DNA from: Desulfosudaceae bacterium
GTDB taxonomy: Bacteria; Desulfobacterota; Desulfobacteria; Desulfobacterales; Desulfosudaceae
Length of the DNA: 64,000 nucleotides
Direction of reading: 5' to 3'
Assembly: GCA_963674745.2 (NCBI GenBank)
Contig: CAXXDV010000001.1
Span: 608,001 to 672,000 of the forward strand
Shown here: positions 1-64,000 of the stretch, piece after piece
Layout: each line of letters begins with the position of its first letter
Numbering within the stretch: position 1 is the stretch's first letter
The notes under the pieces: model-generated
What the model saw: the letters and a program-made list of their open reading frames with translations, nothing else
What the model was told of the DNA's origin: nothing
Database searches by the model: none
Translations under genes and position numbers: made by a program

Positions 1-2052
1 CTCCAGGTGGCGCGCGATCAGTTCGGAGAAATCGATGGCTTCCATAGTGTCATCCATCTTGGCGACTTTAATGGCATCCTCGATATTCACCAGACAGAAA
101 GGACAGGCGGTAACAATCACGTTGGCGCCTGCCTCGGCTGCCATTTGAACCCTGACCACGCCCATGCGCTCTTCTTCTTCCGGCTCATAAAACAGCATCA
201 AACCGCCACCGCTGCAGCACAGCGATCTGTCCCGACATTTTGCCATTTCCACCCGGCGCAATCCGGGAATGGCATCCATGGCATCCCGCGGGGCATCATA
301 AACGCTGTTATGGCGACCCAGGTAACAGGGGTCATGGTAAGTATAAACTCTACTGCTATCTTCAACAGGCTTTAAGGTTATTTCTCCGGATTTGACTTTT
401 CTGTCGACATACTGCGCCAGATGCTCAATGGAGGGGAGCTGATCGTTATGATAGTCGTTTTTTATGGCATTGTATGCGTGGGGATCGGCGGTGACGATAT
501 GTTTCACCCCGGACTCCAGAATCATGTCGATGTTATGGTCCTTGAGGGTCTGAAACAGCATCTCTTCACCGAACCGCCGGACTTCATTTCCGCTATCCTT
601 TTCGTCTTTGCCGAGAATACAAAAATCAGTGCCGCCGGCAGCAAGAACCAGGGAGGTCGCCCTGGCAAGGTCCTGCATCCGATCATCATATGACGAGATA
701 CTGTCAACAAAATACAAGGTATCGGCTTCTTCACCTTTTTCCAGAAGTTTGACCGCGCATGTATCTGCAAAGCCTTCCGCCTTGGTCCAATCCGCCCGTT
801 TTTTCTCCATTTTCCCCCAGGCATTACCCCGCTTTTCCAGGGCGCTCAGGGGTTTCTGGAGTGACTGGGGAACCATACCTTCATCTACCATACCCCGGCG
901 CAAGTCCACGATTTTATCAATATACTCAATTCCCAGCGGGCATTCCTGCTCACAGGCGCCACAAGTCGTACATGACCAGATTTCATCTTCCGAGTAAATG
1001 TCTCCCATCAGCGGCTTGCTTTCGGCATGCTCGCCCCTCAAGGGATAATTCTCAAAAATCTTTTCCCGGGCCTTGATGCTGATAAACCGGGGGGACAGAG
1101 GCCTGCCGACCAGATTGGCCGGGCACTGATCCGAACAACGGCCGCAGTCCGCACAGGAATAAAAATCAAGAATATGCTTCCAGGTAAAGTCTTCCATCTT
1201 CTTAACGCCGAAGGACTCCAGGTCGTCAAGCTGTTCATCCGACACATCATAACGAACCGGCTTAATGTTACCTTTGTCCAGCCGCATGAAAAGCACGTTA
1301 AAAAAAGACGTAATAACGTGAAAATGTTTTCCCATGGGCAGAAAGCAGAGGAAAAAGAAAAAGATCACATCATGAACATAGTAGGCAAGAATGTGTATGG
1401 CCTGAAGCAGGCCCACAGGAAAGACGGAAAGGATAAGGGTTTCAAACCAGACCAGTGAAAAAATGGCCGCCGGCATGTGACCGGCAGCCGCCATATGACT
1501 GGCTTCATAAAGGCTTTCCGCAATCATCAGCGAGGAGATCAGCCCCAGGACGAAAATGGCTTCGCTTGAGTGATCGAATTCTTTCGGGACATTAAAGCGA
1601 TCTTCTGCTTTCTTGACGCGTCTAATAGCCGCGATTATACAGGCGATCAAAACAACCGTAGCCGCATAGTCTTTAATAAAACCGTAAATCGACCCCAGAA
1701 TGCCGTCCATACCGGGCATCATAAAATCATCTGAAAGTCCGACCACGACCAGTTCCGTGGAGCGGATGGAGAGCACCAGGAAACCGAAAAAAATCATTAT
1801 ATGCAAAACACCGGCCGCCATGTACCGGGGTTGGCGCCATTGCAGGAGCCAGATTTTTATCAGCTGAAAAACCCGTTCCGGAATCCGGTTAAAACGATTG
1901 TCCGGCGCGGCTTTGATCAAGGGAGCCAGACGATTGGCAATAATATAAGCAAAACACCCCACCCCCACCACGGGGATCAGAAACGAAAATATGATCGTGG
2001 GGATACCTAAAAATGTAAAATCAGCGGGACCAACGATTAAAGTTTCCATCAT
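1..2052 (-). CDS. Membrane-bound Fe-S/CCG-domain oxidoreductase (FadF/HdrD-like, ETF:menaquinone oxidoreductase type); 3' end runs off the window
   Basis: Not in the ORF track because it has no stop in the window. Manual translation from ATG 2052 (AAGAGG RBS) gives MMETLIVGPADF..., several TM helices, CADCGRCSDQCP and CTTCGACEQECP ferredoxin motifs, and YHDPCYLGRHN, CCSGGG and TACPFC CCG-domain motifs. Confidence 0.88.
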   Translation of the reverse strand, partial: MMETLIVGPADFTFLGIPTIIFSFLIPVVGVGCFAYIIANRLAPLIKAAPDNRFNRIPERVFQLIKIWLLQWRQPRYMAAGVLHIMIFFGFLVLSIRSTELVVVGLSDDFMMPGMDGILGSIYGFIKDYAATVVLIACIIAAIRRVKKAEDRFNVPKEFDHSSEAIFVLGLISSLMIAESLYEASHMAAAGHMPAAIFSLVWFETLILSVFPVGLLQAIHILAYYVHDVIFFFFLCFLPMGKHFHVITSFFNVLFMRLDKGNIKPVRYDVSDEQLDDLESFGVKKMEDFTWKHILDFYSCADCGRCSDQCPANLVGRPLSPRFISIKAREKIFENYPLRGEHAESKPLMGDIYSEDEIWSCTTCGACEQECPLGIEYIDKIVDLRRGMVDEGMVPQSLQKPLSALEKRGNAWGKMEKKRADWTKAEGFADTCAVKLLEKGEEADTLYFVDSISSYDDRMQDLARATSLVLAAGGTDFCILGKDEKDSGNEVRRFGEEMLFQTLKDHNIDMILESGVKHIVTADPHAYNAIKNDYHNDQLPSIEHLAQYVDRKVKSGEITLKPVEDSSRVYTYHDPCYLGRHNSVYDAPRDAMDAIPGLRRVEMAKCRDRSLCCSGGGLMLFYEPEEEERMGVVRVQMAAEAGANVIVTACPFCLVNIEDAIKVAKMDDTMEAIDFSELIARHLE

Positions 2053-2413
2053 GACCTCTTCTTTTTCGGATAAAAATCTATAAATAAAAGTTATTAAATA
2101 ACCGCTCAAAACTGTGTGCTGAAATAAACTTTTTTTTTATCTTATCGAACCAGCCTCGTCAAGGAAAAAAGGGCCTTAATAAAAGGTGTTATGACAAGCG
2201 GTTGTCCGGCCATTGACAGCGCCACCCGGCTATCAGGCCTAAAATATTCTTCGGATGGATAAAAATTGTCCCCTCCGGGGGGGGCTGATGAATAATAACA
2301 GGTCAGCCGACGGGGCTTTTCAGACTTGAACAAATATTTATATATGCTATTTATACATGAATATTATATAGCCACAGACTTTAGGGATCTCCTTTACTTC
2401 CAGCGGGGGGTGC

Positions 2414-4213
2414 ATGACCGTTAACCATAATTATTATATTGTTTACAATCCCATTGCCTACGATCTGATGGGCATGATCTCCGACAGGGCCGTCAACATG
2501 ACCGATGTGCTGTCCTTCCTGACCAAACAGGACGCCCATACCCTGGGAGCGTCCAATTACATCCGTTTTTTGAAATTTGACAAAGGACGGGAAAGAATCG
2601 GCATCAACGATTTTTACGGCATTGATAACTATGCCACATACTATATTGCCAACCAGGTCGCCCGTATCGATCGTAAGGCCAGAATATTTATTGCCGACGG
2701 GAAACGGGAGAAAATTGATGACATTATCAAACGTGAATCACGCAAACCCGCAGCCGTCTTCATGACCTCCATCAGTGCCAATTTTCCCACGGCAGCATTG
2801 TCCGCCATTGCGCTGAACCACGGAAAAATCCCGGTGGTAATGGGCGGCATTCACGTGTCTTCTTCCGCCGGTGATATGGACACGCTGGTCAGGCAGAATG
2901 TGCCCCATCCGGAACTGATTGCCCTGGTCAGAGGCCCCGGTGATTCGAAAGTCATTTCTGAAATACTGGCCGACCTGGCCACGGAAAACCTGAAACCGGA
3001 ATACACGGGTTCGGTTACCCTTGAGGACGGCGTCTGGGGAAGTGAAAACATTGCTGTTCTGCCCGGCATAGAACCGCCCTACCTCAAAAAGCTGCCTGTT
3101 ATCGGCAATTACATCAGCCGCATCACCCGCGGCAATGTGGCCGCTCCTTACCTGGGCTGTCCTTACTCCTGCAGTTTCTGCTCCATTTCCTCTTTGCCCA
3201 TATCCCAGCGCAAGTTCATGGCCAGAACACCCCGGGATTTCGTGGACGAAATAGAGGCCAACCAGCACAGCGGGGCCAGCTTCAAAAACCGCTTTTATGT
3301 TTTCCTCCCCGACAACCTGCTGTTGAGCAAAAAAAAGCTGGAATCATTTTTGGATGAACTGATCGCCCGCCGGATTAAAATCAACTATATTTCCCAGATC
3401 TCAATAGAAATAGCCGACAGCCCGCAACTCATGGAAAAGCTCAGGCAATCCGGCGCGTCTCATTTTTTCATCGGCTTTGAATCCCTGAATCTTGACAACT
3501 TAAAATCGATAAAAAAGCCGGTCGTCAAAGAAATTGAAAAAAGCGGCCTGTCTGTTCCCGACTATTATGCGCGCCAGATCAAAAAAATCCAGGATCACGG
3601 CATCTCCATTCACGGCGCATTTATCACCGGCATGCCTCACGACTATTTTCACGCCATGGACGATCATTCCGGTATCGAGGTGGCCGATTTCTGCCAGGCA
3701 AACAACATCACCATTCAGGCGACCGTTTTGAACGATTTACCGGGATCTAAAAATTTCAAGGAAAGCCAGGAAAACGGTTCCTACCGCTACGGCAAACAGG
3801 GCACGGTGCCATATTTCTGCGCCCTGTCCAGCTCCGACCTGATGGAGTCCAACCGGCCGATACCGGATTCTCTTTTCAACAGCCCCCTGGTCAGCTTTTA
3901 CATGACCTATGATGTGGTCCAACGGGTCTGTTCCAATAAAAGCGCATTGAAAATATCGCTTTCTTCGGCCATAAGCGCTTGGCGGCATCCGACGCTCAAG
4001 GGACGCCACAGCCTGATCGAACGCTACTACGATGTGATGGGCGCGGTGGGCTCTCAGCTGGGCGTCAGTTCCCATAAGGAACATATCGACGCTCTGGCAT
4101 ACTCCAACCCGAAAACCGGGTATGTCGGATGTTTTGAGCGTCTTTTCAATATGGAAAGAAATCAGGACGTGAAAAATCTGTTCCGGGACTATGTCCGACA
4201 ATTTATTGGTTGA
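2414..4213 (+). CDS. Radical SAM protein with probable N-terminal B12-binding-like domain (paralog 1)
   Basis: GCPYSCSFC CxxxCxxC motif, preceded by [16 protein letters not shown] and HGAFITG motifs typical of B12-binding radical SAM enzymes. Confidence 0.8.
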
Positions 4214-4321
4214 ACGCTTTAACTGTTTTTTATACTTGCGCTTTTAATTATTTTTGTTACGCTTTAAATATGTGGGGGTTTTTTCTTAAGCGACAATAAC
4301 TTTACTTCTCGAGCTGTTTTC

Positions 4322-6115
4322 ATGCTTATGCAGGATTATTATATCATTTATAATCCCATCACTTATGATCTTATGGGACTGGTGAACGATCATGACGCCG
4401 CCGTTCCGGATGTGCTGGCCTACCTGACCAACCGAGACCCGGGCGCCCTGAGTGACGAAAATTATACGGATTTTCTCAAGTTTGATACCTCCAAAATCAG
4501 GCATGGGCTGAATGAATTTTTCGGCTTCGAAAATTACGCTACCATCTATATTGCCAACCAGGTCGCCACCATCGACAAAAACGTCATAATATACATTGCC
4601 GACGGCCGAAGAAGAAAAATCTGTGAAATCATAGAAAAGCGCCGACATAAGCCCAAGGCCGTCTTTATCACCACCATCAGCGCCAACTTTCCCGTTGCGG
4701 CCATGGTAAGCATCGCCTTAAACCATGGAAAAATACCGGTACTTATCGGCGGTATTCATGTTTCCACCGTTCCGGAAGATATCGACCGCTTCATCAAAAC
4801 CCATGTTCCGCATCCGGAACTTGTCAGCCAGGTCAGGGGACCGGGCGATTCCAGGGTGATTCGTGAAATTATCGAGGACCTGGAGCAAGGCAGCTTAAAA
4901 CCGGAATATATCGGATCGGTCACACTTGAAGACAGCGTCTGGGGAAAAGAGAACATCCGCCCGCTGCCCGAAATACCGCCCCCTTATCTGAAAAAAATCC
5001 CTTTTATCGGATCTTATCTGAGCACTATTTCCAGGGCCAAGGTAGCCGCGCCTTATCTGGGCTGCCCTTATTCCTGCAGCTTCTGCTCAATTTCGGCCAT
5101 GCCGAAAAACCAGCGTAAATTCACCTGCCGTTCACCGGCCGACTTTGTCGACGAAATTGAATTTCTCCAGAAAGAAGGCGCAAACTTCAAAAATCGTTTT
5201 TATGTGTTTTTGCCGGACAACATGCTGATCAGCAAGAAAAAACTGGAAGAAATCCTTAATGAAATTATCCGGCGAAAAATAAAAATCAATTACCTGACCC
5301 AGATTTCCATTGATATTGCCGACGAACCTTTTTTAATGGAAAAAATGAGGCGATCCGGGTGCTGCCATTTTTTTATCGGCATGGAATCCCTCAATCTGGA
5401 CAACCTGAAATTAATAGGCAAAAATGCGGCCAAAGCCATTGAGACCAGCGGTATGACCGTACCGGAATACTATTCCCGCCAGATCAGCAAAATTCACGCC
5501 CAGGGCCTTTCACTGCACGGCGCATTCATTACAGGCCTGCCACATGATTATTTCAACTCCCTGGATGACCATTCAGGGGTGGACGTGGCTAAATTCTGCC
5601 TGGAAAACCGGATAACGCTCCAGGCGACCGTTCTCAATGACCTGCCGGGGTCAAAAAATTTTACCGAGTCCCAGGAAAAGGGAACCTACCTTTATGGTAA
5701 AGAAGGCAGTATGCCCTATTTCTGCTCCCTGTCCAGTTCGGATTTGATGGAATCAAACCGGGAGATACCGGCTTCATTGAAAGGCAGCCCCCTGGTCACT
5801 TTCTTTATGATGTATGACACGCTTAAACGGGTCTGCAACACAAAAACCGCCCTGCATATCGGATTCAGTACCGGGAGAAAAGCCTGGGGGACACCGACAT
5901 CAAACGGCAACAGCAGCCTCCGGGAAAGATTAACCGACTGGTTGTCCGCTACCGGCATTCATCTCGGTGTCAGCGCCCACCTTGACCATGTCTCGTCCAT
6001 GGCCTATTCTAATCAAAAAACCGGCTATGTCGGTGTTTTTGAAAGACTTTACAACAAAGAAACAAACCCGGAAGTCAAAAACCTTTTCCAGGATTACGTC
6101 AAACAGTTCATATGA
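4322..6115 (+). CDS. Radical SAM protein with probable N-terminal B12-binding-like domain (paralog 2)
   Basis: GCPYSCSFC motif; aligns end to end with 2414..4213. Confidence 0.8.
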
Positions 6116-6600
6116 AACGATCGTTGATTATCGGCATTATGGGCGGCGGCAGCGCTGAAACGGACGATCTGGACAAAGCCTGCCGCCTTGGCGCGCTGAT
6201 TGCCCAAAACGGCTGGCACCTGTTAAACGGCGGGCGGGACGCCGGCATCATGGCGGCTTCGGCCAGAGGCGCCGCCGAAAGCGGCGGCCTGACCATCGGC
6301 ATTCTCCCGGACAATAACGATCACCAGGCATCACCCCACATTGCCATTCCCATCATCACCGGCATGGGCAATGCCAGAAACTGCATCAACGTCCTGTCCA
6401 GCGACGTGGTCGTGGCCTGTCCGGGCGGTTCGGGCACCCTGTCTGAAATCGCTTTGGCCCTTAAAAATAAAAAGCCGGTGATCACCATGGGCTTTTGTCT
6501 TGAAGCCATTCCCGGGATTGATATCAATCGATCCATCCTGTATGCCGCCGACACGCCGGAGGACGTCATCAACATCATCAAACGTCTCTTCCATAATTAA
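6112..6600 (+). CDS. LOG/SLOG family (TIGR00725-like) Rossmann-fold protein
   Basis: [25 protein letters not shown] and PGGSGTLSE motifs. Confidence 0.85.
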
Positions 6601-6777
6601 ATCCGCCACACACGCCTGTTATCCCCGAAAGCCTTTATTGATCCGGCTTTTTTCTTGTGGTGCTTACCCCCTTTTGCCTTTATTTTTTAACGATAGCGCC
6701 ATCACGCAGGAACGGCGTTATTGTGGATGCGTGTTTTTTATGCTACTTTTTTCTCAGAAAACATGTGGGGAGCAGCT

Positions 6778-8163
6778 ATGGCCGAACGTATGAGGATCCG
6801 TCAACTGTTAAACAGTGACGGCCCCAAAACCGATGTCACCGTCAGCGGGTGGGTGCGTACCCGGCGGGACTCTAAAGAATTTTCTTTTCTTGAACTCAAC
6901 GACGGGTCTTGTTTAAAAAACCTTCAGGTCATTGCCGACCGGTCTCTGGCCAACTATGATGAAGTCTCGCACCTGACCACCGGCTCGGCGGTGAAGGTGT
7001 CCGGCAGCCTGGGACCGTCTCCTGGCAAAGGCCAGCAATGGGAGGTGCGCGCCGGGAACATCGATATCATCAACCAGGCGCCGGAAGACTACCCGCTGCA
7101 GAAAAAACGGCATACAGACGAATTTTTAAGGACCATCGCCCATCTGCGCCCGCGGACCAATAAATACGGCGCTGTTTTTCGTATCCGTTCCGAGTTATCT
7201 TATGCCATCCATGATTATTTCAGAAAACAGGGTTTTTACTATGTCCACACGCCGATTCTGACCGCATCCGACTGCGAAGGGGCGGGCAAACTGTTTCAGG
7301 TCACAACCCTTGACCTGACCGATCCGCCCCGGATCAACGGACAGCCCGACTATGATGCGGACTTTTTCGGCAAAGCCGCGGGGCTGACGGTTTCCGGCCA
7401 GCTGGAGGCGGAATTGTTCGCACTGGCCCTGGGACGGGTATATACGTTCGGCCCCACTTTTAGAGCAGAAAACTCCAACACCTCCCGGCATGCGGCCGAA
7501 TTCTGGATGGTTGAGCCTGAAATGGCGTTCTTTGATCTTGAAGACAACATGAATCTGGCCGAATCTTTTCTAAAAAAAATGACCGGTGCGGTATTGGAAA
7601 ACTGTGCCGACGATATCCAGTTGTTCAAAAATTTTGTGGACAAACAACTGGGAGAGACCCTGTCCAATATTCTCGATCACGGCTTTGAACGGTTGCGTTA
7701 TGAAGAAGCCGTCGGCATTCTCGAAAAGTCCGGGACAAAATTTGAATTTCAACCCGTTTACGGCCAGGATCTCCAGTCAGAGCATGAACGTTTTCTGACG
7801 GAACAATATTTCAAAAAACCGGTCATCGTATTTGATTATCCGGCAAGCATCAAACCGTTTTACATGCGGCTGAATGACGACGGCCGAACCGTAGCCGCCA
7901 TGGATGTACTGGTACCGGGCATCGGCGAAATCATCGGCGGCAGCCAGCGGGAAGAAAGACTTGACGTGCTGCAAAAGCGCCTGCTGGATATGGGCCTTAC
8001 GGATGAAGATTACTGGTGGTATCTTGACTCCCGAAGGTTCGGCAGCGTTCCACACAGCGGCTTCGGACTGGGTTTCGAACGATTGTTGATGCTGCTGACC
8101 GGTGTTACCAACATCCGGGACGTTGTTCCTTTTCCAAGGACACCCGGACATATCGAATTTTAA
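6778..8163 (+). CDS. asnS: Asparagine--tRNA ligase
   Basis: GWVRTRR OB fold, [39 protein letters not shown] and [11 protein letters not shown] 6778 follows a GGGGAG RBS. Confidence 0.96.
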
Positions 8164-8284
8164 TCTTTTATTAATAAACCACCATTTGATTTTTTTGCCA
8201 AAGAATGTTATTTTATAGAAGAATTATTTGAAAATCGCGTACATACGCGAATAGCAACTTATTGTTTTAAGGTTGAAACGCTTC

Positions 8285-9085
8285 ATGAAAACGATATTGA
8301 TCGTCGATGACACCAGGTTAGCGCGAAGCTTTATCTCTAAAAGGCTGGAACCGTACGCTGATGAGTTTAATGTGCTTACGGCGGAAAACGGTCAGGAGGC
8401 ATTGGAGCTGGCGCAAACCGTCAAGATTGATCTGGTGATTACGGATATTGAAATGCCGGTAATGGATGGGTTCGAACTTCTGGCCAACTTAAACAATAAA
8501 TATCCCCAGATCCCGGTATTTGTCATGACGGCCAAGGGGTCGCCGGAGATTGAAGAGCGTATTGATGCCATGGGTTCCCTTAAATATTTTGAGAAACCCA
8601 TGGACCTGGAAGCACTGGTAGCCGCAATCCGGGAAAAGCTTGACTCCAGCGCGCAGGGGAAGGTAAACGGTATCAGCCTGGCGTCTTTCCTGCAGCTGGT
8701 TGGGATGGAAAGCAAAACCTGTATCCTGAATGTCAAAACCGCCAGTCAGTCCGGTAAGGTTTATTGTCAGAGCGGGGACCTGATCGCCGCCGAGACAGGT
8801 ACGCTGTCCGCCGAAGAAGCGGTCATCGAAATGGTCACCTGGGACGGGGCTGTTATTGAAATTTTAAAGCTCGACAAACAAAAAGAAAAACAGATCAAAA
8901 AACCGCTGATGAACATCCTGATGGAAGCCTCACGCCGGATGGATGAAATGGCAGCCGTAAAAAAAGAAAAAGCGAAAAAAGAGGCGCAGAGACCCAAACC
9001 GGCCAAAAAACAACAACCCCCGCCCGAAAAGAAAGCGCCCGACAGTGACACGACTGATCTGTCGTCGATGTATGAGTGGGACTGA
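8285..9085 (+). CDS. Response regulator (REC plus DUF4388/PATAN-like domain)
   Basis: ILIVDD, DIEMPVMDG and FEKP receiver motifs; GKVNGISLASFLQ...ILMEASRRMDE is DUF4388-like. Confidence 0.82.
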   Translation: MKTILIVDDTRLARSFISKRLEPYADEFNVLTAENGQEALELAQTVKIDLVITDIEMPVMDGFELLANLNNKYPQIPVFVMTAKGSPEIEERIDAMGSLKYFEKPMDLEALVAAIREKLDSSAQGKVNGISLASFLQLVGMESKTCILNVKTASQSGKVYCQSGDLIAAETGTLSAEEAVIEMVTWDGAVIEILKLDKQKEKQIKKPLMNILMEASRRMDEMAAVKKEKAKKEAQRPKPAKKQQPPPEKKAPDSDTTDLSSMYEWD

Positions 9086-9571
9086 TTAAATCAGATCGGC
9101 CAGTTCGGGAAAATGTTTCCTGACAGCCTTGGCCTGCTCCGGGTTTTCCTGCAGCAATCGAAAATCCGCGAACTCAAATCCGGGAGCCACCGTACAACCA
9201 ACCAGTGTATAGGCCCCTGTTGTTCGCGCCCCCTGCCAGCAACCCGCCGGCACGACTGAAACCGGCCGGCTTGTTTCCCCGACCGCAGCCAAAAGGCAAT
9301 GCTGATAGGCTTTTTCCCCGCTATTAAACCAGAAGAGATCCAGTGGTGCCCCCTCATAATAATGCCATACTTCATCCAGACTGACCTGATGCCAGCAGCT
9401 GACCTGGCCTGCCGGCAGCAAAAAAAATATTTCGGTCAAGGCACATCGTTCCTGCGCTTTGTCTTTTGACTGAACAATGGTTGACGAGCGGAAGATTTCC
9501 CGGAAATATCCGCCCTCAGGATGGGGTGTCAGCGCCAGTTGATCAATCAGTTCCAACGCACGGGGATCCAT
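9086..9571 (-). CDS. Cupin domain protein (DUF985 family)
   Basis: LTPHPEGGYFRE, EVWHYYEG and GCTVAPGFEFADF motifs; AAGGAG RBS before ATG 9571. Confidence 0.88.
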   Translation of the reverse strand: MDPRALELIDQLALTPHPEGGYFREIFRSSTIVQSKDKAQERCALTEIFFLLPAGQVSCWHQVSLDEVWHYYEGAPLDLFWFNSGEKAYQHCLLAAVGETSRPVSVVPAGCWQGARTTGAYTLVGCTVAPGFEFADFRLLQENPEQAKAVRKHFPELADLI

Positions 9572-9612
9572 CAGAAAACTCCTTCTTATTTGATTATCCT
9601 GCAACCTCCTGA

Positions 9613-9927
9613 TCAATAAAATACAGCAAGCCAGACGGTGTCACGGTCAGGGTCGGTCCACTCGACACGATGTCTCACATGGGCCAAAATATGATAATAA
9701 TCGCCTTCCGTTAAAACCACAACTTCATCTTTATTTTCAATTTTGAGGCCGGCGCTGCCTTTGACCACCAGAACAAATTCGTTTTTTTCCTGATCATACC
9801 AGAAGCCCTTCGGCGAGGCATGGCCGCGCGATACAATTCGCTCGATGACAACGTCGTCTGAGGCGCATATTGTCTCAAAAAGCTCTTCCGGCAATTCATC
9901 GGGTATGCCCTGGAATAAAGACTTCAT
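9613..9927 (-). CDS. Small cupin domain protein
   Basis: IERIVSRGH, WYDQEKNE and HVRHRVEWT cupin motifs. Confidence 0.82.
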   Translation of the reverse strand: MKSLFQGIPDELPEELFETICASDDVVIERIVSRGHASPKGFWYDQEKNEFVLVVKGSAGLKIENKDEVVVLTEGDYYHILAHVRHRVEWTDPDRDTVWLAVFY

Positions 9928-9966
9928 TTAAATCATTTCATCCCGGCCGTGGTGAATAAAAGCACA

Positions 9967-9998
9967 AAGCCCGGGCAGCACACACGCGGCTCGGGCTT
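9967..9998 (-). terminator. Probable intrinsic terminator downstream of metK
   Basis: On the minus strand an AAGCCCGAGC...GCCCGGGCTT stem is followed by TGTGCTTTTATT. Confidence 0.5.
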
Positions 9999-10006
9999 AA
10001 AATACC

Positions 10007-10148
10007 GGGCCCCTCTAAAAATTGCCTTTTGGCCCGATGTCGGCGTTGTGCTCAAATTTTAATCCTCGAAATACGTCTATGTATTCCTCCGGTTAAAATT
10101 CTCGCACGCCTTGACCTCGAACCAAAATTCTAATTTTTAGAGATACCC
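10007..10148. repeat. Non-coding element with terminal inverted repeats (MITE-like)
   Basis: Left end GGGCCCCTCTAAAAATT versus right end AATTTTTAGAGATACCC. A related end sequence occurs at 26615. Confidence 0.6.
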
Positions 10149-10171
10149 TACTGTTTTATGAAAGGTTCGTA

Positions 10172-11344
10172 CTAAATTCCCGCTTTTGACTTTATCTCTT
10201 CAGCCTTGTTGATCGCTTCCCAGGTGAACCCGTCCCCTTCGGTTCGACCGAAATGGCCATAAGCGGCAGTAGGCCGGTATATGGGCCGTTTTAAATCAAG
10301 ATAGTCGATAATCGCTGCCGGCCTTAAATCAAAAACATCTTTTACGATTTCTTCCGCTTTGGCTTCATTTATGACACCGGTACCTTTAAAATCAACCATT
10401 ACCGAGACAGGTTCGGCCACGCCTATGGCATAAGCGACCTGGACTTCACACTCTTTGGCCAGACCGGCGGCAACGATATTTTTGGCCACATGCCGTCCCA
10501 TGTAAGCGGCACTGCGGTCAACCTTGGATGGATCTTTTCCGGAAAAACAGCCGCCGCCATGCCTTCCCCGGCCGCCGTAAGTGTCGACAATAATCTTCCG
10601 GCCCGTCAATCCGCAGTCGCCCATGGGTCCGCCGACCACAAACTTACCGGTGGGGTTGATAAAATATTTGGTCTTGTCATCAATCAGCTCGGCCGGCAGG
10701 ACCGGACGAATCACTTTTTCAATAATGCCGGCCTTCAAATCATCGTAACCGACATCGGGTGAATGCTGACTGGAAATAACCACGGCGTCAATCCGTCGCT
10801 GTTTTCCGGTTTCATCATACTCAACCGTTACCTGGGATTTACCGTCAGGCCTTAAAAAGTCAAGTACCCCATCATCCCGAACCCGATTAAGTTGATGGGT
10901 CAGTTTATGGGCGAACATGATCGGTGACGGCATCAGTTCCGGGGTTTCGTCACAGGCAAAGCCGAACATCAAGCCCTGGTCACCGGCCCCCTGCTCTTTA
11001 TAAAGCCCGTCTCCTTTATTGACCCCCTGGGCAATGTCCGGGGATTGTTTATCAATACTGGTCAAAACCGCACAAGTCTGCCAGTCAAAGCCCATATCCG
11101 AAGAATTATAACCGATATCCCGGATGGTTTCCCTGATGATATCAGCATAATTTATTGTCGCCTTGGTTGTAATTTCACCGGCCACCACAGCCATTCCTGT
11201 GGTCACCATTGTCTCACAGGCCACCCTGCTGTCCTTATCCTGCGCCAGCAAGGCGTCAAGGATAGAATCGGAGATACAGTCGGCCAGTTTATCGGGGTGA
11301 CCCGAAGTAACTGATTCAGATGTAAAAAAATAACGTCTGCTCAT
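10172..11344 (-). CDS. metK: S-adenosylmethionine synthetase
   Basis: [33 protein letters not shown] and [10 protein letters not shown]. Confidence 0.98.
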
Positions 11345-11451
11345 AAAAAGCTCCTTTAAAAATTTTGTGTGCGCGCTTTGTAACAGAAAGAATGGTTGTA
11401 CTTTTACTAAAGAATCAGGATGATGTCAACAGGGAATGCCGAACCGGCGGG

Positions 11452-11676
11452 TTACTGAACGGGGCCTTTATCCTCAAGCCGTTTTCCCTTTTTCCGCCCC
11501 CACAGTAAGTAAATCAACCAGCCGATAAACGGTAAAAAAGCGATAATTCCCCAGACGGCCTTCTTTTCCAAAGCGCCGAAATCCTTTACAGCGACGTCTA
11601 CCAGGGCCCAGCAGGTTAAAAGGTAGGATGCACCGGCAATTGCGAGGACAAGCATGACGGTTGTCGCGGTCATCAT
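11452..11676 (-). CDS. Small membrane protein (PLDc N-terminal-like)
   Basis: Two TM segments, W...LPFIGWLIYLLWGR pattern; overlaps the stop of the upstream gene. Confidence 0.7.
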   Translation of the reverse strand: MMTATTVMLVLAIAGASYLLTCWALVDVAVKDFGALEKKAVWGIIAFLPFIGWLIYLLWGRKKGKRLEDKGPVQ

Positions 11677-12572
11677 CTTTTTTCCAGCTTTTGAGACAGC
11701 TTCATCAGAATATCAACATAATACGAACTGTGGTTGTAGGCGAACAGGACCTTTTTGGCATCAGCCGCGCTCATGCCGGGCTTCCAGCCATGGTGATGCA
11801 GATAGTTGGCCACGCTGAGAATCGCATCAGCATGTGTAAACAGATCGACTTTTCCGTTTTTATCCCCGTCTACCCCCAGTTTCAAAATGTTGCTCGGCAT
11901 AAACTGAGAGATACCGACAGCGCCGGCATAAGAGCCGTTGACGGAAACGGGATCAGCAATTTTTTCCCGGTCAACGTATTTTAAAAACGCCATCAATTCG
12001 GCATAAGCCCATTGGGACTTCCGGATCGCCTTTTTCTGATAATCCGTCCTGGTCATATTCGTTTTATCGGCCAATGACCGCCACAGCATCTCCCGGATGT
12101 CAGAATCGGAAAGCGCCGCCATAGAAGACAGGATATTCAACGTGGAGGCCGTACCGGTAAAAGAGCCCAGTCTTGTTTCAACCAGCAGAATCGCCGTTAT
12201 GATTTCTTTATCAACCTGATATTCCGCTTCGGCTCTTTCCAGCCAGTACTGGTATGCCTTCATATATTTTTCGGCTTTCCGAAGCGATGCCGATGTTAAA
12301 AACTGATCATAGTTTAACGATGATTCGCGGTGCTGGAAATACCGGCCGACGGCTTTTGTTTCAAAAACGACCCCGGGGTGACCGTAGTAATAACTGAGCT
12401 TTTGCCGGTCAAACCCGTCCCGGGCCAGTTTCTGACAAAGGGTATTGAAGACATCGTTCTTTTTTTCAGCGGCTTGAAGGCAGGAAGGCAAAAACGGGAA
12501 AACCCCAAAAACGATTAGCAAATATAACAGGTGATGTTTTAGCCATCGGATCCGGCTGGGAACAATATACAT
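11673..12572 (-). CDS. Lytic murein transglycosylase (MltB/SLT_2 family)
   Basis: AILLVETRLG catalytic Glu, GSYAGAVGISQFMPS, DGDKNGKVDL, SVANYL and AYNHS motifs. Confidence 0.9.
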   Translation of the reverse strand: MYIVPSRIRWLKHHLLYLLIVFGVFPFLPSCLQAAEKKNDVFNTLCQKLARDGFDRQKLSYYYGHPGVVFETKAVGRYFQHRESSLNYDQFLTSASLRKAEKYMKAYQYWLERAEAEYQVDKEIITAILLVETRLGSFTGTASTLNILSSMAALSDSDIREMLWRSLADKTNMTRTDYQKKAIRKSQWAYAELMAFLKYVDREKIADPVSVNGSYAGAVGISQFMPSNILKLGVDGDKNGKVDLFTHADAILSVANYLHHHGWKPGMSAADAKKVLFAYNHSSYYVDILMKLSQKLEKR

Positions 12573-12668
12573 TTTTATAAATGAAAAGACCGCTTTCGGT
12601 TATTAAATCAGACGACCTGCGAACACGGTGGGTAAGTCTTGATCAGCATTGTTTCAACAGACCAGGTA

Positions 12669-13871
12669 TCAATCTTCGATGCCGAAAACTTCTTTTAGCG
12701 TGTTTAAGTATCTTGGATCGGTACAGGATAGCTTATCAGCGTCATCAGCAATTCGGGCAACCGGATTACCATTACATTCAACCAGATTAAACCGCATCTG
12801 CAGCGGAACAATCCCCACATCATGCGTCAATTCGGTACCGATACCGAAGGTAATATCAATCATATCGCTGAGGGTTTCATGAAGATCAATCGCTGTTTCA
12901 AAATCCATATTATCGCAGAACATGACGGATTTTGTCTTGGGGTCAATGCCCAGCTTGTCGTAATGTTCAATCAGCTTGACACACCATGACGTGGGATCAC
13001 CGCTGTCATGCTGGCAACCGTCAAAAAGTTTGGCCAGGTACAGATCGAAGTCCTGAAGGAACGCATTAAATCCAAGCACATCAGAAACGGCAATGCCCGG
13101 TTCGCCATGGAATTCCTGTATCCAGTCTTTTAAAGCCGCCTTCTGGCAGAGTTCCAGGCGCGGCCCCAGTTGCTGATAAGCCTGCAACCAGTCATGGCCC
13201 ATGGTCCCGACCGGCTTTAGCTTGTGCTTCATGGCGTAATAAATATTACTGGTACCGACAAACAGATAAGACCGTAAGGACTTTTTGAGTGTTTCGATGA
13301 CGGTGTTGTGCCAGTAATGCGAGTAACGGTGATGCGTACCGAAATCAGCGAACTTGAACCCGGTCAACTGGCCTGTTTTCAGCAGGCTGGTCAGATGGTT
13401 AACTTTTTCGTTCAGCTTCTCCTCGCCGGCATTGAGCGTATCTTCAACACTGTGAAATCCCATATCGTTGATACTTTGGTATTTCGAATAAATCTCGTTC
13501 ACAATGGAAAGGACAGGCACCGTATATAAAACCGTTGAAATCCAGGGGCCTTCAATATCAATCTGCAGGCGGCGGTCATTATCCAGATAGGCGTTGATAT
13601 ACTTCCGGTTGAGCTGGAAAAGCCGCATATATTCCACAAAATCTTTTTTAAAGCAGGAAAACGTATTTAAGTAATCGAGTTCTTTGTCCTTAAACCGAAG
13701 GGTGCAGAGATGGTCGATTTCCTGATTTATTTCCTGGATATGGCCAATTTTCTTTTTATTCTTACATTCAAACGTATAGCGGACATTTGCATCCGGATGC
13801 ATATGCAAAATAATCTGCGCCATCATGAGTTTTGATAAATCAGTATCCAGAAGGCTATTAATAACCCCCAT
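12669..13871 (-). CDS. pncB: Nicotinate phosphoribosyltransferase homolog with substituted active-site motifs
   Basis: SLLDTD, DFGT, GTSN, GTMGH, HDSGDP, FGIGT and LVECNG occur in PncB order. Confidence 0.8.
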   Translation of the reverse strand: MGVINSLLDTDLSKLMMAQIILHMHPDANVRYTFECKNKKKIGHIQEINQEIDHLCTLRFKDKELDYLNTFSCFKKDFVEYMRLFQLNRKYINAYLDNDRRLQIDIEGPWISTVLYTVPVLSIVNEIYSKYQSINDMGFHSVEDTLNAGEEKLNEKVNHLTSLLKTGQLTGFKFADFGTHHRYSHYWHNTVIETLKKSLRSYLFVGTSNIYYAMKHKLKPVGTMGHDWLQAYQQLGPRLELCQKAALKDWIQEFHGEPGIAVSDVLGFNAFLQDFDLYLAKLFDGCQHDSGDPTSWCVKLIEHYDKLGIDPKTKSVMFCDNMDFETAIDLHETLSDMIDITFGIGTELTHDVGIVPLQMRFNLVECNGNPVARIADDADKLSCTDPRYLNTLKEVFGIED

Positions 13872-14159
13872 TAAACCCTCCTCGATTAACCCTGACCATT
13901 TGTGCTTTTCCGTTTCTTTTCAAAACGCTACCGGTGAATAACATTGGGTCCCATAAAAAATAATGATTATATGTAAATTCACGCTTTGTCAAATTGAAAT
14001 ATGATATCAAATATTAAAAAAAAAGCAAGCCGATTACGTATTTTCGATTCCAAAACCTGAAAAAACATTAATACCACAACATTTTGTATGTTTTTTTTCT
14101 TGACATACAACTTTTTTGCCGTTATTACTCGTAAAAAACGTGAACCTCCTATAATTACT

Positions 14160-14342
14160 ATGGTTTATTACGAAATAAAAAATGAGGAAGGAGAAGCCGA
14201 AGACACAGAACTGTTATCCATGTTTTTTGGTACAGTCTGGCGCCTGGCATTGAGCCGTCTTAGCCATGAATGCGACGGCCGCGTCCTGACCATCAGCCTT
14301 CAGGGTAAAAAATATTCTATTTATCGCAGGCTGAAAAACTGA
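14160..14342 (+). CDS. Small hypothetical protein
   Basis: 60-codon ORF (MVYYEIKNEEG...) in an otherwise empty gap; no recognisable motif. Confidence 0.3.
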   Translation: MVYYEIKNEEGEAEDTELLSMFFGTVWRLALSRLSHECDGRVLTISLQGKKYSIYRRLKN

Positions 14343-14640
14343 ATCAAACCGGTCAGGAAGCCGCCGGAAAAATCGGCATCTGCCCCCATTAAATCCACAT
14401 CCCACCGAAGTTCGTTTTTATTTTCTATTTTGTCAAATCCGATTTTAATAAGCACTGATAACAGCTGAGCATCCGACATGAAAATGGTTGTTGCTGTTTC
14501 GGGCCTTTTTTGCGGCTTAAACAAAAATCGAAAAGCGGTTTTACCGACCGCAACAGGTACGGGCCGGCTTTGACAAGCGGGTGTTTGGAAAAAGCTTAAA
14601 ACATCCGGAAAATCGAGCTGGCGCCCAGCTAACGCCCCGA

Positions 14641-14979
14641 CTAACGCCCCGGCGTAATTATCCGGGATTCCTTCTCCTGCTGCATCTGCCTGATCTGCTC
14701 AACCATGTCCGCCATGGCCTGTTCCATGGCCCGGGGGAAATCATTGATGGCGTCTTCAAGATTCGCAGCCGCCAGTTCCGCCTGCAGCGGAATAAGCCCC
14801 TCCGGAGACATAACCTGTGAATGTCCGACGAAAATCGGTGAGCGGCTTGTGTCATCGGATCCGTCGGCCTTGATGGGTATCAGCTTACGAATGACAGCCA
14901 CCTTCAGGTCTGTCATGGAATCTTCACGGTACAGGTTCTCTTGGTCTACCTGGAAATTGACATCCTGGTCCTGATTCAT
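14641..14979 (-). CDS. Hypothetical cytoplasmic protein at the end of the rnf operon
   Basis: AAGGAGG RBS; 15 nt after the rnfB stop; NLYRED..TDLKV..IRKL.P and C-terminal SRIITPG. Confidence 0.8.
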   Translation of the reverse strand: MNQDQDVNFQVDQENLYREDSMTDLKVAVIRKLIPIKADGSDDTSRSPIFVGHSQVMSPEGLIPLQAELAAANLEDAINDFPRAMEQAMADMVEQIRQMQQEKESRIITPGR

Positions 14980-14994
14980 GCTCGTCCTCCTTTT

Positions 14995-15804
14995 TTATCC
15001 CCTTATTTGAATACTGTCGGTCGGACATTTTTCGGCGGCTGCCGCCATATCCTCTAGCTTCTCAGGACCGTAGTTTTCATAATCAATCGCCGCCAGATTT
15101 CCCTCCATGACGCAAAGATCGCTTTTTTTCGTGCAGGCCTTGCAGCCGATACAGCCGGACTTGCAGACAGCCTTGACCGCCGGACCGCTTTCTTTATTTG
15201 AGCAGGTCACAACATACATCTGATCCGACGAAAACGATACCATACTGATAATATTTCTGGGGCAGGCCCGAACACAGGCCCCGCACCCGACGCATTGTTC
15301 ATAATCAACGGCGGCCAGCCCGTCCTTTATACTGATGGCGTCATAGTTGCAGGCCCGGACACAGTCTCCCAGGCCGAGACAACCATATTGGCAGGCCTGT
15401 ACGCCCGCCATATTGGCCGCCGCGGCACAAGTCGGTTCTCCAAGATAGTCGCCCTTGTTCAGACGCAGATCGGCTGTTGCCCCACAGTGAACCACCGGAC
15501 GCGTCGGTGCGGAAGCGCTGACTTCAACGCCCATTATTTGGGCAATGGCCTCGGCCACACCGGCCCCTCCCGGAGCACAGCAGTTCACGGCCATACCGTT
15601 GTTGACAATGGCCTCGGCATATTCCCCGCAGCCAACGCAGCCGCAACCACCGCAATTGGCACCGGGAAGCGCTTCACAGATGGCTTCAACCCGAGGATCA
15701 ACCTCCACGTGAAAAGCATGATTCGCCCAGCAGAGGACATATGAAAAAATGAACGCAAGAACAAGCAGGCTGCCGCCCGCCAGAATAATCGTTACCAGAG
15801 ACAT
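14995..15804 (-). CDS. rnfB: Rnf complex subunit B
   Basis: N-terminal TM, LPGANCGGCG and several ferredoxin CxxCxxCxxxC motifs. Confidence 0.93.
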   Translation of the reverse strand: MSLVTIILAGGSLLVLAFIFSYVLCWANHAFHVEVDPRVEAICEALPGANCGGCGCVGCGEYAEAIVNNGMAVNCCAPGGAGVAEAIAQIMGVEVSASAPTRPVVHCGATADLRLNKGDYLGEPTCAAAANMAGVQACQYGCLGLGDCVRACNYDAISIKDGLAAVDYEQCVGCGACVRACPRNIISMVSFSSDQMYVVTCSNKESGPAVKAVCKSGCIGCKACTKKSDLCVMEGNLAAIDYENYGPEKLEDMAAAAEKCPTDSIQIRG

Positions 15805-15823
15805 GATCAAACTCCATTTGTCG

Positions 15824-16606
15824 CTATAGTTTTACAACGCCGTTTCCAGACGACAAGACGGCGATTGCAGGTTTGTGGGTGTCCATGTTTAAGGCTGCTT
15901 CGGCTTTCACCTCGGGTGTAAGGGCTTTGCGTAAGCCCGAATCCACGCCGGTAAAGCCCATGAAGGCCATGGCCAGGATACCGGCCACGATCAGTGTTAT
16001 CGCCGCCCCCTGCAGCGGTTTGGGGACATCACAAAAATCAAGATCTTCACGGATGCCGGCCATGATCACAATGGCGATGGTAAAGCCGATACCGCCGAAA
16101 ACGGCCAGGGCCAGCGCCCGGCCAAGGTCCCAGGCATCAGAGGGGTTGTCCACGGCCACATGGCTCATAATTGTCAAACACGCGAACAGAATGGCACAGT
16201 TGGTCGTAATCAACGGCAGGTAAACTCCGAAGGCCTTGTACAAGTCCGGGAAAAACTTTCTGACGTACATTTCCACAAACTGGACTGAAGAAGCGATGGC
16301 AAAAATATACACTACGTAGGACAACACCGTCAGATCAATGACGGCCGCCTGATCCGCTGGCAGAAAAAAGCCCCCGACCCAAGCGGTCAACGGAGCCCCC
16401 GGGATCAGCACAAACGTGGTCACCGCCCAGCTGATAAAGGCCGCGATGGTAATAACAAATGTCACCGCACAGCCCATGCCGAAGGCCATATCAACATTGC
16501 GTGACACGCCGACAAAAGGACAGATGCCGACAAAATAATAAAGGACGAAGTTGTTAATTAACGCGGCACTTACCGCAATCAGAAATATATCAACAATATA
16601 AGTCAT
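15824..16606 (-). CDS. rnfA: Rnf complex subunit A
   Basis: [28 protein letters not shown] and AGIRE. Confidence 0.93.
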
Positions 16607-16623
16607 GACGAGCTACCTTGTGT

Positions 16624-17241
16624 TTAACTTTGTTCTTTTTTTGATTTTGCGGTAATCATGTTCACCAGACCAAGCAGCATCCCGAGGGTAAAAAACGCAC
16701 CCGGCGGGAGGGCCATGATCAGCCAACCCGGCCAGGCATCAGGGAGTACCGGTATACCGAAGAACATGCCTGTTCCGAGAATTTCTCTAACTGTGGCGAT
16801 GGAGGCCAGTGCCAGTGCGTAACCTAAAGACTGCCCCAGGGCATCCGCTCCTGCGGTCACGATATTCTGCTTTGAGGCACAGACCTCACAGCGACAGATA
16901 ATCAGGCAGTTGACAATAATCAACGGTATGTATGGCCCCAGCGTCTTGCTCATGGAATACATATAAGCCGCCAGAAACCGGTCAACTATTGTTACAAAAG
17001 TAGCGATGGTCAGGGTAAAGATCACGATCCGCAAATGCGGTTTCAATAGCCCCCGGATCAGACTGATCACCAGGTTGGCACAGAACAGCACGAAAGTTAC
17101 CGCTCCGGCCATGGTCATGGCGGCTTTCATGTTTCCGGTGACCGCCAGAACCGGGCACAGTCCCAGAAGCTGCCGGTAAACCGGGTTTTCCGGGATTATT
17201 CCCTGTACAAAACGTTCCAACGGGGTTGGTTCATCTGCCAT
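16624..17241 (-). CDS. rnfE: Rnf complex subunit E
   Basis: ENPV..QLLGLCPVLAVT, IPLIIVNC, REILGTG and LPPGAF. Confidence 0.93.
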   Translation of the reverse strand: MADEPTPLERFVQGIIPENPVYRQLLGLCPVLAVTGNMKAAMTMAGAVTFVLFCANLVISLIRGLLKPHLRIVIFTLTIATFVTIVDRFLAAYMYSMSKTLGPYIPLIIVNCLIICRCEVCASKQNIVTAGADALGQSLGYALALASIATVREILGTGMFFGIPVLPDAWPGWLIMALPPGAFFTLGMLLGLVNMITAKSKKEQS

Positions 17242-17265
17242 GGTTACCTAATCCTTTCTAAGTTA

Positions 17266-17913
17266 TTATTGAGCCGCATTGCCGGCGGCAAGACGTTCAA
17301 CCAGCGGTTGTTTTAAGTCCGCCACGGTCTTGTTGACAATACCGCAGACCGTTTTTGAAGAAATCGTAGCGCCGGTAATGGCATCAATTTCAAAAGGTTG
17401 AGACGCTTTTGTCTTGACGGCCTGAAAAGGTTGCGCCGTACTTCTCCCGACGAACTGTCCACGCCAGGAAGGTTCCACGATCTTTGCGCCCAGACCGGGC
17501 GTTTCTTTCTGGTCCAGGATAAAAAGACCGGTTATTTTATCAGCCTCAGGCGACATACCGATCAACAATTCGACCTTGTCGGCATAACCCTGCGCGGAGG
17601 CCTTGGCCACCCATCCTTTTATTTTGTCTGCGGCGCTGGCCTTGAACACACTGTAGGAAATCGTACGTCCGCCGCCCTGATCCACGGTAATCATGGTTTG
17701 TTCGGAAGTCAGAGACAGTACGGCTGCCTCCTGTTTTGCCTGTTCCTCGCCAAGAACCAGTTCGGGAACCTTCTGCCGGGTTTCATTGATCTTGTTCTCT
17801 TCTATCTTCGGCGAAAACTGCATGTGAACGCCAGCCAGGGCCGCGCCGTAAAGCATGGCCAGCACCAAAACCAACCATGCCTGCACAAAGAAATTAGATT
17901 TTTTGCCTTCCAT
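17266..17913 (-). CDS. rnfG: Rnf complex subunit G (FMN-binding)
   Basis: ETPGLG and DAITGATISS flavinylation motif. Confidence 0.92.
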   Translation of the reverse strand: MEGKKSNFFVQAWLVLVLAMLYGAALAGVHMQFSPKIEENKINETRQKVPELVLGEEQAKQEAAVLSLTSEQTMITVDQGGGRTISYSVFKASAADKIKGWVAKASAQGYADKVELLIGMSPEADKITGLFILDQKETPGLGAKIVEPSWRGQFVGRSTAQPFQAVKTKASQPFEIDAITGATISSKTVCGIVNKTVADLKQPLVERLAAGNAAQ

Positions 17914-17944
17914 AGGTTTAAAGGCCTTTCTTGCTTATTGATAA

Positions 17945-18952
17945 CTAGGTTTGCTGGGTAACAGCACCAAACGGTTTCGGAATCGTCCAACGGTTAATCA
18001 ACGGCGTCAGGGCGTTCATGAACAACACCGCGAACATGACCCCTTCCGGATAACCGCTGAACAGCCGGAGCAACATGATCAGGAATCCCACACCGATGCC
18101 GAAGATAAACTTCCCCCTGGATGTCAGGGGGCTGGTAACCGGGTCTGTAGCGATATAAAATGCGCCGAACAAAAGCGCCCCGCCGCAAAGGTGATGCCAG
18201 ACCGTCCAATCCGAAGTGCCGGTAAAATCCGCAATGCCCCCCATAACAACTGTGGCAATAATTACGCCGACCGGGATTTCCCAGGAAGCGGTCCTTCTGA
18301 TACAGAGGAAAATACCGCCGATCAGGCAGGCGATGGCGCTGACCTCACCCAGGGAACCGTTTGTATTACCGACAACCAGGGCCATCAGCGGGGTTACCAT
18401 GCCGCCCTGCTTAAAAGCGGTCATGGGTGTGGCCTGGGTAACCGCGTCAACCGCGGAACCGGCATCCAGATACCCGGATGCGGCCATGCTGCCGGCAAAA
18501 GATATCATGACAAAGGCACGACCGACCATGGCCGGATTGAAAATATTCATCCCCAACCCCCCGAAAATCGTCTTGCCGATGCCGATACCGACAAACGACC
18601 CGATCACACCGATGTACCAGGGAGCGGTTCCGGGAAGTGAAAGTGCCAGTATAACACCGGTAATCGCGGCCGAACAGTCGGTCAGGGTTATCGGCTTGCC
18701 TCTCATTCTGGTAAAAAGGGCTTCCGCGACCAGGCAGCTGACGACGCAAATGGCAAGCTGCTTGACGGCATAGAGTTTAAACACATAAACCGAAACCAGT
18801 ATCAGGGGGATCAGCGCGATCAGCACATCAATCATCATCCGCCGGGTGGTAAAGGATGCGTTGGACAAATGTGGCGATCCGATAACCTGAAATACCGGTG
18901 AACTCCCCCCGCTTTCCTGCAAATCCCGCGTTTCCTGCTGTTGTTCGTTCAT
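17945..18952 (-). CDS. rnfD: Rnf complex subunit D
   Basis: SPH, FGGLGMNIFNPAMVGR, TQATP, GSLGE, ATDPVTSP and YPEGV. Confidence 0.94.
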   Translation of the reverse strand: MNEQQQETRDLQESGGSSPVFQVIGSPHLSNASFTTRRMMIDVLIALIPLILVSVYVFKLYAVKQLAICVVSCLVAEALFTRMRGKPITLTDCSAAITGVILALSLPGTAPWYIGVIGSFVGIGIGKTIFGGLGMNIFNPAMVGRAFVMISFAGSMAASGYLDAGSAVDAVTQATPMTAFKQGGMVTPLMALVVGNTNGSLGEVSAIACLIGGIFLCIRRTASWEIPVGVIIATVVMGGIADFTGTSDWTVWHHLCGGALLFGAFYIATDPVTSPLTSRGKFIFGIGVGFLIMLLRLFSGYPEGVMFAVLFMNALTPLINRWTIPKPFGAVTQQT

Positions 18953-18990
18953 AATCAAAACTTACCTGTATAGATTGTTGACCCTTTTAT

Positions 18991-20358
18991 TTATTTGTTT
19001 TTTGCCGCCACCTGAGCCTTTCCCATTCTGACTAGCTGTACCAGCGGCAGGCTGGCCGGGCAGGTGTAGGCACAACAGCCGCATTCCACGCAGGCCATAA
19101 TATGATAGGCTTCCGCCACATCGGGCGCCTGGTTTCTTGCCGCCACCGCCAGCTTGGTTGGCACCAGGTTCATGGGGCAGACGTCAACACACCGGCCGCA
19201 CCTGACGCAGGCGGTTTCCGCCGCTCTTTTGACATCGTCACGGATCAGCACGGTTACACCGCTGGTGCCCTTGGTTACCGGCAAATCCAGGTCGGTAAAG
19301 GCAAACCCCATCATCGGTCCGCCGGAAACGAGCCTGACGGCGTCGGGATTTAACCCGCCGCAGTAATCAATCAGATGCCGGTAACTGGTGCCGATGGGCA
19401 CAAACAGATTTTTAGGTGATCGGACGCCGGCGCCGGTCACGCAGATAACGCGATGCGTCAACGGTTTCTGCTTGAGAACGGCAAAGGCGATGGCACACAC
19501 GGAACCTACGTTGCTGACCACGACCCCTACATCCAGAGGTAACGCGCCGGGGGGTACTTTTCGGCCGGTAACCGCCACGATCAGATGCTTTTCACTGCCC
19601 TGCGGGTATTTGGTCTTTACGGTAACGACCTTGATATCCGTTCCCAGGGCCGCTTTGGTCATGGCCTCGATGGCTTTGGGCTTATTGTCTTCTATGGCGA
19701 TAAATATGCTTGAAGCACCGGCCGCTTTTGCTGCCAGCAGCGTACCGGCGACAATCGCATGCGACGCTTCTAACATCAGCCGGTAATCAGACGTCAGGTA
19801 CGGTTCGCATTCACAACCGTTAAGCAGCAGTACGTCCACCGGTTTTTCTTTGTTGGGCGTCAATTTTACATGCGTGGGAAACGCGGCGCCGCCCAGGCCG
19901 ACAACCCCGGCGTTGTTGATGGCATCGACTATCTCTTTGGCATCCTTCTGCGCCACACTTTTCGTATCCCAGTTGTCCGATGTCAGTTCTTTAAACAGCA
20001 CCGCACCGTCGTCCTGTGAATCTTCTTCAGCCGCTTTTATCGGAACCGCAGGCACCCGCCGGCCGGTCGGCAGTGTTACGCTGATCGCTTTCATTACCGT
20101 ACCGTTTATCGAGGCATGTATCGGGGCAGAGACAAAACCACCCGCCTCACCGATCAAATCACCTACCCGGACTTCGGCTTTGGTTTTCACCGCCTGTTTA
20201 CAGGGCGCACCGATATGCTGTGAAAGCGGTAAAACAATCTTTTCCGGGGCAGGCAGGACTTCGATACCCGCGTCCGCGGCAAAATGTTTCTGGTCCGGGG
20301 GATGGACGCCACGTGAAAACGTTCCCTTTCCATTTATTCCGGAAAAACCTGATCCCAT
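18991..20358 (-). CDS. rnfC: Rnf complex subunit C
   Basis: QHIGAP, GLGGAAFPTHVK, NGCECEPYLTSD, GGPMMG and two 4Fe-4S motifs. Confidence 0.95.
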   Translation of the reverse strand: MGSGFSGINGKGTFSRGVHPPDQKHFAADAGIEVLPAPEKIVLPLSQHIGAPCKQAVKTKAEVRVGDLIGEAGGFVSAPIHASINGTVMKAISVTLPTGRRVPAVPIKAAEEDSQDDGAVLFKELTSDNWDTKSVAQKDAKEIVDAINNAGVVGLGGAAFPTHVKLTPNKEKPVDVLLLNGCECEPYLTSDYRLMLEASHAIVAGTLLAAKAAGASSIFIAIEDNKPKAIEAMTKAALGTDIKVVTVKTKYPQGSEKHLIVAVTGRKVPPGALPLDVGVVVSNVGSVCAIAFAVLKQKPLTHRVICVTGAGVRSPKNLFVPIGTSYRHLIDYCGGLNPDAVRLVSGGPMMGFAFTDLDLPVTKGTSGVTVLIRDDVKRAAETACVRCGRCVDVCPMNLVPTKLAVAARNQAPDVAEAYHIMACVECGCCAYTCPASLPLVQLVRMGKAQVAAKNK

Positions 20359-20534
20359 ATTTCTTTCTCCGCTATTACCTTAATAAACTGCTAACCATGT
20401 AATTAAAAAAAGCTAATATCCCCGTTCATTAAAAAAATGTCAACCCTTTTTAAACCCTTGTAGAAAAACCGGAATCCGGGCAAAGAGTAAAACTGTGCGG
20501 ATTCAGGGCGTTAACCTGAACATCTCACGTCATT

Positions 20535-20614
20535 GGGCACGGCACGCCGTGCCCCTACGGCGTGCCGTGCCGGTCAGGTTGTCAAGCCATGTAGGGGCAC
20601 GGCGTGCCGTGCCC
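20535..20614. repeat. Inverted pair of GTAG-type REP palindromes
   Basis: GTAGGGGCACGGCGTGCCGTGCCC at 20591-20614 and its exact reverse complement at 20535-20558, with a partial copy at 20559-20571. Confidence 0.85.
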
Positions 20615-20643
20615 GGTTGTTCGGTTAAAATAATTTTTGATCG

Positions 20644-21555
20644 CTACAGGTCTTCAGGGGAGAAAGTGACAACCGTTGAGATATCATCCGTGTCACAAAA
20701 CAGCATGGCCAGCCGGTCAATCCCCAGGGCATTGCCGGCTGCAGGCGGCATGTCGGCCATATCCGCCAGAAACGCTTCCGGCAAAGGCCAGTCGGCAGCA
20801 ACTGTTTTTTTTAACTTGCGGCGCGCCTGCTCAAACCGGGTGCGATAATGTTCGGTGCCGAGCAGCTCGGAAAAACCGTTGCACATCTCCAAACCACTGA
20901 TATAAAGCTCGAATCGTTCCGCCAGCCGGGAATCGTCGGCCTTCAATCGGGCCAGGGCGGCCCCGGTTTGCGCGGGATAGTCGTATAAGAACACCGGCGC
21001 CTCAATTCCCAGCATCGGCTCAACCTTATCGGCCATCAATTCGTTTAACCGCTCCGGCGCCAATCCGTCTTCCAGGCAGACGCCGGCATAACGGTCAAAG
21101 GCCTGACTGACGCTCATGCGCGGCCAGTCGTCTGAAAGATCAATATTATTTTTCTGATAACACAGCGTCCGCCCGACGCCCAGCGCTTCAGCCACATACC
21201 GGATCATGGCCTCGGTTTCGCGCATCAAGTCTTTATAGTCGGCGCCCGCCCGATACCATTCCAGAAGAGTAAATTCCGGAAGATGCTTCCGGCCGCGCTC
21301 ATGTCGACGAAAGGCTTTACATATCTGAAAAATCCGGGGAAAACCGCGGGCCAGAAGCCGTTTCATGCAGACTTCCGGAGATGTCTGCAGGAACCAGTCT
21401 CCCGATGGCTGGGGAAAGATATCGGCTTCCGGAATGGGGGCTGGGATACGGCCGGGTGTTTCCACTTCGAGATACCCGTGACCGGAAAAAAAGGCACGAA
21501 TCGCCTCAATCATTCGGGCCCTGGTAGTCAGATGGGCTGTTTTCGAAGACGACAT
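20644..21555 (-). CDS. epmA: EF-P lysine aminoacylase (LysRS catalytic-domain paralog)
   Basis: EVETP, LQTSPEVCMKRLL, HLPEFTLLEWY, ERFELY and ALGIDRL; no anticodon-binding domain. Confidence 0.92.
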   Translation of the reverse strand: MSSSKTAHLTTRARMIEAIRAFFSGHGYLEVETPGRIPAPIPEADIFPQPSGDWFLQTSPEVCMKRLLARGFPRIFQICKAFRRHERGRKHLPEFTLLEWYRAGADYKDLMRETEAMIRYVAEALGVGRTLCYQKNNIDLSDDWPRMSVSQAFDRYAGVCLEDGLAPERLNELMADKVEPMLGIEAPVFLYDYPAQTGAALARLKADDSRLAERFELYISGLEMCNGFSELLGTEHYRTRFEQARRKLKKTVAADWPLPEAFLADMADMPPAAGNALGIDRLAMLFCDTDDISTVVTFSPEDL

Positions 21556-21612
21556 GGCGAATATTTCATGGGGGCATCCGTTTCAGGATGAAAAAGCACG
21601 CGATCCAGGCGA

Positions 21613-22923
21613 CTATTTGATTAAATACTCATCGTCGGGACGATTCTGCAAAAACACCTTTAGATAGTTCTGCGTTTCAGCCTCATCGTACCACTGCCGG
21701 CCGGTCTGCCGGCACTTTTCGCAGGCATGCAGGGGTATATGAACGGCCAGTATACGTGAACCTCTGTCCGAAGTGGAATCTATCCGCAAGGCACCGGCAC
21801 AATCGGAGCAGATGCGGATGGTCTCCTGCTGGGTTTCATATATACCGTCGGTATCATAATAAATACGATTCTTACGTTCTTCAAACGTCTTTCCTGCCTG
21901 CCGCTTTTCAGTCAGCTCATGACGTTTTTCCCAGATATTCAAGGCTGTTTCCCCGATCCGCTCGACATGGCGGGTAACCTGTTCGGTCTGCCTGATTTTA
22001 TCCGGGTCATATCCCGGTTCGGTTATCTTGCTGTAATCCAGACCGGCCATGGCCAGAATAATGCCGACATTCACATACGGCAGGGCGCCTTCTATGGAAT
22101 AGCCTCCTTCCAGGACGGCGATATCCGGTTTCAACAATTCCGTCAACCGGGCATACCCCTGGGCGGAAAAATTCATATCCGTCAGGGGGTCGGTATAATG
22201 GTTATCCTGTCCGGCCGAATTGACAATAATATCCGGTTTAAATTCCGCCAGAACCGGCAGGACGACATTTTCGATTATATAAATGAAGCCTTCTTCAGAC
22301 GTCCGGGGCGGCAGAGGGATGTTCAGGGTTGTGCCGACGGCGTTGGGGCCACCCATTTCTTCCGGAAAGCCGGTTCCGGGATAAAGTGTCCGGCCATCCT
22401 GATGCATGGAAACAAACAGGGTATCCGGATCATGCCAGTAAATATCCTGGGTGCCGTCACCGTGATGACAATCCGTGTCCACAATGGCCACTTTTCGGAC
22501 ACCGTAGGTGGTACGCAGGTATTCAATCATCATGGCTTCGATATTGACATTACAAAAACCTCGGGCACCGTGAACCACCCGCTTGGCATGATGCCCGGGC
22601 GGGCGGACCAGGGCGAAACCGCTTTCCACCTCTTTTTCCATGACCGCAATGCCGATACGCTTGGCGCTGCCGGCGCTGATAAAATGTGATTCGGTCATTA
22701 CCGTCGAGACATCCGGTACGCAGAAATGTGTTCTTTGGACATCCGCTTCTTCAACCAGTTGCGACTTGAACTCAATCAGCCCCTCGATGTCGAACAGGCC
22801 CTCTTCCATGGCCTGATCCTGGGTGTAAAGAAGACGTTCTTCCCGCTCCGGATGGGTGGGATCAATGGCCCAGTCAAAGGCCGGAAAAAAAACAAGACCT
22901 GTTTTCCGTCTGGCTTTAAGCAT
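21613..22923 (-). CDS. Histone deacetylase-family (Zn-dependent) protein
   Basis: HPE, RPPGHHA, GFC, DTDCHHGDGTQ, SAGQD and VLEGGY. Confidence 0.9.
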   Translation of the reverse strand: MLKARRKTGLVFFPAFDWAIDPTHPEREERLLYTQDQAMEEGLFDIEGLIEFKSQLVEEADVQRTHFCVPDVSTVMTESHFISAGSAKRIGIAVMEKEVESGFALVRPPGHHAKRVVHGARGFCNVNIEAMMIEYLRTTYGVRKVAIVDTDCHHGDGTQDIYWHDPDTLFVSMHQDGRTLYPGTGFPEEMGGPNAVGTTLNIPLPPRTSEEGFIYIIENVVLPVLAEFKPDIIVNSAGQDNHYTDPLTDMNFSAQGYARLTELLKPDIAVLEGGYSIEGALPYVNVGIILAMAGLDYSKITEPGYDPDKIRQTEQVTRHVERIGETALNIWEKRHELTEKRQAGKTFEERKNRIYYDTDGIYETQQETIRICSDCAGALRIDSTSDRGSRILAVHIPLHACEKCRQTGRQWYDEAETQNYLKVFLQNRPDDEYLIK

Positions 22924-24632
22924 TATTTGGGTGCTCCTATAATGGTCAAATCGCTGCACAGCTTATCGGCGATCACCTGGTAGCCGCTGATCAGCCCCGG
23001 CCTGACCTGAGCCTTGATGCGAATATTTCTGCCTGCCGCGGAAAAGCCCCGCACCATGTTGAACTGCTGGTTTTCCAGGATATCCATTTCCAGATCATCT
23101 CTGGACGCACCGCTTTTTCTGGCTTTACGCTTCAGCAGTTCCAGGGCTTTTTGCTGGGCATCATCCCGGGTAAAAGAGCTGCCGATTCTTTCAAAAAAGT
23201 TTTCCTCCGGAGCCGTCAGAATGCCCCGCTGTGTATCGGCGAACAGGGAGACTTCACAGGTGGTTCTGGCAAAAGCAGCGCCCAGGGCATTGGCTACGGC
23301 ACATTTGGGCACCGCTTCCGTTTTAATATTAGAGACCTTTTCGATCTGTGGCGCAAAAAATGCGGCCGGGCCGCCCAGCACCAGTATCTTGTCGGGCTTG
23401 ACCTGATGTCCTTCCCAGTATTCATAGACCGTATAAACCGGTTTGCTGTTGATGTCATCGACAAGCGCCCGGGCATGCCCGACAACCTCCCTGCAGAACT
23501 GCTCATACACCGCCTGAGCCGTTTCAGTTACGGATCGGCCCAGTTTTTCCGCCAGTATTCTCATGCCCTCTTCTGCTTTGACCGCGTCACCGTCCGTCAT
23601 TAACTTAAGAACGCAGAGCGCGTCCGTCGGTGTCGGCGCAGGGCCGCCGAAAGCCATGGCCCGCCCCCGCCGTTCGGGGCCGATGGTAATCCGGTCGTTC
23701 ACAATTTTAACAACACTGTCTCCACCCAGGCCGACGGAGGACGTTTTTAAAGCCCGGATCAGGGTTTTAAAGCCGGCGATTTCGATACCCAGTCCTTCTA
23801 ACACGGGCACCTTGTTTAAAATCACCGCCATGTCCGTGGTGGTACCGCCGATGTCCAGCACCAGGGTTTCTTCCTGCGCTTCTGAAAACGGAATGGCACC
23901 CATGACACTGGCCGCCGGTCCGGATAAAATCGTTTGTCCCGGATAATTAATAGACGACTCGAAATTCATGGTACCGCCATCGGCTTTGAGAATATGGATC
24001 GGCACCTGCAGCCCCTGCTTTTCCAGCGTTTTCTGGACCGCCTCAAAAAATTTCTTGTGAATGGGATAAACAGAAGCGTTTAGAAAAGTGGTTGCAATAC
24101 GACGCGGAAAATTCAGACTGCCGGAAATCCAGTGCCCCAGAAACACTTTTTGAAACGATTTTCTAATCGCGTCCCGGACCTGCTGTTCGTGTATCGGGTT
24201 GCGGGCGGAAAATTTACCGACCACGCCGACATGCCTGATATCGGCCTTTTTCAACTGTTTGACGACTTTTTTCAAACCGGCGAAATCCACCGGCACAATT
24301 TCCCGGCCCCGGTGGTCCAGCGCGCCACCGACCACATAGTAATGTTCATGGGTTCTGAAAAATTCGGGATCGATACCGGGACCGCTCAGGACGATCATGC
24401 CGAAATCCGGATTGATGCCCTGAACAATCAGGTTGGTGGTCAAGGTTGTGCTGAGAACGATTCTTTCGATGGCTTTCGGCTTGATACCTTTTGATATCTC
24501 CTCGATTCCGGAAAGCACCGTGTGAAAAAGATCCAATTCATCCGTGAAAACCTTTATCTCCCGCAGAAGGCCCTCTTTATCCAGAAGAACAACATCCGTA
24601 TGGGTTCCGCCGACATCCAGCCCGATAATCAT
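22923..24632 (-). CDS. Hydantoinase/oxoprolinase family protein
   Basis: GLDVGGTHTD, ILSGPAAS, DIGGTTTD, GLGGDS, PTPTDA and ANALGAA. Confidence 0.88.
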   Translation of the reverse strand: MIIGLDVGGTHTDVVLLDKEGLLREIKVFTDELDLFHTVLSGIEEISKGIKPKAIERIVLSTTLTTNLIVQGINPDFGMIVLSGPGIDPEFFRTHEHYYVVGGALDHRGREIVPVDFAGLKKVVKQLKKADIRHVGVVGKFSARNPIHEQQVRDAIRKSFQKVFLGHWISGSLNFPRRIATTFLNASVYPIHKKFFEAVQKTLEKQGLQVPIHILKADGGTMNFESSINYPGQTILSGPAASVMGAIPFSEAQEETLVLDIGGTTTDMAVILNKVPVLEGLGIEIAGFKTLIRALKTSSVGLGGDSVVKIVNDRITIGPERRGRAMAFGGPAPTPTDALCVLKLMTDGDAVKAEEGMRILAEKLGRSVTETAQAVYEQFCREVVGHARALVDDINSKPVYTVYEYWEGHQVKPDKILVLGGPAAFFAPQIEKVSNIKTEAVPKCAVANALGAAFARTTCEVSLFADTQRGILTAPEENFFERIGSSFTRDDAQQKALELLKRKARKSGASRDDLEMDILENQQFNMVRGFSAAGRNIRIKAQVRPGLISGYQVIADKLCSDLTIIGAPK

Positions 24633-24738
24633 ACACCGGATCCTTAATTATAATTAACAATTCGGAAAGGTATTTTAACGGAAACAGCTACTGATTTGCA
24701 AATTAAAAATTTGAAGCGGCCTTCAGGCACGGCCAGTA

Positions 24739-25527
24739 TCAAACCGCCCGCTCTCTGGCAATCAGGGCGGCGCCCAGCGCGCCGACGATATCCGGCTGCT
24801 CCGGGACCCGAATATCCGTCCCCAGAATGGCGGCCAGTTCCCTGACCACACCGGGGTTGCGGGCGACTCCGCCGGACATGGCAGTCGGAAAATCCGCTAA
24901 ATTATCCTGGGCGACACGCCTGACCATGGATATGGTCCGTGAAGCAATCGCGCGGTGCAGTCCCCGGGCGATTTCCGGAACCGCCACGCCATTGGCAATC
25001 AGCGAAACAACTTCGCTTTCCGCGAAAACCGTACACATACTGCTCAAAGTGAGGTTCTCCCGGGCATCGGCATCAAGATGCCCGAGTTCGTCAATATCCA
25101 CCTCCAGCGCCCTGGCCATGGCTTCCAGAAACCGGCCGGTACCTGCAGCGCACTTGTCGTTCATGGCGAAATCCACCACCCGCCCGTTTTCACCCAGCCG
25201 GATGGTCTTGCTGTCCTGGCCGCCGATATCAATCAGCAGCCGGGTCTCAGGGAAAAGGTGGGTAATCCCCCTGGCATGGCAGGTAATCTCCGTAACCGCG
25301 GCCAGTTTTTCCTCCACCCTGTTTCTGCCGTAGCCGGTGGACACAGTGGCCCGGATGTCCTGGTCCGTAATTCCGGCCTGACTCAAAATATCGGCCTTGA
25401 CCCGCTGTATGGCTTCAATATTACGGGCGCCCGTCGGTACCACCGACGAAGCGCAGATGTCCAGATCATCATTAATGATAACACCGTCACAGGACAGACT
25501 GCCAATATCGATACCGATATAAAACAT
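24739..25527 (-). CDS. Acyl-CoA dehydratase activase (HgdC/BcrAD-BadFG ATPase family)
   Basis: GIDIGS, STGYGR, DIGGQDSK, MNDKCAAGTGRF and CTVFAESE. Confidence 0.92.
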   Translation of the reverse strand: MFYIGIDIGSLSCDGVIINDDLDICASSVVPTGARNIEAIQRVKADILSQAGITDQDIRATVSTGYGRNRVEEKLAAVTEITCHARGITHLFPETRLLIDIGGQDSKTIRLGENGRVVDFAMNDKCAAGTGRFLEAMARALEVDIDELGHLDADARENLTLSSMCTVFAESEVVSLIANGVAVPEIARGLHRAIASRTISMVRRVAQDNLADFPTAMSGGVARNPGVVRELAAILGTDIRVPEQPDIVGALGAALIARERAV

Positions 25528-25699
25528 TTTCTATAACATTGTATTTAGTTGAAATTTATGATTGAATACCTCTAAATGGTCACCGGCGCCCGGCGGGCGA
25601 TACTTACTTTTTCGTACACTATCAGCCGGGCACCGATCTGTGTCAAGGAAAATAAGCCGGCCCCTTGCCGCATGGGTTGCCGGAAAGGCTGGAAAAATA

Positions 25700-26566
25700 T
25701 TGCGTTTTTATAAATACCACGGCCTGGGAAACGATTACCTGGTCATCCATCCGGACGAGCTGGCCGGGCCGATGACGGAACATCAGATCCGTGCACTGTG
25801 TGACCGGCATTACGGTCTCGGCTCAGACGGTATTCTGCTGGGGCCTTCTGAGTCTGCCGACCGCTGTTTCGGTCTGCGGATTTTCAACCCGGACGGCAGC
25901 GAGGCGGAAAAAAGCGGCAACGGGCTCAGAATCTTCGCCCGCTTTTTATGGGAACGACAGTATGTCGACCATTCGCCCTTCACCATCAAAACTACCGGCA
26001 GCAGTGCCCAAGCCACGGTACATCCCGGCGGCAATCCCGTATCCGTGGACATGGGCCGCGTCAGCTTCCAGGCGGCGGATATCCCGGTCAGGGGTGAAAC
26101 GGGTGATGTTCTGGATAAAACCAAAATCGTGGCCGATCGGATCATTCGGTTTTGCGCCGCCACCATCGGCAACCCTCACTGCATTGTCCTGTGCGACGAT
26201 ATTTCGAGGGAACTGGCTGTCAGCACAGGTCCTCTCCTGGAAACCGATGATATATTTCCTGACCGGGCCAATGTTCAATTTCTAAAAACCATAGATCGTC
26301 ACAATATCGCCATCGAGGTCTGGGAAAGGGGCGCCGGGTATACCCTGGCCTGCGGCAGTGCCGCCAGCGTGGGGGCGGCGACCGCTCACAGACTCGGCCT
26401 GTGCGACGAAAAAGTCACTGCCCATATGCCCGGAGGCAGGCTTGACATCACCGTCAATAAGGATTATTCAGTAAATTTAACCGGGCCGGTGACAAAAGTA
26501 GCGGAAGGCATTGTTTTTCCGGAACTGTTTGATTTTTTTAACAGCACGGTAAACGGACCGGCATGA
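25700..26566 (+). CDS. dapF: Diaminopimelate epimerase (Ser in place of the first catalytic Cys)
   Basis: KYHGLGNDY, CDRHYGLGSDG, NPDGSEAEKSGNG, GNPH, ERGAGYTLACGS and MPGG; start placed at TTG 25700. Confidence 0.88.
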   Translation: MRFYKYHGLGNDYLVIHPDELAGPMTEHQIRALCDRHYGLGSDGILLGPSESADRCFGLRIFNPDGSEAEKSGNGLRIFARFLWERQYVDHSPFTIKTTGSSAQATVHPGGNPVSVDMGRVSFQAADIPVRGETGDVLDKTKIVADRIIRFCAATIGNPHCIVLCDDISRELAVSTGPLLETDDIFPDRANVQFLKTIDRHNIAIEVWERGAGYTLACGSAASVGAATAHRLGLCDEKVTAHMPGGRLDITVNKDYSVNLTGPVTKVAEGIVFPELFDFFNSTVNGPA

Positions 26567-26614
26567 TTTTTACACATCCGGAGCAAAGCGCAAAAACACT
26601 TAAATTAATCTTTA

Positions 26615-26683
26615 GGGTGTCTCTGAAAATTAGCATTTTGCTTCTTGTTAGAGATGACCGACAGTGAAAAATGAGGAGATACC
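26615..26683. repeat. Short relative of the 10007-10148 inverted-repeat element
   Basis: GGGTGTCTCTGAAAATTAGCATTTTGCTTC matches the reverse complement of that element's right end at 26/30 positions; it closes with GAGATACCC. Confidence 0.55.
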
Positions 26684-26692
26684 CCAGACATT

Positions 26693-27983
<1,291 letters not shown>

Positions 27984-27991
<8 letters not shown>

Positions 27992-28511
27992 GTCGTTCGG
28001 CGGTAATATACTGTTTTTAGATAGAGATGACATTAATACAGATGAGATCATTCCGGCCAAATACCTGACCGAAGTGGACAAACAGGCCCTGGCCCCTCAT
28101 CTTTTCGAGGACCTTGCCCTGGAGGGATTCAACCCCGAAGCGGATATCCGGGACAAAACCGCGGTCGTCACCCGGGCCAATTTCGGCTGTGGCTCTTCCC
28201 GGGAACATGCCCCCTGGGCGCTTGAAGTAAATCATATCCACCTCGTAATCGCCTCCGGGTTCTCACGGATATTCCGGCAGAACATGTTCAATTGCGGCAT
28301 GCTGGCCGTCCAGCTGGCGCCTGAAACCATCGATCAGATATTTGAAACGTTTTCCGGCCGGGACACCACGGTTGATGTTGACATGGAGAATGCCGCCCTG
28401 ACCTTCGCCTCCGGCAGCCTGCAAGAATCAATTCCTTTTGAACTGGCAGGATTTGACCGGGCACTCATCGATGCCGGCGGCTGGGTTGAATACGCAGATG
28501 CCAGGTATTAA
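27984..28511 (+). CDS. leuD: 3-isopropylmalate dehydratase small subunit
   Basis: DINTDEIIPAKYL, NFGCGSSREHAPWAL and FSRIFRQN; start overlaps the end of leuC. Confidence 0.9.
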
Positions 28512-28555
28512 TGATAAGAATTTTTTATAACACCTGCACAAACGGGGATTAATCA

Positions 28556-29581
28556 ATGAGGATTGCAACCCGAAAAACTTTTTTGTCGGCCGTTTTTTTT
28601 TACATGATAATGATTGCCGCCATTAGTTTTGCCGGTGAAAAAAAACAGGTCTGGAAAGTGGGCACCCTGACGCCCAAAGGTGTCGGCTGGGCAAAACAGT
28701 TTGAAAAAATCATGCTGCCGGCAATCCATTCCGCTTCCGAAAACAAGCTGGATGTCAGGATCTACTGGGGCGGCATCATGGGGGATGATGAAGATATCAT
28801 CGCCAAAATGCGTGCCGGGCAACTCCAGGCCGCCGGTATCACCGGTCAGGGTGCTGTCATCGCCTGCCCGGAATTCGCGGCCGTGGAACTGCCTTTCCTT
28901 TTTCAGGATTACGCTGAAGTGGACTTTGTCCGGGAAAAACTGACGCCGGAACTGGACCGGTTAATGCAGAAACAGGGATTCAAGCTGCTCCTCTGGCTGG
29001 ACCAGGATTTTGACCAGATTTATTCCGTAAAATGGTCGTTCAACGATGTGGCGGATTTTAAAAAAGCCAAAATCATGACCTGGTACGGCCCCCTTGAAGA
29101 GCATCTCCTTAAAAGCCTGGGCGCCAGTCCCATTCCCGTTGATATTCCTGAGCTGGTGCCTTCTTTGCGACAGGGCGTGGCCGACACCCTGATCGCGCCG
29201 GGGTTGTGGATGATCGCCACCCAGCTTTATCCGGCGGTTAAGTATATGGTTCCCATCAAACTCAGATATTCTCCAGCCGTCGTCATTTGCACGCTAGATG
29301 CCTGGAACCGGTTGCCGGAAGAAACGCGCCGGGGGATTACCGCCGTGACCCCGGACATAACACGACGTTTTACAGCGGCCACCCGGAAAGACAACGCCAA
29401 AGCCCTGGTGGCGCTGGAAAAATATGGCATCAAAAGAATTGAGCCCGGTCCGGAGACAATGGCGGTCATCAGAGCGGAAGCCATCAAAATCTGGGAAGAA
29501 CAGGCGGACCTGCTTTTTCCCCGGGATCTTCTTGAAAAAGTGCTGGCCCTGCTGGATGAATTCAGGAGCTGTCCTCAATGA
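28556..29581 (+). CDS. dctP: TRAP transporter substrate-binding protein (DctP/TatP type)
   Basis: Signal peptide, GTLTPKG..W, GGIMGDD, ELPFLF and LGASP. Confidence 0.88.
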   Translation: MRIATRKTFLSAVFFYMIMIAAISFAGEKKQVWKVGTLTPKGVGWAKQFEKIMLPAIHSASENKLDVRIYWGGIMGDDEDIIAKMRAGQLQAAGITGQGAVIACPEFAAVELPFLFQDYAEVDFVREKLTPELDRLMQKQGFKLLLWLDQDFDQIYSVKWSFNDVADFKKAKIMTWYGPLEEHLLKSLGASPIPVDIPELVPSLRQGVADTLIAPGLWMIATQLYPAVKYMVPIKLRYSPAVVICTLDAWNRLPEETRRGITAVTPDITRRFTAATRKDNAKALVALEKYGIKRIEPGPETMAVIRAEAIKIWEEQADLLFPRDLLEKVLALLDEFRSCPQ

Positions 29582-30120
29582 CACCCGTGCTTGACCGCCT
29601 GGGAACTTTTTTTTCAACCGTCCACCGACTGCTCATCAGCTGCGAAAAAACCGTTCTGGTACTGCTGCTGGGCTCAATGATCCTGCTGTCTTTTTCTCAA
29701 GTGGTAATGAGAAATTTTTTCTCGTTCGGATTTATCTGGATCAGCGATGTACTGCGCGCGGAAGTCATCTGGGTCACCTTTATCGGAGCCGCCCTGGCAA
29801 CCGAGCAGAAACGGCATATCCGGATCGACATTCTTTCCCGGCTCGTTAAAAAGAAGTCTAATATCAGAATTTTTGATTTTGGGGCCGATCTTTTTACCGC
29901 TTGTGTCAGCGCCCTGCTTTTTGTGGCCGCGGTGCAGTACATCGTGCTGATGAAACCGTATTCCACGGATGTCCTGATTTTAGGTATAGAAGAGTGGATG
30001 ATCCGGCTCGTGATTCCTTACGCTTTTGCCGCCATGACGGTTCGCTGCAGCATGTTCGTCCTGCGCTTTCTGACGGGAAAACCCAGATCGGATGAAACAC
30101 AACCGGAAGCCGGCGGATAA
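29578..30120 (+). CDS. dctQ: TRAP transporter small permease
   Basis: Four TM helices; QVVMR and FIGAALA...HIRIDI. Confidence 0.88.
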   Translation: MTPVLDRLGTFFSTVHRLLISCEKTVLVLLLGSMILLSFSQVVMRNFFSFGFIWISDVLRAEVIWVTFIGAALATEQKRHIRIDILSRLVKKKSNIRIFDFGADLFTACVSALLFVAAVQYIVLMKPYSTDVLILGIEEWMIRLVIPYAFAAMTVRCSMFVLRFLTGKPRSDETQPEAGG

Positions 30121-30124
30121 TATT

Positions 30125-31432
30125 ATGGGCATGCTGACCGCAACCGTTCTGATTGTTGTTTTTCTCGCCGCTATCCTGATGGGCGCGCCCCTGTTTGCCA
30201 TCATCGGTGGCGGGGCTCTGGTTTTATTCCACCTGGTGGCAGGAGAAAGTCTGGTCGTACCGATTATTGAGATGTGGCGCCTGGCCAACGCGCCGGGGTT
30301 TGTGGCCATCCCCCTGTTTATTTTCGCCGGATATCTGTTTGCCGAAAGCAATGCCTCATCCCGTTTAATCCGGGTATCCGATGCCCTGATCGGATGGCTT
30401 CCCGGCGGCCTGGCCATTGTGACCGTCGTTGTCTGCACGATTTTCACGGCCATCACCGGTGCCAGCGGTATTACCATTATCGCCGTGGGAGGCATTTTAA
30501 TGCCGGCCCTGGTGTCCAACGAATACGGCCAGCGGTTCTCACTCGGCTTGATCACCGCTTCCGGCAGTTCGGGTGTGCTGTTTTTACCCAGCCTGCCCAT
30601 CCTGATTTACGGCATGGTCGCCAATGTCGATATTACCGAGCTGTTTATCGCCGGCATCATTCCCGGACTGCTGATTATCGCCCTGCTGTCCGCTTTTGGC
30701 ATATTCAGCGGCATCAAAAACAAGGTCCCGACCACGCCTTTCTCCATTAAAAATCTGGCCGAAAGCCTCTGGGAGATCAAATGGATTCTGCCCCTGCCGG
30801 TGGTCGTCATCGGCGGTATATACTCCGGCGTCATCACCGTCGGGGAAGCGGCTTCGGTTACGGCGGTCTATGCGCTGACGACAGAGTGCCTGGTTTACCG
30901 GGAAATCCCCCTGGACAAACTGATCCGACTGGCCATCCACAGCATGATCATGGTCAGCTCGATTCTGATTGTCCTGGCCGCGGCCCTCGGGCTGACCAAT
31001 TTCCTGGTCGATGTTCAGGTCCCCCAAAAACTGGTGACCGTCATTACCACGCACATCTCCAGCAAGATCGTTTTTTTACTAATTCTCAACGGTTTCCTGT
31101 TAATTGTCGGCTGCCTGATGGACATTTTTTCCGCGATTATTATCGTCGTCCCCTTGATTGCGCCGGTGGCGACACAGTTCGGCCTGGACCCGGTCCACCT
31201 GGGTATTATCTTTCTGGCCAACCTTGAAATCGGCTACCTGACCCCGCCGGTGGGCGTCAACCTGTTCATTTCCAGCCTGCGCTTCAATACGACGATTATC
31301 AGCTTATACAGAGTGGTCCTGCCTTTTCTGATCCTGCTGGTCATCGCCCTGCTGCTGATCACCTATTTCCCTGATCTGTCCTTATGGCTGGTGGAAGCGT
31401 CAGGCAAACGGGTGCCCGTACTTCAATTTTAA
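30125..31432 (+). CDS. dctM: TRAP transporter large permease
   Basis: AIPLFIFAG, PGGLAI, GIIPG, DPVHLGII and IGYLTPPVGVNLF. Confidence 0.92.
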   Translation: MGMLTATVLIVVFLAAILMGAPLFAIIGGGALVLFHLVAGESLVVPIIEMWRLANAPGFVAIPLFIFAGYLFAESNASSRLIRVSDALIGWLPGGLAIVTVVVCTIFTAITGASGITIIAVGGILMPALVSNEYGQRFSLGLITASGSSGVLFLPSLPILIYGMVANVDITELFIAGIIPGLLIIALLSAFGIFSGIKNKVPTTPFSIKNLAESLWEIKWILPLPVVVIGGIYSGVITVGEAASVTAVYALTTECLVYREIPLDKLIRLAIHSMIMVSSILIVLAAALGLTNFLVDVQVPQKLVTVITTHISSKIVFLLILNGFLLIVGCLMDIFSAIIIVVPLIAPVATQFGLDPVHLGIIFLANLEIGYLTPPVGVNLFISSLRFNTTIISLYRVVLPFLILLVIALLLITYFPDLSLWLVEASGKRVPVLQF

Positions 31433-31566
31433 AAAGTTCAACGATCGTGTTAGTTTCTAGTTGGAATCCGGCGGGTTAGTCCACAATTTAACCTGATTCT
31501 TTTGACTTTTGCCGGATCTTTCCCTATACTCTCAAAAAAATCATAAAAACGACTCGAGGGGGGGAG

Positions 31567-32466
31567 ATGAACAAACCCAGGTTCATACTCAAGAAGCGAT
31601 CATGGCTGGCCTTATTATTGCTTTGCCTGTTACTGGCACTGTCCGGTTGTTCGACCATACTTCGACTGCAAGCCGATTTTGTGTCCCCTATGATCAGCAG
31701 GCTGGTGGATGAGGCGGCCAATGCCAAAAGCGCCAGGGCGATCAGGGAAGGCATCGCCGGCAACCTGCTGATGGTCAGCGCCTTCGCTGAGATTTCGCCG
31801 AACAACAATATCCTTCTAGAAAAAACCGCCTACTTGTATTGCGCTTATGGTTTGATGGTGGAAGACACGGAACCGGAATTCGCCTCCGAACTATATGCCA
31901 TTGGAAAAGAATACGGAATTCGTGCATTAAAGCAGAAACGATGCTTTAGAAACGGTCTGGGATACGGCGAGCACATTCCAGAGTTAACCGGTTGCCTGGG
32001 CAGAAGATACAAGAACGCCCTGTTGTGGACCGGCCTCGCCAACGGCCTGTGGATCTTCAGAAACATGGACGACTCGGCCGCACTGATTGAAATTGCCGAC
32101 GCGGTGGCCCTGGTGGAACGCTCTGTTGAGCTGGATGAGGACCACTTCTTTGGCATCGGCAAACTCTTTCTGGGTGCCTATTACGCCCTGATCCCGGATT
32201 TCTTCGGTACTGGCGGCGGAACGGAAGCATCGGCCAAAATGTTCGCTGAAGCCAGGGCGGCTTCAAACGGTCGGCTTCTGCTGGTGGATGTGTTTGAAGC
32301 ACGGTTTCTGGATACGCAGTTAAAAAACCGGGAGGAATACGTTCGCAAGCTGGAATCCGTGCTGGCGGCTGACCCGGATATTTTACCAGAATATAAATCG
32401 TTTACTGCCATCGCCAAACAAAAGGCACGGTTTTTTCTGAATCATATGGACGAATTCTTCATATAA
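31567..32466 (+). CDS. TRAP transporter TatT-family lipoprotein
   Basis: Lipobox LSGC, helical TPR-like body, location next to dctPQM, and C-terminal AIAKQKARFFL pattern. Confidence 0.8.
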   Translation: MNKPRFILKKRSWLALLLLCLLLALSGCSTILRLQADFVSPMISRLVDEAANAKSARAIREGIAGNLLMVSAFAEISPNNNILLEKTAYLYCAYGLMVEDTEPEFASELYAIGKEYGIRALKQKRCFRNGLGYGEHIPELTGCLGRRYKNALLWTGLANGLWIFRNMDDSAALIEIADAVALVERSVELDEDHFFGIGKLFLGAYYALIPDFFGTGGGTEASAKMFAEARAASNGRLLLVDVFEARFLDTQLKNREEYVRKLESVLAADPDILPEYKSFTAIAKQKARFFLNHMDEFFI

Positions 32467-32551
32467 CCCCTAAAAATCCGTTAAATTTTGGCCCTACAGA
32501 ATAATTTACTTGAAACCGCCCAAACAAAGTGATAGGTTTTATCATTTTTAT

Positions 32552-32628
32552 GGTGGGTGTAGCTCAGTTGGTAGAGCATCAGGTTGTGGCCCTGAGGGTC
32601 GTGGGTTCAAGTCCCATCACTCACCCCA
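32552..32628 (+). tRNA. tRNA-His (GTG)
   Basis: G-1 plus GTGGGTG/CACTCAC acceptor stem, TCAGG-TTGTGGC-CCTGA anticodon arm, GGTTCAAGTCC T arm, encoded CCA. Confidence 0.96.
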
Positions 32629-32682
32629 TATCTCCGACAGCAACCGGAGCCTTCTTTGCGAATTGGGCTCCGTTTTCCCTTC

Positions 32683-32759
<77 letters not shown>

Positions 32760-32778
32760 ATAAAATCAATTTAATCTG

Positions 32779-33289
32779 CTATTCAATCTCGGCCTTTATT
32801 GCCGTGATATTTGAAATCGGGCAAACAGAAATTTTCTCTTCAGCAGGATAAGAAGCTGTTCCAGGATAAACGATCCACAGGTGCTCAAGATGAAGATCGT
32901 TTATCGCGATACGCATAGACTTGGTTATTTCAGGGGCTTCTTTTAACTTGAACTCAATACCGTACGTTTTCCCTGTGCATAAAAAAGAGATCAAGTTCCG
33001 CGTTATAATGAGTGGCCAAGAAAAATGCCTGTGTCGGGTTCATTGTCTTTAAAACTTCTTCTAAGGCGAATTCCTCCAAGGATGCACCTACGGACGGATG
33101 TCCCCAGAACGTATGGTAGTCCGGAATATTCAACAGAAAATGGAGAATCCCCGTGGCCCTGAAGTAAACCTCGGGAGATTTTACCTGGCGTTTGCCGATA
33201 TTCCCATGCCACGATTGAAGTTGACGGAGCAAGAATGTACTGGACAGGATATAGAGGTAAGACCGAATGGTTTTGTCCGAGATACCCAT
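32779..33289 (-). pseudogene. Fragmented AAA+ ATPase/DUF4143 gene (C-terminal part only, frameshifted)
   Basis: ...TIRSYLYIL..TFLLRQL.SWHGNIGKRQVKSP.VYF..TGILH...AELDL in one frame continues as GIEFKLKEAP...LWIVYPG in another; the N-terminal ATPase is missing. Confidence 0.8.
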
Positions 33290-33515
33290 GGATCAGGCTT
33301 ATCCGAAGTTCAACTGGAACGCGGTTGACAACGCTGATGATGGTTTACGATTAAAAAACGGGCTTGAGGGGATGACGCCCACTTCTTTAAAGATTTTTTT
33401 GATGTGTTATTTAGTAAACTGGCGTACTTGTACGATCGATAATAGCTTGACTTGTATCAATTTTTATGTTTAAAAAATCTTTAAATCCATCAAAAACAAC
33501 GAGACCGCCATAATA

Positions 33516-33601
33516 TTCATGCCAAAGCCAACCGCCGGGTGACCGGTTGACGGAAAGCAACGGGCCTTTTGTAATATAAAAGGCAGCCGGGCCGTCATGA
33601 A
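33516..33601 (+). ncRNA. Cyclic dinucleotide riboswitch, GEMM-I (c-di-GMP-I) class
   Basis: P1 TTCATG/CATGAA; AAAGCCAA...CCGG-GTGA-CCGG GNRA-capped P2; GACGGAAAGC junction; P3 CGGGCCTTTT...AAAAGGCAGCCGGG; lies in the 5' UTR of a surface-protein gene. Confidence 0.82.
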
Positions 33602-33614
33602 ACGATGATTTGAG

Positions 33615-33656
33615 GCCGGACCGCCTTTGGTAAAGAATGGTTCGGTTTTTTATTTT
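33615..33656 (+). terminator. Intrinsic terminator of the riboswitch expression platform
   Basis: GCCGGACCG...TGGTTCGGT stem followed by TTTTTATTTT, between the aptamer and the start codon. Confidence 0.7.
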
Positions 33657-33688
33657 AATCTATACGGGGGGAGAAAAGGGGGGGGATC

Positions 33689-36600
33689 ATGAAAATCAAA
33701 CAAACCTGCCTGCTGACGTTGTTCCTGGGGCTGGTACTGTCAATAGCGACATATTCAATGGCGGATGTGGATTTTACCGCCAGCAAAATGTATGACGCCG
33801 CCGGGGACAATCCAAATCCAGTTGCCACTGGTGACCTTAACGGCGACAACCACCCTGACCTGGTAACAGCTAATCGGTCATCCAACAACGTATCCGTACT
33901 GATCAACAACGGCGACGGCACTTTTGCCGCGGCCGTAAATTACAGTACCGGGAACTGGCCATATTCAGTTGCCATCGGGGACTTGGACGGCGACTCCCAC
34001 CCTGACCTGGTAACAGCTAATTCTTATTCCAACGACGTATCCGTGCTGATGGGCAACGGTGACGGTACTTTTGCCACGGATGTCATATACAGCGCCGGAG
34101 ACGGGCCACATTCAGTTGCCATCGGGGACTTGGACGGCGACTCCCATCCTGACCTGGTAACAACGAATAATGATGCCGACGACGTATCTGTGCTGATCAA
34201 TAACGGCGACGGCACTTTTGCCATGCGCGTAAAATACAGCGCCGGGAACGGGCCACGTTCAGTTGCCATCGGAGACCTGGACGGCGACTCCCACCCTGAT
34301 CTGACAGTTGGTAATATTTTGGACGACAACATATCCGTACTGATCAACAACGGCGACGGCACTTTTGCCGCGGCCGTCAACTACAGCGCCGGAGACGGGC
34401 CACGTTCAGTTGCCATCGGGGACCTGGACGGCGACTCCCATCCTGACCTGGTAACAGCTAACCAGTCATCCGACAACGTATCCGTGCTGACCAATAATGG
34501 AGACGGCACTTTTACCGCCCCAGTCAACTTCGCTGCAGATAACTCCCCCTATTCAATCGTCGCTGACGATTTGAATGGTGATAATTATCTGGATCTGGCT
34601 GTGGCTAATTATTACTCTGAAAGTTTGACAGTGCTGTTGGGCCACGGCAACGGCACCTTTGCCGCCGCTGTTAATTACGCTGCCGGAGAGGGAGCATGTT
34701 CAGTTGCCGTTACCGATCTCGACGGAGATACCCACCCAGATCTGGTTGCAGTCAATGGTGTAGCTGACAATATTTCTGTTTTGGCAAATAACGGCGATGG
34801 GACTTTTGACTGCGCTGTTAAATACGATGCGGGTGACGGGCCCTTTTCAATTGCCATTACCGATCTGGATAGTGATGCCAACCTGGATTTGGCGGTGGTC
34901 AATAATTATTCTGACGATGTCTCTGTGCTATTGGGCAACGGCAACGGGACTTTTACCGCATATACCAGCTACAGCGTGGGTGATTCACCATGGACAGTAG
35001 CCAGTGCCGACCTGAACGGTGATAATTGTCCAGACTTGGCTACGGCTAACGGTGTTTCTGACAATGTATCGGTGCTGTTGGGCAACGGTGATGGGACCTT
35101 TGGCGTCGCTGTTAATTTTGCCGCCGGTGATCGACCAATGTCAATTGCGATTGACGACCTTGACGGTGATACTTTCCCTGATTTGGTGGTGGCTAACAAT
35201 AACTCTGACAACTTGTCGGTACTGCTGGGCAACGGCGATGGGACTTTTGACGCCGCTGTTAACTATTCTATTTGGGGATCACCCAATTCAATTGCTATTG
35301 CCGATCTGAACGGTGATAATTGTCCGGACCTCCTGGCAGGGGATGTCGACTATGACATCGTCTCGGTACTGTTGGGCAACGGCGACGGCACCTTTGCCAC
35401 CCATACTGATTACAGTGTGGGTGATTCACCAAAGTCAATAGCCCTTGCCGACCTGAACGGTGATACCTATCCGGACTTGGCTGTGGCCAACATTTCTTCT
35501 GACAATGTGTCGGTGCTGTTAGGCAATGGCGATGGGAGCTTTGTCGCCGCTATTAATTATGCCGCCGGAGATGGACCAAAAGCGATTGCCATCGCGGATC
35601 TGAACAGCGACACTCACCTGGACTTGGCAGTAGCCAATAATTATTCTGACAACATCTCGGTGCTGTTGGGCAACGGTGATGGCACCTTTGCCGCTGCCGT
35701 CAATCTTATTGCCGGTAACATGTTGGAATGTATTGCCATTGCTGACCTTAATGGAGACTCTGCGCCGGATCTTGTAACCGCTAATCAGAAAGCCGACAGC
35801 GTATCCGTGCTGATTAACCGTTCAACACTATCCTGCGACACCCCACCCGCTGCCCCCATCCCGACCTCACCCTCGGGAACCATTGATCAGACCACGCCGA
35901 TCTATGTCTGGGAGAGCGATCCCTGCGCCGATGCTTACCAACTTATCATCCGGGACGAGGCCCAACAGGATATCTTTTCCCAATGGTATGATGCAGCTGT
36001 GGTGGATAACGGTGACGGAACCTGTTCTATAAATCCCGGCCTGGAACTTGCCCCGGGTAGTTATTATTGGCTGGTGCAGGCGCAAAATCAGTATGGAACA
36101 GGTCCCTTGAGTACGGAAATGGCCTTTACGGTCGAAGAAGCCGATAGCGACGGTGATGGCACGCCGGATTCCAGTGACGGCTGTCCCTACGATCCGAACA
36201 AGATTGATCCGGGTGCTTGCGGCTGCGGTATAGCGGACACGGACACCGACAGTGACGGCACACCGGACTGCAACGATGGCTGCCCGAATGATCCGGCCAA
36301 GGTTGATCCGGGTGCCTGCGGATGTGGGATTCCGGATACGGACACGGACAGTGACGGTACACCTGACTGTAACGACTTGTGCCCAAATGACCCGAACAAG
36401 GTTGATCCGGGTACATGCGGATGCGGCATAGCAGACACCGATACCGACAGCGATGGTACCCCGGACTGTATTGATCAGTGTCCAAATGATCCGAATAAAA
36501 CCAATCCCGGTACGTGCGGATGCGGTGTGCCGGATACAGACTCCGACGTTGACGGTGTTCCGGACTGTAACGATCAGTGTCCCAACGATCCAAACAAGAC

Positions 36601-38212
36601 GGTTCCGGGAACCTGCGGATGCGGGGTTGCGGACACGGATACCGATAGTGACGGTACGCTGGACTGCAACGATGGCTGTCCCAACGATCCGGCCAAGATC
36701 GATCCCGGAGTCTGCGGCTGCGGCGTAGCAGATACGGATACGGACAGTGACGGTACGCTGGACTGTAACGACGGTTGTCCGAATGATCCGGCCAAGATCG
36801 ATCCGGGTGCCTGCGGATGCGGAGTGCCTGACACTGACACGGACGGTGACGGCACGCCCGACTGCAATGACCTGTCGCCTTTTGGTGTTGACTTTGGTGA
36901 TGCCCCGGATCCGACCTACCCGACACTGCTTGCATCAGACGGCGCCCGCCATACGATCCTCCCGGGATATTTTCTGGGTTCAGGCATAGACTACGAATCT
37001 GACGGTCAGCCTGACGTCGATGCCATGGGCGATGATAACAATGGAATTACGGACGAAGACGGGGTGGTTTTCAACACCCTTATTATTGCGGGTCAAACCG
37101 TGAGCTTGACAGTAACCGCTTCGGACACCGGGAACCTGGATGCCTGGATCGATTTGAATGGGGATGGTGACTGGGCTGATGCGGAAGATCAGATTTTTAC
37201 CAACCAGGCATTAACAGCCGGCGAAAACGATTTGGACATTGATCTTCCGGTCAGCGCTGTGGCAGGTATGACCTTTGCGCGATTCCGGTTCAGTGCAGCC
37301 GGTGGCTTATCATATGACGGCCTTGCCGCTGATGGAGAAATAGAAGATTACCAGGTTGAGATTCTGGGGGATGCAGATGGCGATGGTGAACCGGACATCA
37401 CCGATGGTTGCCCGAACGACGCGAACAAGGTTGATCCCGGTACGTGCGGCTGCGGTGTGTTGGATACCGACTCCGATGTTGACGGTGTTCCGGACTGTAT
37501 TGATCAGTGCCCCAACGATCCCAACAAGACGGTCCCAGGCACCTGCGGATGCGGCGTTGCTGACACGGACACCGACAGTGACGGTACGCCGGACTGTATC
37601 GATCAGTGCCCGAATGATCCCGATAAGACCGTTCCCGGTACATGCGGATGCGGTGTAACGGATGCTGATTCAGATAACGACGGTGTTGCGGATTGTAATG
37701 ACAATTGCCCCGGCACACCCTCCGGAGAAAGTGTTGATTCCAGTGGATGCGATATTGACGCTCCGACGCCCGACCCGATGGTTTTCTCATCCAACCCCTC
37801 GGCAGGTGGAACGGGTTCGATCAGCATGACCGCGGCAACAGCCGCTGACGGGAATGGTGTCCAATATTATTTTGAGGAGACAACAGGAAACAGCGGTGGG
37901 ACAGACAGCGGGTGGCAGGACAGTGCCAGTTATACAGACACCGGGTTAAGCGCCAGCACGCAATACGCGTATCGGGTCAAGGCCCGCGACAAATCCGCAA
38001 ACAATAACGAAACCGGCTGGTCTTCGGTACAGACCGCCACAACCGACGATCCGCCCAAGTCGGGCTGTGGCGCGGCGCCAATGGGACGCAACGGTATTGA
38101 CCCTGTTTCCGCCAGAAAATCCATGGGCAAGGCAGCGCTTCCGTTAGCGCCCTCGATCCTGGCACTGGGCATTTGGTCTCTGATTAACCGCAAAAAAAGT
38201 CGCGAGGCCTAA
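33689..38212 (+). CDS. Large secreted surface protein: 14 FG-GAP/VCBS repeats, Ig-like domain, TSP3-like Ca-binding CGCG repeats, GEVED domain, FN3-like domain, C-terminal Cys-TM-basic tail
   Basis: Signal peptide ending YSMA|D; 14 DL(N/D)(G/S)D...DL units; 10 DxCPxDxxKxxPGxCGCG units; DFGDAP...AWID.N.DGD...ARFR...GEIEDY; ends KSGCGAAP...AALPLAPSILALGIWSLINRKKSREA. Confidence 0.9.
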   Translation: MKIKQTCLLTLFLGLVLSIATYSMADVDFTASKMYDAAGDNPNPVATGDLNGDNHPDLVTANRSSNNVSVLINNGDGTFAAAVNYSTGNWPYSVAIGDLDGDSHPDLVTANSYSNDVSVLMGNGDGTFATDVIYSAGDGPHSVAIGDLDGDSHPDLVTTNNDADDVSVLINNGDGTFAMRVKYSAGNGPRSVAIGDLDGDSHPDLTVGNILDDNISVLINNGDGTFAAAVNYSAGDGPRSVAIGDLDGDSHPDLVTANQSSDNVSVLTNNGDGTFTAPVNFAADNSPYSIVADDLNGDNYLDLAVANYYSESLTVLLGHGNGTFAAAVNYAAGEGACSVAVTDLDGDTHPDLVAVNGVADNISVLANNGDGTFDCAVKYDAGDGPFSIAITDLDSDANLDLAVVNNYSDDVSVLLGNGNGTFTAYTSYSVGDSPWTVASADLNGDNCPDLATANGVSDNVSVLLGNGDGTFGVAVNFAAGDRPMSIAIDDLDGDTFPDLVVANNNSDNLSVLLGNGDGTFDAAVNYSIWGSPNSIAIADLNGDNCPDLLAGDVDYDIVSVLLGNGDGTFATHTDYSVGDSPKSIALADLNGDTYPDLAVANISSDNVSVLLGNGDGSFVAAINYAAGDGPKAIAIADLNSDTHLDLAVANNYSDNISVLLGNGDGTFAAAVNLIAGNMLECIAIADLNGDSAPDLVTANQKADSVSVLINRSTLSCDTPPAAPIPTSPSGTIDQTTPIYVWESDPCADAYQLIIRDEAQQDIFSQWYDAAVVDNGDGTCSINPGLELAPGSYYWLVQAQNQYGTGPLSTEMAFTVEEADSDGDGTPDSSDGCPYDPNKIDPGACGCGIADTDTDSDGTPDCNDGCPNDPAKVDPGACGCGIPDTDTDSDGTPDCNDLCPNDPNKVDPGTCGCGIADTDTDSDGTPDCIDQCPNDPNKTNPGTCGCGVPDTDSDVDGVPDCNDQCPNDPNKTVPGTCGCGVADTDTDSDGTLDCNDGCPNDPAKIDPGVCGCGVADTDTDSDGTLDCNDGCPNDPAKIDPGACGCGVPDTDTDGDGTPDCNDLSPFGVDFGDAPDPTYPTLLASDGARHTILPGYFLGSGIDYESDGQPDVDAMGDDNNGITDEDGVVFNTLIIAGQTVSLTVTASDTGNLDAWIDLNGDGDWADAEDQIFTNQALTAGENDLDIDLPVSAVAGMTFARFRFSAAGGLSYDGLAADGEIEDYQVEILGDADGDGEPDITDGCPNDANKVDPGTCGCGVLDTDSDVDGVPDCIDQCPNDPNKTVPGTCGCGVADTDTDSDGTPDCIDQCPNDPDKTVPGTCGCGVTDADSDNDGVADCNDNCPGTPSGESVDSSGCDIDAPTPDPMVFSSNPSAGGTGSISMTAATAADGNGVQYYFEETTGNSGGTDSGWQDSASYTDTGLSASTQYAYRVKARDKSANNNETGWSSVQTATTDDPPKSGCGAAPMGRNGIDPVSARKSMGKAALPLAPSILALGIWSLINRKKSREA

Positions 38213-38224
38213 TCTTCACGAGAC

Positions 38225-38257
38225 AACAAGGGCGGTCAGGCAATGACCGCCCTTGTT
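38225..38257. terminator. Hairpin between convergent genes, probable bidirectional terminator
   Basis: Perfect 14-bp stem AACAAGGGCGGTCA/TGACCGCCCTTGTT with a 5-nt loop. Confidence 0.75.
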
Positions 38258-40241
38258 ATTTATAGGGGAAAAAGCGGCAGGCGGGATCGCCAAGCAGGTT
38301 GTACAGGAAAAGATCATTCCGCAGCATGCCCGGCGTGCCCAGTGACGCCTTTTCATTCTCAGGCACAGCATTTAAAAGAGACCTCGCCAGCGGGTCATTG
38401 CCGGCAATCTCGTTGAATGATTGATCCCCGGTATCATAGAGGGCCTGCTGAATGCCAAGGAACGCCTGGCCGATCGTGTCGGTCGTTTTTTGCAGATGCA
38501 TGATTATTCCCTTTACAAACAAATAGTTTGTCAGGGGATGGGTTGTGCCTGTTGCCGATACGACCCCGACAGGACCGTTTGGTTGGGCCAAAAACGCTTC
38601 CCCTAGAGACGGTCCGCTGCTTTTGGGCAGGCAATACCGTCCTGAGTCACACCCCAGCATAAAAAGAACACCCGGGGGGGAATTCCCTGCCGGAGAATTC
38701 AACGACATTTTCGAAACATCTTCTACGCTGAGAAATATCTCTTCACCATCGTAAGTTCCGGCTGTCACGCTCCGGTATGACCCGTGAGAGACGATGAGCG
38801 ACAGAAAGGGGCGGTTGCTGTTTAAGCGGGCAAGAAATGTAAAGGGCTGCGCTTTGAGTTCTCCTGATGAGACGGCCTGAGAATCCGCGCCGATAACAAC
38901 AGGAACAATCCAGTCCGGCAGGCGTTCCAGCAAACGGGGCGCCATCCGGCTCATCTGGGCCGTGTACCCCTGGGCGCCAAACCACACCAGCACCTTCTTT
39001 TGTGCAGGACCGGCATACTGTTTTGAATAGCTGATGATTTTTTTGATCTGTGCGTCAAGTTCAGCGGTAGACTGAATAGCCAGCCGCCCTACCGGCACAT
39101 CCGGCAAACCGTCATTGTCCATATCACCGTATTGAGCGTCCGACGTATATTTTCCGGAGGCAAACGACGGCATATGCCATGGGGCCTGCATGTCATTGCC
39201 ATGCCCGCAATCACCAACAATCAGGATATTTCCGATCGGTTCTTGGAACATCCTTTGCCGGCTCTCTATCCAGCCTTTTACGTCTTCGCGGTCCGGGGTG
39301 GTTTCCCAGGCCCTGACAACGACCCGATATCCTTCTTTTTCTCTAAAACCCGCCCATTCGTTTAAGGCCTCGGAAAAAACAGACCGGGTCACAACAAGAT
39401 AGGGGATTTGGTTAACGGTTTTCTCAGAAACCGCTTTAAACATCATATTTCTTATGCCGGTTCCCGCCAACAACGAAAGAAGCAGCAGACAGACGGCCGC
39501 GACAGCCCCTCTTTTCTTCCATTTCAGGATCAAAAGAACGCACAGGGATAAGATAAAAATCAACACACAAACGACCTGAAACACGCGTAGCCCCGGAATT
39601 AATAAAAGGCCGGAATCCGCACCTCTGAAAAACTCGCTGATAAACCGATGAGCGGCAAGAAACAGGCAGTACAGCGGAAATAAACAGACCCGCTTTTCAG
39701 GCTTCCCCCACAACCATTGAAGGATAACAAGGGAGAACGCTTCACCGATCATGCTGTAAATCTGGGTCGGATGCACCATGCAATTCAGACGATCTGAAAA
39801 AACAGCCCAGGGGACATCCGAAGGCGTTCCATAACAGCAGCCATTCACCAGGCATCCGATACGGGCGATAATATGGGCCAGCGCATAAGCCGGCGCGACA
39901 CTTCCCAGATTGCTCCAAAACGGCTTTTTAGCCACCCGAAGAACGATCCACATGCCGAGAGGTCCCAGCAGCGGGCCTCCCAGCCAGGTGCCTGTTTCCT
40001 GCCAGAAAGCGATTGCCAGCCAAAAGTCATCCACGAACAGTCGGGGATAGAAGATCAGCACATAAAGGATCCGGGTGCCCAGAAGACCGGCGTAGATCCC
40101 CGCAGTGAGGGCGATAATAGCCAGGGGGAAAGAGCAGCCGTTTTTGAACATGTTTCTGGTGGCCAGCACACCACCGGCAAGGAACCCTGTAAAGCCCCAG
40201 AACCAGTAATTCATTATTAAATTGATGAAATATTCAACCAT
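38256..40241 (-). CDS. Fusion of an Lgt-like prolipoprotein diacylglyceryl transferase domain and a peptidase C25 (gingipain-like) domain
   Basis: N-terminal TM domain: GTRILYV, ARIGCLVNGCCYG, HPTQIY, RFISEFFR. C-terminal domain: ILIVGD, SDAQYGD.D.D..PDVPVGRL, SHG (His), GCDSG (Cys), SLGEAFL, YNLLGDP. Confidence 0.85.
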   Translation of the reverse strand: MVEYFINLIMNYWFWGFTGFLAGGVLATRNMFKNGCSFPLAIIALTAGIYAGLLGTRILYVLIFYPRLFVDDFWLAIAFWQETGTWLGGPLLGPLGMWIVLRVAKKPFWSNLGSVAPAYALAHIIARIGCLVNGCCYGTPSDVPWAVFSDRLNCMVHPTQIYSMIGEAFSLVILQWLWGKPEKRVCLFPLYCLFLAAHRFISEFFRGADSGLLLIPGLRVFQVVCVLIFILSLCVLLILKWKKRGAVAAVCLLLLSLLAGTGIRNMMFKAVSEKTVNQIPYLVVTRSVFSEALNEWAGFREKEGYRVVVRAWETTPDREDVKGWIESRQRMFQEPIGNILIVGDCGHGNDMQAPWHMPSFASGKYTSDAQYGDMDNDGLPDVPVGRLAIQSTAELDAQIKKIISYSKQYAGPAQKKVLVWFGAQGYTAQMSRMAPRLLERLPDWIVPVVIGADSQAVSSGELKAQPFTFLARLNSNRPFLSLIVSHGSYRSVTAGTYDGEEIFLSVEDVSKMSLNSPAGNSPPGVLFMLGCDSGRYCLPKSSGPSLGEAFLAQPNGPVGVVSATGTTHPLTNYLFVKGIIMHLQKTTDTIGQAFLGIQQALYDTGDQSFNEIAGNDPLARSLLNAVPENEKASLGTPGMLRNDLFLYNLLGDPACRFFPYK

Positions 40242-41095
40242 TCCACAACGATATTAATACTCACGTGAATAATCAAGGCCCAACCGATGCCGGATGTCCT
40301 CTGCGTCACTGCGCCAAAAATCAGCCCGAGTGCCAGGACACATCCAAGATAACCGAAACCGGACAGAACAACAGGCCCAAGATGCATATGAAACACGGTG
40401 TAAAGCAACGCCTGAAAAATGATTCCCGGGATCAGGCCATACCGCTCCACACAAACGGGTTGAAGTATTCCCCGGTAGCAAATCTCTTCGGTGCCACCGG
40501 TCAGGGAGGCTTTCATGATCGCGATCAACACGACCCCCCAGAATGGTCCCAGCGGCTGAATCTGAATCCTTGTCACAATACCGATCGCCATGAAAACGGC
40601 TGCCGCGGAAGTAACGACCAGAACCACAGACAAGGGCGTTGTGACAGAAAAGCGCCCCCACGCCCCCCAACGAATGGGATTGCCCTGCCCATTGACGCGG
40701 TTCATAATAAGCACCGGAACCAGGACGTTGGCCGCAAATATGAAATGAAAATATAATAACAGCAGATATCCGTATAAATTACCGGGACGGGCAAGGGGCC
40801 ACGCGACTAGGCCATAATACCGAAAACAATTAAACACCCAGAATCCGGTGGCAAGAGCTGTAATTAACCTGAGTAGCCGACGATCTGCATAAACAGGTCT
40901 TAACACCGGGACAAATGCCGTAATCGCCATGCCAGTCACAATAAACAGGGCCACGGCAATACGCCAGCGGTCTGCCCCGGCTGCTGTGAGCAAATGAACC
41001 ACAAGTAAAAAAACAGCTAAAAGTGCAACCGGCTCAAATATTAAATATACTTTATTGTTTTTGTGAAAGGCGTGATCAGGGATATGCGTTTTCAT
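40217..41095 (-). CDS. CPBP/Abi (CAAX prenyl protease type II-like) glutamic intramembrane protease
   Basis: Multi-TM protein with EEICYRG, YTVFH and HVSIN motifs; its 3' end overlaps the start of the Lgt-C25 gene. Confidence 0.88.
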   Translation of the reverse strand: MKTHIPDHAFHKNNKVYLIFEPVALLAVFLLVVHLLTAAGADRWRIAVALFIVTGMAITAFVPVLRPVYADRRLLRLITALATGFWVFNCFRYYGLVAWPLARPGNLYGYLLLLYFHFIFAANVLVPVLIMNRVNGQGNPIRWGAWGRFSVTTPLSVVLVVTSAAAVFMAIGIVTRIQIQPLGPFWGVVLIAIMKASLTGGTEEICYRGILQPVCVERYGLIPGIIFQALLYTVFHMHLGPVVLSGFGYLGCVLALGLIFGAVTQRTSGIGWALIIHVSINIVVEWLNISSI

Positions 41096-41236
41096 GGACT
41101 GATATTATACGATATTATTCCCCATGACAAAAGCACACACAACATTCAGGTATCCGCCAAAATCCACGATTGATTTTTCATGTGTTTTCCTAAAGGACAC
41201 AGCAGGTCAAAAAATCGTCCCCTTTAAATACTGACG

Positions 41237-41303
41237 TTCTTGCAATACGTTGCATTGGTTGCACATAGGTTGCAGCGAGAGGTTGTTTCAGGGCAACTTT
41301 AAC
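41237..41303 (+). repeat. att-arm-like repeat, copy A (iterated TTGCA)
   Basis: TTCTTGCAATACGTTGCATTGGTTGCACATAGGTTGCAGCGAGAGG...CAGGGCAAC; near-identical copy at about 43037 and a partial copy at about 48737. Confidence 0.8.
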
Positions 41304-41347
41304 AGATTCGGTTTCAATAAAATCAATATGTTATAGGTTAAAACAAA

Positions 41348-41393
41348 ACTTCGAATCCGTAGGCCGGGGGTTCGAACCCCTCCGGGCGCGCCA
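41348..41393 (+). repeat. att core: tRNA-Arg 3' fragment, copy 2
   Basis: ACTTCGAATCCGTAGGCCGGGGGTTCGAACCCCTCCGGGCGCGCCA; one mismatch to 32714-32759. Confidence 0.93.
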
Positions 41394-41404
41394 ATAAATT
41401 TATT

Positions 41405-42322
41405 TCAGAAAGTCCATGGACCTGACACAGTCCATTTTGAAGGCGGCGACTTTCGTGCAATCAAAGCCGAGGTTATCGGGCTGATAAATTCTTTCACTTG
41501 CATGACAATGATTTCGAACTCAGCAGGAACATGATCATGTTTGAGCTTTTTCCTGAAAGCATTCCATTGGACTTGTTTTGCTATGATGAACTCATGTGAA
41601 AAGGCAACTATATTTATGCTGTCTGGAAGTTCTGTCCCACGTTGCTCAAGCGTCAATCTGATCGCTTCTGACAGAATCTTACCATCAAAATCAAAATTGC
41701 GCGAAAGAAGCCAGATATCATAGAAATCCTTCATCCGGCTGTTCAACTCTCGACGTTTCAACATGGCTTCAAATTTTTCCGCGATCGAACTTTCACGGCT
41801 GTAACACAATAATTGAGGGGCCGGGAACTCCAGTATCGTCGGTATTTCTGATCTTTCAGGTTCGGGATAGATAATATCGCCGAATCCTATATCAATCTGT
41901 ATATTAAGCCTCATTGTATCCAGTTTTGTCGGAAACGATATTCTGACGCCCTGATATTCCGCATCCTCAGTAATATGCTCGGCCATTATGTTTTCAGGAG
42001 AGAAAGAGAGTCCGTCAGGATCAACAGCAACGGTTAGTATATCGGTTATATTGGAAATAAGTGACGACACGTCATTGTCTGTTTTACCAAGCAGGTCAAT
42101 GTCCATCGTTGATCGGATTTCAGGCGCTTGCCAGATCCGAAGCATCAGCGCCCCCTTCAGGATAAACCGGTTGGCATGCCGAGATTGTGCCAGGCGATAC
42201 AGAAACCGCTCCATGGCATAGTAATGAACCAGTTCTTGAAAAGGACGGCCATCAGTTCTGGCTTTATTGAGCAGCCGCTGTCTTACGGAGGCTGAGACAT
42301 TTTTCACCTGCTTTTTTATCAA
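41405..42322 (-). CDS. AbiEii/AbiGii-family nucleotidyl transferase toxin (type IV TA)
   Basis: ERFLYRL, FILKGA, RSTMDIDL, IDIGFGD, IAEKFEA and NSRMKDFYD. Confidence 0.9.
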   Translation of the reverse strand: MIKKQVKNVSASVRQRLLNKARTDGRPFQELVHYYAMERFLYRLAQSRHANRFILKGALMLRIWQAPEIRSTMDIDLLGKTDNDVSSLISNITDILTVAVDPDGLSFSPENIMAEHITEDAEYQGVRISFPTKLDTMRLNIQIDIGFGDIIYPEPERSEIPTILEFPAPQLLCYSRESSIAEKFEAMLKRRELNSRMKDFYDIWLLSRNFDFDGKILSEAIRLTLEQRGTELPDSINIVAFSHEFIIAKQVQWNAFRKKLKHDHVPAEFEIIVMQVKEFISPITSALIARKSPPSKWTVSGPWTF

Positions 42323-42912
42323 AGTGTTGCCTCCAGATAAGGCGTCATAATCTTTTTTACCCGACAGACCTCAGCGTACCTCAGCAGCTTTTCGAGATTG
42401 AATGGTTGCCTGGTTCGATACAGCTTAAGCGCTTCAAGAACAACCTCCATTCCAACTTTGTTCCGGAACTTAAAACAATCGGCCAGGGTCTTCTCCGGAG
42501 TATAGATCCTTACGTTTGCACCATCTATGGTGTGTTTTTCGATGCCGGAGGTGTAAGCTTTATCAGAGAATCGATGGGCCTGAACAGGAGGGTAGTCGAG
42601 AGAAGGGGCTCTTGAGTTTTTTGGCACCGCCACGGAAACAACATGTGGAATCTGGGTCGTGATATTATGGTAATGCAGGGCTGAGATAAGGCAGATTACG
42701 GTATTAGGGAACCGAAGGCTTACTGTAACAAGATCCGGGTTGGATAGCGGGGGCAGTTCCACAAGGCGATAAACACCTCTGGTCACTTGCTCTATTAGCC
42801 CCCTGTCTCTTAGCGAATAAAGCATATAACGCGTAATACCATGTGAAATCGCCTCACTCATTCGAAGTTGCCCGCCATGCTTCCGGAAAATTGTTAGTGG
42901 AGATTCTTTCAT
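42319..42912 (-). CDS. AbiEi-family antitoxin / transcriptional regulator
   Basis: wHTH RGVYRL, ICLISALHYH..TTQIP and YTPEKTLADCF; coupled to the toxin gene. Confidence 0.9.
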   Translation of the reverse strand: MKESPLTIFRKHGGQLRMSEAISHGITRYMLYSLRDRGLIEQVTRGVYRLVELPPLSNPDLVTVSLRFPNTVICLISALHYHNITTQIPHVVSVAVPKNSRAPSLDYPPVQAHRFSDKAYTSGIEKHTIDGANVRIYTPEKTLADCFKFRNKVGMEVVLEALKLYRTRQPFNLEKLLRYAEVCRVKKIMTPYLEATL

Positions 42913-42920
42913 CTTTTTAA

Positions 42921-42968
42921 TCAGACATATTGTATATATTTGTAAATAATTAATGACATTATGTCTGA
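42921..42968. promoter_or_regulatory. Inverted repeat upstream of abiEi, probable autoregulatory operator
   Basis: TCAGACATATTGT...ACATTATGTCTGA (12/13 match), just upstream of the start codon. Confidence 0.6.
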
Positions 42969-43036
42969 ATCAGGATAAAAAAGTCAAGATGAATTTGAAA
43001 ATCCCTCAAAATTCGGACGAGACTTAAATTCTTAGG

Positions 43037-43103
43037 TTCTTGCAATACCTTGCATTGGTTGCGCATAGGTTGCAGCGAGAGGTCGCTCCAGGGCAACCTT
43101 GAC
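43037..43103 (+). repeat. att-arm-like repeat, copy B (no tRNA fragment follows)
   Basis: TTCTTGCAATACCTTGCATTGGTTGCGCATAGGTTGCAGCGAGAGG...CAGGGCAAC. Confidence 0.8.
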
Positions 43104-43164
43104 AATTATTTGCTAAACAAAATCATTTTTCTGACCTTCTATTAAGTCAAAAACAAGCCCGGGT

Positions 43165-43180
43165 TCGACAATAATGTCGA
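43165..43180. promoter_or_regulatory. Palindrome, candidate enhancer-binding-protein site
   Basis: TCGACA-ATAA-TGTCGA about 100 bp upstream of a sigma54-like promoter; another TGTCGA half-site at 43195-43200. Confidence 0.5.
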
Positions 43181-43276
43181 GCGAACACCTGGTTTGTCGA
43201 GCCCCACCTGCTTTCTAATCGGGCACATATTCTTTTACCTACTGGTTTCATAGCATATTTTGCCAGCCGCAGGGGT

Positions 43277-43292
43277 TGGCATGGTTATTGAT
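43277..43292 (+). promoter_or_regulatory. Sigma54-type -24/-12 promoter
   Basis: TGGCATG-GTTA-TTGAT versus consensus TGGCACG-N4-TTGC; a sigma54 activator is encoded downstream. Confidence 0.6.
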
Positions 43293-43357
43293 TTGATTGT
43301 TGTCAGATTGATTGGAAATGAATTTGAACAATAATCAAAACAAAAAGGAGCAAAACA

Positions 43358-43993
43358 ATGAAAAACATCAAATCAAAGATCATTGTCACAGTAATCGCCT
43401 TAAGTCTTTTCGTCATGGTACCGGCGACCTTTGCCGGGAACGGGAGAGGACAGGGCCAGGGCGCCGGAGACGGGAGCGGTCCTATTCACAGCATTCTTGA
43501 CGGCGTCCCTGTTGTGGTTGACGGTACGGTGGTCGCTTTGGGGACCAAGGGAAATGGTATCGAAATCGACGACGGTATCGACATTGTCACCGTATACGGC
43601 CTGGGGCCTGTTGCCTTCTGGGATGCAGCGGGAATGGTAAAGCCGGAAATCGGTGAAGACATCGTGGTCAACGGATTCGAAATTACCCTGTCGGATGGAT
43701 CAACCAAAATTATCGTGGCAAGCATCACCATTGGCGGGGATGAAATTATCCTTCGCGACCCGGAAACAGGCGCCCCCCTGTGGCGCGGCATTAACCGGTT
43801 TAACAATCAAAATCGAAACAGGACCGGGGACTGCGTATCTTTGTTGGATACCCCTGCTGATACACGGCTTCTCGCAAAAGGAGGAAACGGTCGTGGCGGG
43901 CATGGTCCGAAAGACGGCACCGGCAATGGGGGCAACGGCCCAAAAGACGGTTCCGGTTATGGGAAAAAAGCCGGCACCTGTAACATTGGCTGA
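43358..43993 (+). CDS. Exported protein with Gly-rich GPxDGxG repeats flanking a beta-rich core
   Basis: AAGGAG RBS, signal peptide ending ATFA|G, GQGAGDGSGP and GPKDGTG/GPKDGSG repeats. Confidence 0.75.
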   Translation: MKNIKSKIIVTVIALSLFVMVPATFAGNGRGQGQGAGDGSGPIHSILDGVPVVVDGTVVALGTKGNGIEIDDGIDIVTVYGLGPVAFWDAAGMVKPEIGEDIVVNGFEITLSDGSTKIIVASITIGGDEIILRDPETGAPLWRGINRFNNQNRNRTGDCVSLLDTPADTRLLAKGGNGRGGHGPKDGTGNGGNGPKDGSGYGKKAGTCNIG

Positions 43994-44214
43994 TATTGTT
44001 GAAAAAATATCCGGTTGAGCGGAAGGCCTAAAAATTGCGGTCATCACCGGAAAAGGACGCGGCCTCCGCCAACCCGGATATTTGCAAGAGACTTCATGTT
44101 TTTTATAAATATGCAAAACATTGAATTAAGAAAGAATATCATGATAAAAAGAGCAGGGACTAACATTTTTTCTCCAATCGTGTTCTTTATGAAGGATACT
44201 CGGGCATAGCGGAT

Positions 44215-45195
44215 ATGGTTTTTCAAAAAAATCGCACAACATCAAAGTTCACTCGCTATACCCTTATTCGGTTCTTTCCAATTCTAATTGTTATTCTTTT
44301 CCCAAAAATACAAACGCAGGCTTCGGCAATAGACACGGCCGTTGCGTTTGCGGTCGGGTATGATGACAACGTGACGCTTTCTCCGGTTTCTAAAAACTCG
44401 GCGTTTGCCCGCTATCAGGCATATCTGGCCCGGAATTTTTTTTCTGATGGAAGCCTGGCCGACTTCAAGGGTTATATCGGCGCCCAATATCAGGATTATT
44501 TCAGTGCCGGGGATAATTATTATATGTATGCCGGTGCTTCACTTGGTTACCCTGTGGCGGAAGGGCGATTAGTGCCTGAATTGTATTATGAAGGAACAAT
44601 ATTTCGTGACGATGAACTGCCTGAAGACAGTATGAACGAACATTGTCTGGGTGGTCGCCTGGACTGGTTCCCCCAGGCAAGAATCATTATCGGACTTCGG
44701 CAAAGCTGGTGCTGGCAGGATTATCGGGACAAAGAAGGCCCCGAAGTCTCTGGCAAACAAAAAGGCATGAACGGTCAGACCGGCCATGATGAATTAGAAT
44801 CACGTGATGACCGCCTGAGTTCAACCGGCTTAATGCTTCACTACAGTTTTACGCCTCAAACAGATGCGGAAATCTTATTCACACATGACCGATCATCTTC
44901 TTCCATTGAAAGAGAATCTTATTCAGAAAACGGCCTGGCATTATCGCTGTTATGGACGCCTATGGATCATTGGGAATTTTCCGGTAGGATGGGATGGGGA
45001 AAAACGGATTATGACCGTTCACCCCAGGATGTAAAAAGACAGGACAAGACCTGGCGGTTCGGTGTTGAGATAGGCCGTATAATTAATAAATACAAAATAT
45101 TTGCCCGTTATGAAAAAACAGACAATGACTCCTCGATTGATGAGGAAACTTATAAGAATATGGTGACGCAATGCGGCGTTTCATGTTTTTTTTAA
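44215..45195 (+). CDS. Probable outer-membrane beta-barrel protein
   Basis: Signal-like N-terminus, GYDDNV first strand, alternating aromatic strands, C-terminal Phe. Confidence 0.7.
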   Translation: MVFQKNRTTSKFTRYTLIRFFPILIVILFPKIQTQASAIDTAVAFAVGYDDNVTLSPVSKNSAFARYQAYLARNFFSDGSLADFKGYIGAQYQDYFSAGDNYYMYAGASLGYPVAEGRLVPELYYEGTIFRDDELPEDSMNEHCLGGRLDWFPQARIIIGLRQSWCWQDYRDKEGPEVSGKQKGMNGQTGHDELESRDDRLSSTGLMLHYSFTPQTDAEILFTHDRSSSSIERESYSENGLALSLLWTPMDHWEFSGRMGWGKTDYDRSPQDVKRQDKTWRFGVEIGRIINKYKIFARYEKTDNDSSIDEETYKNMVTQCGVSCFF

Positions 45196-45584
45196 TAATA
45201 CTGATTCATCTGGTTACCATCCCGGCGGCGGCGGCGGATGCCATCTTGGGCACCGTTGTTTCACTTGATCGTGAAAAAGGAGAAATGACCGTCCGTTTAA
45301 GTGACACCTTTAATTCGATTGATGAACCCGAAGTCAATACTGAACCAGAAATTGTAACGGTCAATTTTAACGCCGATCAATTGGAAAAAAGCATTAAAGT
45401 CGGCAGGCTGGTGCGGCTGTGGGGCAGTTTTGGGTCAGGCGCACAAAACGTCTTTCAAGCCACCGTAATTGAAAGAAGCGACAGACAAAACAGGTTTGAC
45501 CCGACCGGCGTGCGGGGACGGCTTGGGAAAAGAAGGGGAATGGGCAGCGGACATCATGGCGGAAAAGGACGTGGCGGCAATTGA
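45171..45584 (+). CDS. Small exported hypothetical protein
   Basis: Signal peptide, beta-rich core, DPTGVRGRL and Gly/His tail; overlaps both neighbours. Confidence 0.65.
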   Translation: MRRFMFFLIILIHLVTIPAAAADAILGTVVSLDREKGEMTVRLSDTFNSIDEPEVNTEPEIVTVNFNADQLEKSIKVGRLVRLWGSFGSGAQNVFQATVIERSDRQNRFDPTGVRGRLGKRRGMGSGHHGGKGRGGN

Positions 45585-47176
45585 AAAAGAGGCATGAAGG
45601 GACACCCATTATAAATCATTTTCAAATAAAATCTCCGTGGAAAGCCAACATCATTGTTATCGGGACATTGATTCTGATTGTTTTGGGATACTTCTTCTGG
45701 CAGCTCCAGTATACTGAAAAAACATTTCGCAATCATATTAACGATCATGCCCTGATGCTGGCCGGTATGATTCGTTTGAATGCCGACAATTCAGTATTAT
45801 CACAGGAAATCATCGAAGAGATCATGGTGACTTTTCTGGGGAATTCTGCACGTTTCGTCGATTACCTGGATTCCATAGAACCGTTTAACAGTGATGAGCT
45901 GACCGCATTTGCCGAAGAGTCCGGGCTGGCGGGCATCTGTATCGTCAGAAAAGACGGACGGATTGTGGAGGGCCCCCCCGGATGGTTTCTCCTGAAAAAC
46001 CGTTACCATACTGAGAATTTTGTCATTCATCATTTAAAAGACAACAATATCTACTATTTTTCTATCCCGGGCAATAACGATTCAACATGCATCCATGTCG
46101 GACTGGCCGGCAAAAGAATCGACGAATTAAAAAACCAGGTTGATCTGAACCATATGTTGAGCATCCTGTCAGGGCAGCCCGGCATCCGGTATGTTCACCT
46201 TGACCAGAAACGTTTGTCAGATAATAATCCAGGGCCCCTTTCCAATGTAAAAATGATTGAAAATAAAAATGGCCGGATTGCCGAAGTGCGTGTCCCTCTG
46301 GGAGACGATGTTCTGGTAGTTGGACTTGAAGCGATCAGTTTCTTTAAACGTGTCAATCAACTCCGTTATGAATTCATTGTTTTCAGCATCATTATTGCCG
46401 GTTTAGGCGCTTTTTTCACCTGGGTTCTTTACCGTTACCAGATGGCACATCTGGCCCAGGCACAAAAATTTGAGCGTCGACTGGCGGCCGAACAGGAGGA
46501 CGCCGCCCTGGGCCGGGCATCGGCCACCATCACCCATGAAATACGAAACCCTTTGAATGCCATCAGTATGGGGCTTCAACGCCTGGGTTTAGAAGCCGAT
46601 GAAATGAACGACGAGCATCGCGACCTGGTTTTAAACCTGCAAAAAGCCGTGCAGAGGACCGACAATATTATCAACGGACTTCGTCGTTACTGCACCCCCC
46701 TGGTTCCCCGGCTTGAAAATGTCAGGATCGATTCGATTATCGACCACATTCTGGCTTTATACCGGCAGGCCTGCACCGACAACTCAATCTCGATTAATTA
46801 CCACCCTGAATATCAGCAAACGATTGCTGCTGATTTTAATCTTCTGGAAGAGGTTTTCGAAAATTTAGTCAAAAACGCGATAGAAGCACAACCAGACGGC
46901 GGTGATATTGAGATCAGGCTTTACAAAAAAAGCCCGGATCTTGTTATTTCCATAGAAAACGGCGGATTTGATTTGTCTTCAGATGAGGCGGATAAAATTT
47001 ACAAACCGTATTTCACAACCAAAACCAGGGGGTCCGGTTTAGGGCTATCCATTTCCGCCCGAATTATCCGTGCCCATGGCGGGCGGATGGAACTACAGGT
47101 GCCGGATGCCGGGCGCCTGCGAATCAACATTTTTCTTCCGGTTGAAAGAGATGATCATGAAAATTCTCGTGGTTGA
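45581..47176 (+). CDS. Sensor histidine kinase
   Basis: Two TMs, THEIRNPL H-box, NLVKNA N-box, PYFTTK and GSGLGL. Confidence 0.92.
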   Translation: MKKRHEGTPIINHFQIKSPWKANIIVIGTLILIVLGYFFWQLQYTEKTFRNHINDHALMLAGMIRLNADNSVLSQEIIEEIMVTFLGNSARFVDYLDSIEPFNSDELTAFAEESGLAGICIVRKDGRIVEGPPGWFLLKNRYHTENFVIHHLKDNNIYYFSIPGNNDSTCIHVGLAGKRIDELKNQVDLNHMLSILSGQPGIRYVHLDQKRLSDNNPGPLSNVKMIENKNGRIAEVRVPLGDDVLVVGLEAISFFKRVNQLRYEFIVFSIIIAGLGAFFTWVLYRYQMAHLAQAQKFERRLAAEQEDAALGRASATITHEIRNPLNAISMGLQRLGLEADEMNDEHRDLVLNLQKAVQRTDNIINGLRRYCTPLVPRLENVRIDSIIDHILALYRQACTDNSISINYHPEYQQTIAADFNLLEEVFENLVKNAIEAQPDGGDIEIRLYKKSPDLVISIENGGFDLSSDEADKIYKPYFTTKTRGSGLGLSISARIIRAHGGRMELQVPDAGRLRINIFLPVERDDHENSRG

Positions 47177-48491
47177 TGATGAAAAAATGCAGCGTGACTT
47201 AATGAAAGGGTTCCTGGAAAAGCAAGGCTATGATGTAAGCGTGGCCGCGGATGGTAATGAGGCGCTGACATTGTTTTCAAACTACCCGTTTCAACTGGTC
47301 CTTCTGGACAACCGGATGCCGGATTCGTCCGGTGCCGAAGTTCTGGAACGGATAAAGACCATCAACCCCCTGGTGCGCTGCATTATGATTACGGCTTACG
47401 GGTCGGTGGATACGGCTGTGGAAGTCATGAAACTGGGGGCTGACGATTTTCTTGAAAAACCGGTGGATCTTTCGGCCCTGCTGGAAAAAATCAGATTGAT
47501 TGAAAAATCCATCATAATAGAAGAAGAAGCCGCAAGTGTTTCAGAGGCCTTGGCGGCAAAAGAACTGCCGATCAGGATGATCGGTGAAAGCAAAAATATG
47601 AAAATCGTTTTTTCCCTGGTCAGGCGAATCGCGCCGACGGATTGGACGGTCTTAATTCAGGGAGAAACCGGAACCGGAAAAGACTTAATCGCCAGAATTC
47701 TCCACATGCTCAGCCCGAGGAACGAGAATCCGTTTATAGAAGTGAATTGTGCCGCCATCCCGGAAAACCTGTTCGAGTCAGAATTTTTCGGGCATGAAAA
47801 AGGCGCCTTTACCGGAGCGGTATCCAGCCGCAAAGGCAGCTTTGAACTGGCACAAAAGGGGAGCCTGTTTCTGGATGAAGTGGGAGAATTGCCCGTAAGT
47901 TTACAGGCTAAACTGCTGAGGGCTTTACAGGAGAAAAGGATCAACCGGGTGGGCAGTGCGCAAAGCATTCCCATTGATGTCCGTGTGTTTGCGGCCACAA
48001 ACAGAGACCTCAAAAAAATGGTTGAAGACGGCAAATTCAGGGAAGACCTGTTTTACCGTTTAAAAGTTCTGGATCTTGAAGTACCGCCGCTCCGCCACAG
48101 AAAGGAGGATATTACACCTTTAGCAGAATTTTTCATCGATCGATACAGCTCCAGCCCTGTTCGATTTGATCCGGATGCTTTGGCCACACTGATTAAATAT
48201 ACTTTTCCCGGTAATGTCCGGGAACTTGAACACATGATCCAGCGGATTTTAACGCTTTCAAGGGGGACTGTCATCCGGCCAGAAGATTTACCTGCAGAGG
48301 TCCGTTTTCACCACGCCAACGATCAGGGGACATTGACCGAACGGCTTGAGACGGTCGAGCGGGAAATGATTATTTCCGCTCTGGAAAAACATGACTGGGT
48401 GCAGACCCATGCGGCCGACGACCTGGGGATCAGTGAACGGGTGCTTCGTTACAAAATGAAAAAGTATCGTATCAAAAACGATGGGAAATAA
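47151..48491 (+). CDS. Sigma54-dependent response regulator (NtrC/ZraR family)
   Basis: REC domain, GETGTGK, GAFTGA, LFLDE, AATNRDL, FREDLFYRL and a C-terminal Fis-type HTH. Confidence 0.95.
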   Translation: MIMKILVVDDEKMQRDLMKGFLEKQGYDVSVAADGNEALTLFSNYPFQLVLLDNRMPDSSGAEVLERIKTINPLVRCIMITAYGSVDTAVEVMKLGADDFLEKPVDLSALLEKIRLIEKSIIIEEEAASVSEALAAKELPIRMIGESKNMKIVFSLVRRIAPTDWTVLIQGETGTGKDLIARILHMLSPRNENPFIEVNCAAIPENLFESEFFGHEKGAFTGAVSSRKGSFELAQKGSLFLDEVGELPVSLQAKLLRALQEKRINRVGSAQSIPIDVRVFAATNRDLKKMVEDGKFREDLFYRLKVLDLEVPPLRHRKEDITPLAEFFIDRYSSSPVRFDPDALATLIKYTFPGNVRELEHMIQRILTLSRGTVIRPEDLPAEVRFHHANDQGTLTERLETVEREMIISALEKHDWVQTHAADDLGISERVLRYKMKKYRIKNDGK

Positions 48492-48797
48492 CCCTTTTTC
48501 CAAAGCTGTTCATTCATCCCAGTGACAGTTCCTGAAGGCGAAGTAAAAGATATTTATCTGGCTGCAAAACACTCCGCTGCACTGAAAGCATTAGTTAAAC
48601 TAATTTTTTGAATGTCTTGGGAATACACCATACTTCAGTTTAAAGAAAATCAACGTACCTTTTGGATAACCAAGACTAAGTTCAAAAACGGTTCCCTGTA
48701 TTCTATAATATAGCCGGACCGCCTTATTTTTTTACGTTTCAGGGCAACTCTAACGATTTTGGCCAAATAATATCAACATGTTATGCATTTAAGTAAA

Positions 48798-48843
48798 ACT
48801 TCGAATCCATAGGCCGGGAGGTCGAATCTCTCCGGGCGCGCCA
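48798..48843 (+). repeat. att core: tRNA-Arg 3' fragment, copy 3 (degenerate)
   Basis: ACTTCGAATCCATAGGCCGGGAGGTCGAATCTCTCCGGGCGCGCCA (4 mismatches to the tRNA); the preceding ~60 nt resemble those preceding copy 2. Confidence 0.88.
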
Positions 48844-49024
48844 ATATTTCAGAACATTATGTTGTCAACAAAATCTTCCGGTTTTTAAAAAAGGTCAAAA
48901 AGAGGATGTTTTGGCATTTTTGCTATTCATCAAGGGGGAGGCATGGGCAGGTCATAATTGCCCGCTCTTGAAGACATGAGCATACGCAGCAATGAGACGA
49001 CAATGGGATAAATTAGCGTTTACA

Positions 49025-51232
49025 TTATTTAATATCGATCCATATTGGGCTTGCCCAAGCCATTTCATGATCTTTTTGAATAACACGAATATAATAAAAG
49101 ATATAAGGATTCGGAGAAAATTGATTGGGCGTCATTGATATCTCGTTAATAGGGATGTTATCTTCCCAATATGTTTCAAGATCAAGCCCGTTTCCTGTTA
49201 TTGAATGTACAATTTTATTGTTGCGTATAATTTGTAACTTTTCAACAGGGGCTGTTCCGTGAAATGCGATATGAAGGCGTCGCTTCGCCGCCAGATCAGG
49301 CATTGTTGTTGTATCCAACTCTGAGCCCATGGGGCTGCCATTTAAATCGTAATTTAAAAGTACCCTTTCGCCAGTTGTCGCAACGACTCTTCGGTTATAT
49401 AGGGCATCCCATAAAGCCTCTCTGGTAAGGTCGGTTGCGAGTACGCCCATGACACCGTCCTTGGTCCATAAATCCTTCATGCCGACGATCCCGGCCGTAC
49501 CGGAATGATCGTCTCCGCCAGCAGCAAATCCGACACGCCATCCACGTCCAAGCGCATCTTGCACATAGCCGTGAGGAAACGAAATCGCTTTTGGATGCAA
49601 TAGATTTCCGTTTTCCACCGAGCATTCATAGCTCCCTCTGACTTGAAATATTTCAACCAGCCTTTCAAACTCAGGGGCATGATTTTTCCAGTTGCAATAT
49701 GAGGATGCTTCTGCAGTATGGTGTGGTATTGCTATTACCGCTTCATTACTTTTCCGCAAAACATTAAAAAGATCCGTTCGTTCAGTATAATATAGGCTTC
49801 TATACATGGGGGCGCTATCGTTCAAATAGTATGCACAAAGATCGCCATTACCATCACCAAGCCAGTTATCCCATTCATACCCTAAGAAGGTTACGAACTC
49901 TCCGGGTTTATTATATTCCCGCACTTTCCGTGATATCCTTTCCCACAAAACATCCGGGGTGGACAGTATATTACAATGTTCAGAAGATGCTGCGAAATCT
50001 AAAGCAGCCTCGTCTCGCATCTGAAGGTAGTAATGATCCAGACTGCCGGTAGCATCCCAAGACATTTCTGAATGCCCGTGAATAACGCCCCAGTAAGTTT
50101 TATATTTATCTGGCGCCTCCTTGCATACGAAAGGATTTGTCATAACAGATTTGCCTGAGCTTTTATCGACTATATTTAAACGGTAAACACCTTTCTTTGA
50201 TATCGAAACGGTCACGTTACAACTTGTTGATACGGAATTCTTGATGCATTCCGGCTCCCAACTCGTATTTTCGGCATCAATTTTGATCGATTCTACTCCC
50301 TGTCGAGACAGGTTATTGCTTTTATCTTCAGGCCTGACCAGGATTGAAAAAGGTTTATTAATGATTACTTGTGAAGGTGCATAGGCCCGTATGTGATCTG
50401 TTTCTCCACCTTCAACGTTTATTAAACATGCCCCGATAATTGTTTGCGGATTCAAGTGAAACTGGTAATTCATCTTGATATGTTTTTTTAGAAATTGCTT
50501 CTTTTGATCGTCGTCATTATCAATATGCTCCAGAAAAAAGCATTTTCTTCCACTTATTGGAAAGCATATGTCATGAAAAGTTACGATGATCATGCTCCCG
50601 GCTGATAAATGTTCGGGGACTTTGAACATATTGCCGGATATATGAGGCAGTTTTACTTCGTTGCCAGTCTTAATGTAATATTTCCTGAAACTTAGCTTAT
50701 GCCTTTCACTGTCTAATTGAATGACGGCACCTTCAGGGACATTTTTCGAAAGAATGAAACGCAATTCCAGCTGCTCATTATTATCGTTTGCATAAACTTT
50801 TTCAGGGGTTGAGCGCTGTATGGTCACCCTGGGCGGTATTTTTATTGGCATACCATTATTGTTAAATAAAAAATCATAGGCATATACGATGTATCCCTTT
50901 TCAATGGTATTCCCCTGATCATTATTGACGTTTAAACCAATAAAATAATCACCGGGAATGTCGGCTATAAAAGTGGGCCTGGTCGTATTCGGATCGGATA
51001 GACGCGCATTGCTTTTTTCTGGTAATGAATAGAAAGACCAGTAATGTGTCAATGTACCCTTCTCAATATTATTTAGGTTTCCATCAAGTATCACTTTTGT
51101 TCCGGGTTTAACAATTGACGGCTTATTTGGAAGGACAAGAGTGCCGGATCTAGGCACAAAATGAGTATACATATAGAGACTTATACAAATAAATATCACT
51201 GTAACAAAAACAATTGATAATATTTTTTTCAT
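49025..51232 (-). CDS. DUF3604-like PHP-fold metallohydrolase with N-terminal anchor and PKD-like domain
   Basis: YWGVIHGHS, SEH, GYEW, IPHH, GGDDH and C-terminal YYIRV.Q....AWASPIW. Confidence 0.75.
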   Translation of the reverse strand: MKKILSIVFVTVIFICISLYMYTHFVPRSGTLVLPNKPSIVKPGTKVILDGNLNNIEKGTLTHYWSFYSLPEKSNARLSDPNTTRPTFIADIPGDYFIGLNVNNDQGNTIEKGYIVYAYDFLFNNNGMPIKIPPRVTIQRSTPEKVYANDNNEQLELRFILSKNVPEGAVIQLDSERHKLSFRKYYIKTGNEVKLPHISGNMFKVPEHLSAGSMIIVTFHDICFPISGRKCFFLEHIDNDDDQKKQFLKKHIKMNYQFHLNPQTIIGACLINVEGGETDHIRAYAPSQVIINKPFSILVRPEDKSNNLSRQGVESIKIDAENTSWEPECIKNSVSTSCNVTVSISKKGVYRLNIVDKSSGKSVMTNPFVCKEAPDKYKTYWGVIHGHSEMSWDATGSLDHYYLQMRDEAALDFAASSEHCNILSTPDVLWERISRKVREYNKPGEFVTFLGYEWDNWLGDGNGDLCAYYLNDSAPMYRSLYYTERTDLFNVLRKSNEAVIAIPHHTAEASSYCNWKNHAPEFERLVEIFQVRGSYECSVENGNLLHPKAISFPHGYVQDALGRGWRVGFAAGGDDHSGTAGIVGMKDLWTKDGVMGVLATDLTREALWDALYNRRVVATTGERVLLNYDLNGSPMGSELDTTTMPDLAAKRRLHIAFHGTAPVEKLQIIRNNKIVHSITGNGLDLETYWEDNIPINEISMTPNQFSPNPYIFYYIRVIQKDHEMAWASPIWIDIK

Positions 51233-51325
51233 TTAACGCCCTCATACTGTCTTGACTTTTAATGACTCGTTTATATCTAATGGTCCTGGCAACCAGATGA
51301 CGCCAGGCCATCATAAAGGACGAAA

Positions 51326-52760
51326 TCAGTTGAGCTTTGATATGATATTTTGGAACGCTTGTGTTCCTCTGATATTATCAATATCTTCATCTGTTAGGAG
51401 AAAATCCGTTTTGTTATATCCTTCATCCACAGCTCTGCTTAACCATGCCAATGCTTCATAGCTATTTTGCATCATGGCGAGCATACAGGCAATATTATAG
51501 GAAATGGTCGGATTATCAGGTTCAATTTTTTTAAGCCTGCTGAATGTCTCAAAAGCTGAGGCATAGTCCCCTAACGAGGCGTATACTTCTGCTGTATTAC
51601 ATAAAACATCCTGTTTTGGGCCACTGCTTTCAAAAGCCGCCTTGAAACAAGCGAGGGCTTTATTCAACTTCCCGCTGCTTTTATATAATTTCCCAAGGGA
51701 CAGTAAGTATATCCCATCATTGGGTTTCTCACGCAAGATTTTTTTGTTTTTTGAATCTGCTGGGCAATTATGTCCATTCTTTTTTTAACTGTAGACAGTT
51801 TTGTCGCAGCCTCCTCAAATTTATCATTTGTTTCAAGAGTTTTATTGTAAAAAGCAATGGCTTCTTCCAGTCTGCCCTTGGCTGCCGATATGTTCCCTCT
51901 TAAAAAAAACAACTGTTCGTTTTTTAGATTATCACCAGATGCCAGATTGAAAGACGCTAAAGCCTTTCTATATTTTTTATACGAATAATAAACAGTGCCG
52001 ATAAAAAAATTATTGTTTATTTTTTCATCAGTAACAAAGTAATTCAAATCTATGAGGTCGTTATCGTTGATGGACTTCAACCATGCATCAATATGGCGTG
52101 ATACGACACCGGCGCCGAAAGTATTTACATGATTACCATCTCCGTAGAATTCATCCGGCAGTTCCAGGGTGGACAAATCTATACATTCTACAGCATATTG
52201 TCTGCTTAATTTATTCATATAGTCTTCGTGCATATCGAGAAAACGCCTGGGGATTAGCCTGTAATAAGAAGGATGAACCGGCGTATTTATGAAAACAACC
52301 TCTATTCCGCGTGATTGTAGCAGAACGATAAGCTTGCTTAGATATTTTTCTTGTAATGATGAGAAGTTTTGAACTTCCTCCCCGTTGAAGAACAGCCTTG
52401 AAATCATTGCGCTTGTTGATTGTAAGCTTACTCTAGAGTTATAACTTCTATAAAACCCGCCTAAAAAAGGTATGGTTGATATGTCTTTTGAGAATAATTG
52501 TGAAACTATCCATGGTTCCAAGTAAAACTTACTATGAATCAGTTTGGAGAAAATTACATCGAAATTATATTGCATCAATTCCATATAGGCTTCAAAAGGA
52601 AGGATTGTCTGATAGTAATGAAAACGCTTTTCTATATTTTCGCCGTAAAGGTGTGACTCATACATTAGTGACAGTGCATGATTAGGATATCCGATGAGTA
52701 CTCTTTTAACATCCCTCTGTGCCAATGAAAATGAGACACCTACCCCTTGAAAAATTAGTG
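51326..52760 (-). pseudogene. SGNH/DUF1574-like plus TPR protein, frameshifted near 51745 and apparently lacking its 5' end (upper coordinate approximate)
   Basis: VVFINTPVH and FYGDGNHVNTFGA, then TPR repeats that continue in the overlapping ORF 51326..51736 (YNIACMLA); the shift lies in an A6-C-A7 tract. Confidence 0.6.
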
Positions 52761-53236
52761 TAGTGCGGGTAGGAGTAATCATTATGAAAACAATGCAATT
52801 ATCATTACCAGACGCCAAGGCCACTGGGCCGGTAGGTACGGTGTCAACGGAGGGAGCCCGATTATGGCTACTGGGCTGAATAATCCAAAATTTGCCAACC
52901 GGACGACACAGTAAAGCTGCCTCAAAAATCCCGTGTTTTTCTTTGTTTTCCAATGCCTTGAAAAGTTTTCTGTTCTTTTTATCTTTTTGACAATGTCCTG
53001 TCGAATCCCGCCTGAAAGGCCCATCAACAAGTTTCGCCCTCAGAAATATTGACACACAAGACCGCACTTGCTATAAATGATGACCATAAAAGCACCTTCT
53101 TATCCTTGAAAATTAAGAGGCTACAGAAAGCAGATTACAAAAAAATAAGTAGCAACATTAACACCCAGCACTTTGCACTGCCCAGTTAAAACTTTAACGC
53201 GTTTTATTAACAACAACTTTAGAAGAAAGTCGCCCC

Positions 53237-54589
53237 ATGAAAAGCCTGATCTTTTGCATAGTATTTTTAGCTATCGGTGTCGCTTTAGGCAGCGTATTGT
53301 TTAACGGTTCTGATACTGGGGAAAACTCGGTAGCCCACCAAACGCTTTGGAGTAATCCCTATTCGAACTGGCACAACCCGGCCTATTTGTTGCTTGGTGG
53401 TCAGGGAGCCCATTTTCATACGATTAGCTTCAGCACTAAACCGGACGCCACAATCCCCATTGAAAAGTCGCTACAGATTTTTCGTCATCATCTCTGGGGG
53501 GGTGAGTGGTTCCAGAGAGGCGTTACTACTGGCGGCTATGAAAACACCAACCAGGGCTACGAATTTGTCATAGTTGGCGCTCACAACCATCGGCGTACCG
53601 AAGACCAGTACAAAAAACTACTTGAATACACGGAACAAATTGCTCCGGCTTATGGTTATACCTCCGTAATCCGGGCGGCGGAGGTCTACCCACCCCATGA
53701 GGGCATGATCTGGAACGGGCTATGCAGAGACGAAAACAGCCAGCTAGCCACCTTTGTCACTAATAATAAAGTGGATTTTGTCAAAAAAGTCGTGGCCGCA
53801 GAAACCCCCGAGCACCACTCTCTGGCGGTAATTCTTCACCCCCAGGGCGGCGGTGCAGACGGTAGAAATTCCCAAAAAAGCGTTCTGGAAATGGCCAAGG
53901 CCGGGGCTGAAATGATTGAAATCTTCAACGGTTTATGGGAAACAGGAGATGACTTGTGCGTCAATGATCACTTTCGTACCGGATCAACTAATATAGAAAG
54001 GGCCCCGGCCGATGGCAATGCCGAAGACTACTGGGATATTCTTCTTACTTTGGGCCATAAAATTTGGGGAGAGGGTTGTGATGATTTCCATGGTTTCAGA
54101 AAGGGTGTTGATCCTGACTACCCAGCCCATGCTTATGGTGGTAATTATGTCTGGATGGAAGTTTTGGCACCCAAGAATCCCTCGCCGGAAGAAATCGTTC
54201 GACAACTGGAGAATGGCGCTTTTTACGTCACCCAAGGGGTGCAAATCAAAGATATCCGAGTTGAAAACGACACTATCACGATTGTCGGTGATGAAACCGT
54301 AGACTTTATTGAGGCCATCGGTAGTGTCGGCGGCGAAACAGCACTAAAACAGCTCAATCAAGGAAATGGTGATACCGGAACATTGCTTAAAAAGGAGATA
54401 GGAAATACCATTCATTATCAGGCGGACAGCACCACGCCTTATGATAATATCTACGTTAGATTCAGGCTGGTCAATACGGACTACGATGAAGCCTATTATT
54501 ATGATGAGCATAGAGACGGAGGCGGAGATGTCTATGCCTGGACTCAGCCCTTTTTCTTTCATTCGAAAACCCTGGACCACCAAGAATAG
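53237..54589 (+). CDS. Exported PHP-fold (CehA/McbA-like) metallohydrolase
   Basis: N-terminal signal/TM; HFHT, AHNH, ILHP, EIFNG, CDDFH and AWTQPF motifs. Confidence 0.7.
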   Translation: MKSLIFCIVFLAIGVALGSVLFNGSDTGENSVAHQTLWSNPYSNWHNPAYLLLGGQGAHFHTISFSTKPDATIPIEKSLQIFRHHLWGGEWFQRGVTTGGYENTNQGYEFVIVGAHNHRRTEDQYKKLLEYTEQIAPAYGYTSVIRAAEVYPPHEGMIWNGLCRDENSQLATFVTNNKVDFVKKVVAAETPEHHSLAVILHPQGGGADGRNSQKSVLEMAKAGAEMIEIFNGLWETGDDLCVNDHFRTGSTNIERAPADGNAEDYWDILLTLGHKIWGEGCDDFHGFRKGVDPDYPAHAYGGNYVWMEVLAPKNPSPEEIVRQLENGAFYVTQGVQIKDIRVENDTITIVGDETVDFIEAIGSVGGETALKQLNQGNGDTGTLLKKEIGNTIHYQADSTTPYDNIYVRFRLVNTDYDEAYYYDEHRDGGGDVYAWTQPFFFHSKTLDHQE

Positions 54590-55019
54590 CGCTTTAAAGA
54601 GCTAAAATTCTTGCCAGTCTCTCTTCTACTGTTTACTCTTTTTTATCCATGGACTGCTGAGGAGAGCTTTTTAAAATTCTTTTCTATAGATACACGTGGA
54701 TGATACTCACATTTAAGGTCTCTTCCACCGTCCCCCTGACAACCTTATACAGGTGTTTCTTTAACTGCCCCTGCTCGATCTTAATTATCTAACCTGATTT
54801 CAAATCTTTACTTCCCGCACACCTTTTGCTATCCTGCATTTGTAGCTCTCCTTCTGTTTTGTGGCTGAGTCTTGGTCTACCCAACCCTTACCAGATCGGG
54901 GGCTACTTCTTCATCAAAAAATGTGCGAAAAATATTGTACGTTATCGCAAATATGGGACTATCGAAAAAGGGGCTGGATGAAGGGTATGCTCCGGCCAGA
55001 ACGGTGAGCCACAGGCCAG

Positions 55020-55224
55020 CAAAGAAATCTGCCGACATGCTTAAAAGGCACGCTTACGGGAACCTGAAACATTGCGATTATCCGATTCATACCAGTAAAA
55101 GAGAATGTGTTAACAATAAAATTAAGGCCATAATACGAAAACCCTGTGGATTTCATGACGATAGACACTTTATATTAAAGGTCGTCATACAGGCCTTTAC
55201 CTCCCACTGATAGGGAGAAAAACC
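55020..55224 (+). mobile_element. ISL3-family transposase C-terminal remnant with right end
   Basis: HAYGNLKHCDYPIHTSKRECVNNKIKAIIRKPCGFHDDRHFILKV resembles the ISL3 EGxNNKIKxxKRxxYGF tail; followed by GGGAGAAAAACC. Confidence 0.72.
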
Positions 55225-55234
55225 ATATTTTGTT

Positions 55235-56233
55235 ATGAAACATAGTTTTAATGATCCGAAATGGTTCAATTCAATTGTTTTAAGGGTCGTTATATTTAAT
55301 ATAATAATCCTTTTTGTAATACTATTGATCGCTGAAGGACTTTTTAGAATACTAAACATCCCCTTCGATCCAATAGAAACACCTTCAGAATATACAATCG
55401 CTCAATTCGATAAAACACTCGGATGGTCGTATATTCCGAATAAAACAGAAACACAGACATTCGGATTAAATGAAAAACCTGTTGTCATGTGTTTTGACGA
55501 AAATGGTTTCAGGGTCGCTTCACCCAATCATATCCTTTCTAAGGAAGAGCCTTCGATTCTATTCGTGGGGTGTTCTTTCACCATGGGACACGGCGTATCC
55601 TTTGAAGAAAGTTTCCCTGGGAAATTTGGTCTATACCCAGAAGTCAAATATCAAATTATTAACGCAGGTGTTCAAGCGTATGGAACTGATCAATCTTATT
55701 TGATGTTGTCTAAAATATGTAATGCTTTCAATATAAAATACGTCGTCTATACGTTTATCCCCGGGCACTTAAGACGCAATATTAATTACGACAGACGGTT
55801 GCTTTACCCCAAAACTAAATTTTTAGGGACAAAACCTCTTTTTAAAATCAATAATCATGGAGATCTAGTATTATCGAAAAAGCCAATTCGCTATGAAAAT
55901 TATATACATTCTTATTTTTTTGATTTTTTGAAAATAAGGATTATCAATAAGTCTCACTTATTTGATATGTATTCACTCGATTTAACTGATAGAATTATTC
56001 ACAGAATGGATGATTTCTGTAAAAAGAATGATGCGCGTTTTATTCTTTTAAATTGGGGTGGAGAAAAATATTTCAATTATAACGATATTCCGACAATTCA
56101 TGTTTATAATAGAAATTTACCATCAAGCTGGTATTCCATGATTATTCCTGGTGACGGACATCCTGATAAAAAGGCCCATGAATATATAGCCCGATTACTT
56201 CTTAACTTTTTTTTAAAGAATAATTTTTTGTAA
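55235..56233 (+). CDS. Membrane-anchored SGNH/GDSL hydrolase-like protein
   Basis: N-terminal TM, GCSFTMG block I, NAGVQAYGTDQ block II, DGHP; AT-rich. Confidence 0.75.
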   Translation: MKHSFNDPKWFNSIVLRVVIFNIIILFVILLIAEGLFRILNIPFDPIETPSEYTIAQFDKTLGWSYIPNKTETQTFGLNEKPVVMCFDENGFRVASPNHILSKEEPSILFVGCSFTMGHGVSFEESFPGKFGLYPEVKYQIINAGVQAYGTDQSYLMLSKICNAFNIKYVVYTFIPGHLRRNINYDRRLLYPKTKFLGTKPLFKINNHGDLVLSKKPIRYENYIHSYFFDFLKIRIINKSHLFDMYSLDLTDRIIHRMDDFCKKNDARFILLNWGGEKYFNYNDIPTIHVYNRNLPSSWYSMIIPGDGHPDKKAHEYIARLLLNFFLKNNFL

Positions 56234-56435
56234 TGTATTCTTTGAAAGGCAGATTGGATTTTGACCCGGATGATCCCCTGTGCTTCTGCCTTAGACAATA
56301 AAAATCCAGCCCTAAAACAGGAAACCCTCTTTTTGCAAGAGGGGTGTCAGATTAAACCGAAACGACCAAACATTAAGTGAGTGTATCAAGAAGGCCTGAA
56401 GTGTGTCCCGGATTTAATCCGTAACAACATCCGTA

Positions 56436-57233
56436 TTAGACCCCGAGATTTGAAACAGATTCTTCCGTAAGGCCGTAATCCGCTTCCGCCGGGATGCAGA
56501 GGACCGGGCCGTCAGGGCGTTGTTCCACCCTGGGCAGTACCGTGACCACAGGATTCTGTCTGCAATATCTGCGTGCGGCATCAAGATTTTTGAACCGGCT
56601 CATTTTGGTGATGTTCATGCGAGTGGGAAACATCACCGTGAATTTACCTTCAGCGGCTACGGAAATAACCTTTTCCGGTGTAAGCCACAGGGAATCCACG
56701 GATTCACATCCGTCATGGCAGCCGGTATGACCTGCGGGCGCATCGGCAATGAAGAACCAGGTATCAAACCGTTTGGGCATGACCCCTGGGGTGATCCAGT
56801 GGGCAAACGGCGTCAAGCAGTCACAGGCGGGATACAGGTCTTCTTTTTCAAGCATCTGGCTGAATTTCAACTCATTGGCGCATAGCGCCCGGCGCTTGTC
56901 CTCCAGGCCTGCCAGGCGGTCGGATGAAACGATCTTCGCGTCGCCGCGATCCCTGGCCAGCAGGATGCCGCTCTCTTCATACACCTCCCGGATGGCCGCC
57001 ACATAAAAGCCGATATCCGGCTCCGGCCTGCGATTCACCATAAGGCACCGTCGGACAACACCGGGCATGGCGTCGTCCGCCTCCACCTTGCCTCCGGGAA
57101 AGACAAGCGCGCCGGCGGCAAAGTCAATCTGCCGGTTCCGCTTGACCATGAAGATTTCAATATCGTCCCCGCTATCCCTTCCCAGAATGATCGTCGCCGA
57201 AGGAATCGTACCTTTTATACCTGTTTCGCTCAT
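56436..57233 (-). CDS. NUDIX hydrolase
   Basis: VFPGGKV...AAIREVYEESG Nudix box; HWITP...RFDTWFF. Confidence 0.88.
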   Translation of the reverse strand: MSETGIKGTIPSATIILGRDSGDDIEIFMVKRNRQIDFAAGALVFPGGKVEADDAMPGVVRRCLMVNRRPEPDIGFYVAAIREVYEESGILLARDRGDAKIVSSDRLAGLEDKRRALCANELKFSQMLEKEDLYPACDCLTPFAHWITPGVMPKRFDTWFFIADAPAGHTGCHDGCESVDSLWLTPEKVISVAAEGKFTVMFPTRMNITKMSRFKNLDAARRYCRQNPVVTVLPRVEQRPDGPVLCIPAEADYGLTEESVSNLGV

Positions 57234-57349
57234 ATCCTTTTCATATCACCCGCCGGTCATTTATGCCATATCAAAGTAAAGAGCGTTTGACACAGAACCG
57301 CCGGTCCGGTTAAAAATACCAGAAACATAAAATTGACAAAGGTACAAGT

Positions 57350-58429
57350 ATGCGGACCGGCATCGCCAACCTTCCCCTGCACGGCGGCAAAGCGCCGAGA
57401 TGGCTCTTTGTCCGCATGCAGAAGCTTGCCCGGGAAATCGTCAAATTCATTACCTATGAATCCGGCCCGGAGGAAGTGCTGAACAAACTCTCCGACCCGT
57501 TCTGGTTTCAATGCTTCGGGTGCGTGCTCGGTTTTGACTGGCACTCCAGCGGCGTGACCACAACCGTATGCGGGGCCGTTAAAGAAGGTATTAAAGGCAT
57601 GGAAACCGAGCTGGGTTTTTTTGCCGCCGGCGGCAAAGGGGCGACATCGCGCAAAACACCGGGAGAAATTCAGAACTGGGCGGAAAAAATATCTTCGATC
57701 GCCCATGACGATCTTGTCTATGCCAGCCGCATGTCGGCCAAGGTCGACTCGGCAGCGGTACAGGACGGTTACCAGCTTTATCATCATGGTTTTTTCTTTA
57801 CCAAAAACAATAAATGGTGCGTCGTCCAGCAGGGCATGAATGATCGGAATCACTACGCACGCCGCTATCACTGGCTTGGTGATAATGTACAGAGTTTTGT
57901 TATCGAACCGCATGCGGCCGTGTGTGCCCAGGAAAAAGCAGCCACCCTTAACCTGATCGCAAACGAAAGCGATCAGTGCCGGGACGTCTCCTGCCGGATA
58001 TCCCGGGAGAAACCGGAAAAACTGCTGTCGGAACTCAATAAAATACTGACGCTGGACATGACCGCCGATCACTGGATCAACCCCAAAAGAGATATTAATC
58101 CAAAATATCTTGAAAAAACATTATTAAAAACCTACGAGGGCCAGCCGGAGAATTTTGCCGGCTTGCTGGGGCTTCAAGGCGTGGGGCCGAAAACCATCAG
58201 GGCCTTATCGCTGATATCCGATATCGTATACGGCGCCAGGCCCAGCTTCCGCGATCCGGCCCGTTACTCATTCGCCCACGGTGGCAAAGATGGAACACCC
58301 TATCCCGTGGACCGGGAAAGCTACGACTTATCCATTCAAGTCCTGAACAAGGCCCTGGACAAAGGCAAAATCGATTACACGGAAAAAGTCAAAGCCTTCA
58401 AGCGCCTGGCGGCTTTTCAAAAGGAATAG
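57350..58429 (+). CDS. DUF763 family protein
   Basis: LPLHGGKAP.WL, DWHSSGVTT, SAKVDSAAVQDG, VVQQGM and FAHGGKDG.PYPV. Confidence 0.88.
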   Translation: MRTGIANLPLHGGKAPRWLFVRMQKLAREIVKFITYESGPEEVLNKLSDPFWFQCFGCVLGFDWHSSGVTTTVCGAVKEGIKGMETELGFFAAGGKGATSRKTPGEIQNWAEKISSIAHDDLVYASRMSAKVDSAAVQDGYQLYHHGFFFTKNNKWCVVQQGMNDRNHYARRYHWLGDNVQSFVIEPHAAVCAQEKAATLNLIANESDQCRDVSCRISREKPEKLLSELNKILTLDMTADHWINPKRDINPKYLEKTLLKTYEGQPENFAGLLGLQGVGPKTIRALSLISDIVYGARPSFRDPARYSFAHGGKDGTPYPVDRESYDLSIQVLNKALDKGKIDYTEKVKAFKRLAAFQKE

Positions 58430-58433
58430 ACCG

Positions 58434-59621
58434 TCAGTCGGTCAGTGTGCCCCGTTTAACGGCGTTTTTACCGAATTTTTCAGCAATGGCCGAAACCGAG
58501 CGGTCCACTTTTTCCCAACGGCTGTCGCGCTGCCTGTCGACATCGAACAATTCCATCTGTACGCCGGTGGTTTTGAAAACAAGTCCGGCCGCGCCAACGC
58601 CGATCAACCGCACCTTTTGAGCAAGGCCCCGGTTTTCCAAAAGCATTACAGCATGACGGTAGATGGCGTCAGACGACTGAACCGGGGGATCAAGCGTCTG
58701 TTGGCGACTGGTTTCCGAAAAATCGGCATACTTGACCTTGATGTACACCACCCGGGCCTTTGCCCCGAGTTTCTGAAGCTGCCGGCAAACGTCACCGGCC
58801 TGACGCAACAGGTGCTGCTCGAGAACCGCCATATCGGCCGTGTCCCGGGACAGGGTCGTTTCCGTGCTGACCGATTTTGTCTGGCCGGTCGTGATGACCG
58901 GATCATCGTCACGACCCCGGGACAGCCATGTCAGCCGCCGGCCGAACTTGCCGAGCTTTTTCAGCAGCATGTCTTCAGGATATCGGGCCACATCGCCCAG
59001 CGTTTCAATGCCCAGCAAGGATAACCGCTGGCGGGTAACCCGCCCCACTCCCGGTACCTTGTGCACCGGAAGCGTCTCGATGAAACCGGACACCGCCTCA
59101 TGTGGAATAATGGTCAGGCCGTCCGGCTTGTTCATGTCCGAGGCGATCTTGGCCAGAAATTTCAGGGGCGCGCCACCCACCGAACAGGTCAGGCCGATGG
59201 ATTCGAAAATCTTTTTCTTGATAGTCTTCGCGATCTCTTCCGGCGTCCCATGCAACCGCCGACACCCGGCAATATCAACATAAGCCTCGTCGATAGAAAC
59301 CTGCTCGACCAGCGGCGAAACAGTCGTCAGGATTTCCATGACACGCGTGGAGACTTCTTTGTATCGTTCCTTGCGGGGCGGGGTTATGACAGCCGAAGGG
59401 CAGAGTTGCCTGGCCCGCACCATGGACATGGCCGAATGCACGCCAAAGGCCCGCGCCTCGTAGCTCGCGGCCGCCACGACTCCCCGGTCGGAGTCACCGC
59501 CCACCAGCACGCATTTTCCCTTGAGGTCGGGATTGTCAAGCTGCTCAATCGACGCGAAAAAAGCGTCCATATCAATGTGCAGAATCATGGTCCTGTCCGG
59601 ATCAATGTCATTTTCCATCAT
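58434..59621 (-). CDS. dinB: DNA polymerase IV
   Basis: HIDMDAFFASIE, AASYEAR.FGV.SAM, SIDEAY and AKIASD..KPDG. Confidence 0.95.
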   Translation of the reverse strand: MMENDIDPDRTMILHIDMDAFFASIEQLDNPDLKGKCVLVGGDSDRGVVAAASYEARAFGVHSAMSMVRARQLCPSAVITPPRKERYKEVSTRVMEILTTVSPLVEQVSIDEAYVDIAGCRRLHGTPEEIAKTIKKKIFESIGLTCSVGGAPLKFLAKIASDMNKPDGLTIIPHEAVSGFIETLPVHKVPGVGRVTRQRLSLLGIETLGDVARYPEDMLLKKLGKFGRRLTWLSRGRDDDPVITTGQTKSVSTETTLSRDTADMAVLEQHLLRQAGDVCRQLQKLGAKARVVYIKVKYADFSETSRQQTLDPPVQSSDAIYRHAVMLLENRGLAQKVRLIGVGAAGLVFKTTGVQMELFDVDRQRDSRWEKVDRSVSAIAEKFGKNAVKRGTLTD

Positions 59622-59742
59622 AACGCGATTGTCTGTTCACATTATACAGGCGAATCAGCCGGTCATAAATCCCTTTTTTATTGCTTGTAAACCTTATTTA
59701 TAATAAATAAATTCAAGGGGTAAATAATACAAAGGAGAGATT

Positions 59743-60126
59743 ATGTCGCTGACGGTAACCACTTCAAAAATGGCAAAAGGCGTTTTTGTGATTAAACCCG
59801 AGGGTTCCATAAACACGGACACTTACGATGTTCTTGAAAAAGAGACGCAAAAAGTGCTGAAAAAAGGCCCGCAAAAAATCATCCTGGACATGGTGGGCGT
59901 AGAATATATCAGCAGCATGGGGCTCCGGGTGGTCCTGTCAACATTGAAGGCCCTTAAAAATGAAAATGGTGAACTTGCGCTGGTAAACCTTCAGCCGCAA
60001 ATACAAAAGGTGTTTGACATCGTTAACGCCATGCCGTCCATGAGAATATTCGAAAGCATGGAAGAGATGGACAGGTATCTTGATGCCATGCAGAAAAAAG
60101 CGCTGGCCGGAGAGGACGAGGAATGA
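59743..60126 (+). CDS. STAS-domain anti-sigma factor antagonist
   Basis: LDMVGVEYISSMGLRV motif; AAGGAG RBS. Confidence 0.88.
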   Translation: MSLTVTTSKMAKGVFVIKPEGSINTDTYDVLEKETQKVLKKGPQKIILDMVGVEYISSMGLRVVLSTLKALKNENGELALVNLQPQIQKVFDIVNAMPSMRIFESMEEMDRYLDAMQKKALAGEDEE

Positions 60127-60638
60127 CGCTTCAGGCCGCCTTGGCCGATTTGGCGGATTTGCTGGCCGATAAGCCCGGCATGTCCGGCTCGGAAGTCCTG
60201 TCCAGGGGCCGGGAACTGCTGACCTGGAAAACGTCACAGCAATTAGACGGCATTTTCAAAACGCCGCCGACCCTGATGACCGCGACCCTGGACGACGGTA
60301 TCGGGCAGGGGCTGAAATCAATTCACTGCTTTGCCGAACTGGCCGGCATGAAGACCGTTCCCCTTGGACTGATGCAGGCGCCGGAAACCATCATTGCTGA
60401 ATGCCGTCGACAGGTGCCCGACTTTCTCGGTTTGACGGTGCTGCACTATGAAACTGAAGAACGGCTCTGCAGCGACATTATCCCGCAACTTCCGGATTCC
60501 GTGCAGGTTATTGCGGGCGGCCCTATTTTCGCCACCATGAGTGAAGCGGTTTTGGCGGCAAAGCCCTACCGCGTTTTGAACAACATCAAGGTATTTTTGA
60601 ACTTTCTGCTGGACATGAATGATAACCGTGGTCTTTAG
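60123..60638 (+). CDS. Cobalamin-binding-like Rossmann domain protein
   Basis: ATLDDGIGQG, LG...PE.II....PDFLGLT and VIAGG; lacks the DxHxxG His. Confidence 0.6.
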   Translation: MTLQAALADLADLLADKPGMSGSEVLSRGRELLTWKTSQQLDGIFKTPPTLMTATLDDGIGQGLKSIHCFAELAGMKTVPLGLMQAPETIIAECRRQVPDFLGLTVLHYETEERLCSDIIPQLPDSVQVIAGGPIFATMSEAVLAAKPYRVLNNIKVFLNFLLDMNDNRGL

Positions 60639-62260
60639 TCCAGACCGGCCAGCACTTTTTCGGCGGCGAAAATACCGGACATGATGACCGCCGACTGACC
60701 GCCGCAGGGAAAGGTCCAGGCCCCGGCCAGATAAAGGTTGTCAATCGGTGTCTTTTGGGGCAGCCGTTTGAACATGCTCTGTTCCGGAGTATTAGCCCAG
60801 CCGAGAATCGCCCCCTTGGGGTTAAGGGTATAATGCTCCATGGTACGCGGTGAGCCTACTTCCATGACCTCGATATGCCGGCTCAGCTCGGGCAGGAACT
60901 TTTCCGCCCGCCTGACCAGCTGCATGCCCACCTCGTTTTTCAATTGCCGGTATTGCTCATACCCCTTGTCTTCGTACCAGCCCGCCTTCCAATCATAGGG
61001 CATGATCGTAGTCAGGCAGATAACATTTTTTCCGGCCGGCGCACAGGTGGGATCGACCAATGTATAATTGGCGATGACATAAGGGATATCCTCCACATTC
61101 GCATCCACCGACCGGATAGCACCGAAATCCGCGTTTCGGCTGCCGTCTCCGGCCAGGTTGACGAATATTTCATGGGAATCGCTGAAACGATCGTTGTACT
61201 CACGGTCCACCCCGAGATACACCATCAGGGCGGAAGCGCCGATCTCCATACCTTCCACAGCGGCCGCATAATCCTCGGGCAGATGTTTACGACCGACCAG
61301 CTTGAACAGGGTGGCCGGCGCGTTGGCGTTTGAAATCACGTATCGGCTGCTGTATGCACGGCCGTCATCTGTCACGACACCGGTGGCGACACCGTCCTCA
61401 ACAATGATCCGGGTGACCCGGGTTGACAGCAGGATATCGCCGCCGTTTTCCCGGATAACTTCGGCCAGGGCGTCGGAAACAGCCTGGGACCCGCCTTCAA
61501 GATAATAATAACCGTGCCGGTGATAGCTGTTCCACATGGCCGCGAAAACCGGTGCCGAGATATTGTCGGGACCGTCACCGAGAAATCCGGCCAGTTGGGT
61601 AAAGACCTGGATCAGTCGTTCATCCTGGATATACCGCCTGATCATCTGCCCGGCCGTGGCGTTCCAGTTCCGCAGCAGGGTGGCAAGGCACAAGGGGTGC
61701 CGTACACCGCCCCACAAGCCGCTTAAAATATCGCCCTGCGTAAAATCCATGCCCGAGGACATAATTGTATATATTCTCTTGAATGCGGCAAACAGATCAT
61801 TGATGCCTTGGGCTTCTTCCGGAAACCGTTCCCTTAATTGTTGGGCATAGTCATCCACATCGGCCGGAATGTCCATCACCAGGTCTGAGTATACGGTCCG
61901 GTACATGGGGTCCAGCTTGACCGGTTGAAGCTTGTCATAAATGCCGAGCTGGTGAAAAAAGCCGTACGTCAGGCCGCCGGGATCAAGACCGTCAATGGCA
62001 TGCAGCGACACTTCAAAACGATAGTCGTCGCGTTCAAAGCATGTCATATAACCGCCCGGACGGTGGTGCTGCTCAATTACCAGGACTCGCTTACCCGCCG
62101 CCGCCAGCCTGGCCGCGGCCCCGAGTCCGCCCCCGCCGGCACCGACGACAATGGCATCATACGGCGCTTCTTTGCCGGTCGTATCCTTCACCTTCGCGCT
62201 GGAACAGGAAAACACCAAAAGTCCGGTTACGATTACCGCCAGCATGATTTTTGTTTTCAT
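60635..62260 (-). CDS. Phytoene desaturase/retinol saturase-family FAD oxidoreductase with lipoprotein signal
   Basis: MKTK-hydrophobic-VFSC, DAIVVGAGGGG, EQHHRPGGY and TPIDNLYLAGAWTFP.GG. Confidence 0.85.
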   Translation of the reverse strand: MKTKIMLAVIVTGLLVFSCSSAKVKDTTGKEAPYDAIVVGAGGGGLGAAARLAAAGKRVLVIEQHHRPGGYMTCFERDDYRFEVSLHAIDGLDPGGLTYGFFHQLGIYDKLQPVKLDPMYRTVYSDLVMDIPADVDDYAQQLRERFPEEAQGINDLFAAFKRIYTIMSSGMDFTQGDILSGLWGGVRHPLCLATLLRNWNATAGQMIRRYIQDERLIQVFTQLAGFLGDGPDNISAPVFAAMWNSYHRHGYYYLEGGSQAVSDALAEVIRENGGDILLSTRVTRIIVEDGVATGVVTDDGRAYSSRYVISNANAPATLFKLVGRKHLPEDYAAAVEGMEIGASALMVYLGVDREYNDRFSDSHEIFVNLAGDGSRNADFGAIRSVDANVEDIPYVIANYTLVDPTCAPAGKNVICLTTIMPYDWKAGWYEDKGYEQYRQLKNEVGMQLVRRAEKFLPELSRHIEVMEVGSPRTMEHYTLNPKGAILGWANTPEQSMFKRLPQKTPIDNLYLAGAWTFPCGGQSAVIMSGIFAAEKVLAGLD

Positions 62261-62397
62261 CTCTCCCCCCGTTTTATCTTTTAAAAATATTGTTTAACTG
62301 AACATTTTATGAAATTGATTGATAAGTTATTGTTTATGAGCATATTTTATTTTTTCAATCCATGCAAACCCGTGACTGAAAAACTGGAGGCTGAATA

Positions 62398-62859
62398 ATG
62401 ACCATCAATAAAGATCTGCTGGCCCCCTGCGGTTTGTACTGCGGGGTGTGCGGCATCCTGATCGCCGACCGGGACGACAACCAGAAATTTAAAGAACGAC
62501 TGTGCACGGTTTACGGCACAAAACCCGAAGACATCCGCTGCAAGGGATGCCTGCATGAAAACGAGGAAGATGTTTTCTTTTATTGCCGGTCCTGCCCGAT
62601 CAAGGACTGCACCCGGGAAAAAGGAATTGAAGGCTGTCATCTATGTGATGATTTTCCCTGCCGCCTGATCGAAGACTTCCCCATGCCGGTCGGCAAGCGC
62701 GTCATGCTGCGCGCCATCCCCCAGTGGCGGGAATGGGGAACTGAAAAATGGATTGAAGAAGAAGAAAAACGTTATCACTGCCCCTCCTGCGGCTACGCCC
62801 TGTTTCGGGGTGCCAAACGATGCCGGCAGTGCAAGGAACCGGTCGACCTGGACGGATAA
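62398..62859 (+). CDS. DUF3795 Cys-rich protein with C-terminal zinc ribbon
   Basis: APCGLYCGVC, CKGC, CPIKDC, CHLCDDFPC and CPSCG...CRQC; GGAGG RBS. Confidence 0.85.
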   Translation: MTINKDLLAPCGLYCGVCGILIADRDDNQKFKERLCTVYGTKPEDIRCKGCLHENEEDVFFYCRSCPIKDCTREKGIEGCHLCDDFPCRLIEDFPMPVGKRVMLRAIPQWREWGTEKWIEEEEKRYHCPSCGYALFRGAKRCRQCKEPVDLDG

Positions 62860-62874
62860 GATCGGGGCATCTCC

Positions 62875-63039
62875 CGATTGGTTGCAGCAAACCAATTTTA
62901 TCATCTCCAGCGCAGTCGATGGTTTCGAGAAGGATTCAACCACTTGTCCCCGCGGGCACTGGGAGCCACGAGCTCAATTGGAGAAAAGCCCAAATTTTGA
63001 GCTGAACGGCTCGCAGATGGCGAAGAACGCAACCAACCG
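62875..63039 (-). ncRNA. Candidate structured non-coding RNA (unassigned family)
   Basis: 12-bp closing stem and two internal hairpins; G-U pairs favour the minus strand; upstream TTGCCG-N18-TACACT promoter-like sequence. Confidence 0.45.
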
Positions 63040-63206
63040 ATTTCTAAGTTAAATCAAATTTTTTTCAGTGTAACACAACCGGTCGCCGGGCGGCAAATTA
63101 TTTTTTGTGAGCCGTTCAGTGTTGATTTTATGAACCAGGTGTTGTATATTAAAAAAAGTGTAAATCAGATTATCTGAAGTTCTTGCAGTAAGGAGTAACA
63201 CCGTAT

Positions 63207-64000
63207 ATGTATGACAGCAGTATCACCCGGCTGGCGGAAGCCAACCACCGGGTTATTTTCCAGGCCCCTGATCTTGATAACCTGAGCCAGACCAGCACCG
63301 TCGTTGATCTTCATTTTCACTCCCACTTTTCAGACGGCGCCAATTCCCCTCAGCAAATCATCGAAAAAGCGGAACAACTCGGCATCGGCATCGCCATTAC
63401 CGACCATAACAGCATTGAAGGGGCCATGGCGATCGACCGGCAGTCCCGGGTATTAAGTATCCCGGGAATCGAAATCACCTCCCGCGACGGTGCTCACATT
63501 CTGCTTTATTTTTATACCGCCCGATCTTTAAAAAAATTCTTCACTGCCTGTGTTCAGCCTTATCTCGGAAAGGAACTGATGTCTTCCATTGGTTTGACCA
63601 TGGAGGAAATTATCCGGCAGGCCCGTCCTTATGAGCCTGTCATCATTTTCCCCCATCCGTTCTGTGCCATGTATACCGGCATCTGCAATCCGCTGTTTTC
63701 TCCTGACCGCCAGCATGAATTGTTGACCGCCGCAGATGGTGTGGAGGTCATCAATGCCGGCAACCTGAAAAAATGGAATTTAAAATCCGCTCTTCTGGGG
63801 TTTAACCTGAACAAAATCATGACCGGCGGCAGCGACGGACACAGCCTGTATCAGATGGGGAAATCCGTTACTTGTGCGACTACTGCACCGGACCGGACCG
63901 CTTTTCTGGATGCGTTAAAAGCCAAAGAGGCCCGGGTGGTTGGTAAAGAGATTGATTTTGTAAGAAAAATCGCATCAAACAGCGCCAAAATCCCGGCCAA
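63207..64000 (+). CDS. PHP domain protein (runs off the window)
   Basis: AAGGAG RBS; manual translation gives DLHFHSHFSDG, AITDHN, PGIEIT, HILLY, PHPF, EVINA and GGSDGH. Confidence 0.88.
   Translation, partial: MYDSSITRLAEANHRVIFQAPDLDNLSQTSTVVDLHFHSHFSDGANSPQQIIEKAEQLGIGIAITDHNSIEGAMAIDRQSRVLSIPGIEITSRDGAHILLYFYTARSLKKFFTACVQPYLGKELMSSIGLTMEEIIRQARPYEPVIIFPHPFCAMYTGICNPLFSPDRQHELLTAADGVEVINAGNLKKWNLKSALLGFNLNKIMTGGSDGHSLYQMGKSVTCATTAPDRTAFLDALKAKEARVVGKEIDFVRKIASNSAKIPA

Follow-up and report, generated by a model that had tools for sequence, protein, structure and literature searches.

The window, a stretch of 64,000 nucleotides from a Desulfosudaceae bacterium (contig CAXXDV010000001.1), carries a cassette of three open reading frames (ORFs) at positions 33689–41095. 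A 1507-amino-acid exported repeat protein, hereafter the cargo, is encoded on the forward strand (33689–38212). Convergent to its gene, on the reverse strand, lies an overlapping two-gene operon for a 292-amino-acid CPBP (Rce1-like) glutamic intramembrane protease (40217–41095) and a 661-amino-acid fusion of an Lgt domain with a peptidase C25 domain (38256–40241). The cassette sits on an 8.6-kb tRNA-Arg-associated island remnant. A tRNA-Arg gene (anticodon tcg; 32683–32759, forward strand), detected by ARAGORN and by reading the sequence, provides with its 3′ part the left copy of a 58-nt direct repeat (att-like core; 32714–32771). The right copy, a duplicated tRNA-Arg 3′ part, was found at 41348–41405, and a repeat search gave 93% identity between the two. 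The repeats enclose nothing but the three cassette genes and a 111-amino-acid DUF4143 fragment (32954–33289, reverse strand; Pfam PF13635, E = 6.2e-22), a gene remnant that matches only positions 41–147 of the 160 in the profile. These results bear out an earlier note on this DNA, which had described the three ORFs, placed them between two att cores and named them as the only intact genes there. A scan of ORFs from 30 to 57 kb of the window revealed no integrase. A toxin–antitoxin pair adjoins the cassette.

The cargo begins with a signal-like sequence. Its body is composed of FG-GAP and calcium-binding-type repeats (FG-GAP_3 in Pfam, E = 9e-106 over 13 stretches) and a GEVED domain; a thrombospondin-type-3 match of 22.7 bits lies slightly under the Pfam gathering score of 25, and the gene contains internal DNA repeats of 147 and 99 nt. 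The protein ends in a sorting tail (residues 1455–1507; 38051–38209, forward strand), which we delimited from the translation, an alignment of nine tails and a comparison of 24 distinct tails. The sequence P-P-K-S-G-C1460-G-A-A-P, with the Cys1460 codon at 38066–38068, is followed by a spacer (23 residues), a hydrophobic membrane helix starting with A-L-P-L, and the basic end N-R-K-K-S-R-E-A. All 24 distinct tails contain one Cys, located 16–26 residues ahead of the helix and followed by Gly or Ser, and all terminate in a basic cluster at the very C-terminus. In most of them x-x-Pro comes next after Cys-[Gly/Ser]; the residues preceding the Cys are mostly K-x-G, K-x-Y or K-x-F and form no lipobox. 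A Pro near the helix start is invariant in the nine-tail alignment (A2). Thus, the Cys proposed in the earlier note is indeed conserved, but its “SGC” motif had to be corrected to Cys, then Gly or Ser, then x-x-Pro.

Among the 22285 ORFs of the genome, the cargo is the sole match to the tail profile (E = 9e-29; next best, 0.042). A comparison of five tails with NCBIfam at E values up to 10, in which HMMER filters may hide very weak matches, yielded no curated family. The proteins that carry the tail have unrelated bodies: an FG-GAP protein, PKD-containing M4 and M28 peptidases, Ig-like proteins, an RHS protein and a giant protein whose immunoglobulin/fibronectin-type matches are weak and sub-threshold. 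The M4 peptidase carries an FTP propeptide motif. Judged by its sequences, the tail is a portable signal on proteins otherwise without homology.

The Lgt-like diacylglyceryl-transferase domain of the fusion comprises residues 12–237 (39531–40208, reverse strand). It passed the Pfam model PF01790 with 125.5 bits (cut-off 24.9, E = 2.7e-36), and the structure model of the fusion (pLDDT 88.1) resembled E. coli Lgt (Foldseek against 5azb, E = 7.3e-7, TM (target) 0.60). The score with the Lgt equivalog model TIGR00544 was 55.9, against a cut-off of 118.9, and the best other NCBIfam model, NF000778, gave 73.5 against a cut-off of 334. According to the E. coli Lgt study (PMC4728403), mutation of R143, G154, R239 or R246 is not tolerated in that enzyme; E243, H103 and E151 are further residues essential there. 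All 35 fusions compared retain the equivalents of the first four, which are R127, G138, R199 and R206 in the fusion of the cassette. At the position of E243 most family members have Glu and a few have Gly, and the H103 equivalent is not His. The His of the HGGL motif, which that study describes as essential in E. coli Lgt and as a proposed peptide-binding site, is absent from the fusion and from the genome's own Lgt alike. In the fusion, Cys takes the place of N146 and E151, but this Cys-rich signature recurs in the genome's own functional-type Lgt. This separate housekeeping Lgt (258 amino acids) passed TIGR00544 with 141.6. In a quick tree, a long branch (SH-aLRT 100) separates the 27 CPBP-linked Lgt domains from 70 ordinary Lgts; the 27 loci are partly redundant, with L015 equal to L122, L125 equal to L126, and L008, L119, L120, L121 and L124 near-identical, and represent about 20 distinct lineages.

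Behind the Lgt-like domain, a K-W-K-K-R-G cluster precedes an extra, eighth hydrophobic helix (residues 244–268; 39438–39512, reverse strand), which spans residues 220–273 in the structure model. E. coli Lgt has seven helices and its N-terminus out (PMC4728403); by analogy, the eighth helix would place the C25 domain on the outer side of the inner membrane. The C25 (gingipain/PorU-like) domain itself (residues 281–656; 38274–39401, reverse strand) gave 111.5 bits with PF01364 (cut-off 23, E = 7.1e-32). Its fold matched RgpB (1cvr, E = 3.1e-12, TM 0.61), and profile matches were obtained to RgpB (E = 7.2e-13) and PorU (E = 3.5e-8). In the profile alignment, His486 falls on RgpB His211 and Cys531 on RgpB Cys244 (chain positions). 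Within the fusion family, Cys531 never varies and at least 90% of members have His486. The family alignment thus confirmed the conservation of both the Lgt arginines and the C25 His/Cys pair. The PorU equivalog models NF033707 and NF052324 gave 16.8 (cut-off 420) and 15.9 (cut-off 450), respectively.

The CPBP gene and the beginning of the fusion gene share 25 nt. Its product passed the Rce1-like Pfam model PF02517 (48.4 bits, cut-off 22.4, E = 1.1e-12) and contains the motifs Glu203-Glu204-x3-Arg208, Phe235-His236 and His277. All six residues are invariant in 12 homologues and represent the Glu-Glu-x3-Arg, Phe-x3-His-type and His-x3-Asn/Asp motifs of the CPBP family. The fold search gave weak matches to SpdC (6u0o, probability 0.99, E = 0.31) and MmRce1 (4cad, probability 0.89, E = 0.47). 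The protein scored under the cut-offs of the named myxosortase models Mrt_core (23.1 versus 100), MrtS (25.5 versus 130), MrtJ (22.6 versus 75) and MrtC (20.6 versus 195).

A CPBP homologue was encoded directly upstream of the fusion, on the same strand, in all 12 genome loci (E = 1.9e-60 to 2.3e-39), and a CPBP gene preceded the Lgt paralog in all 13 metagenome loci holding upstream DNA; the fourteenth, L128, begins within the gene and was left out of this count. The two genes mostly overlap by 16–25 nt. The source records of the fusion loci are titled Thermodesulfobacteriota, SAR324, Nitrospiraceae, Pirellulales and Gemmatimonadota, and the linkage persists at 35–57% protein identity, in several phyla and in different surroundings. 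Of the 12 genome loci, 7 gave a match to the tail profile, with 8 proteins in all (E = 1.3e-29 to 2.9e-7); of the 14 metagenome loci, 9 did so, with 10 proteins. Five genomes encode no tail-bearing protein in the locus itself. In four of them such a protein is encoded at another site (E = 1.5e-24 to 1.7e-8), while the fifth, L013 (2.9 Mb, completeness not reported), gave no tail (best E = 0.135). No tail was found in L127 and L129, for which the search was limited to the locus. The controls were empty throughout: the tail occurred in none of 67 loci with C25-only relatives (best E = 0.11) and none of 66 other metagenome loci, that is, 0 of 133 at E = 0.01, and in none of 400 other genomes of the same phylum at E = 0.001. 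These 400 genomes contained no full-length fusion either, the next best match (5e-47) being to the Lgt part alone. L129 encodes the Lgt paralog and the CPBP protease without a C25 domain, and nine short forms of the Lgt part exist; therefore, the C25 domain may be dispensable. The proposal in the earlier note that homologous fusions are accompanied by CPBP genes held in every assessable locus, and the proposed neighbourhood with tail proteins was recovered to the extent given above. The comparison of loci shows that, in several phyla, the tail and the three genes are conserved together as a single unit.

We also predicted docking of the fusion with the tail. The score was 0.46, compared with 0.00 for the best of three controls; of 157 solved complexes 116 reach the docking mark, as do 2 of 215 mismatched pairs, and scores of up to 0.60 include 18 of the 157 complexes plus both mismatches that passed. 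The runs shared at least 41% of contacts, with a partner pLDDT of at least 56. The prediction weakly supports docking of the fusion with the tail.

In the best reading of these results, the cassette encodes a system of the myxosortase kind that spread horizontally, serves one cargo and brings its own Lgt-family lipid transferase. We consider it fairly probable that the island remnant carries a dedicated, self-contained, Cys-type tripartite C-terminal sorting and anchoring system, with Lgt-family lipidation followed by tail removal. The module suggested in the earlier note, which would lipidate the Cys and remove the tail, is supported at the level of comparative genomics and conserved residues. 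The N-terminal signal would export the cargo, and the C-terminal helix would hold it in the inner membrane with the basic end in the cytoplasm. The Lgt-like domain would then move a diacylglyceryl group, probably from phosphatidylglycerol, onto the Cys1460 thiol. The CPBP protease is expected to cut directly after the lipidated Cys, just as Rce1 cuts at CAAX, and the membrane-tethered C25 domain either to cleave within the spacer beforehand or to complete the trimming afterwards. The cargo would end up anchored by a C-terminal lipid. We infer the lipid, the cleavage sites, the order of the steps and the final location of the cargo. Several observations count against this reading. No lipobox precedes the Cys, 16–26 residues separate it from the helix, and the substrate has a topology opposite to that of normal Lgt substrates. 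The HGGL His is lost, and a few members have Gly in place of E243. The searches gave no tail for L013, L127 and L129, and the C25 domain is possibly dispensable.

PorU is a sortase acting on C-terminal signals, and a related activity might be envisaged for the fusion. Its PorU-like C25 domain would cut the tail, and a Cys531 acyl-enzyme would pass the new C-terminus to an amine or hydroxyl group of a lipid or glycan, with the Lgt-like domain only binding and presenting the lipid and the tail Cys serving recognition rather than thioether lipidation. The conserved His/Cys pair, aligned to RgpB and PorU, fits this proposal, and substrate channelling would be favoured by physically joining a cysteine peptidase to a membrane enzyme that binds lipid. 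A transpeptidase, however, needs neither a Cys that is invariant in all tails nor a strictly linked CPBP protease, whereas Cys lipidation with Rce1-type cleavage predicts both. The Lgt domain has also preserved its catalytic arginines, beyond the fold alone, the C25 domain is missing from L129 and some short forms, and the fusion scores far under the PorU model. We regard the sortase-like route as unlikely.

Quite unlikely, in our estimate, is a stable membrane complex in which the tail would be a permanent anchor and assembly handle, the cargo docking to both enzymes while these process other targets such as cargo propeptides or ordinary N-terminal lipoproteins. The invariant in-helix Pro of alignment A2 would also fit an intramembrane protein–protein contact, the docking prediction was weak and gave no interface, and some cargos are peptidases with propeptides, such as the M4 enzyme. 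Yet the tripartite design of the tail is exactly that of cleaved sorting signals, the proteins bearing it are unrelated, and the genome already possesses a housekeeping Lgt. Moreover, CPBP enzymes beside Cys tails are predicted or shown to be the cleaving enzymes in four known systems (10.1101/2023.06.07.544157; PMC11980579). Chance co-travel of three functionally unrelated genes on a mobile island, to which the tRNA-derived direct repeats and the adjoining toxin–antitoxin pair might point, has next to no probability. It is already contradicted by the linkage kept in divergent loci of several phyla, by the overlapping gene ends and by the absence of the tail from all controls.

Lipidation followed by tail removal thus remains our preferred reading, and we found no curated model or paper that describes such a system. 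With its Lgt paralog, the cassette provides a concrete candidate for the enzyme, long sought, that attaches lipid to Cys tails. That Lgt-family enzymes are the general missing lipid transferases of Cys-type C-terminal signals, acting on substrates of inverted topology, with the cassette as the clearest minimal kit, is a tentative extension that we would sooner doubt than adopt. If true, the Lgt paralog of the cassette would produce a C-terminal lipoprotein with a thioether-linked diacylglyceryl group, the CPBP protease and the fused C25 domain would jointly fill the role that LspA has at the N-terminus, and the fusion would be a bifunctional enzyme of a new kind, both lipidating and releasing. 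Lipoproteins of this C-terminal type would then form a class of bacterial surface proteins that is widespread but unrecognised.

The cassette shares features with four known systems. In type IX secretion, a folded C-terminal domain is recognised by PorU, which is large and associated with the outer membrane. The cassette has the same C25 fold with its His/Cys pair (structure 6za2 was matched), but here the domain is tethered to the inner membrane within an Lgt-like protein that stays below the PorU model, and the signal is a short Cys, helix and basic tail. With the Lgt/LspA pathway (PMC4728403) the cassette has in common the Lgt-family domain, with conserved arginines and fold, and a Cys beside a membrane-anchoring helix, whose later removal is predicted for the cassette. 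In contrast to that pathway, the signal is C-terminal, inverted in topology and devoid of a lipobox, the tail would be removed by a glutamic protease (CPBP) and a cysteine peptidase (C25) instead of the aspartyl peptidase LspA, and the fusion fails the Lgt equivalog model that the genome's own Lgt passes. JDVT-CTERM/MrtJ, in the portion of its description consulted (10.1101/2023.06.07.544157), likewise combines a tripartite C-terminal signal with a Cys, as a rule a single client per genome, a sporadic distribution and a client gene adjoining a CPBP intramembrane protease gene, a link drawn from neighbourhood and phylogenetic profile. It occurs in other taxa, without an Lgt-like or C25 gene in that portion, and its motif has Asp-Pro nine residues past the Cys, inside the helix, whereas the cassette motif is C-[GS]-x-x-P with a 16–26-residue spacer and a Pro at the helix start; the CPBP protease stays below the MrtJ model. 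MYXO-CTERM/MrtX, as far as the excerpted text of PMC11980579 describes it, shares the Cys motif and the helix, followed there by an Arg-rich end, and the TraA tail also has a spacer between Cys and helix. Cleavage of the tail by a CPBP protease has been demonstrated experimentally for MYXO-CTERM, and its working model has an “Lgt-like acyl-transferase” lipidate the Cys ahead of cleavage. MYXO-CTERM differs in its dozens of clients, its unlinked housekeeping enzyme and, within that text, the lack of a C25 component, and the CPBP protease of the cassette is below the Mrt_core model. The MYXO-CTERM transferase “remains unidentified” in that account, with Lgt as the leading candidate and the housekeeping Lgt suspected (PMC11980579), whereas the candidate transferase of the cassette is a distinct Lgt paralog encoded in the operon.

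The 1507-aa cargo protein, which has a signal-like N-terminus, is encoded at 33689-38212 (+) by ORF and Pfam analysis. It carries 13 FG-GAP-type repeats (Pfam PF13517, 9e-106) and one GEVED domain; a thrombospondin-type-3 match in Pfam reached 22.7 bits, slightly under the gathering score of 25. Its last 53 residues consist of P-P-K-S-G-C1460-G-A-A-P, a polar spacer, a hydrophobic helix starting from A-L-P-L, and N-R-K-K-S-R-E-A. Convergent on this gene, on the minus strand and overlapping each other, lie the genes for a 292-aa CPBP/Rce1-like protein (40217-41095; Pfam PF02517, 1.1e-12) and a 661-aa Lgt-C25 fusion (38256-40241), in which Pfam assigns residues 12-237 to Lgt (2.7e-36) and 281-656 to peptidase C25 (7.1e-32). 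The cassette is flanked by two copies of a 58-nt direct repeat (32714-32771 and 41348-41405, 93% identical), the left of which is the 3' part of tRNA-Arg(tcg). Between them, nothing other than the three cassette genes and a DUF4143 fragment was found. The ORFs, domains and repeats are thus all as described in an earlier note, down to the residue number of the cysteine, 1460. Of 11 sequencing runs listed for 37800-41095, none was an RNA run. A promoter scan of 32600-41500 gave 12 promoter-like sites versus 8.4 expected, one of them (41130-41102, minus strand) just 5' of the CPBP start, and a terminator scan of the same interval gave 21 sites versus 9.8 expected, none of them decisively placed.

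Adjoining this tRNA-Arg island, an AbiEii toxin (41405-42322) and an AbiEi antitoxin (42319-42912) are encoded on the minus strand, between two copies of an 81-nt direct repeat that are 88% identical (41224-41304 and 43024-43104). Since the left of these copies sits within the right end of the island, the two small insertions seem to be nested or abutting. Further along, at 48001-56000, the G+C content is clearly lower (0.385-0.433, versus about 0.47-0.56 elsewhere), and most ORFs match no Pfam family, DUF3604 and TPR being the sole matches; this region is possibly further foreign DNA.

The fusion and the CPBP gene are strictly linked across genomes. In a collection of 5.8 billion proteins, 50 other clusters (35-57% identity) contain both the Lgt and the C25 Pfam domains, and where such relatives bear a name at all, it is no more than "prolipoprotein diacylglyceryl transferase (family protein)". 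A search of one genome per species yielded 79 loci, 12 with an Lgt plus C25 protein (one, L007, ending at a contig end and another, L010, split into two ORFs) and 67 with relatives of the C25 part only. In all 12 fusion loci, the gene immediately upstream, in the same orientation, encodes a CPBP homologue (E 1.9e-60 to 2.3e-39), mostly with a gene overlap of 16-19 nt, and neither a CPBP nor an Lgt-part match occurs in any of the 67 C25-only loci. Metagenomes contributed 14 more loci with the same Lgt paralog, and the CPBP gene occupies the same place in all 13 that include upstream DNA. The proposal that fusion neighbourhoods consistently hold a CPBP gene was therefore borne out in every assessable locus. 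Some of these loci are redundant (L015 and L122 are identical, as are L125 and L126, and L008, L119, L120, L121 and L124 are nearly so), which leaves about 20 distinct lineages, with record titles naming Thermodesulfobacteriota, SAR324, Nitrospiraceae, Pirellulales and Gemmatimonadota. Among them is a cultured organism, Desulfoluna spongiiphila AA1 (locus L012). In one SAR324 assembly (L010, 6902-9219), the split fusion gene consists of two overlapping ORFs of 343 and 459 aa, which a frameshift or faulty assembly could explain; beside it, the gene for a tail-bearing M4 peptidase is intact.

The C-terminal tail of the cargo has a recurrent anatomy. Each of 24 distinct tails has one cysteine located 16-26 residues ahead of the helix and followed by glycine (21 tails) or serine (3 tails), usually with proline at +4 and often with arginine at +7, and a basic cluster follows the helix. 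A proline near the helix start is invariant in an alignment of nine tails. The residues after the cysteine, mostly glycine and other small ones and then proline, may resemble a CAAX-like context. When five tails were compared with NCBIfam at E values up to 10, no family was matched. Apart from the tail, the carriers are unrelated. Besides the FG-GAP protein, they comprise PKD-containing M4 and M28 peptidases, small Ig-like proteins, an RHS-repeat protein, and a protein of 1837 aa whose immunoglobulin/fibronectin-type matches are all weak and below threshold. The tail thus behaves as a portable sorting signal.

A tail profile built from five and then nine tails was run against all ORF ends. Among the 22285 ORFs of the source genome, the single match was the neighbouring 1507-aa cargo (9e-29; next best 0.042). 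In the fusion loci, the profile matched 8 proteins in 7 of the 12 genome loci and 10 proteins in 9 of the 14 metagenome loci, most of them encoded directly upstream of the CPBP gene; the tail gene is convergent downstream in the window, L006 and L010. Four of the five genomes without a tail in the fusion locus encode tail proteins at other sites (E 1.5e-24 to 1.7e-8), and the fifth, a 2.9-Mb assembly (L013), yielded none genome-wide (best E 0.135). Together with L127 and L129, for which the search covered the locus alone, this makes three lineages in which no tail was detected. No tail was found in the 67 C25-only loci at E 0.01 or in 66 other metagenome loci. Nor did the tail turn up at E 0.001 in 400 further genomes from this phylum, among which no full-length fusion was found either; no more than 15 candidates per genome were scored in this screen, and very divergent tails could escape it. 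The predicted association of such tails with the fusions accordingly held in most loci, and the tail appeared in none of the controls.

Several neighbourhoods deserve separate mention. The Pirellulales genome with the tail-less fusion locus L009 has, on a different contig, two adjacent genes (G003:C5:189762-193547; L085 and L088) with near-identical tails, so cargo genes need not adjoin the enzymes. In a Desulfobacteraceae assembly (L008, 2148-9074; similarly in L120), the gene with the tail comes immediately after a type II secretion/type IV pilus-like set, consisting of a T2SSE ATPase, a T2SSF platform protein, four N-methyl pseudopilins and a PilZ protein, and the contig begins with the apparent end of a secretin gene, as judged by eye. 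This arrangement recalls the dependence on type II secretion reported for MYXO-CTERM proteins. Near another fusion, a 222-aa protein (L005, 3172-3840, minus strand; tail-profile E 0.018) ends in V-P-L-P-P, a helix and R-R-R-R-K, with no cysteine. This end resembles a C-terminal sorting signal of another, PEP-CTERM-like kind in the same neighbourhood.

The Lgt domain of the fusion can be aligned to E. coli Lgt. The equivalents of R143, G154, R239 and R246 and the H-P-x-Q-x-Y stretch are invariant in 35 fusions, and a study of the E. coli enzyme states that mutation of these arginines is not tolerated (PMC4728403). The histidine of the HGGL motif is retained neither in the fusion nor in the 258-aa Lgt encoded by the same genome, and both have cysteine at the N146 and E151 positions. 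We considered the Cys-rich signature (R-I-G-C-x3-G-C-C-Y-G versus G-R-L-G-N-F-I-N-G-E-L-W-G in E. coli) as a specialisation of the fusion and rejected it; since the housekeeping Lgt has the same signature and also lacks the histidine, both are lineage traits. In the housekeeping gene (L002, 1492-2268, G000:C3) and in the fusion gene (window 39800-39860), three cysteines occupy N146, E151 and the next position; E151 contacts the phosphatidylglycerol head group in the E. coli enzyme. At the TIGR00544 cut-off of 118.9, the housekeeping Lgt passes (141.6) and the fusion fails (55.9). Furthermore, in a quick maximum-likelihood tree, a long branch (SH-aLRT 100) divides the 27 CPBP-linked Lgt domains from 70 ordinary Lgts, and phyla are intermixed within the CPBP-linked group, as expected for horizontal spread.

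The AlphaFold model of the fusion (pLDDT 88.1) matches the folds of gingipain RgpB (E 3.1e-12), Kgp, E. coli Lgt (7.3e-7) and, weakly, PorU. Family residues His486 and Cys531 align to RgpB positions 211 and 244 in a profile alignment, positions that we take to be the catalytic pair. Beyond its seventh helix, the fusion continues with a K-W-K-K-R-G cluster and then an additional hydrophobic helix. Because the E. coli enzyme has seven helices and its N-terminus outside (PMC4728403), this eighth helix would set the C25 domain beside the Lgt active site, at the outer side of the inner membrane. About half of the family (forms of 760-790 aa) have an extra conserved C-terminal domain of about 120 residues, seen in columns 730-850 of the family alignment (e.g., P0007, P0010, P0012, L006, L008, L014 and L015) and absent from the window's 661-aa protein. 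All 12 CPBP sequences compared share Glu203-Glu204-x3-Arg208, Phe235-His236 and His277. The window's CPBP protein scores under the cut-offs of all named myxosortase models, and a Foldseek search with its structural model (pLDDT 84.9) turned up SpdC and MmRce1, both weakly, and nothing at E 0.001 or better.

PMC11980579 proposes that proteins with Cys-type signals are exported, become anchored through their C-terminal helix, are lipidated on the cysteine and are then cut by the CPBP protease just past the lipidated cysteine. The lipidating step is assigned there to a yet-unknown Lgt-like enzyme; the transferase had not been identified, and Lgt is named as the leading candidate, as a candidate only. 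Haft also expected a separate modifying enzyme, as stated in the accessible text of 10.1101/2023.06.07.544157. Judged by comparative genomics, conserved residues and predicted structures, on which our whole interpretation is based, the cassette would fit this model and supply its missing transferase as a dedicated paralog. A docking prediction for fusion and tail scored 0.46, versus 0.00 for the best of three controls, and lends weak support, with no interface reported.

The role of the C25 domain allows more than one reading. It may cut the spacer first, leaving the CPBP enzyme a short C-terminal peptide, or it may instead complete the trimming. In a rival model, it may be a PorU-like transpeptidase. 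No conserved neighbour was found around 35 C25-only relatives, the largest cluster comprising 4 loci. A metagenome contig (L129, 5362-7016) encodes a CPBP protein followed by a 268-aa Lgt paralog that ends after the eighth helix, with no C25 domain downstream in any frame and no tail protein in the locus. The protein collection contains nine more short forms of the Lgt part, of 224-352 aa; one of them, P0061, comes from a contig as long as that of L010 (47957 nt) and is probably the first ORF of the split fusion there. L129 and some of these short forms suggest that the C25 domain may be accessory to the Lgt paralog.

We file the cassette as a putative C-terminal sorting system of the Cys type that employs a CPBP protease; its novelty lies in the tail motif and in a Lgt paralog of its own, joined to a C25 peptidase. 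For MYXO-CTERM and related signals, lipidation is believed to precede tail removal by the CPBP protease, and the lipidating enzyme has been a long-standing gap. Here, one operon unites an Lgt paralog, joined to a second peptidase, with a CPBP protease, in most loci together with a tail-bearing cargo, and the whole unit appears to have been transferred between phyla. The cassette defines a new Lgt subfamily and would give a gingipain-like domain an unexpected role at the inner membrane; with three genes and a single substrate, the transferase question is now directly testable. In the literature searched, as far as accessible outside subscription journals and supplements, we found no description of a system combining Lgt, C25 and CPBP. 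The only relevant publication found on C-terminal sorting by Lgt and CPBP was the myxosortase paper, in its available part, and the papers listed for Lgt paralogs or homologs and CTERM-linked diacylglyceryl transfer held nothing on this system in the parts accessible. The nearest described system is JDVT-CTERM/MrtJ, which, like the cassette, pairs a single client per genome with a neighbouring CPBP gene, and the nearest mechanistic model is MYXO-CTERM/MrtX. Neither of them has an Lgt or a C25 component.

Follow-up and report, generated by a model that had tools for sequence, protein, structure and literature searches.

In the window, which is the whole 64,000-nucleotide stretch of DNA analyzed, we found a cassette of three genes located between a tRNA-Arg gene and a copy of the 3′ end of this tRNA gene. 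The cassette encodes a protein that joins an Lgt-like domain to a peptidase C25 domain, a CPBP intramembrane protease, and a secreted protein with a cysteine-containing C-terminal tail. The features are the following:

32683..32771, plus strand: tRNA-Arg (tcg), identified by ARAGORN
32714-32771, plus strand: left copy of a 58-nt direct repeat, the 3′ end of tRNA-Arg (repeat family D9, pairwise alignment)
33689..38212, plus strand: cargo gene, encoding a 1507-aa secreted FG-GAP/GEVED repeat protein (Pfam FG-GAP_3 and GEVED)
38024..38209, plus strand: putative C-terminal sorting tail, the last 62 aa of the cargo, consisting of PPKSGCGAAPMGRNG, a spacer, ALPLAPSILALGIWSLI and RKKSREA (alignment A3)
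38066..38068, plus strand: codon of the invariant Cys, cargo residue 1460 (alignment A3)
38256..40241, minus strand: Lgt-like/peptidase C25 fusion gene, 661 aa (single ORF in which both Pfam domains score)
38274..39401, minus strand: peptidase C25 domain, residues 281-656 of the fusion, with H486 and C531 (Pfam)
39438..39509, minus strand: extra transmembrane helix, residues 245-268, after the KWKKRG loop (family-averaged hydropathy)
39510..40241, minus strand: Lgt-like membrane domain, residues 1-244 (Pfam LGT and alignment with 5AZB)
40217..41095, minus strand: CPBP (Rce1-like) intramembrane protease gene, 292 aa (Pfam Rce1-like, 48.4 bits)
41348..41405, plus strand: right copy of the tRNA-Arg 3′-end repeat, 93% identity (repeat family D9, pairwise alignment)

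As a preliminary description of this locus had stated, the fusion is encoded by one unbroken ORF with an ATG start codon, and all the motifs named there are present in its translation. The Lgt motifs are ARIGCLVNGCCYG (residues 126-138), HPTQIY (157-162), RFISEFFRG (199-207) and TWLGG (85-89), and the C25 motifs are SHG (485-487) and GC (530-531). Pfam scans, proposed in that description as a check, placed both domains far above chance: LGT (PF01790) matched residues 12-237 with 125.5 bits (E = 2.7e-36; gathering score 24.9), and Peptidase_C25 (PF01364) matched residues 281-656 with 111.5 bits (E = 7.1e-32; gathering score 23). The extra transmembrane helices said to link the two domains were found only in part, since family-averaged hydropathy revealed one hydrophobic segment (residues 245-268, peak of 2.39) and not several; no hydrophobic segment was detected by the same measure in residues 275-661.

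A search with the single protein as query retrieved no related locus, and a family alignment was required to recover relatives. Both Pfam domains were present in 51 of 57 matches, the window's own protein included; the architecture is common to 50 other protein clusters, and 16 representatives of 50%-identity clusters matched the fusion over its full length. The two-domain matches and the full-length representatives indicate that the fusion is not an assembly artifact. A metagenome scan yielded just three further fusion loci, the remaining 77 loci corresponding to ordinary Lgts, and no plasmid in PLSDB was found to encode the fusion. We found no description of this architecture in the literature searched, and none of the NCBIfam 20.0 models covers the fusion, the CPBP next to it or the tail. 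In the ESM Atlas, the fusion matched C25 clusters only (scores 0.75-0.76), and the domain fusions of its nearest C25 and Lgt relatives gave no functional clue.

The search for a separate canonical lgt, also suggested in the preliminary description, revealed one elsewhere in the genome. Its 258-aa product exceeds the TIGR00544 cut-off (141.6 against 118.9), whereas the fusion misses the equivalog cut-offs of both TIGR00544 (55.9 against 118.9) and NF000778 (73.5 against 334). The earlier proposal that the fusion is a specialized paralog and not the housekeeping Lgt is upheld by these results. The fusion was absent from 400 other sampled genomes of the phylum; this rarity and the presence of the canonical lgt indicate that it is not the general lipoprotein-modifying enzyme of the cell. 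In a neighbor-joining tree built with 17 of the 34 fusion sequences and 31 stand-alone Lgts, the Lgt domains of the fusions formed one clade in 30 of 30 bootstraps. Two other explanations, a housekeeping Lgt to which a C25 domain became attached by accident and an assembly chimera, are favored by the Pfam LGT match and by nothing more. Both explanations are refuted by the separate lgt, by the single clade and by the 50 other clusters, which come from independent assemblies; the length of the contig, 2.69 Mb, is a further argument against them, and we assign them a negligible probability.

In a profile alignment with E. coli Lgt (5AZB), residues Y12, R127, G138, H157, R199, E203 and R206 of the fusion correspond to Y26, R143, G154, H196, R239, E243 and R246, respectively. 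All seven are invariant or nearly so among 34 family members, and the six that correspond to catalytic and hydrogen-bond-network residues of the E. coli enzyme (all except H157) are each invariant or at least 90% conserved. The positions of E. coli N146 and E151 are occupied by Cys in the fusion, and likewise in the canonical Lgt of this genome, which also carries RIGC..GCCYG. The alignment confirmed that TWLGG stands at the S.HGG position (tWlGG opposite SFHGG); L87 aligns with H103 in the HGGL motif, where the lipobox is proposed to bind, so that this His is missing, and the equivalent motif in the fusion family is TW[LMQ]GG. The replacement of HGG by TWLGG had been taken as a sign of specialization, but it is not diagnostic, because the canonical Lgt of the genome itself reads FYGG. 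This enzyme has Tyr at the H103 position, and His is therefore not universal in the lineage; the motif was dropped as proof of specialization. We infer that the Lgt-like domain may transfer diacylglycerol from phosphatidylglycerol to a Cys thiol.

The gene for the CPBP protease overlaps the start of the fusion gene by 25 nt. A CPBP homolog lies directly upstream of the fusion and on the same strand at all 19 loci, the window included, and this adjacency extends over several phyla. Among 14 homologs, the glutamic-protease motifs are invariant, as are E203, E204, R208, H236, H277, E285 and N288. The window CPBP reached 23.1 bits with Mrt_core, whose cut-off is 100, and passed none of the curated myxosortase models (Mrt_core, MrtX, MrtC, MrtP, MrtJ, MrtS); across the 14 members, 12 gave weak matches to these models and none reached a cut-off. 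The CPBP profile had no match at E ≤ 1 among solved structures, and no longer, fused CPBP forms were found, which is weak evidence.

The cargo gene is convergent with the fusion gene. Its product contains FG-GAP_3 in 13 stretches, together with GEVED, and begins with an ordinary Sec signal peptide that ends in ...SMA/DV and has no lipobox. The consensus of the tail is K-x-x-C-G-x-x-P-M-x-R, followed by a spacer of approximately 12 residues, then a membrane helix containing Pro, and lastly a basic cluster. The helix begins about 20-27 residues after the Cys, and the whole segment after the Cys, helix included, comprises 42-52 residues. This Cys is the sole invariant column of alignment A3 (17 tails) and is present in 22 of 22 tails, which are not independent because several come from close relatives (L010, L017, L087). 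In the same set, Lys occupies position −3 from the Cys in 15 tails and Arg position +7 in 12, while position −1 is G, S, F or Y, a loose fit to a lipobox only.

A profile built on 16 tails, all taken from other loci, recognized the window cargo alone among the 13,858 ORFs of the genome (E = 5.6e-16; the next best ORF had E = 0.071), and phmmer with the window tail revealed no other tail there. Of the 19 loci, 14 have one or more tail-bearing genes; L006 and L009 are short contigs in which the presence of a tail was not judged. In two further genomes, tails occur away from the fusion locus. Each genome has one to three cargoes, whose bodies are unrelated and include M4 and M28 peptidases, Ig/cadherin domains, GHL10, RHS and FG-GAP. 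A single cultured isolate is represented in the matches, Desulfoluna spongiiphila AA1 (L014), and its cargo has 1837 aa. Thus, otherwise unrelated proteins carry the same kind of tail, in which an invariant Cys motif precedes a membrane helix and a basic cluster, and such sharing among unrelated cargo bodies is a defining mark of modular sorting signals. The window tail had no match at E ≤ 10 among curated families. Over the 17 tails, the best matches to curated CTERM models were Heimdall-CTERM (E = 0.0014, four tails), JDVT-CTERM (E = 0.021, three tails) and MYXO-CTERM (E = 0.84, two tails); none of the MYXO-, JDVT-, Synerg- and CGP-CTERM models was passed at significance.

The distribution of the tail follows that of the fusion. 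It was found in three of the four sampled genomes carrying the fusion, the exception being MAG G402, which is fusion-positive and has no detectable tail, and in none of 648 sampled genomes without it. The tail was absent from the 400 other genomes of the phylum. In a sample of 251 genomes of the order Pirellulales, the fusion was present in three, two of which had the tail, and the tail was missing from all 248 genomes without the fusion. In both samples, then, the tail was limited to fusion-positive genomes, and a cognate CPBP gene co-occurs with it (19 of 19 fusion loci). Neither the tail nor a match to the CPBP profile was detected at any of 77 ordinary-Lgt loci, and no tail match was detected at 65 C25-only loci. 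Comparison among these genomes and loci shows the predicted tail to be confined to places where both the CPBP gene and the Lgt-C25 gene are present.

These data bear on the possibility that the fusion acts as an alternative Lgt on some of the classical lipobox lipoproteins and carries its own protease for their maturation, and that neither the tail nor the CPBP has any relation to it. The Lgt fold and its catalytic residues are intact, and a periplasmic protease could act on exported substrates. However, this possibility offers no explanation of why the tail and the CPBP accompany the fusion so strictly, the window cargo has the Sec signal peptide without a lipobox described above, and the genome already has a canonical Lgt; we consider this explanation very improbable. 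The reading of the preliminary description was close to it. The specialized paralog of that reading stood, the TWLGG argument did not, and two partners had been missed, namely the CPBP gene that overlaps the fusion gene and the C-terminal Cys tail of the adjoining secreted protein. These partners suggest what the fusion enzyme would act on.

The fusion travels with the CPBP and with Cys-tailed secreted proteins, and it is therefore a candidate for the enzyme that lipidates the tail. In our best reading, the fusion, the CPBP and the tailed cargo constitute a three-part, horizontally mobile sorting cassette. They probably form a system of the myxosortase kind that is dedicated to C-terminal sorting, in which the Lgt-like domain lipidates the tail Cys and two proteases remove the anchor. 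The cargo would be exported by Sec, and its C-terminal helix would hold it in the inner membrane with the Cys motif in the periplasm. The Lgt-like domain would transfer diacylglycerol from phosphatidylglycerol onto the invariant tail Cys, and the periplasmic C25 domain and the CPBP would then remove the spacer and the helix past the lipidated Cys. A plausible order is that C25 would act first, freeing a short C-terminal stub, which the CPBP would trim as Rce1 trims -AAX. The cargo would thus end lipid-anchored at its C-terminus and could pass to the cell surface. We infer the lipidation and cleavage steps from sequence comparison. Several observations go against this reading: the gap between Cys and helix is larger than in a lipobox, the helix is inverted with respect to a signal peptide, the residues before the Cys fit a lipobox loosely, the CPBP and the tail fall short of the curated myxosortase and CTERM models, and G402 has the fusion but no detectable tail. 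The role given to C25 is a guess, because the known model does not explain two proteases per cut.

A bolder form of this reading, which we raise only tentatively, is that the cassette may encode the first dedicated enzyme placing a diacylglyceryl lipid on the Cys of a C-terminal "inverted lipobox", in a bacterial three-enzyme counterpart of eukaryotic CAAX processing. The Lgt-like domain would lipidate the Cys, the fused C25 domain would cut off the anchor helix and the CPBP would trim the stub. If this were true, Lgt-type enzymes would be the long-sought lipid transferases of MYXO-CTERM-like signals generally.

The sorting reading requires both catalytic parts to act on exported substrates. 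[quoted passage not shown] In the fusion, the last Lgt helix is succeeded by the KWKKRG loop and then by a single extra helix, and the C25 domain would therefore lie outside the cytoplasm. In this topology, derived from homology and charge, the C25 domain and the Lgt active site would both face the periplasm, in keeping with the shared membrane face proposed in the preliminary description, and lipid transfer may be coupled to proteolysis or transpeptidation in the fusion.

In the C25 domain, H486 and C531 align with H211 and C244 of gingipain R (4IEF), which we take to be its catalytic dyad; all 34 members have C531, and at least 90% of them have H486. Stand-alone C25 proteins of approximately 500 aa in Planctomycetota have no conserved neighbor and no Lgt or CPBP partner. 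The conserved dyad would also suit a mechanism similar to that of a sortase or GPI transamidase, in which C25 would cleave the tail near S/G-C-G-A-A, form an acyl-enzyme on C531 and join the new C-terminus to the head group of a lipid offered by the Lgt-like domain; the Cys would then serve for recognition, and removal of the remaining helix would fall to the CPBP. The C25 family includes PorU, the sortase of type IX secretion, whose structure (6ZA2) matched the C25 profile with E = 4.2e-8, and a lipid-binding membrane domain covalently fused to a cysteine protease suits one-site transfer. The layout of the tail also recalls that of a GPI-anchor signal, with small residues, a hydrophilic spacer and a hydrophobic end. 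However, gingipain R, a hydrolase, matched the profile better than PorU (50.5 against 35.5 bits), and the fusion missed two PorU models, with 16.8 bits for the first (the PorU-type sortase model NF033707; cut-off 420) and 15.9 bits for the second (cut-off 450). Moreover, the Lgt-like domain retains the residues for diacylglyceryl transfer to a thiol, and for a Cys that is the sole invariant residue of the tail, a chemical role fits better than recognition. We therefore regard this mechanism as unlikely.

The hydrolytic nature of gingipain-type C25 enzymes would be consistent with a sheddase or quality-control function, in which the Lgt-like domain would be an anchor or docking module, and C25 and CPBP would release or degrade the cargo with no lipid involved. 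The frequent Lys at −3 and Arg at +7 from the Cys could be cleavage sites, and M. xanthus releases part of its cargo from the cell (accessible part of PMC11980579). Nevertheless, a mere anchor would not retain seven Lgt catalytic residues across phyla, and the invariant Cys of the substrate would be unexplained; we give little credence to this function.

The position of the cassette bears on its mobility. Identity between the two repeat copies starts abruptly in the anticodon loop of the tRNA gene, and the right copy lies just past the CPBP gene. A tRNA gene is close to the cassette at only 1 of 14 other loci, and no att-like repeat was seen at L085. The arrangement in the window indicates that the entire sorting system is able to move as a small island located at a tRNA gene.

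MYXO-, JDVT-, Synerg- and CGP-CTERM signals are processed by CPBP proteases, and the enzyme presumed to lipidate their Cys has not yet been found; the accessible part of a 2025 mBio paper (PMC11980579) states that the Cys transferase "remains unidentified" and predicts an "Lgt-like acyl-transferase". In the present case, an Lgt paralog is connected with a CPBP and a Cys tail by gene overlap, by adjacency at all 19 loci and by the restriction of the tail to fusion-positive genomes. With these three ties, the transferase question therefore becomes a three-gene experiment. The tail would represent a fifth, previously unrecognized type of CTERM signal, and a C25 protease would be brought into this kind of CTERM/CPBP pathway for the first time. 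An Lgt-like/C25 fusion is mentioned neither in the accessible part of PMC11980579 nor in the Haft preprint (10.1101/2023.06.07.544157), in which Lgt, diacylglyc- and C25 have no occurrences.

One of the closest known systems is MYXO-CTERM/MrtX of Myxococcus xanthus (10.1101/2023.06.07.544157 and the accessible part of PMC11980579). As in the cassette, the signal has three parts (invariant Cys, membrane helix, basic cluster); the tail alone is common to unrelated cargo proteins; and the cognate enzyme is a glutamic intramembrane protease of the CPBP family. In the published model, MrtX cleaves past the Cys after its presumed lipidation, an order that our reading shares. In contrast to that system, only 2 of 17 cassette tails match the MYXO-CTERM model, at E = 0.84 at best, the CPBP falls below the Mrt_core cut-off, the Cys-helix spacer is about 20-27 residues, each genome has one to three cargoes instead of dozens, and a dedicated Lgt-like/C25 fusion is encoded beside the protease. 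JDVT-CTERM/MrtJ, as described in the accessible part of the Haft preprint, resembles the cassette in being sporadic and dedicated, with a single cargo gene beside the CPBP enzyme gene, and in having conserved residues within the helix that suggest intramembrane recognition. The motifs differ (K-x-x-C-G-x-x-P-M and L-P-L-x-P in the cassette; a DP motif nine residues past the Cys in JDVT), the JDVT-CTERM model matches 3 of 17 cassette tails (best E = 0.021), and, in that description, the JDVT system lacks a lipid-transferase or C25 partner.

With the Lgt-LspA pathway (accessible part of PMC4728403), the cassette shares an Lgt fold with catalytic Arg, Glu and Tyr, a Cys beside small residues on an exported, membrane-tethered substrate and, in our reading, lipidation followed by removal of the tethering helix. 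Unlike in that pathway, the signal is C-terminal with an inverted helix, and a CPBP and a C25 domain would take the place of LspA. The fusion also differs from canonical Lgt in its TW[LMQ]GG motif instead of HGGL, the proposed lipobox binder, in a periplasmic head of approximately 18 residues between GCCYG and HPTQ, and in failing the equivalog cut-offs.

PorU (6ZA2) shares with the fusion the C25 fold, the His/Cys dyad and, in the proposed reading, action on a C-terminal sorting signal of secreted proteins with a link to lipid anchoring. PorU is not known to have a membrane domain and, in Bacteroidota, removes a folded C-terminal domain of approximately 80 residues. The fusion reached only 16.8 bits with the NCBIfam PorU model (cut-off 420), and no type IX secretion context was seen in the window.

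Finally, in eukaryotic CAAX processing, as outlined in the accessible part of the Haft preprint, a thioether lipid is placed on a near-C-terminal Cys and a CPBP/Rce1-type cut is then made beyond it, the same order of events that we propose for the cassette. In the cassette, unlike in CAAX processing, these events would be periplasmic, phosphatidylglycerol would supply the lipid and an Lgt homolog would transfer it, and the segment past the Cys comprises 42-52 residues with a helix instead of three residues.

The cassette and the tRNA gene beside it occupy the following positions in the window:

32683-32771, tRNA-Arg(tcg)
33689-38212, convergent to the fusion, cargo ORF of 1507 aa with a Sec-type signal peptide, 13 FG-GAP repeats and a GEVED domain
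38256..40241, minus strand, Lgt-like/C25 fusion gene, a single ORF with an ATG start, 661 aa
40217-41095, same strand as the fusion, CPBP/Rce1-like ORF, 292 aa, 48.4 bits

Translation of the fusion located in one 661-aa frame all the Lgt and C25 motifs that the preliminary description had named: residues 126-138 read ARIGCLVNGCCYG, accompanied by HPTQIY (157-162), RFISEFFRG (199-207), TWLGG (85-89), SHG (485-487) and GC (530-531). Both proposed domains were recovered with Pfam far above chance, LGT at residues 12-237 (125.5 bits, E = 2.7e-36) and Peptidase_C25 at residues 281-656 (111.5 bits, E = 7.1e-32). In a collection of 5.8 billion proteins, 51 of 57 matches carried both domains, the window's protein included, and 16 representatives from a library of 1.84 billion matched the fusion over its full length. 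Complete fusions were observed in records titled Desulfobacterales, Desulfobacteraceae, Desulfatiglandales, SAR324, Nitrospiraceae, Pirellulales, Hydrogenedentota and Gemmatimonadota, and the one cultured isolate among the fusion-bearing genomes is Desulfoluna spongiiphila AA1. Since the same architecture recurs in independent assemblies, an assembly artefact was ruled out. A housekeeping role was also rejected, in agreement with the initial proposal: contig C3 of the same genome holds a separate canonical lgt (258 aa, Pfam LGT 227.5 bits; 34% identity to the fusion over 208 residues) that passes the TIGR00544 equivalog model (141.6, cut-off 118.9), whereas the fusion scores only 55.9. That the fusion is the housekeeping Lgt or an assembly chimera thus has practically no probability left. 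In a neighbour-joining tree that took 17 of the 34 fusion rows, all 30 bootstraps separated their Lgt domains, as a single group, from 31 stand-alone Lgts.

Several variants accompany this family. Eleven of the 34 aligned members (including P0010, P0020 and P0022) are 760-790 aa long and carry at the C-terminus an additional conserved domain of roughly 120 aa (columns 730-860), which is absent from the window's fusion. In one SAR324 MAG (L012:6902-9219), the fusion appears as two overlapping ORFs of 343 and 459 aa, representing either a frameshift or a genuine split into Lgt-like and C25 halves. Other proteins (P0055-P0057, P0149) join Lgt to PDZ domains (400-491 aa) or to a periplasmic binding protein domain (541 aa); the PDZ fusions merit attention, since PDZ domains recognise C-termini. 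In the metagenomic protein P0049, probably an assembly chimera, Lgt is combined with the beginning of C25 and with a Thy1 domain. The window's genome also contains a third, very divergent Lgt-like gene (G000:C1:1875034-1875732, L003:1351-2397; 348 aa, Pfam LGT 28 bits, motif GRLACLSFGCCYG), directly preceded by a phosphatidylserine-decarboxylase gene, and a second Peptidase_C25 domain (G000:C3:1934012-1935043, L004; 244 bits) inside a 2971-aa open frame.

The active-site residues were mapped by aligning a profile of 34 fusion members with E. coli Lgt (5AZB). Y12, R127, G138, H157, R199, E203 and R206 of the fusion corresponded to Y26, R143, G154, H196, R239, E243 and R246, respectively, and each is invariant or at least 90% conserved among the 34 members. 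The reading that the fusion is a sheddase or a quality-control device whose Lgt part is an inert anchor is, next to this conservation, very doubtful. At other positions E. coli N146 and E151 are replaced by Cys (C130 and C135) and H103 by L87. The preliminary description took TWLGG as pointing to a specialised Lgt; this argument did not hold on its own, because the genome's canonical Lgt also departs here, with FYGG at the H103 site and ARIGCFFAGCCYG also present. The difference may still matter to function, given that the HGGL region has been proposed as the lipobox-binding site (Mao et al., PMC4728403). In the other half, profile comparison aligned H486 and C531 with the catalytic dyad of gingipain R, H211 and C244 (4IEF, E = 1.2e-12), and PorU (6ZA2) matched at E = 4.2e-8. 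It is possible, if unlikely, that C25 is a transpeptidase similar to PorU or to GPI transamidase, linking the newly formed C-terminus to a lipid that the Lgt-like domain presents.

Hydropathy averaged over 34 homologs placed after the Lgt helices a KWKKRG loop and a single hydrophobic segment (245-268), and no such segment in residues 275-661; the extra helix reported between the two domains is therefore present, as one and not several. According to Mao et al. (PMC4728403), the N-terminal strand of E. coli Lgt is part of the periplasmic head and positive charge lies on the cytoplasmic face. Seven Lgt helices leave the Lgt C-terminus in the cytoplasm, and the KWKKRG loop followed by an eighth helix would then place C25 in the periplasm, on the side of the membrane where the Lgt active site and the Cys motif of the tail are predicted to lie as well.

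The CPBP gene overlaps the fusion gene, its stop codon falling 25 nt within the latter. At 19 of 19 loci, the window among them, the gene immediately upstream of the fusion encodes a CPBP homolog; the rest comprise genome loci (14 of 14), metagenome loci (3 of 3) and one more genome locus. Residues E203, E204, R208, H236, H277, E285 and N288, the glutamic-protease motifs, are invariant in 14 homologs. The NCBIfam myxosortase models Mrt_core, MrtJ and MrtS matched 12, 12 and 10 of these 14 members, whereas the generic models ABC_perm_CPBP and Rv0804 matched 13 each, and no NCBIfam model reached its cut-off on any of them.

The cargo ends in ...PPKSGCGAAPMGRNGIDPVSARKSMGKAALPLAPSILALGIWSLINRKKSREA, and tails of the same kind terminate fusion-adjoining genes in other loci. 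A Cys is present in 22 of 22 tails, 42-52 residues before the C-terminal end, with Gly at +1 (18/22), Pro at +4 (16/22), Met at +5 (12/22), Arg at +7 (12/22) and Lys at -3 (15/22); the helix opens with a P-L motif, and the tail finishes with a basic cluster. The protein bodies bearing this tail are unrelated (M4 thermolysin + PKD, M28 + PKD, Ig/cadherin, GHL10, RHS and FG-GAP), which is characteristic of modular sorting signals. The window's tail matched no NCBIfam family at E<=10, and no curated NCBIfam model captured any of 17 tails, the best matches being Heimdall-CTERM (0.0014, 4 tails), JDVT-CTERM (0.021, 3) and MYXO-CTERM (0.84, 2). Within the cargo gene, 33801-35799 and 36143-37768 hold 12 tandem 147-nt units (FG-GAP repeats) and eight 99-nt units, the latter encoding Asp-rich, Cys-containing, thrombospondin-type-3-like repeats.

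To evaluate whether the association is fortuitous, a profile of 16 tails from other loci was compared with every ORF of the window's genome that is 100 aa or longer (13,858 in total); it found only the fusion-adjoining cargo (E = 5.6e-16; second-best ORF, 0.071). A tail gene was present in the fetched DNA at 14 of 19 fusion loci; since some loci (L010, L017 and L087) are close kin, the counts overstate independence. Among the remaining five, genomes G401 and G403 hold two tails each away from the fusion, the fusion-positive 2.9-Mb MAG G402 has none in its genome, and L006 and L009 lie on short contigs, where the search covered the contig only. In 400 other genomes of the window's own phylum neither the fusion (E<=1e-60) nor the tail was found (tail without fusion, 0/400). 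Among 251 Pirellulales genomes, three had the fusion and two the tail, both fusion-positive; none of the 248 fusion-negative genomes, eight of which carry a stand-alone C25 protein, had a tail. Neither tail nor CPBP-profile matches occurred at 77 ordinary-Lgt control loci (511 kb), and 65 C25-only loci (990 kb) gave no tail and one weak CPBP match. These results show that the three parts belong together, and very probably they constitute one functional system. That the fusion is instead an alternative Lgt serving classical N-terminal lipoproteins is, beside this association, highly improbable.

With moderate confidence, we favour a dedicated C-terminal sorting system of the myxosortase kind, with Lgt-like lipidation of the tail Cys and subsequent proteolytic removal of the anchor. 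Sec would export the cargo, which its C-terminal helix would retain in the membrane; the Lgt-like domain would move diacylglycerol from phosphatidylglycerol onto the invariant Cys, and C25 and CPBP would strip the segment beyond it. For S-diacylglycerylation specifically, the balance tips only slightly in favour. The role of C25 is a guess and the weakest link of this system; an initial cut by C25, leaving a short stub for CPBP, is attractive because Rce1-type enzymes act on a short stub beyond a lipidated Cys and the spacer here has about 20-27 residues, yet this too is a guess.

The 46 nt at the 3' end of tRNA-Arg(tcg), with about 12 nt more (32714-32771), are repeated at 41348-41405 (54 of 58 identical), the identity beginning abruptly within the anticodon loop. 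The 8.6 kb between the copies contain only a DUF4143 fragment, the cargo, the fusion and the CPBP, with no integrase. The arrangement resembles the att-type boundaries of an island inserted long ago at a tRNA gene, in agreement with the patchy spread of the cassette across phyla; a tRNA was near the cassette in just 1 of 14 other loci. The fn3-like segment preceding the window's tail was also found with a Pirellulales tail. An AbiEii/AbiEi toxin-antitoxin pair (41405-42912), flanked by an 81-nt direct repeat (41224-41304 and 43024-43104, 88% identity), suggests a second small inserted module beside the cassette.

In two related MAGs (L010:448-9074, L017:335-9075), a tail-bearing 265-aa Ig/cadherin-like protein closes a gene cluster that includes an MshE-type T2SSE ATPase, a T2SSF platform protein and four N-methyl pseudopilins, with the CPBP and then the fusion directly after; the window's genome has four secretins. 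In one lineage only, this arrangement echoes the dependence of MYXO-CTERM on type II secretion (reported in PMC11980579). In the published MYXO-CTERM model, as given in PMC11980579 and in the Haft preprint (10.1101/2023.06.07.544157), the Cys is lipidated by an unknown enzyme and the CPBP MrtX then cleaves. The main text of that preprint (10.1101/2023.06.07.544157) has no occurrence of Lgt, diacylglyc-, C25 or gingipain, and we found no description of the Lgt-C25 architecture in the literature searched, which included few subscription journals. The cassette shows the architecture and co-occurrence that define Cys-type tripartite sorting systems, whereas its tail and protease fail every curated model. 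As a compact, transferable three-gene unit it could be used to test which enzyme lipidates Cys-type sorting signals, and it differs from all known systems of this type in possessing an Lgt-like/C25 component.
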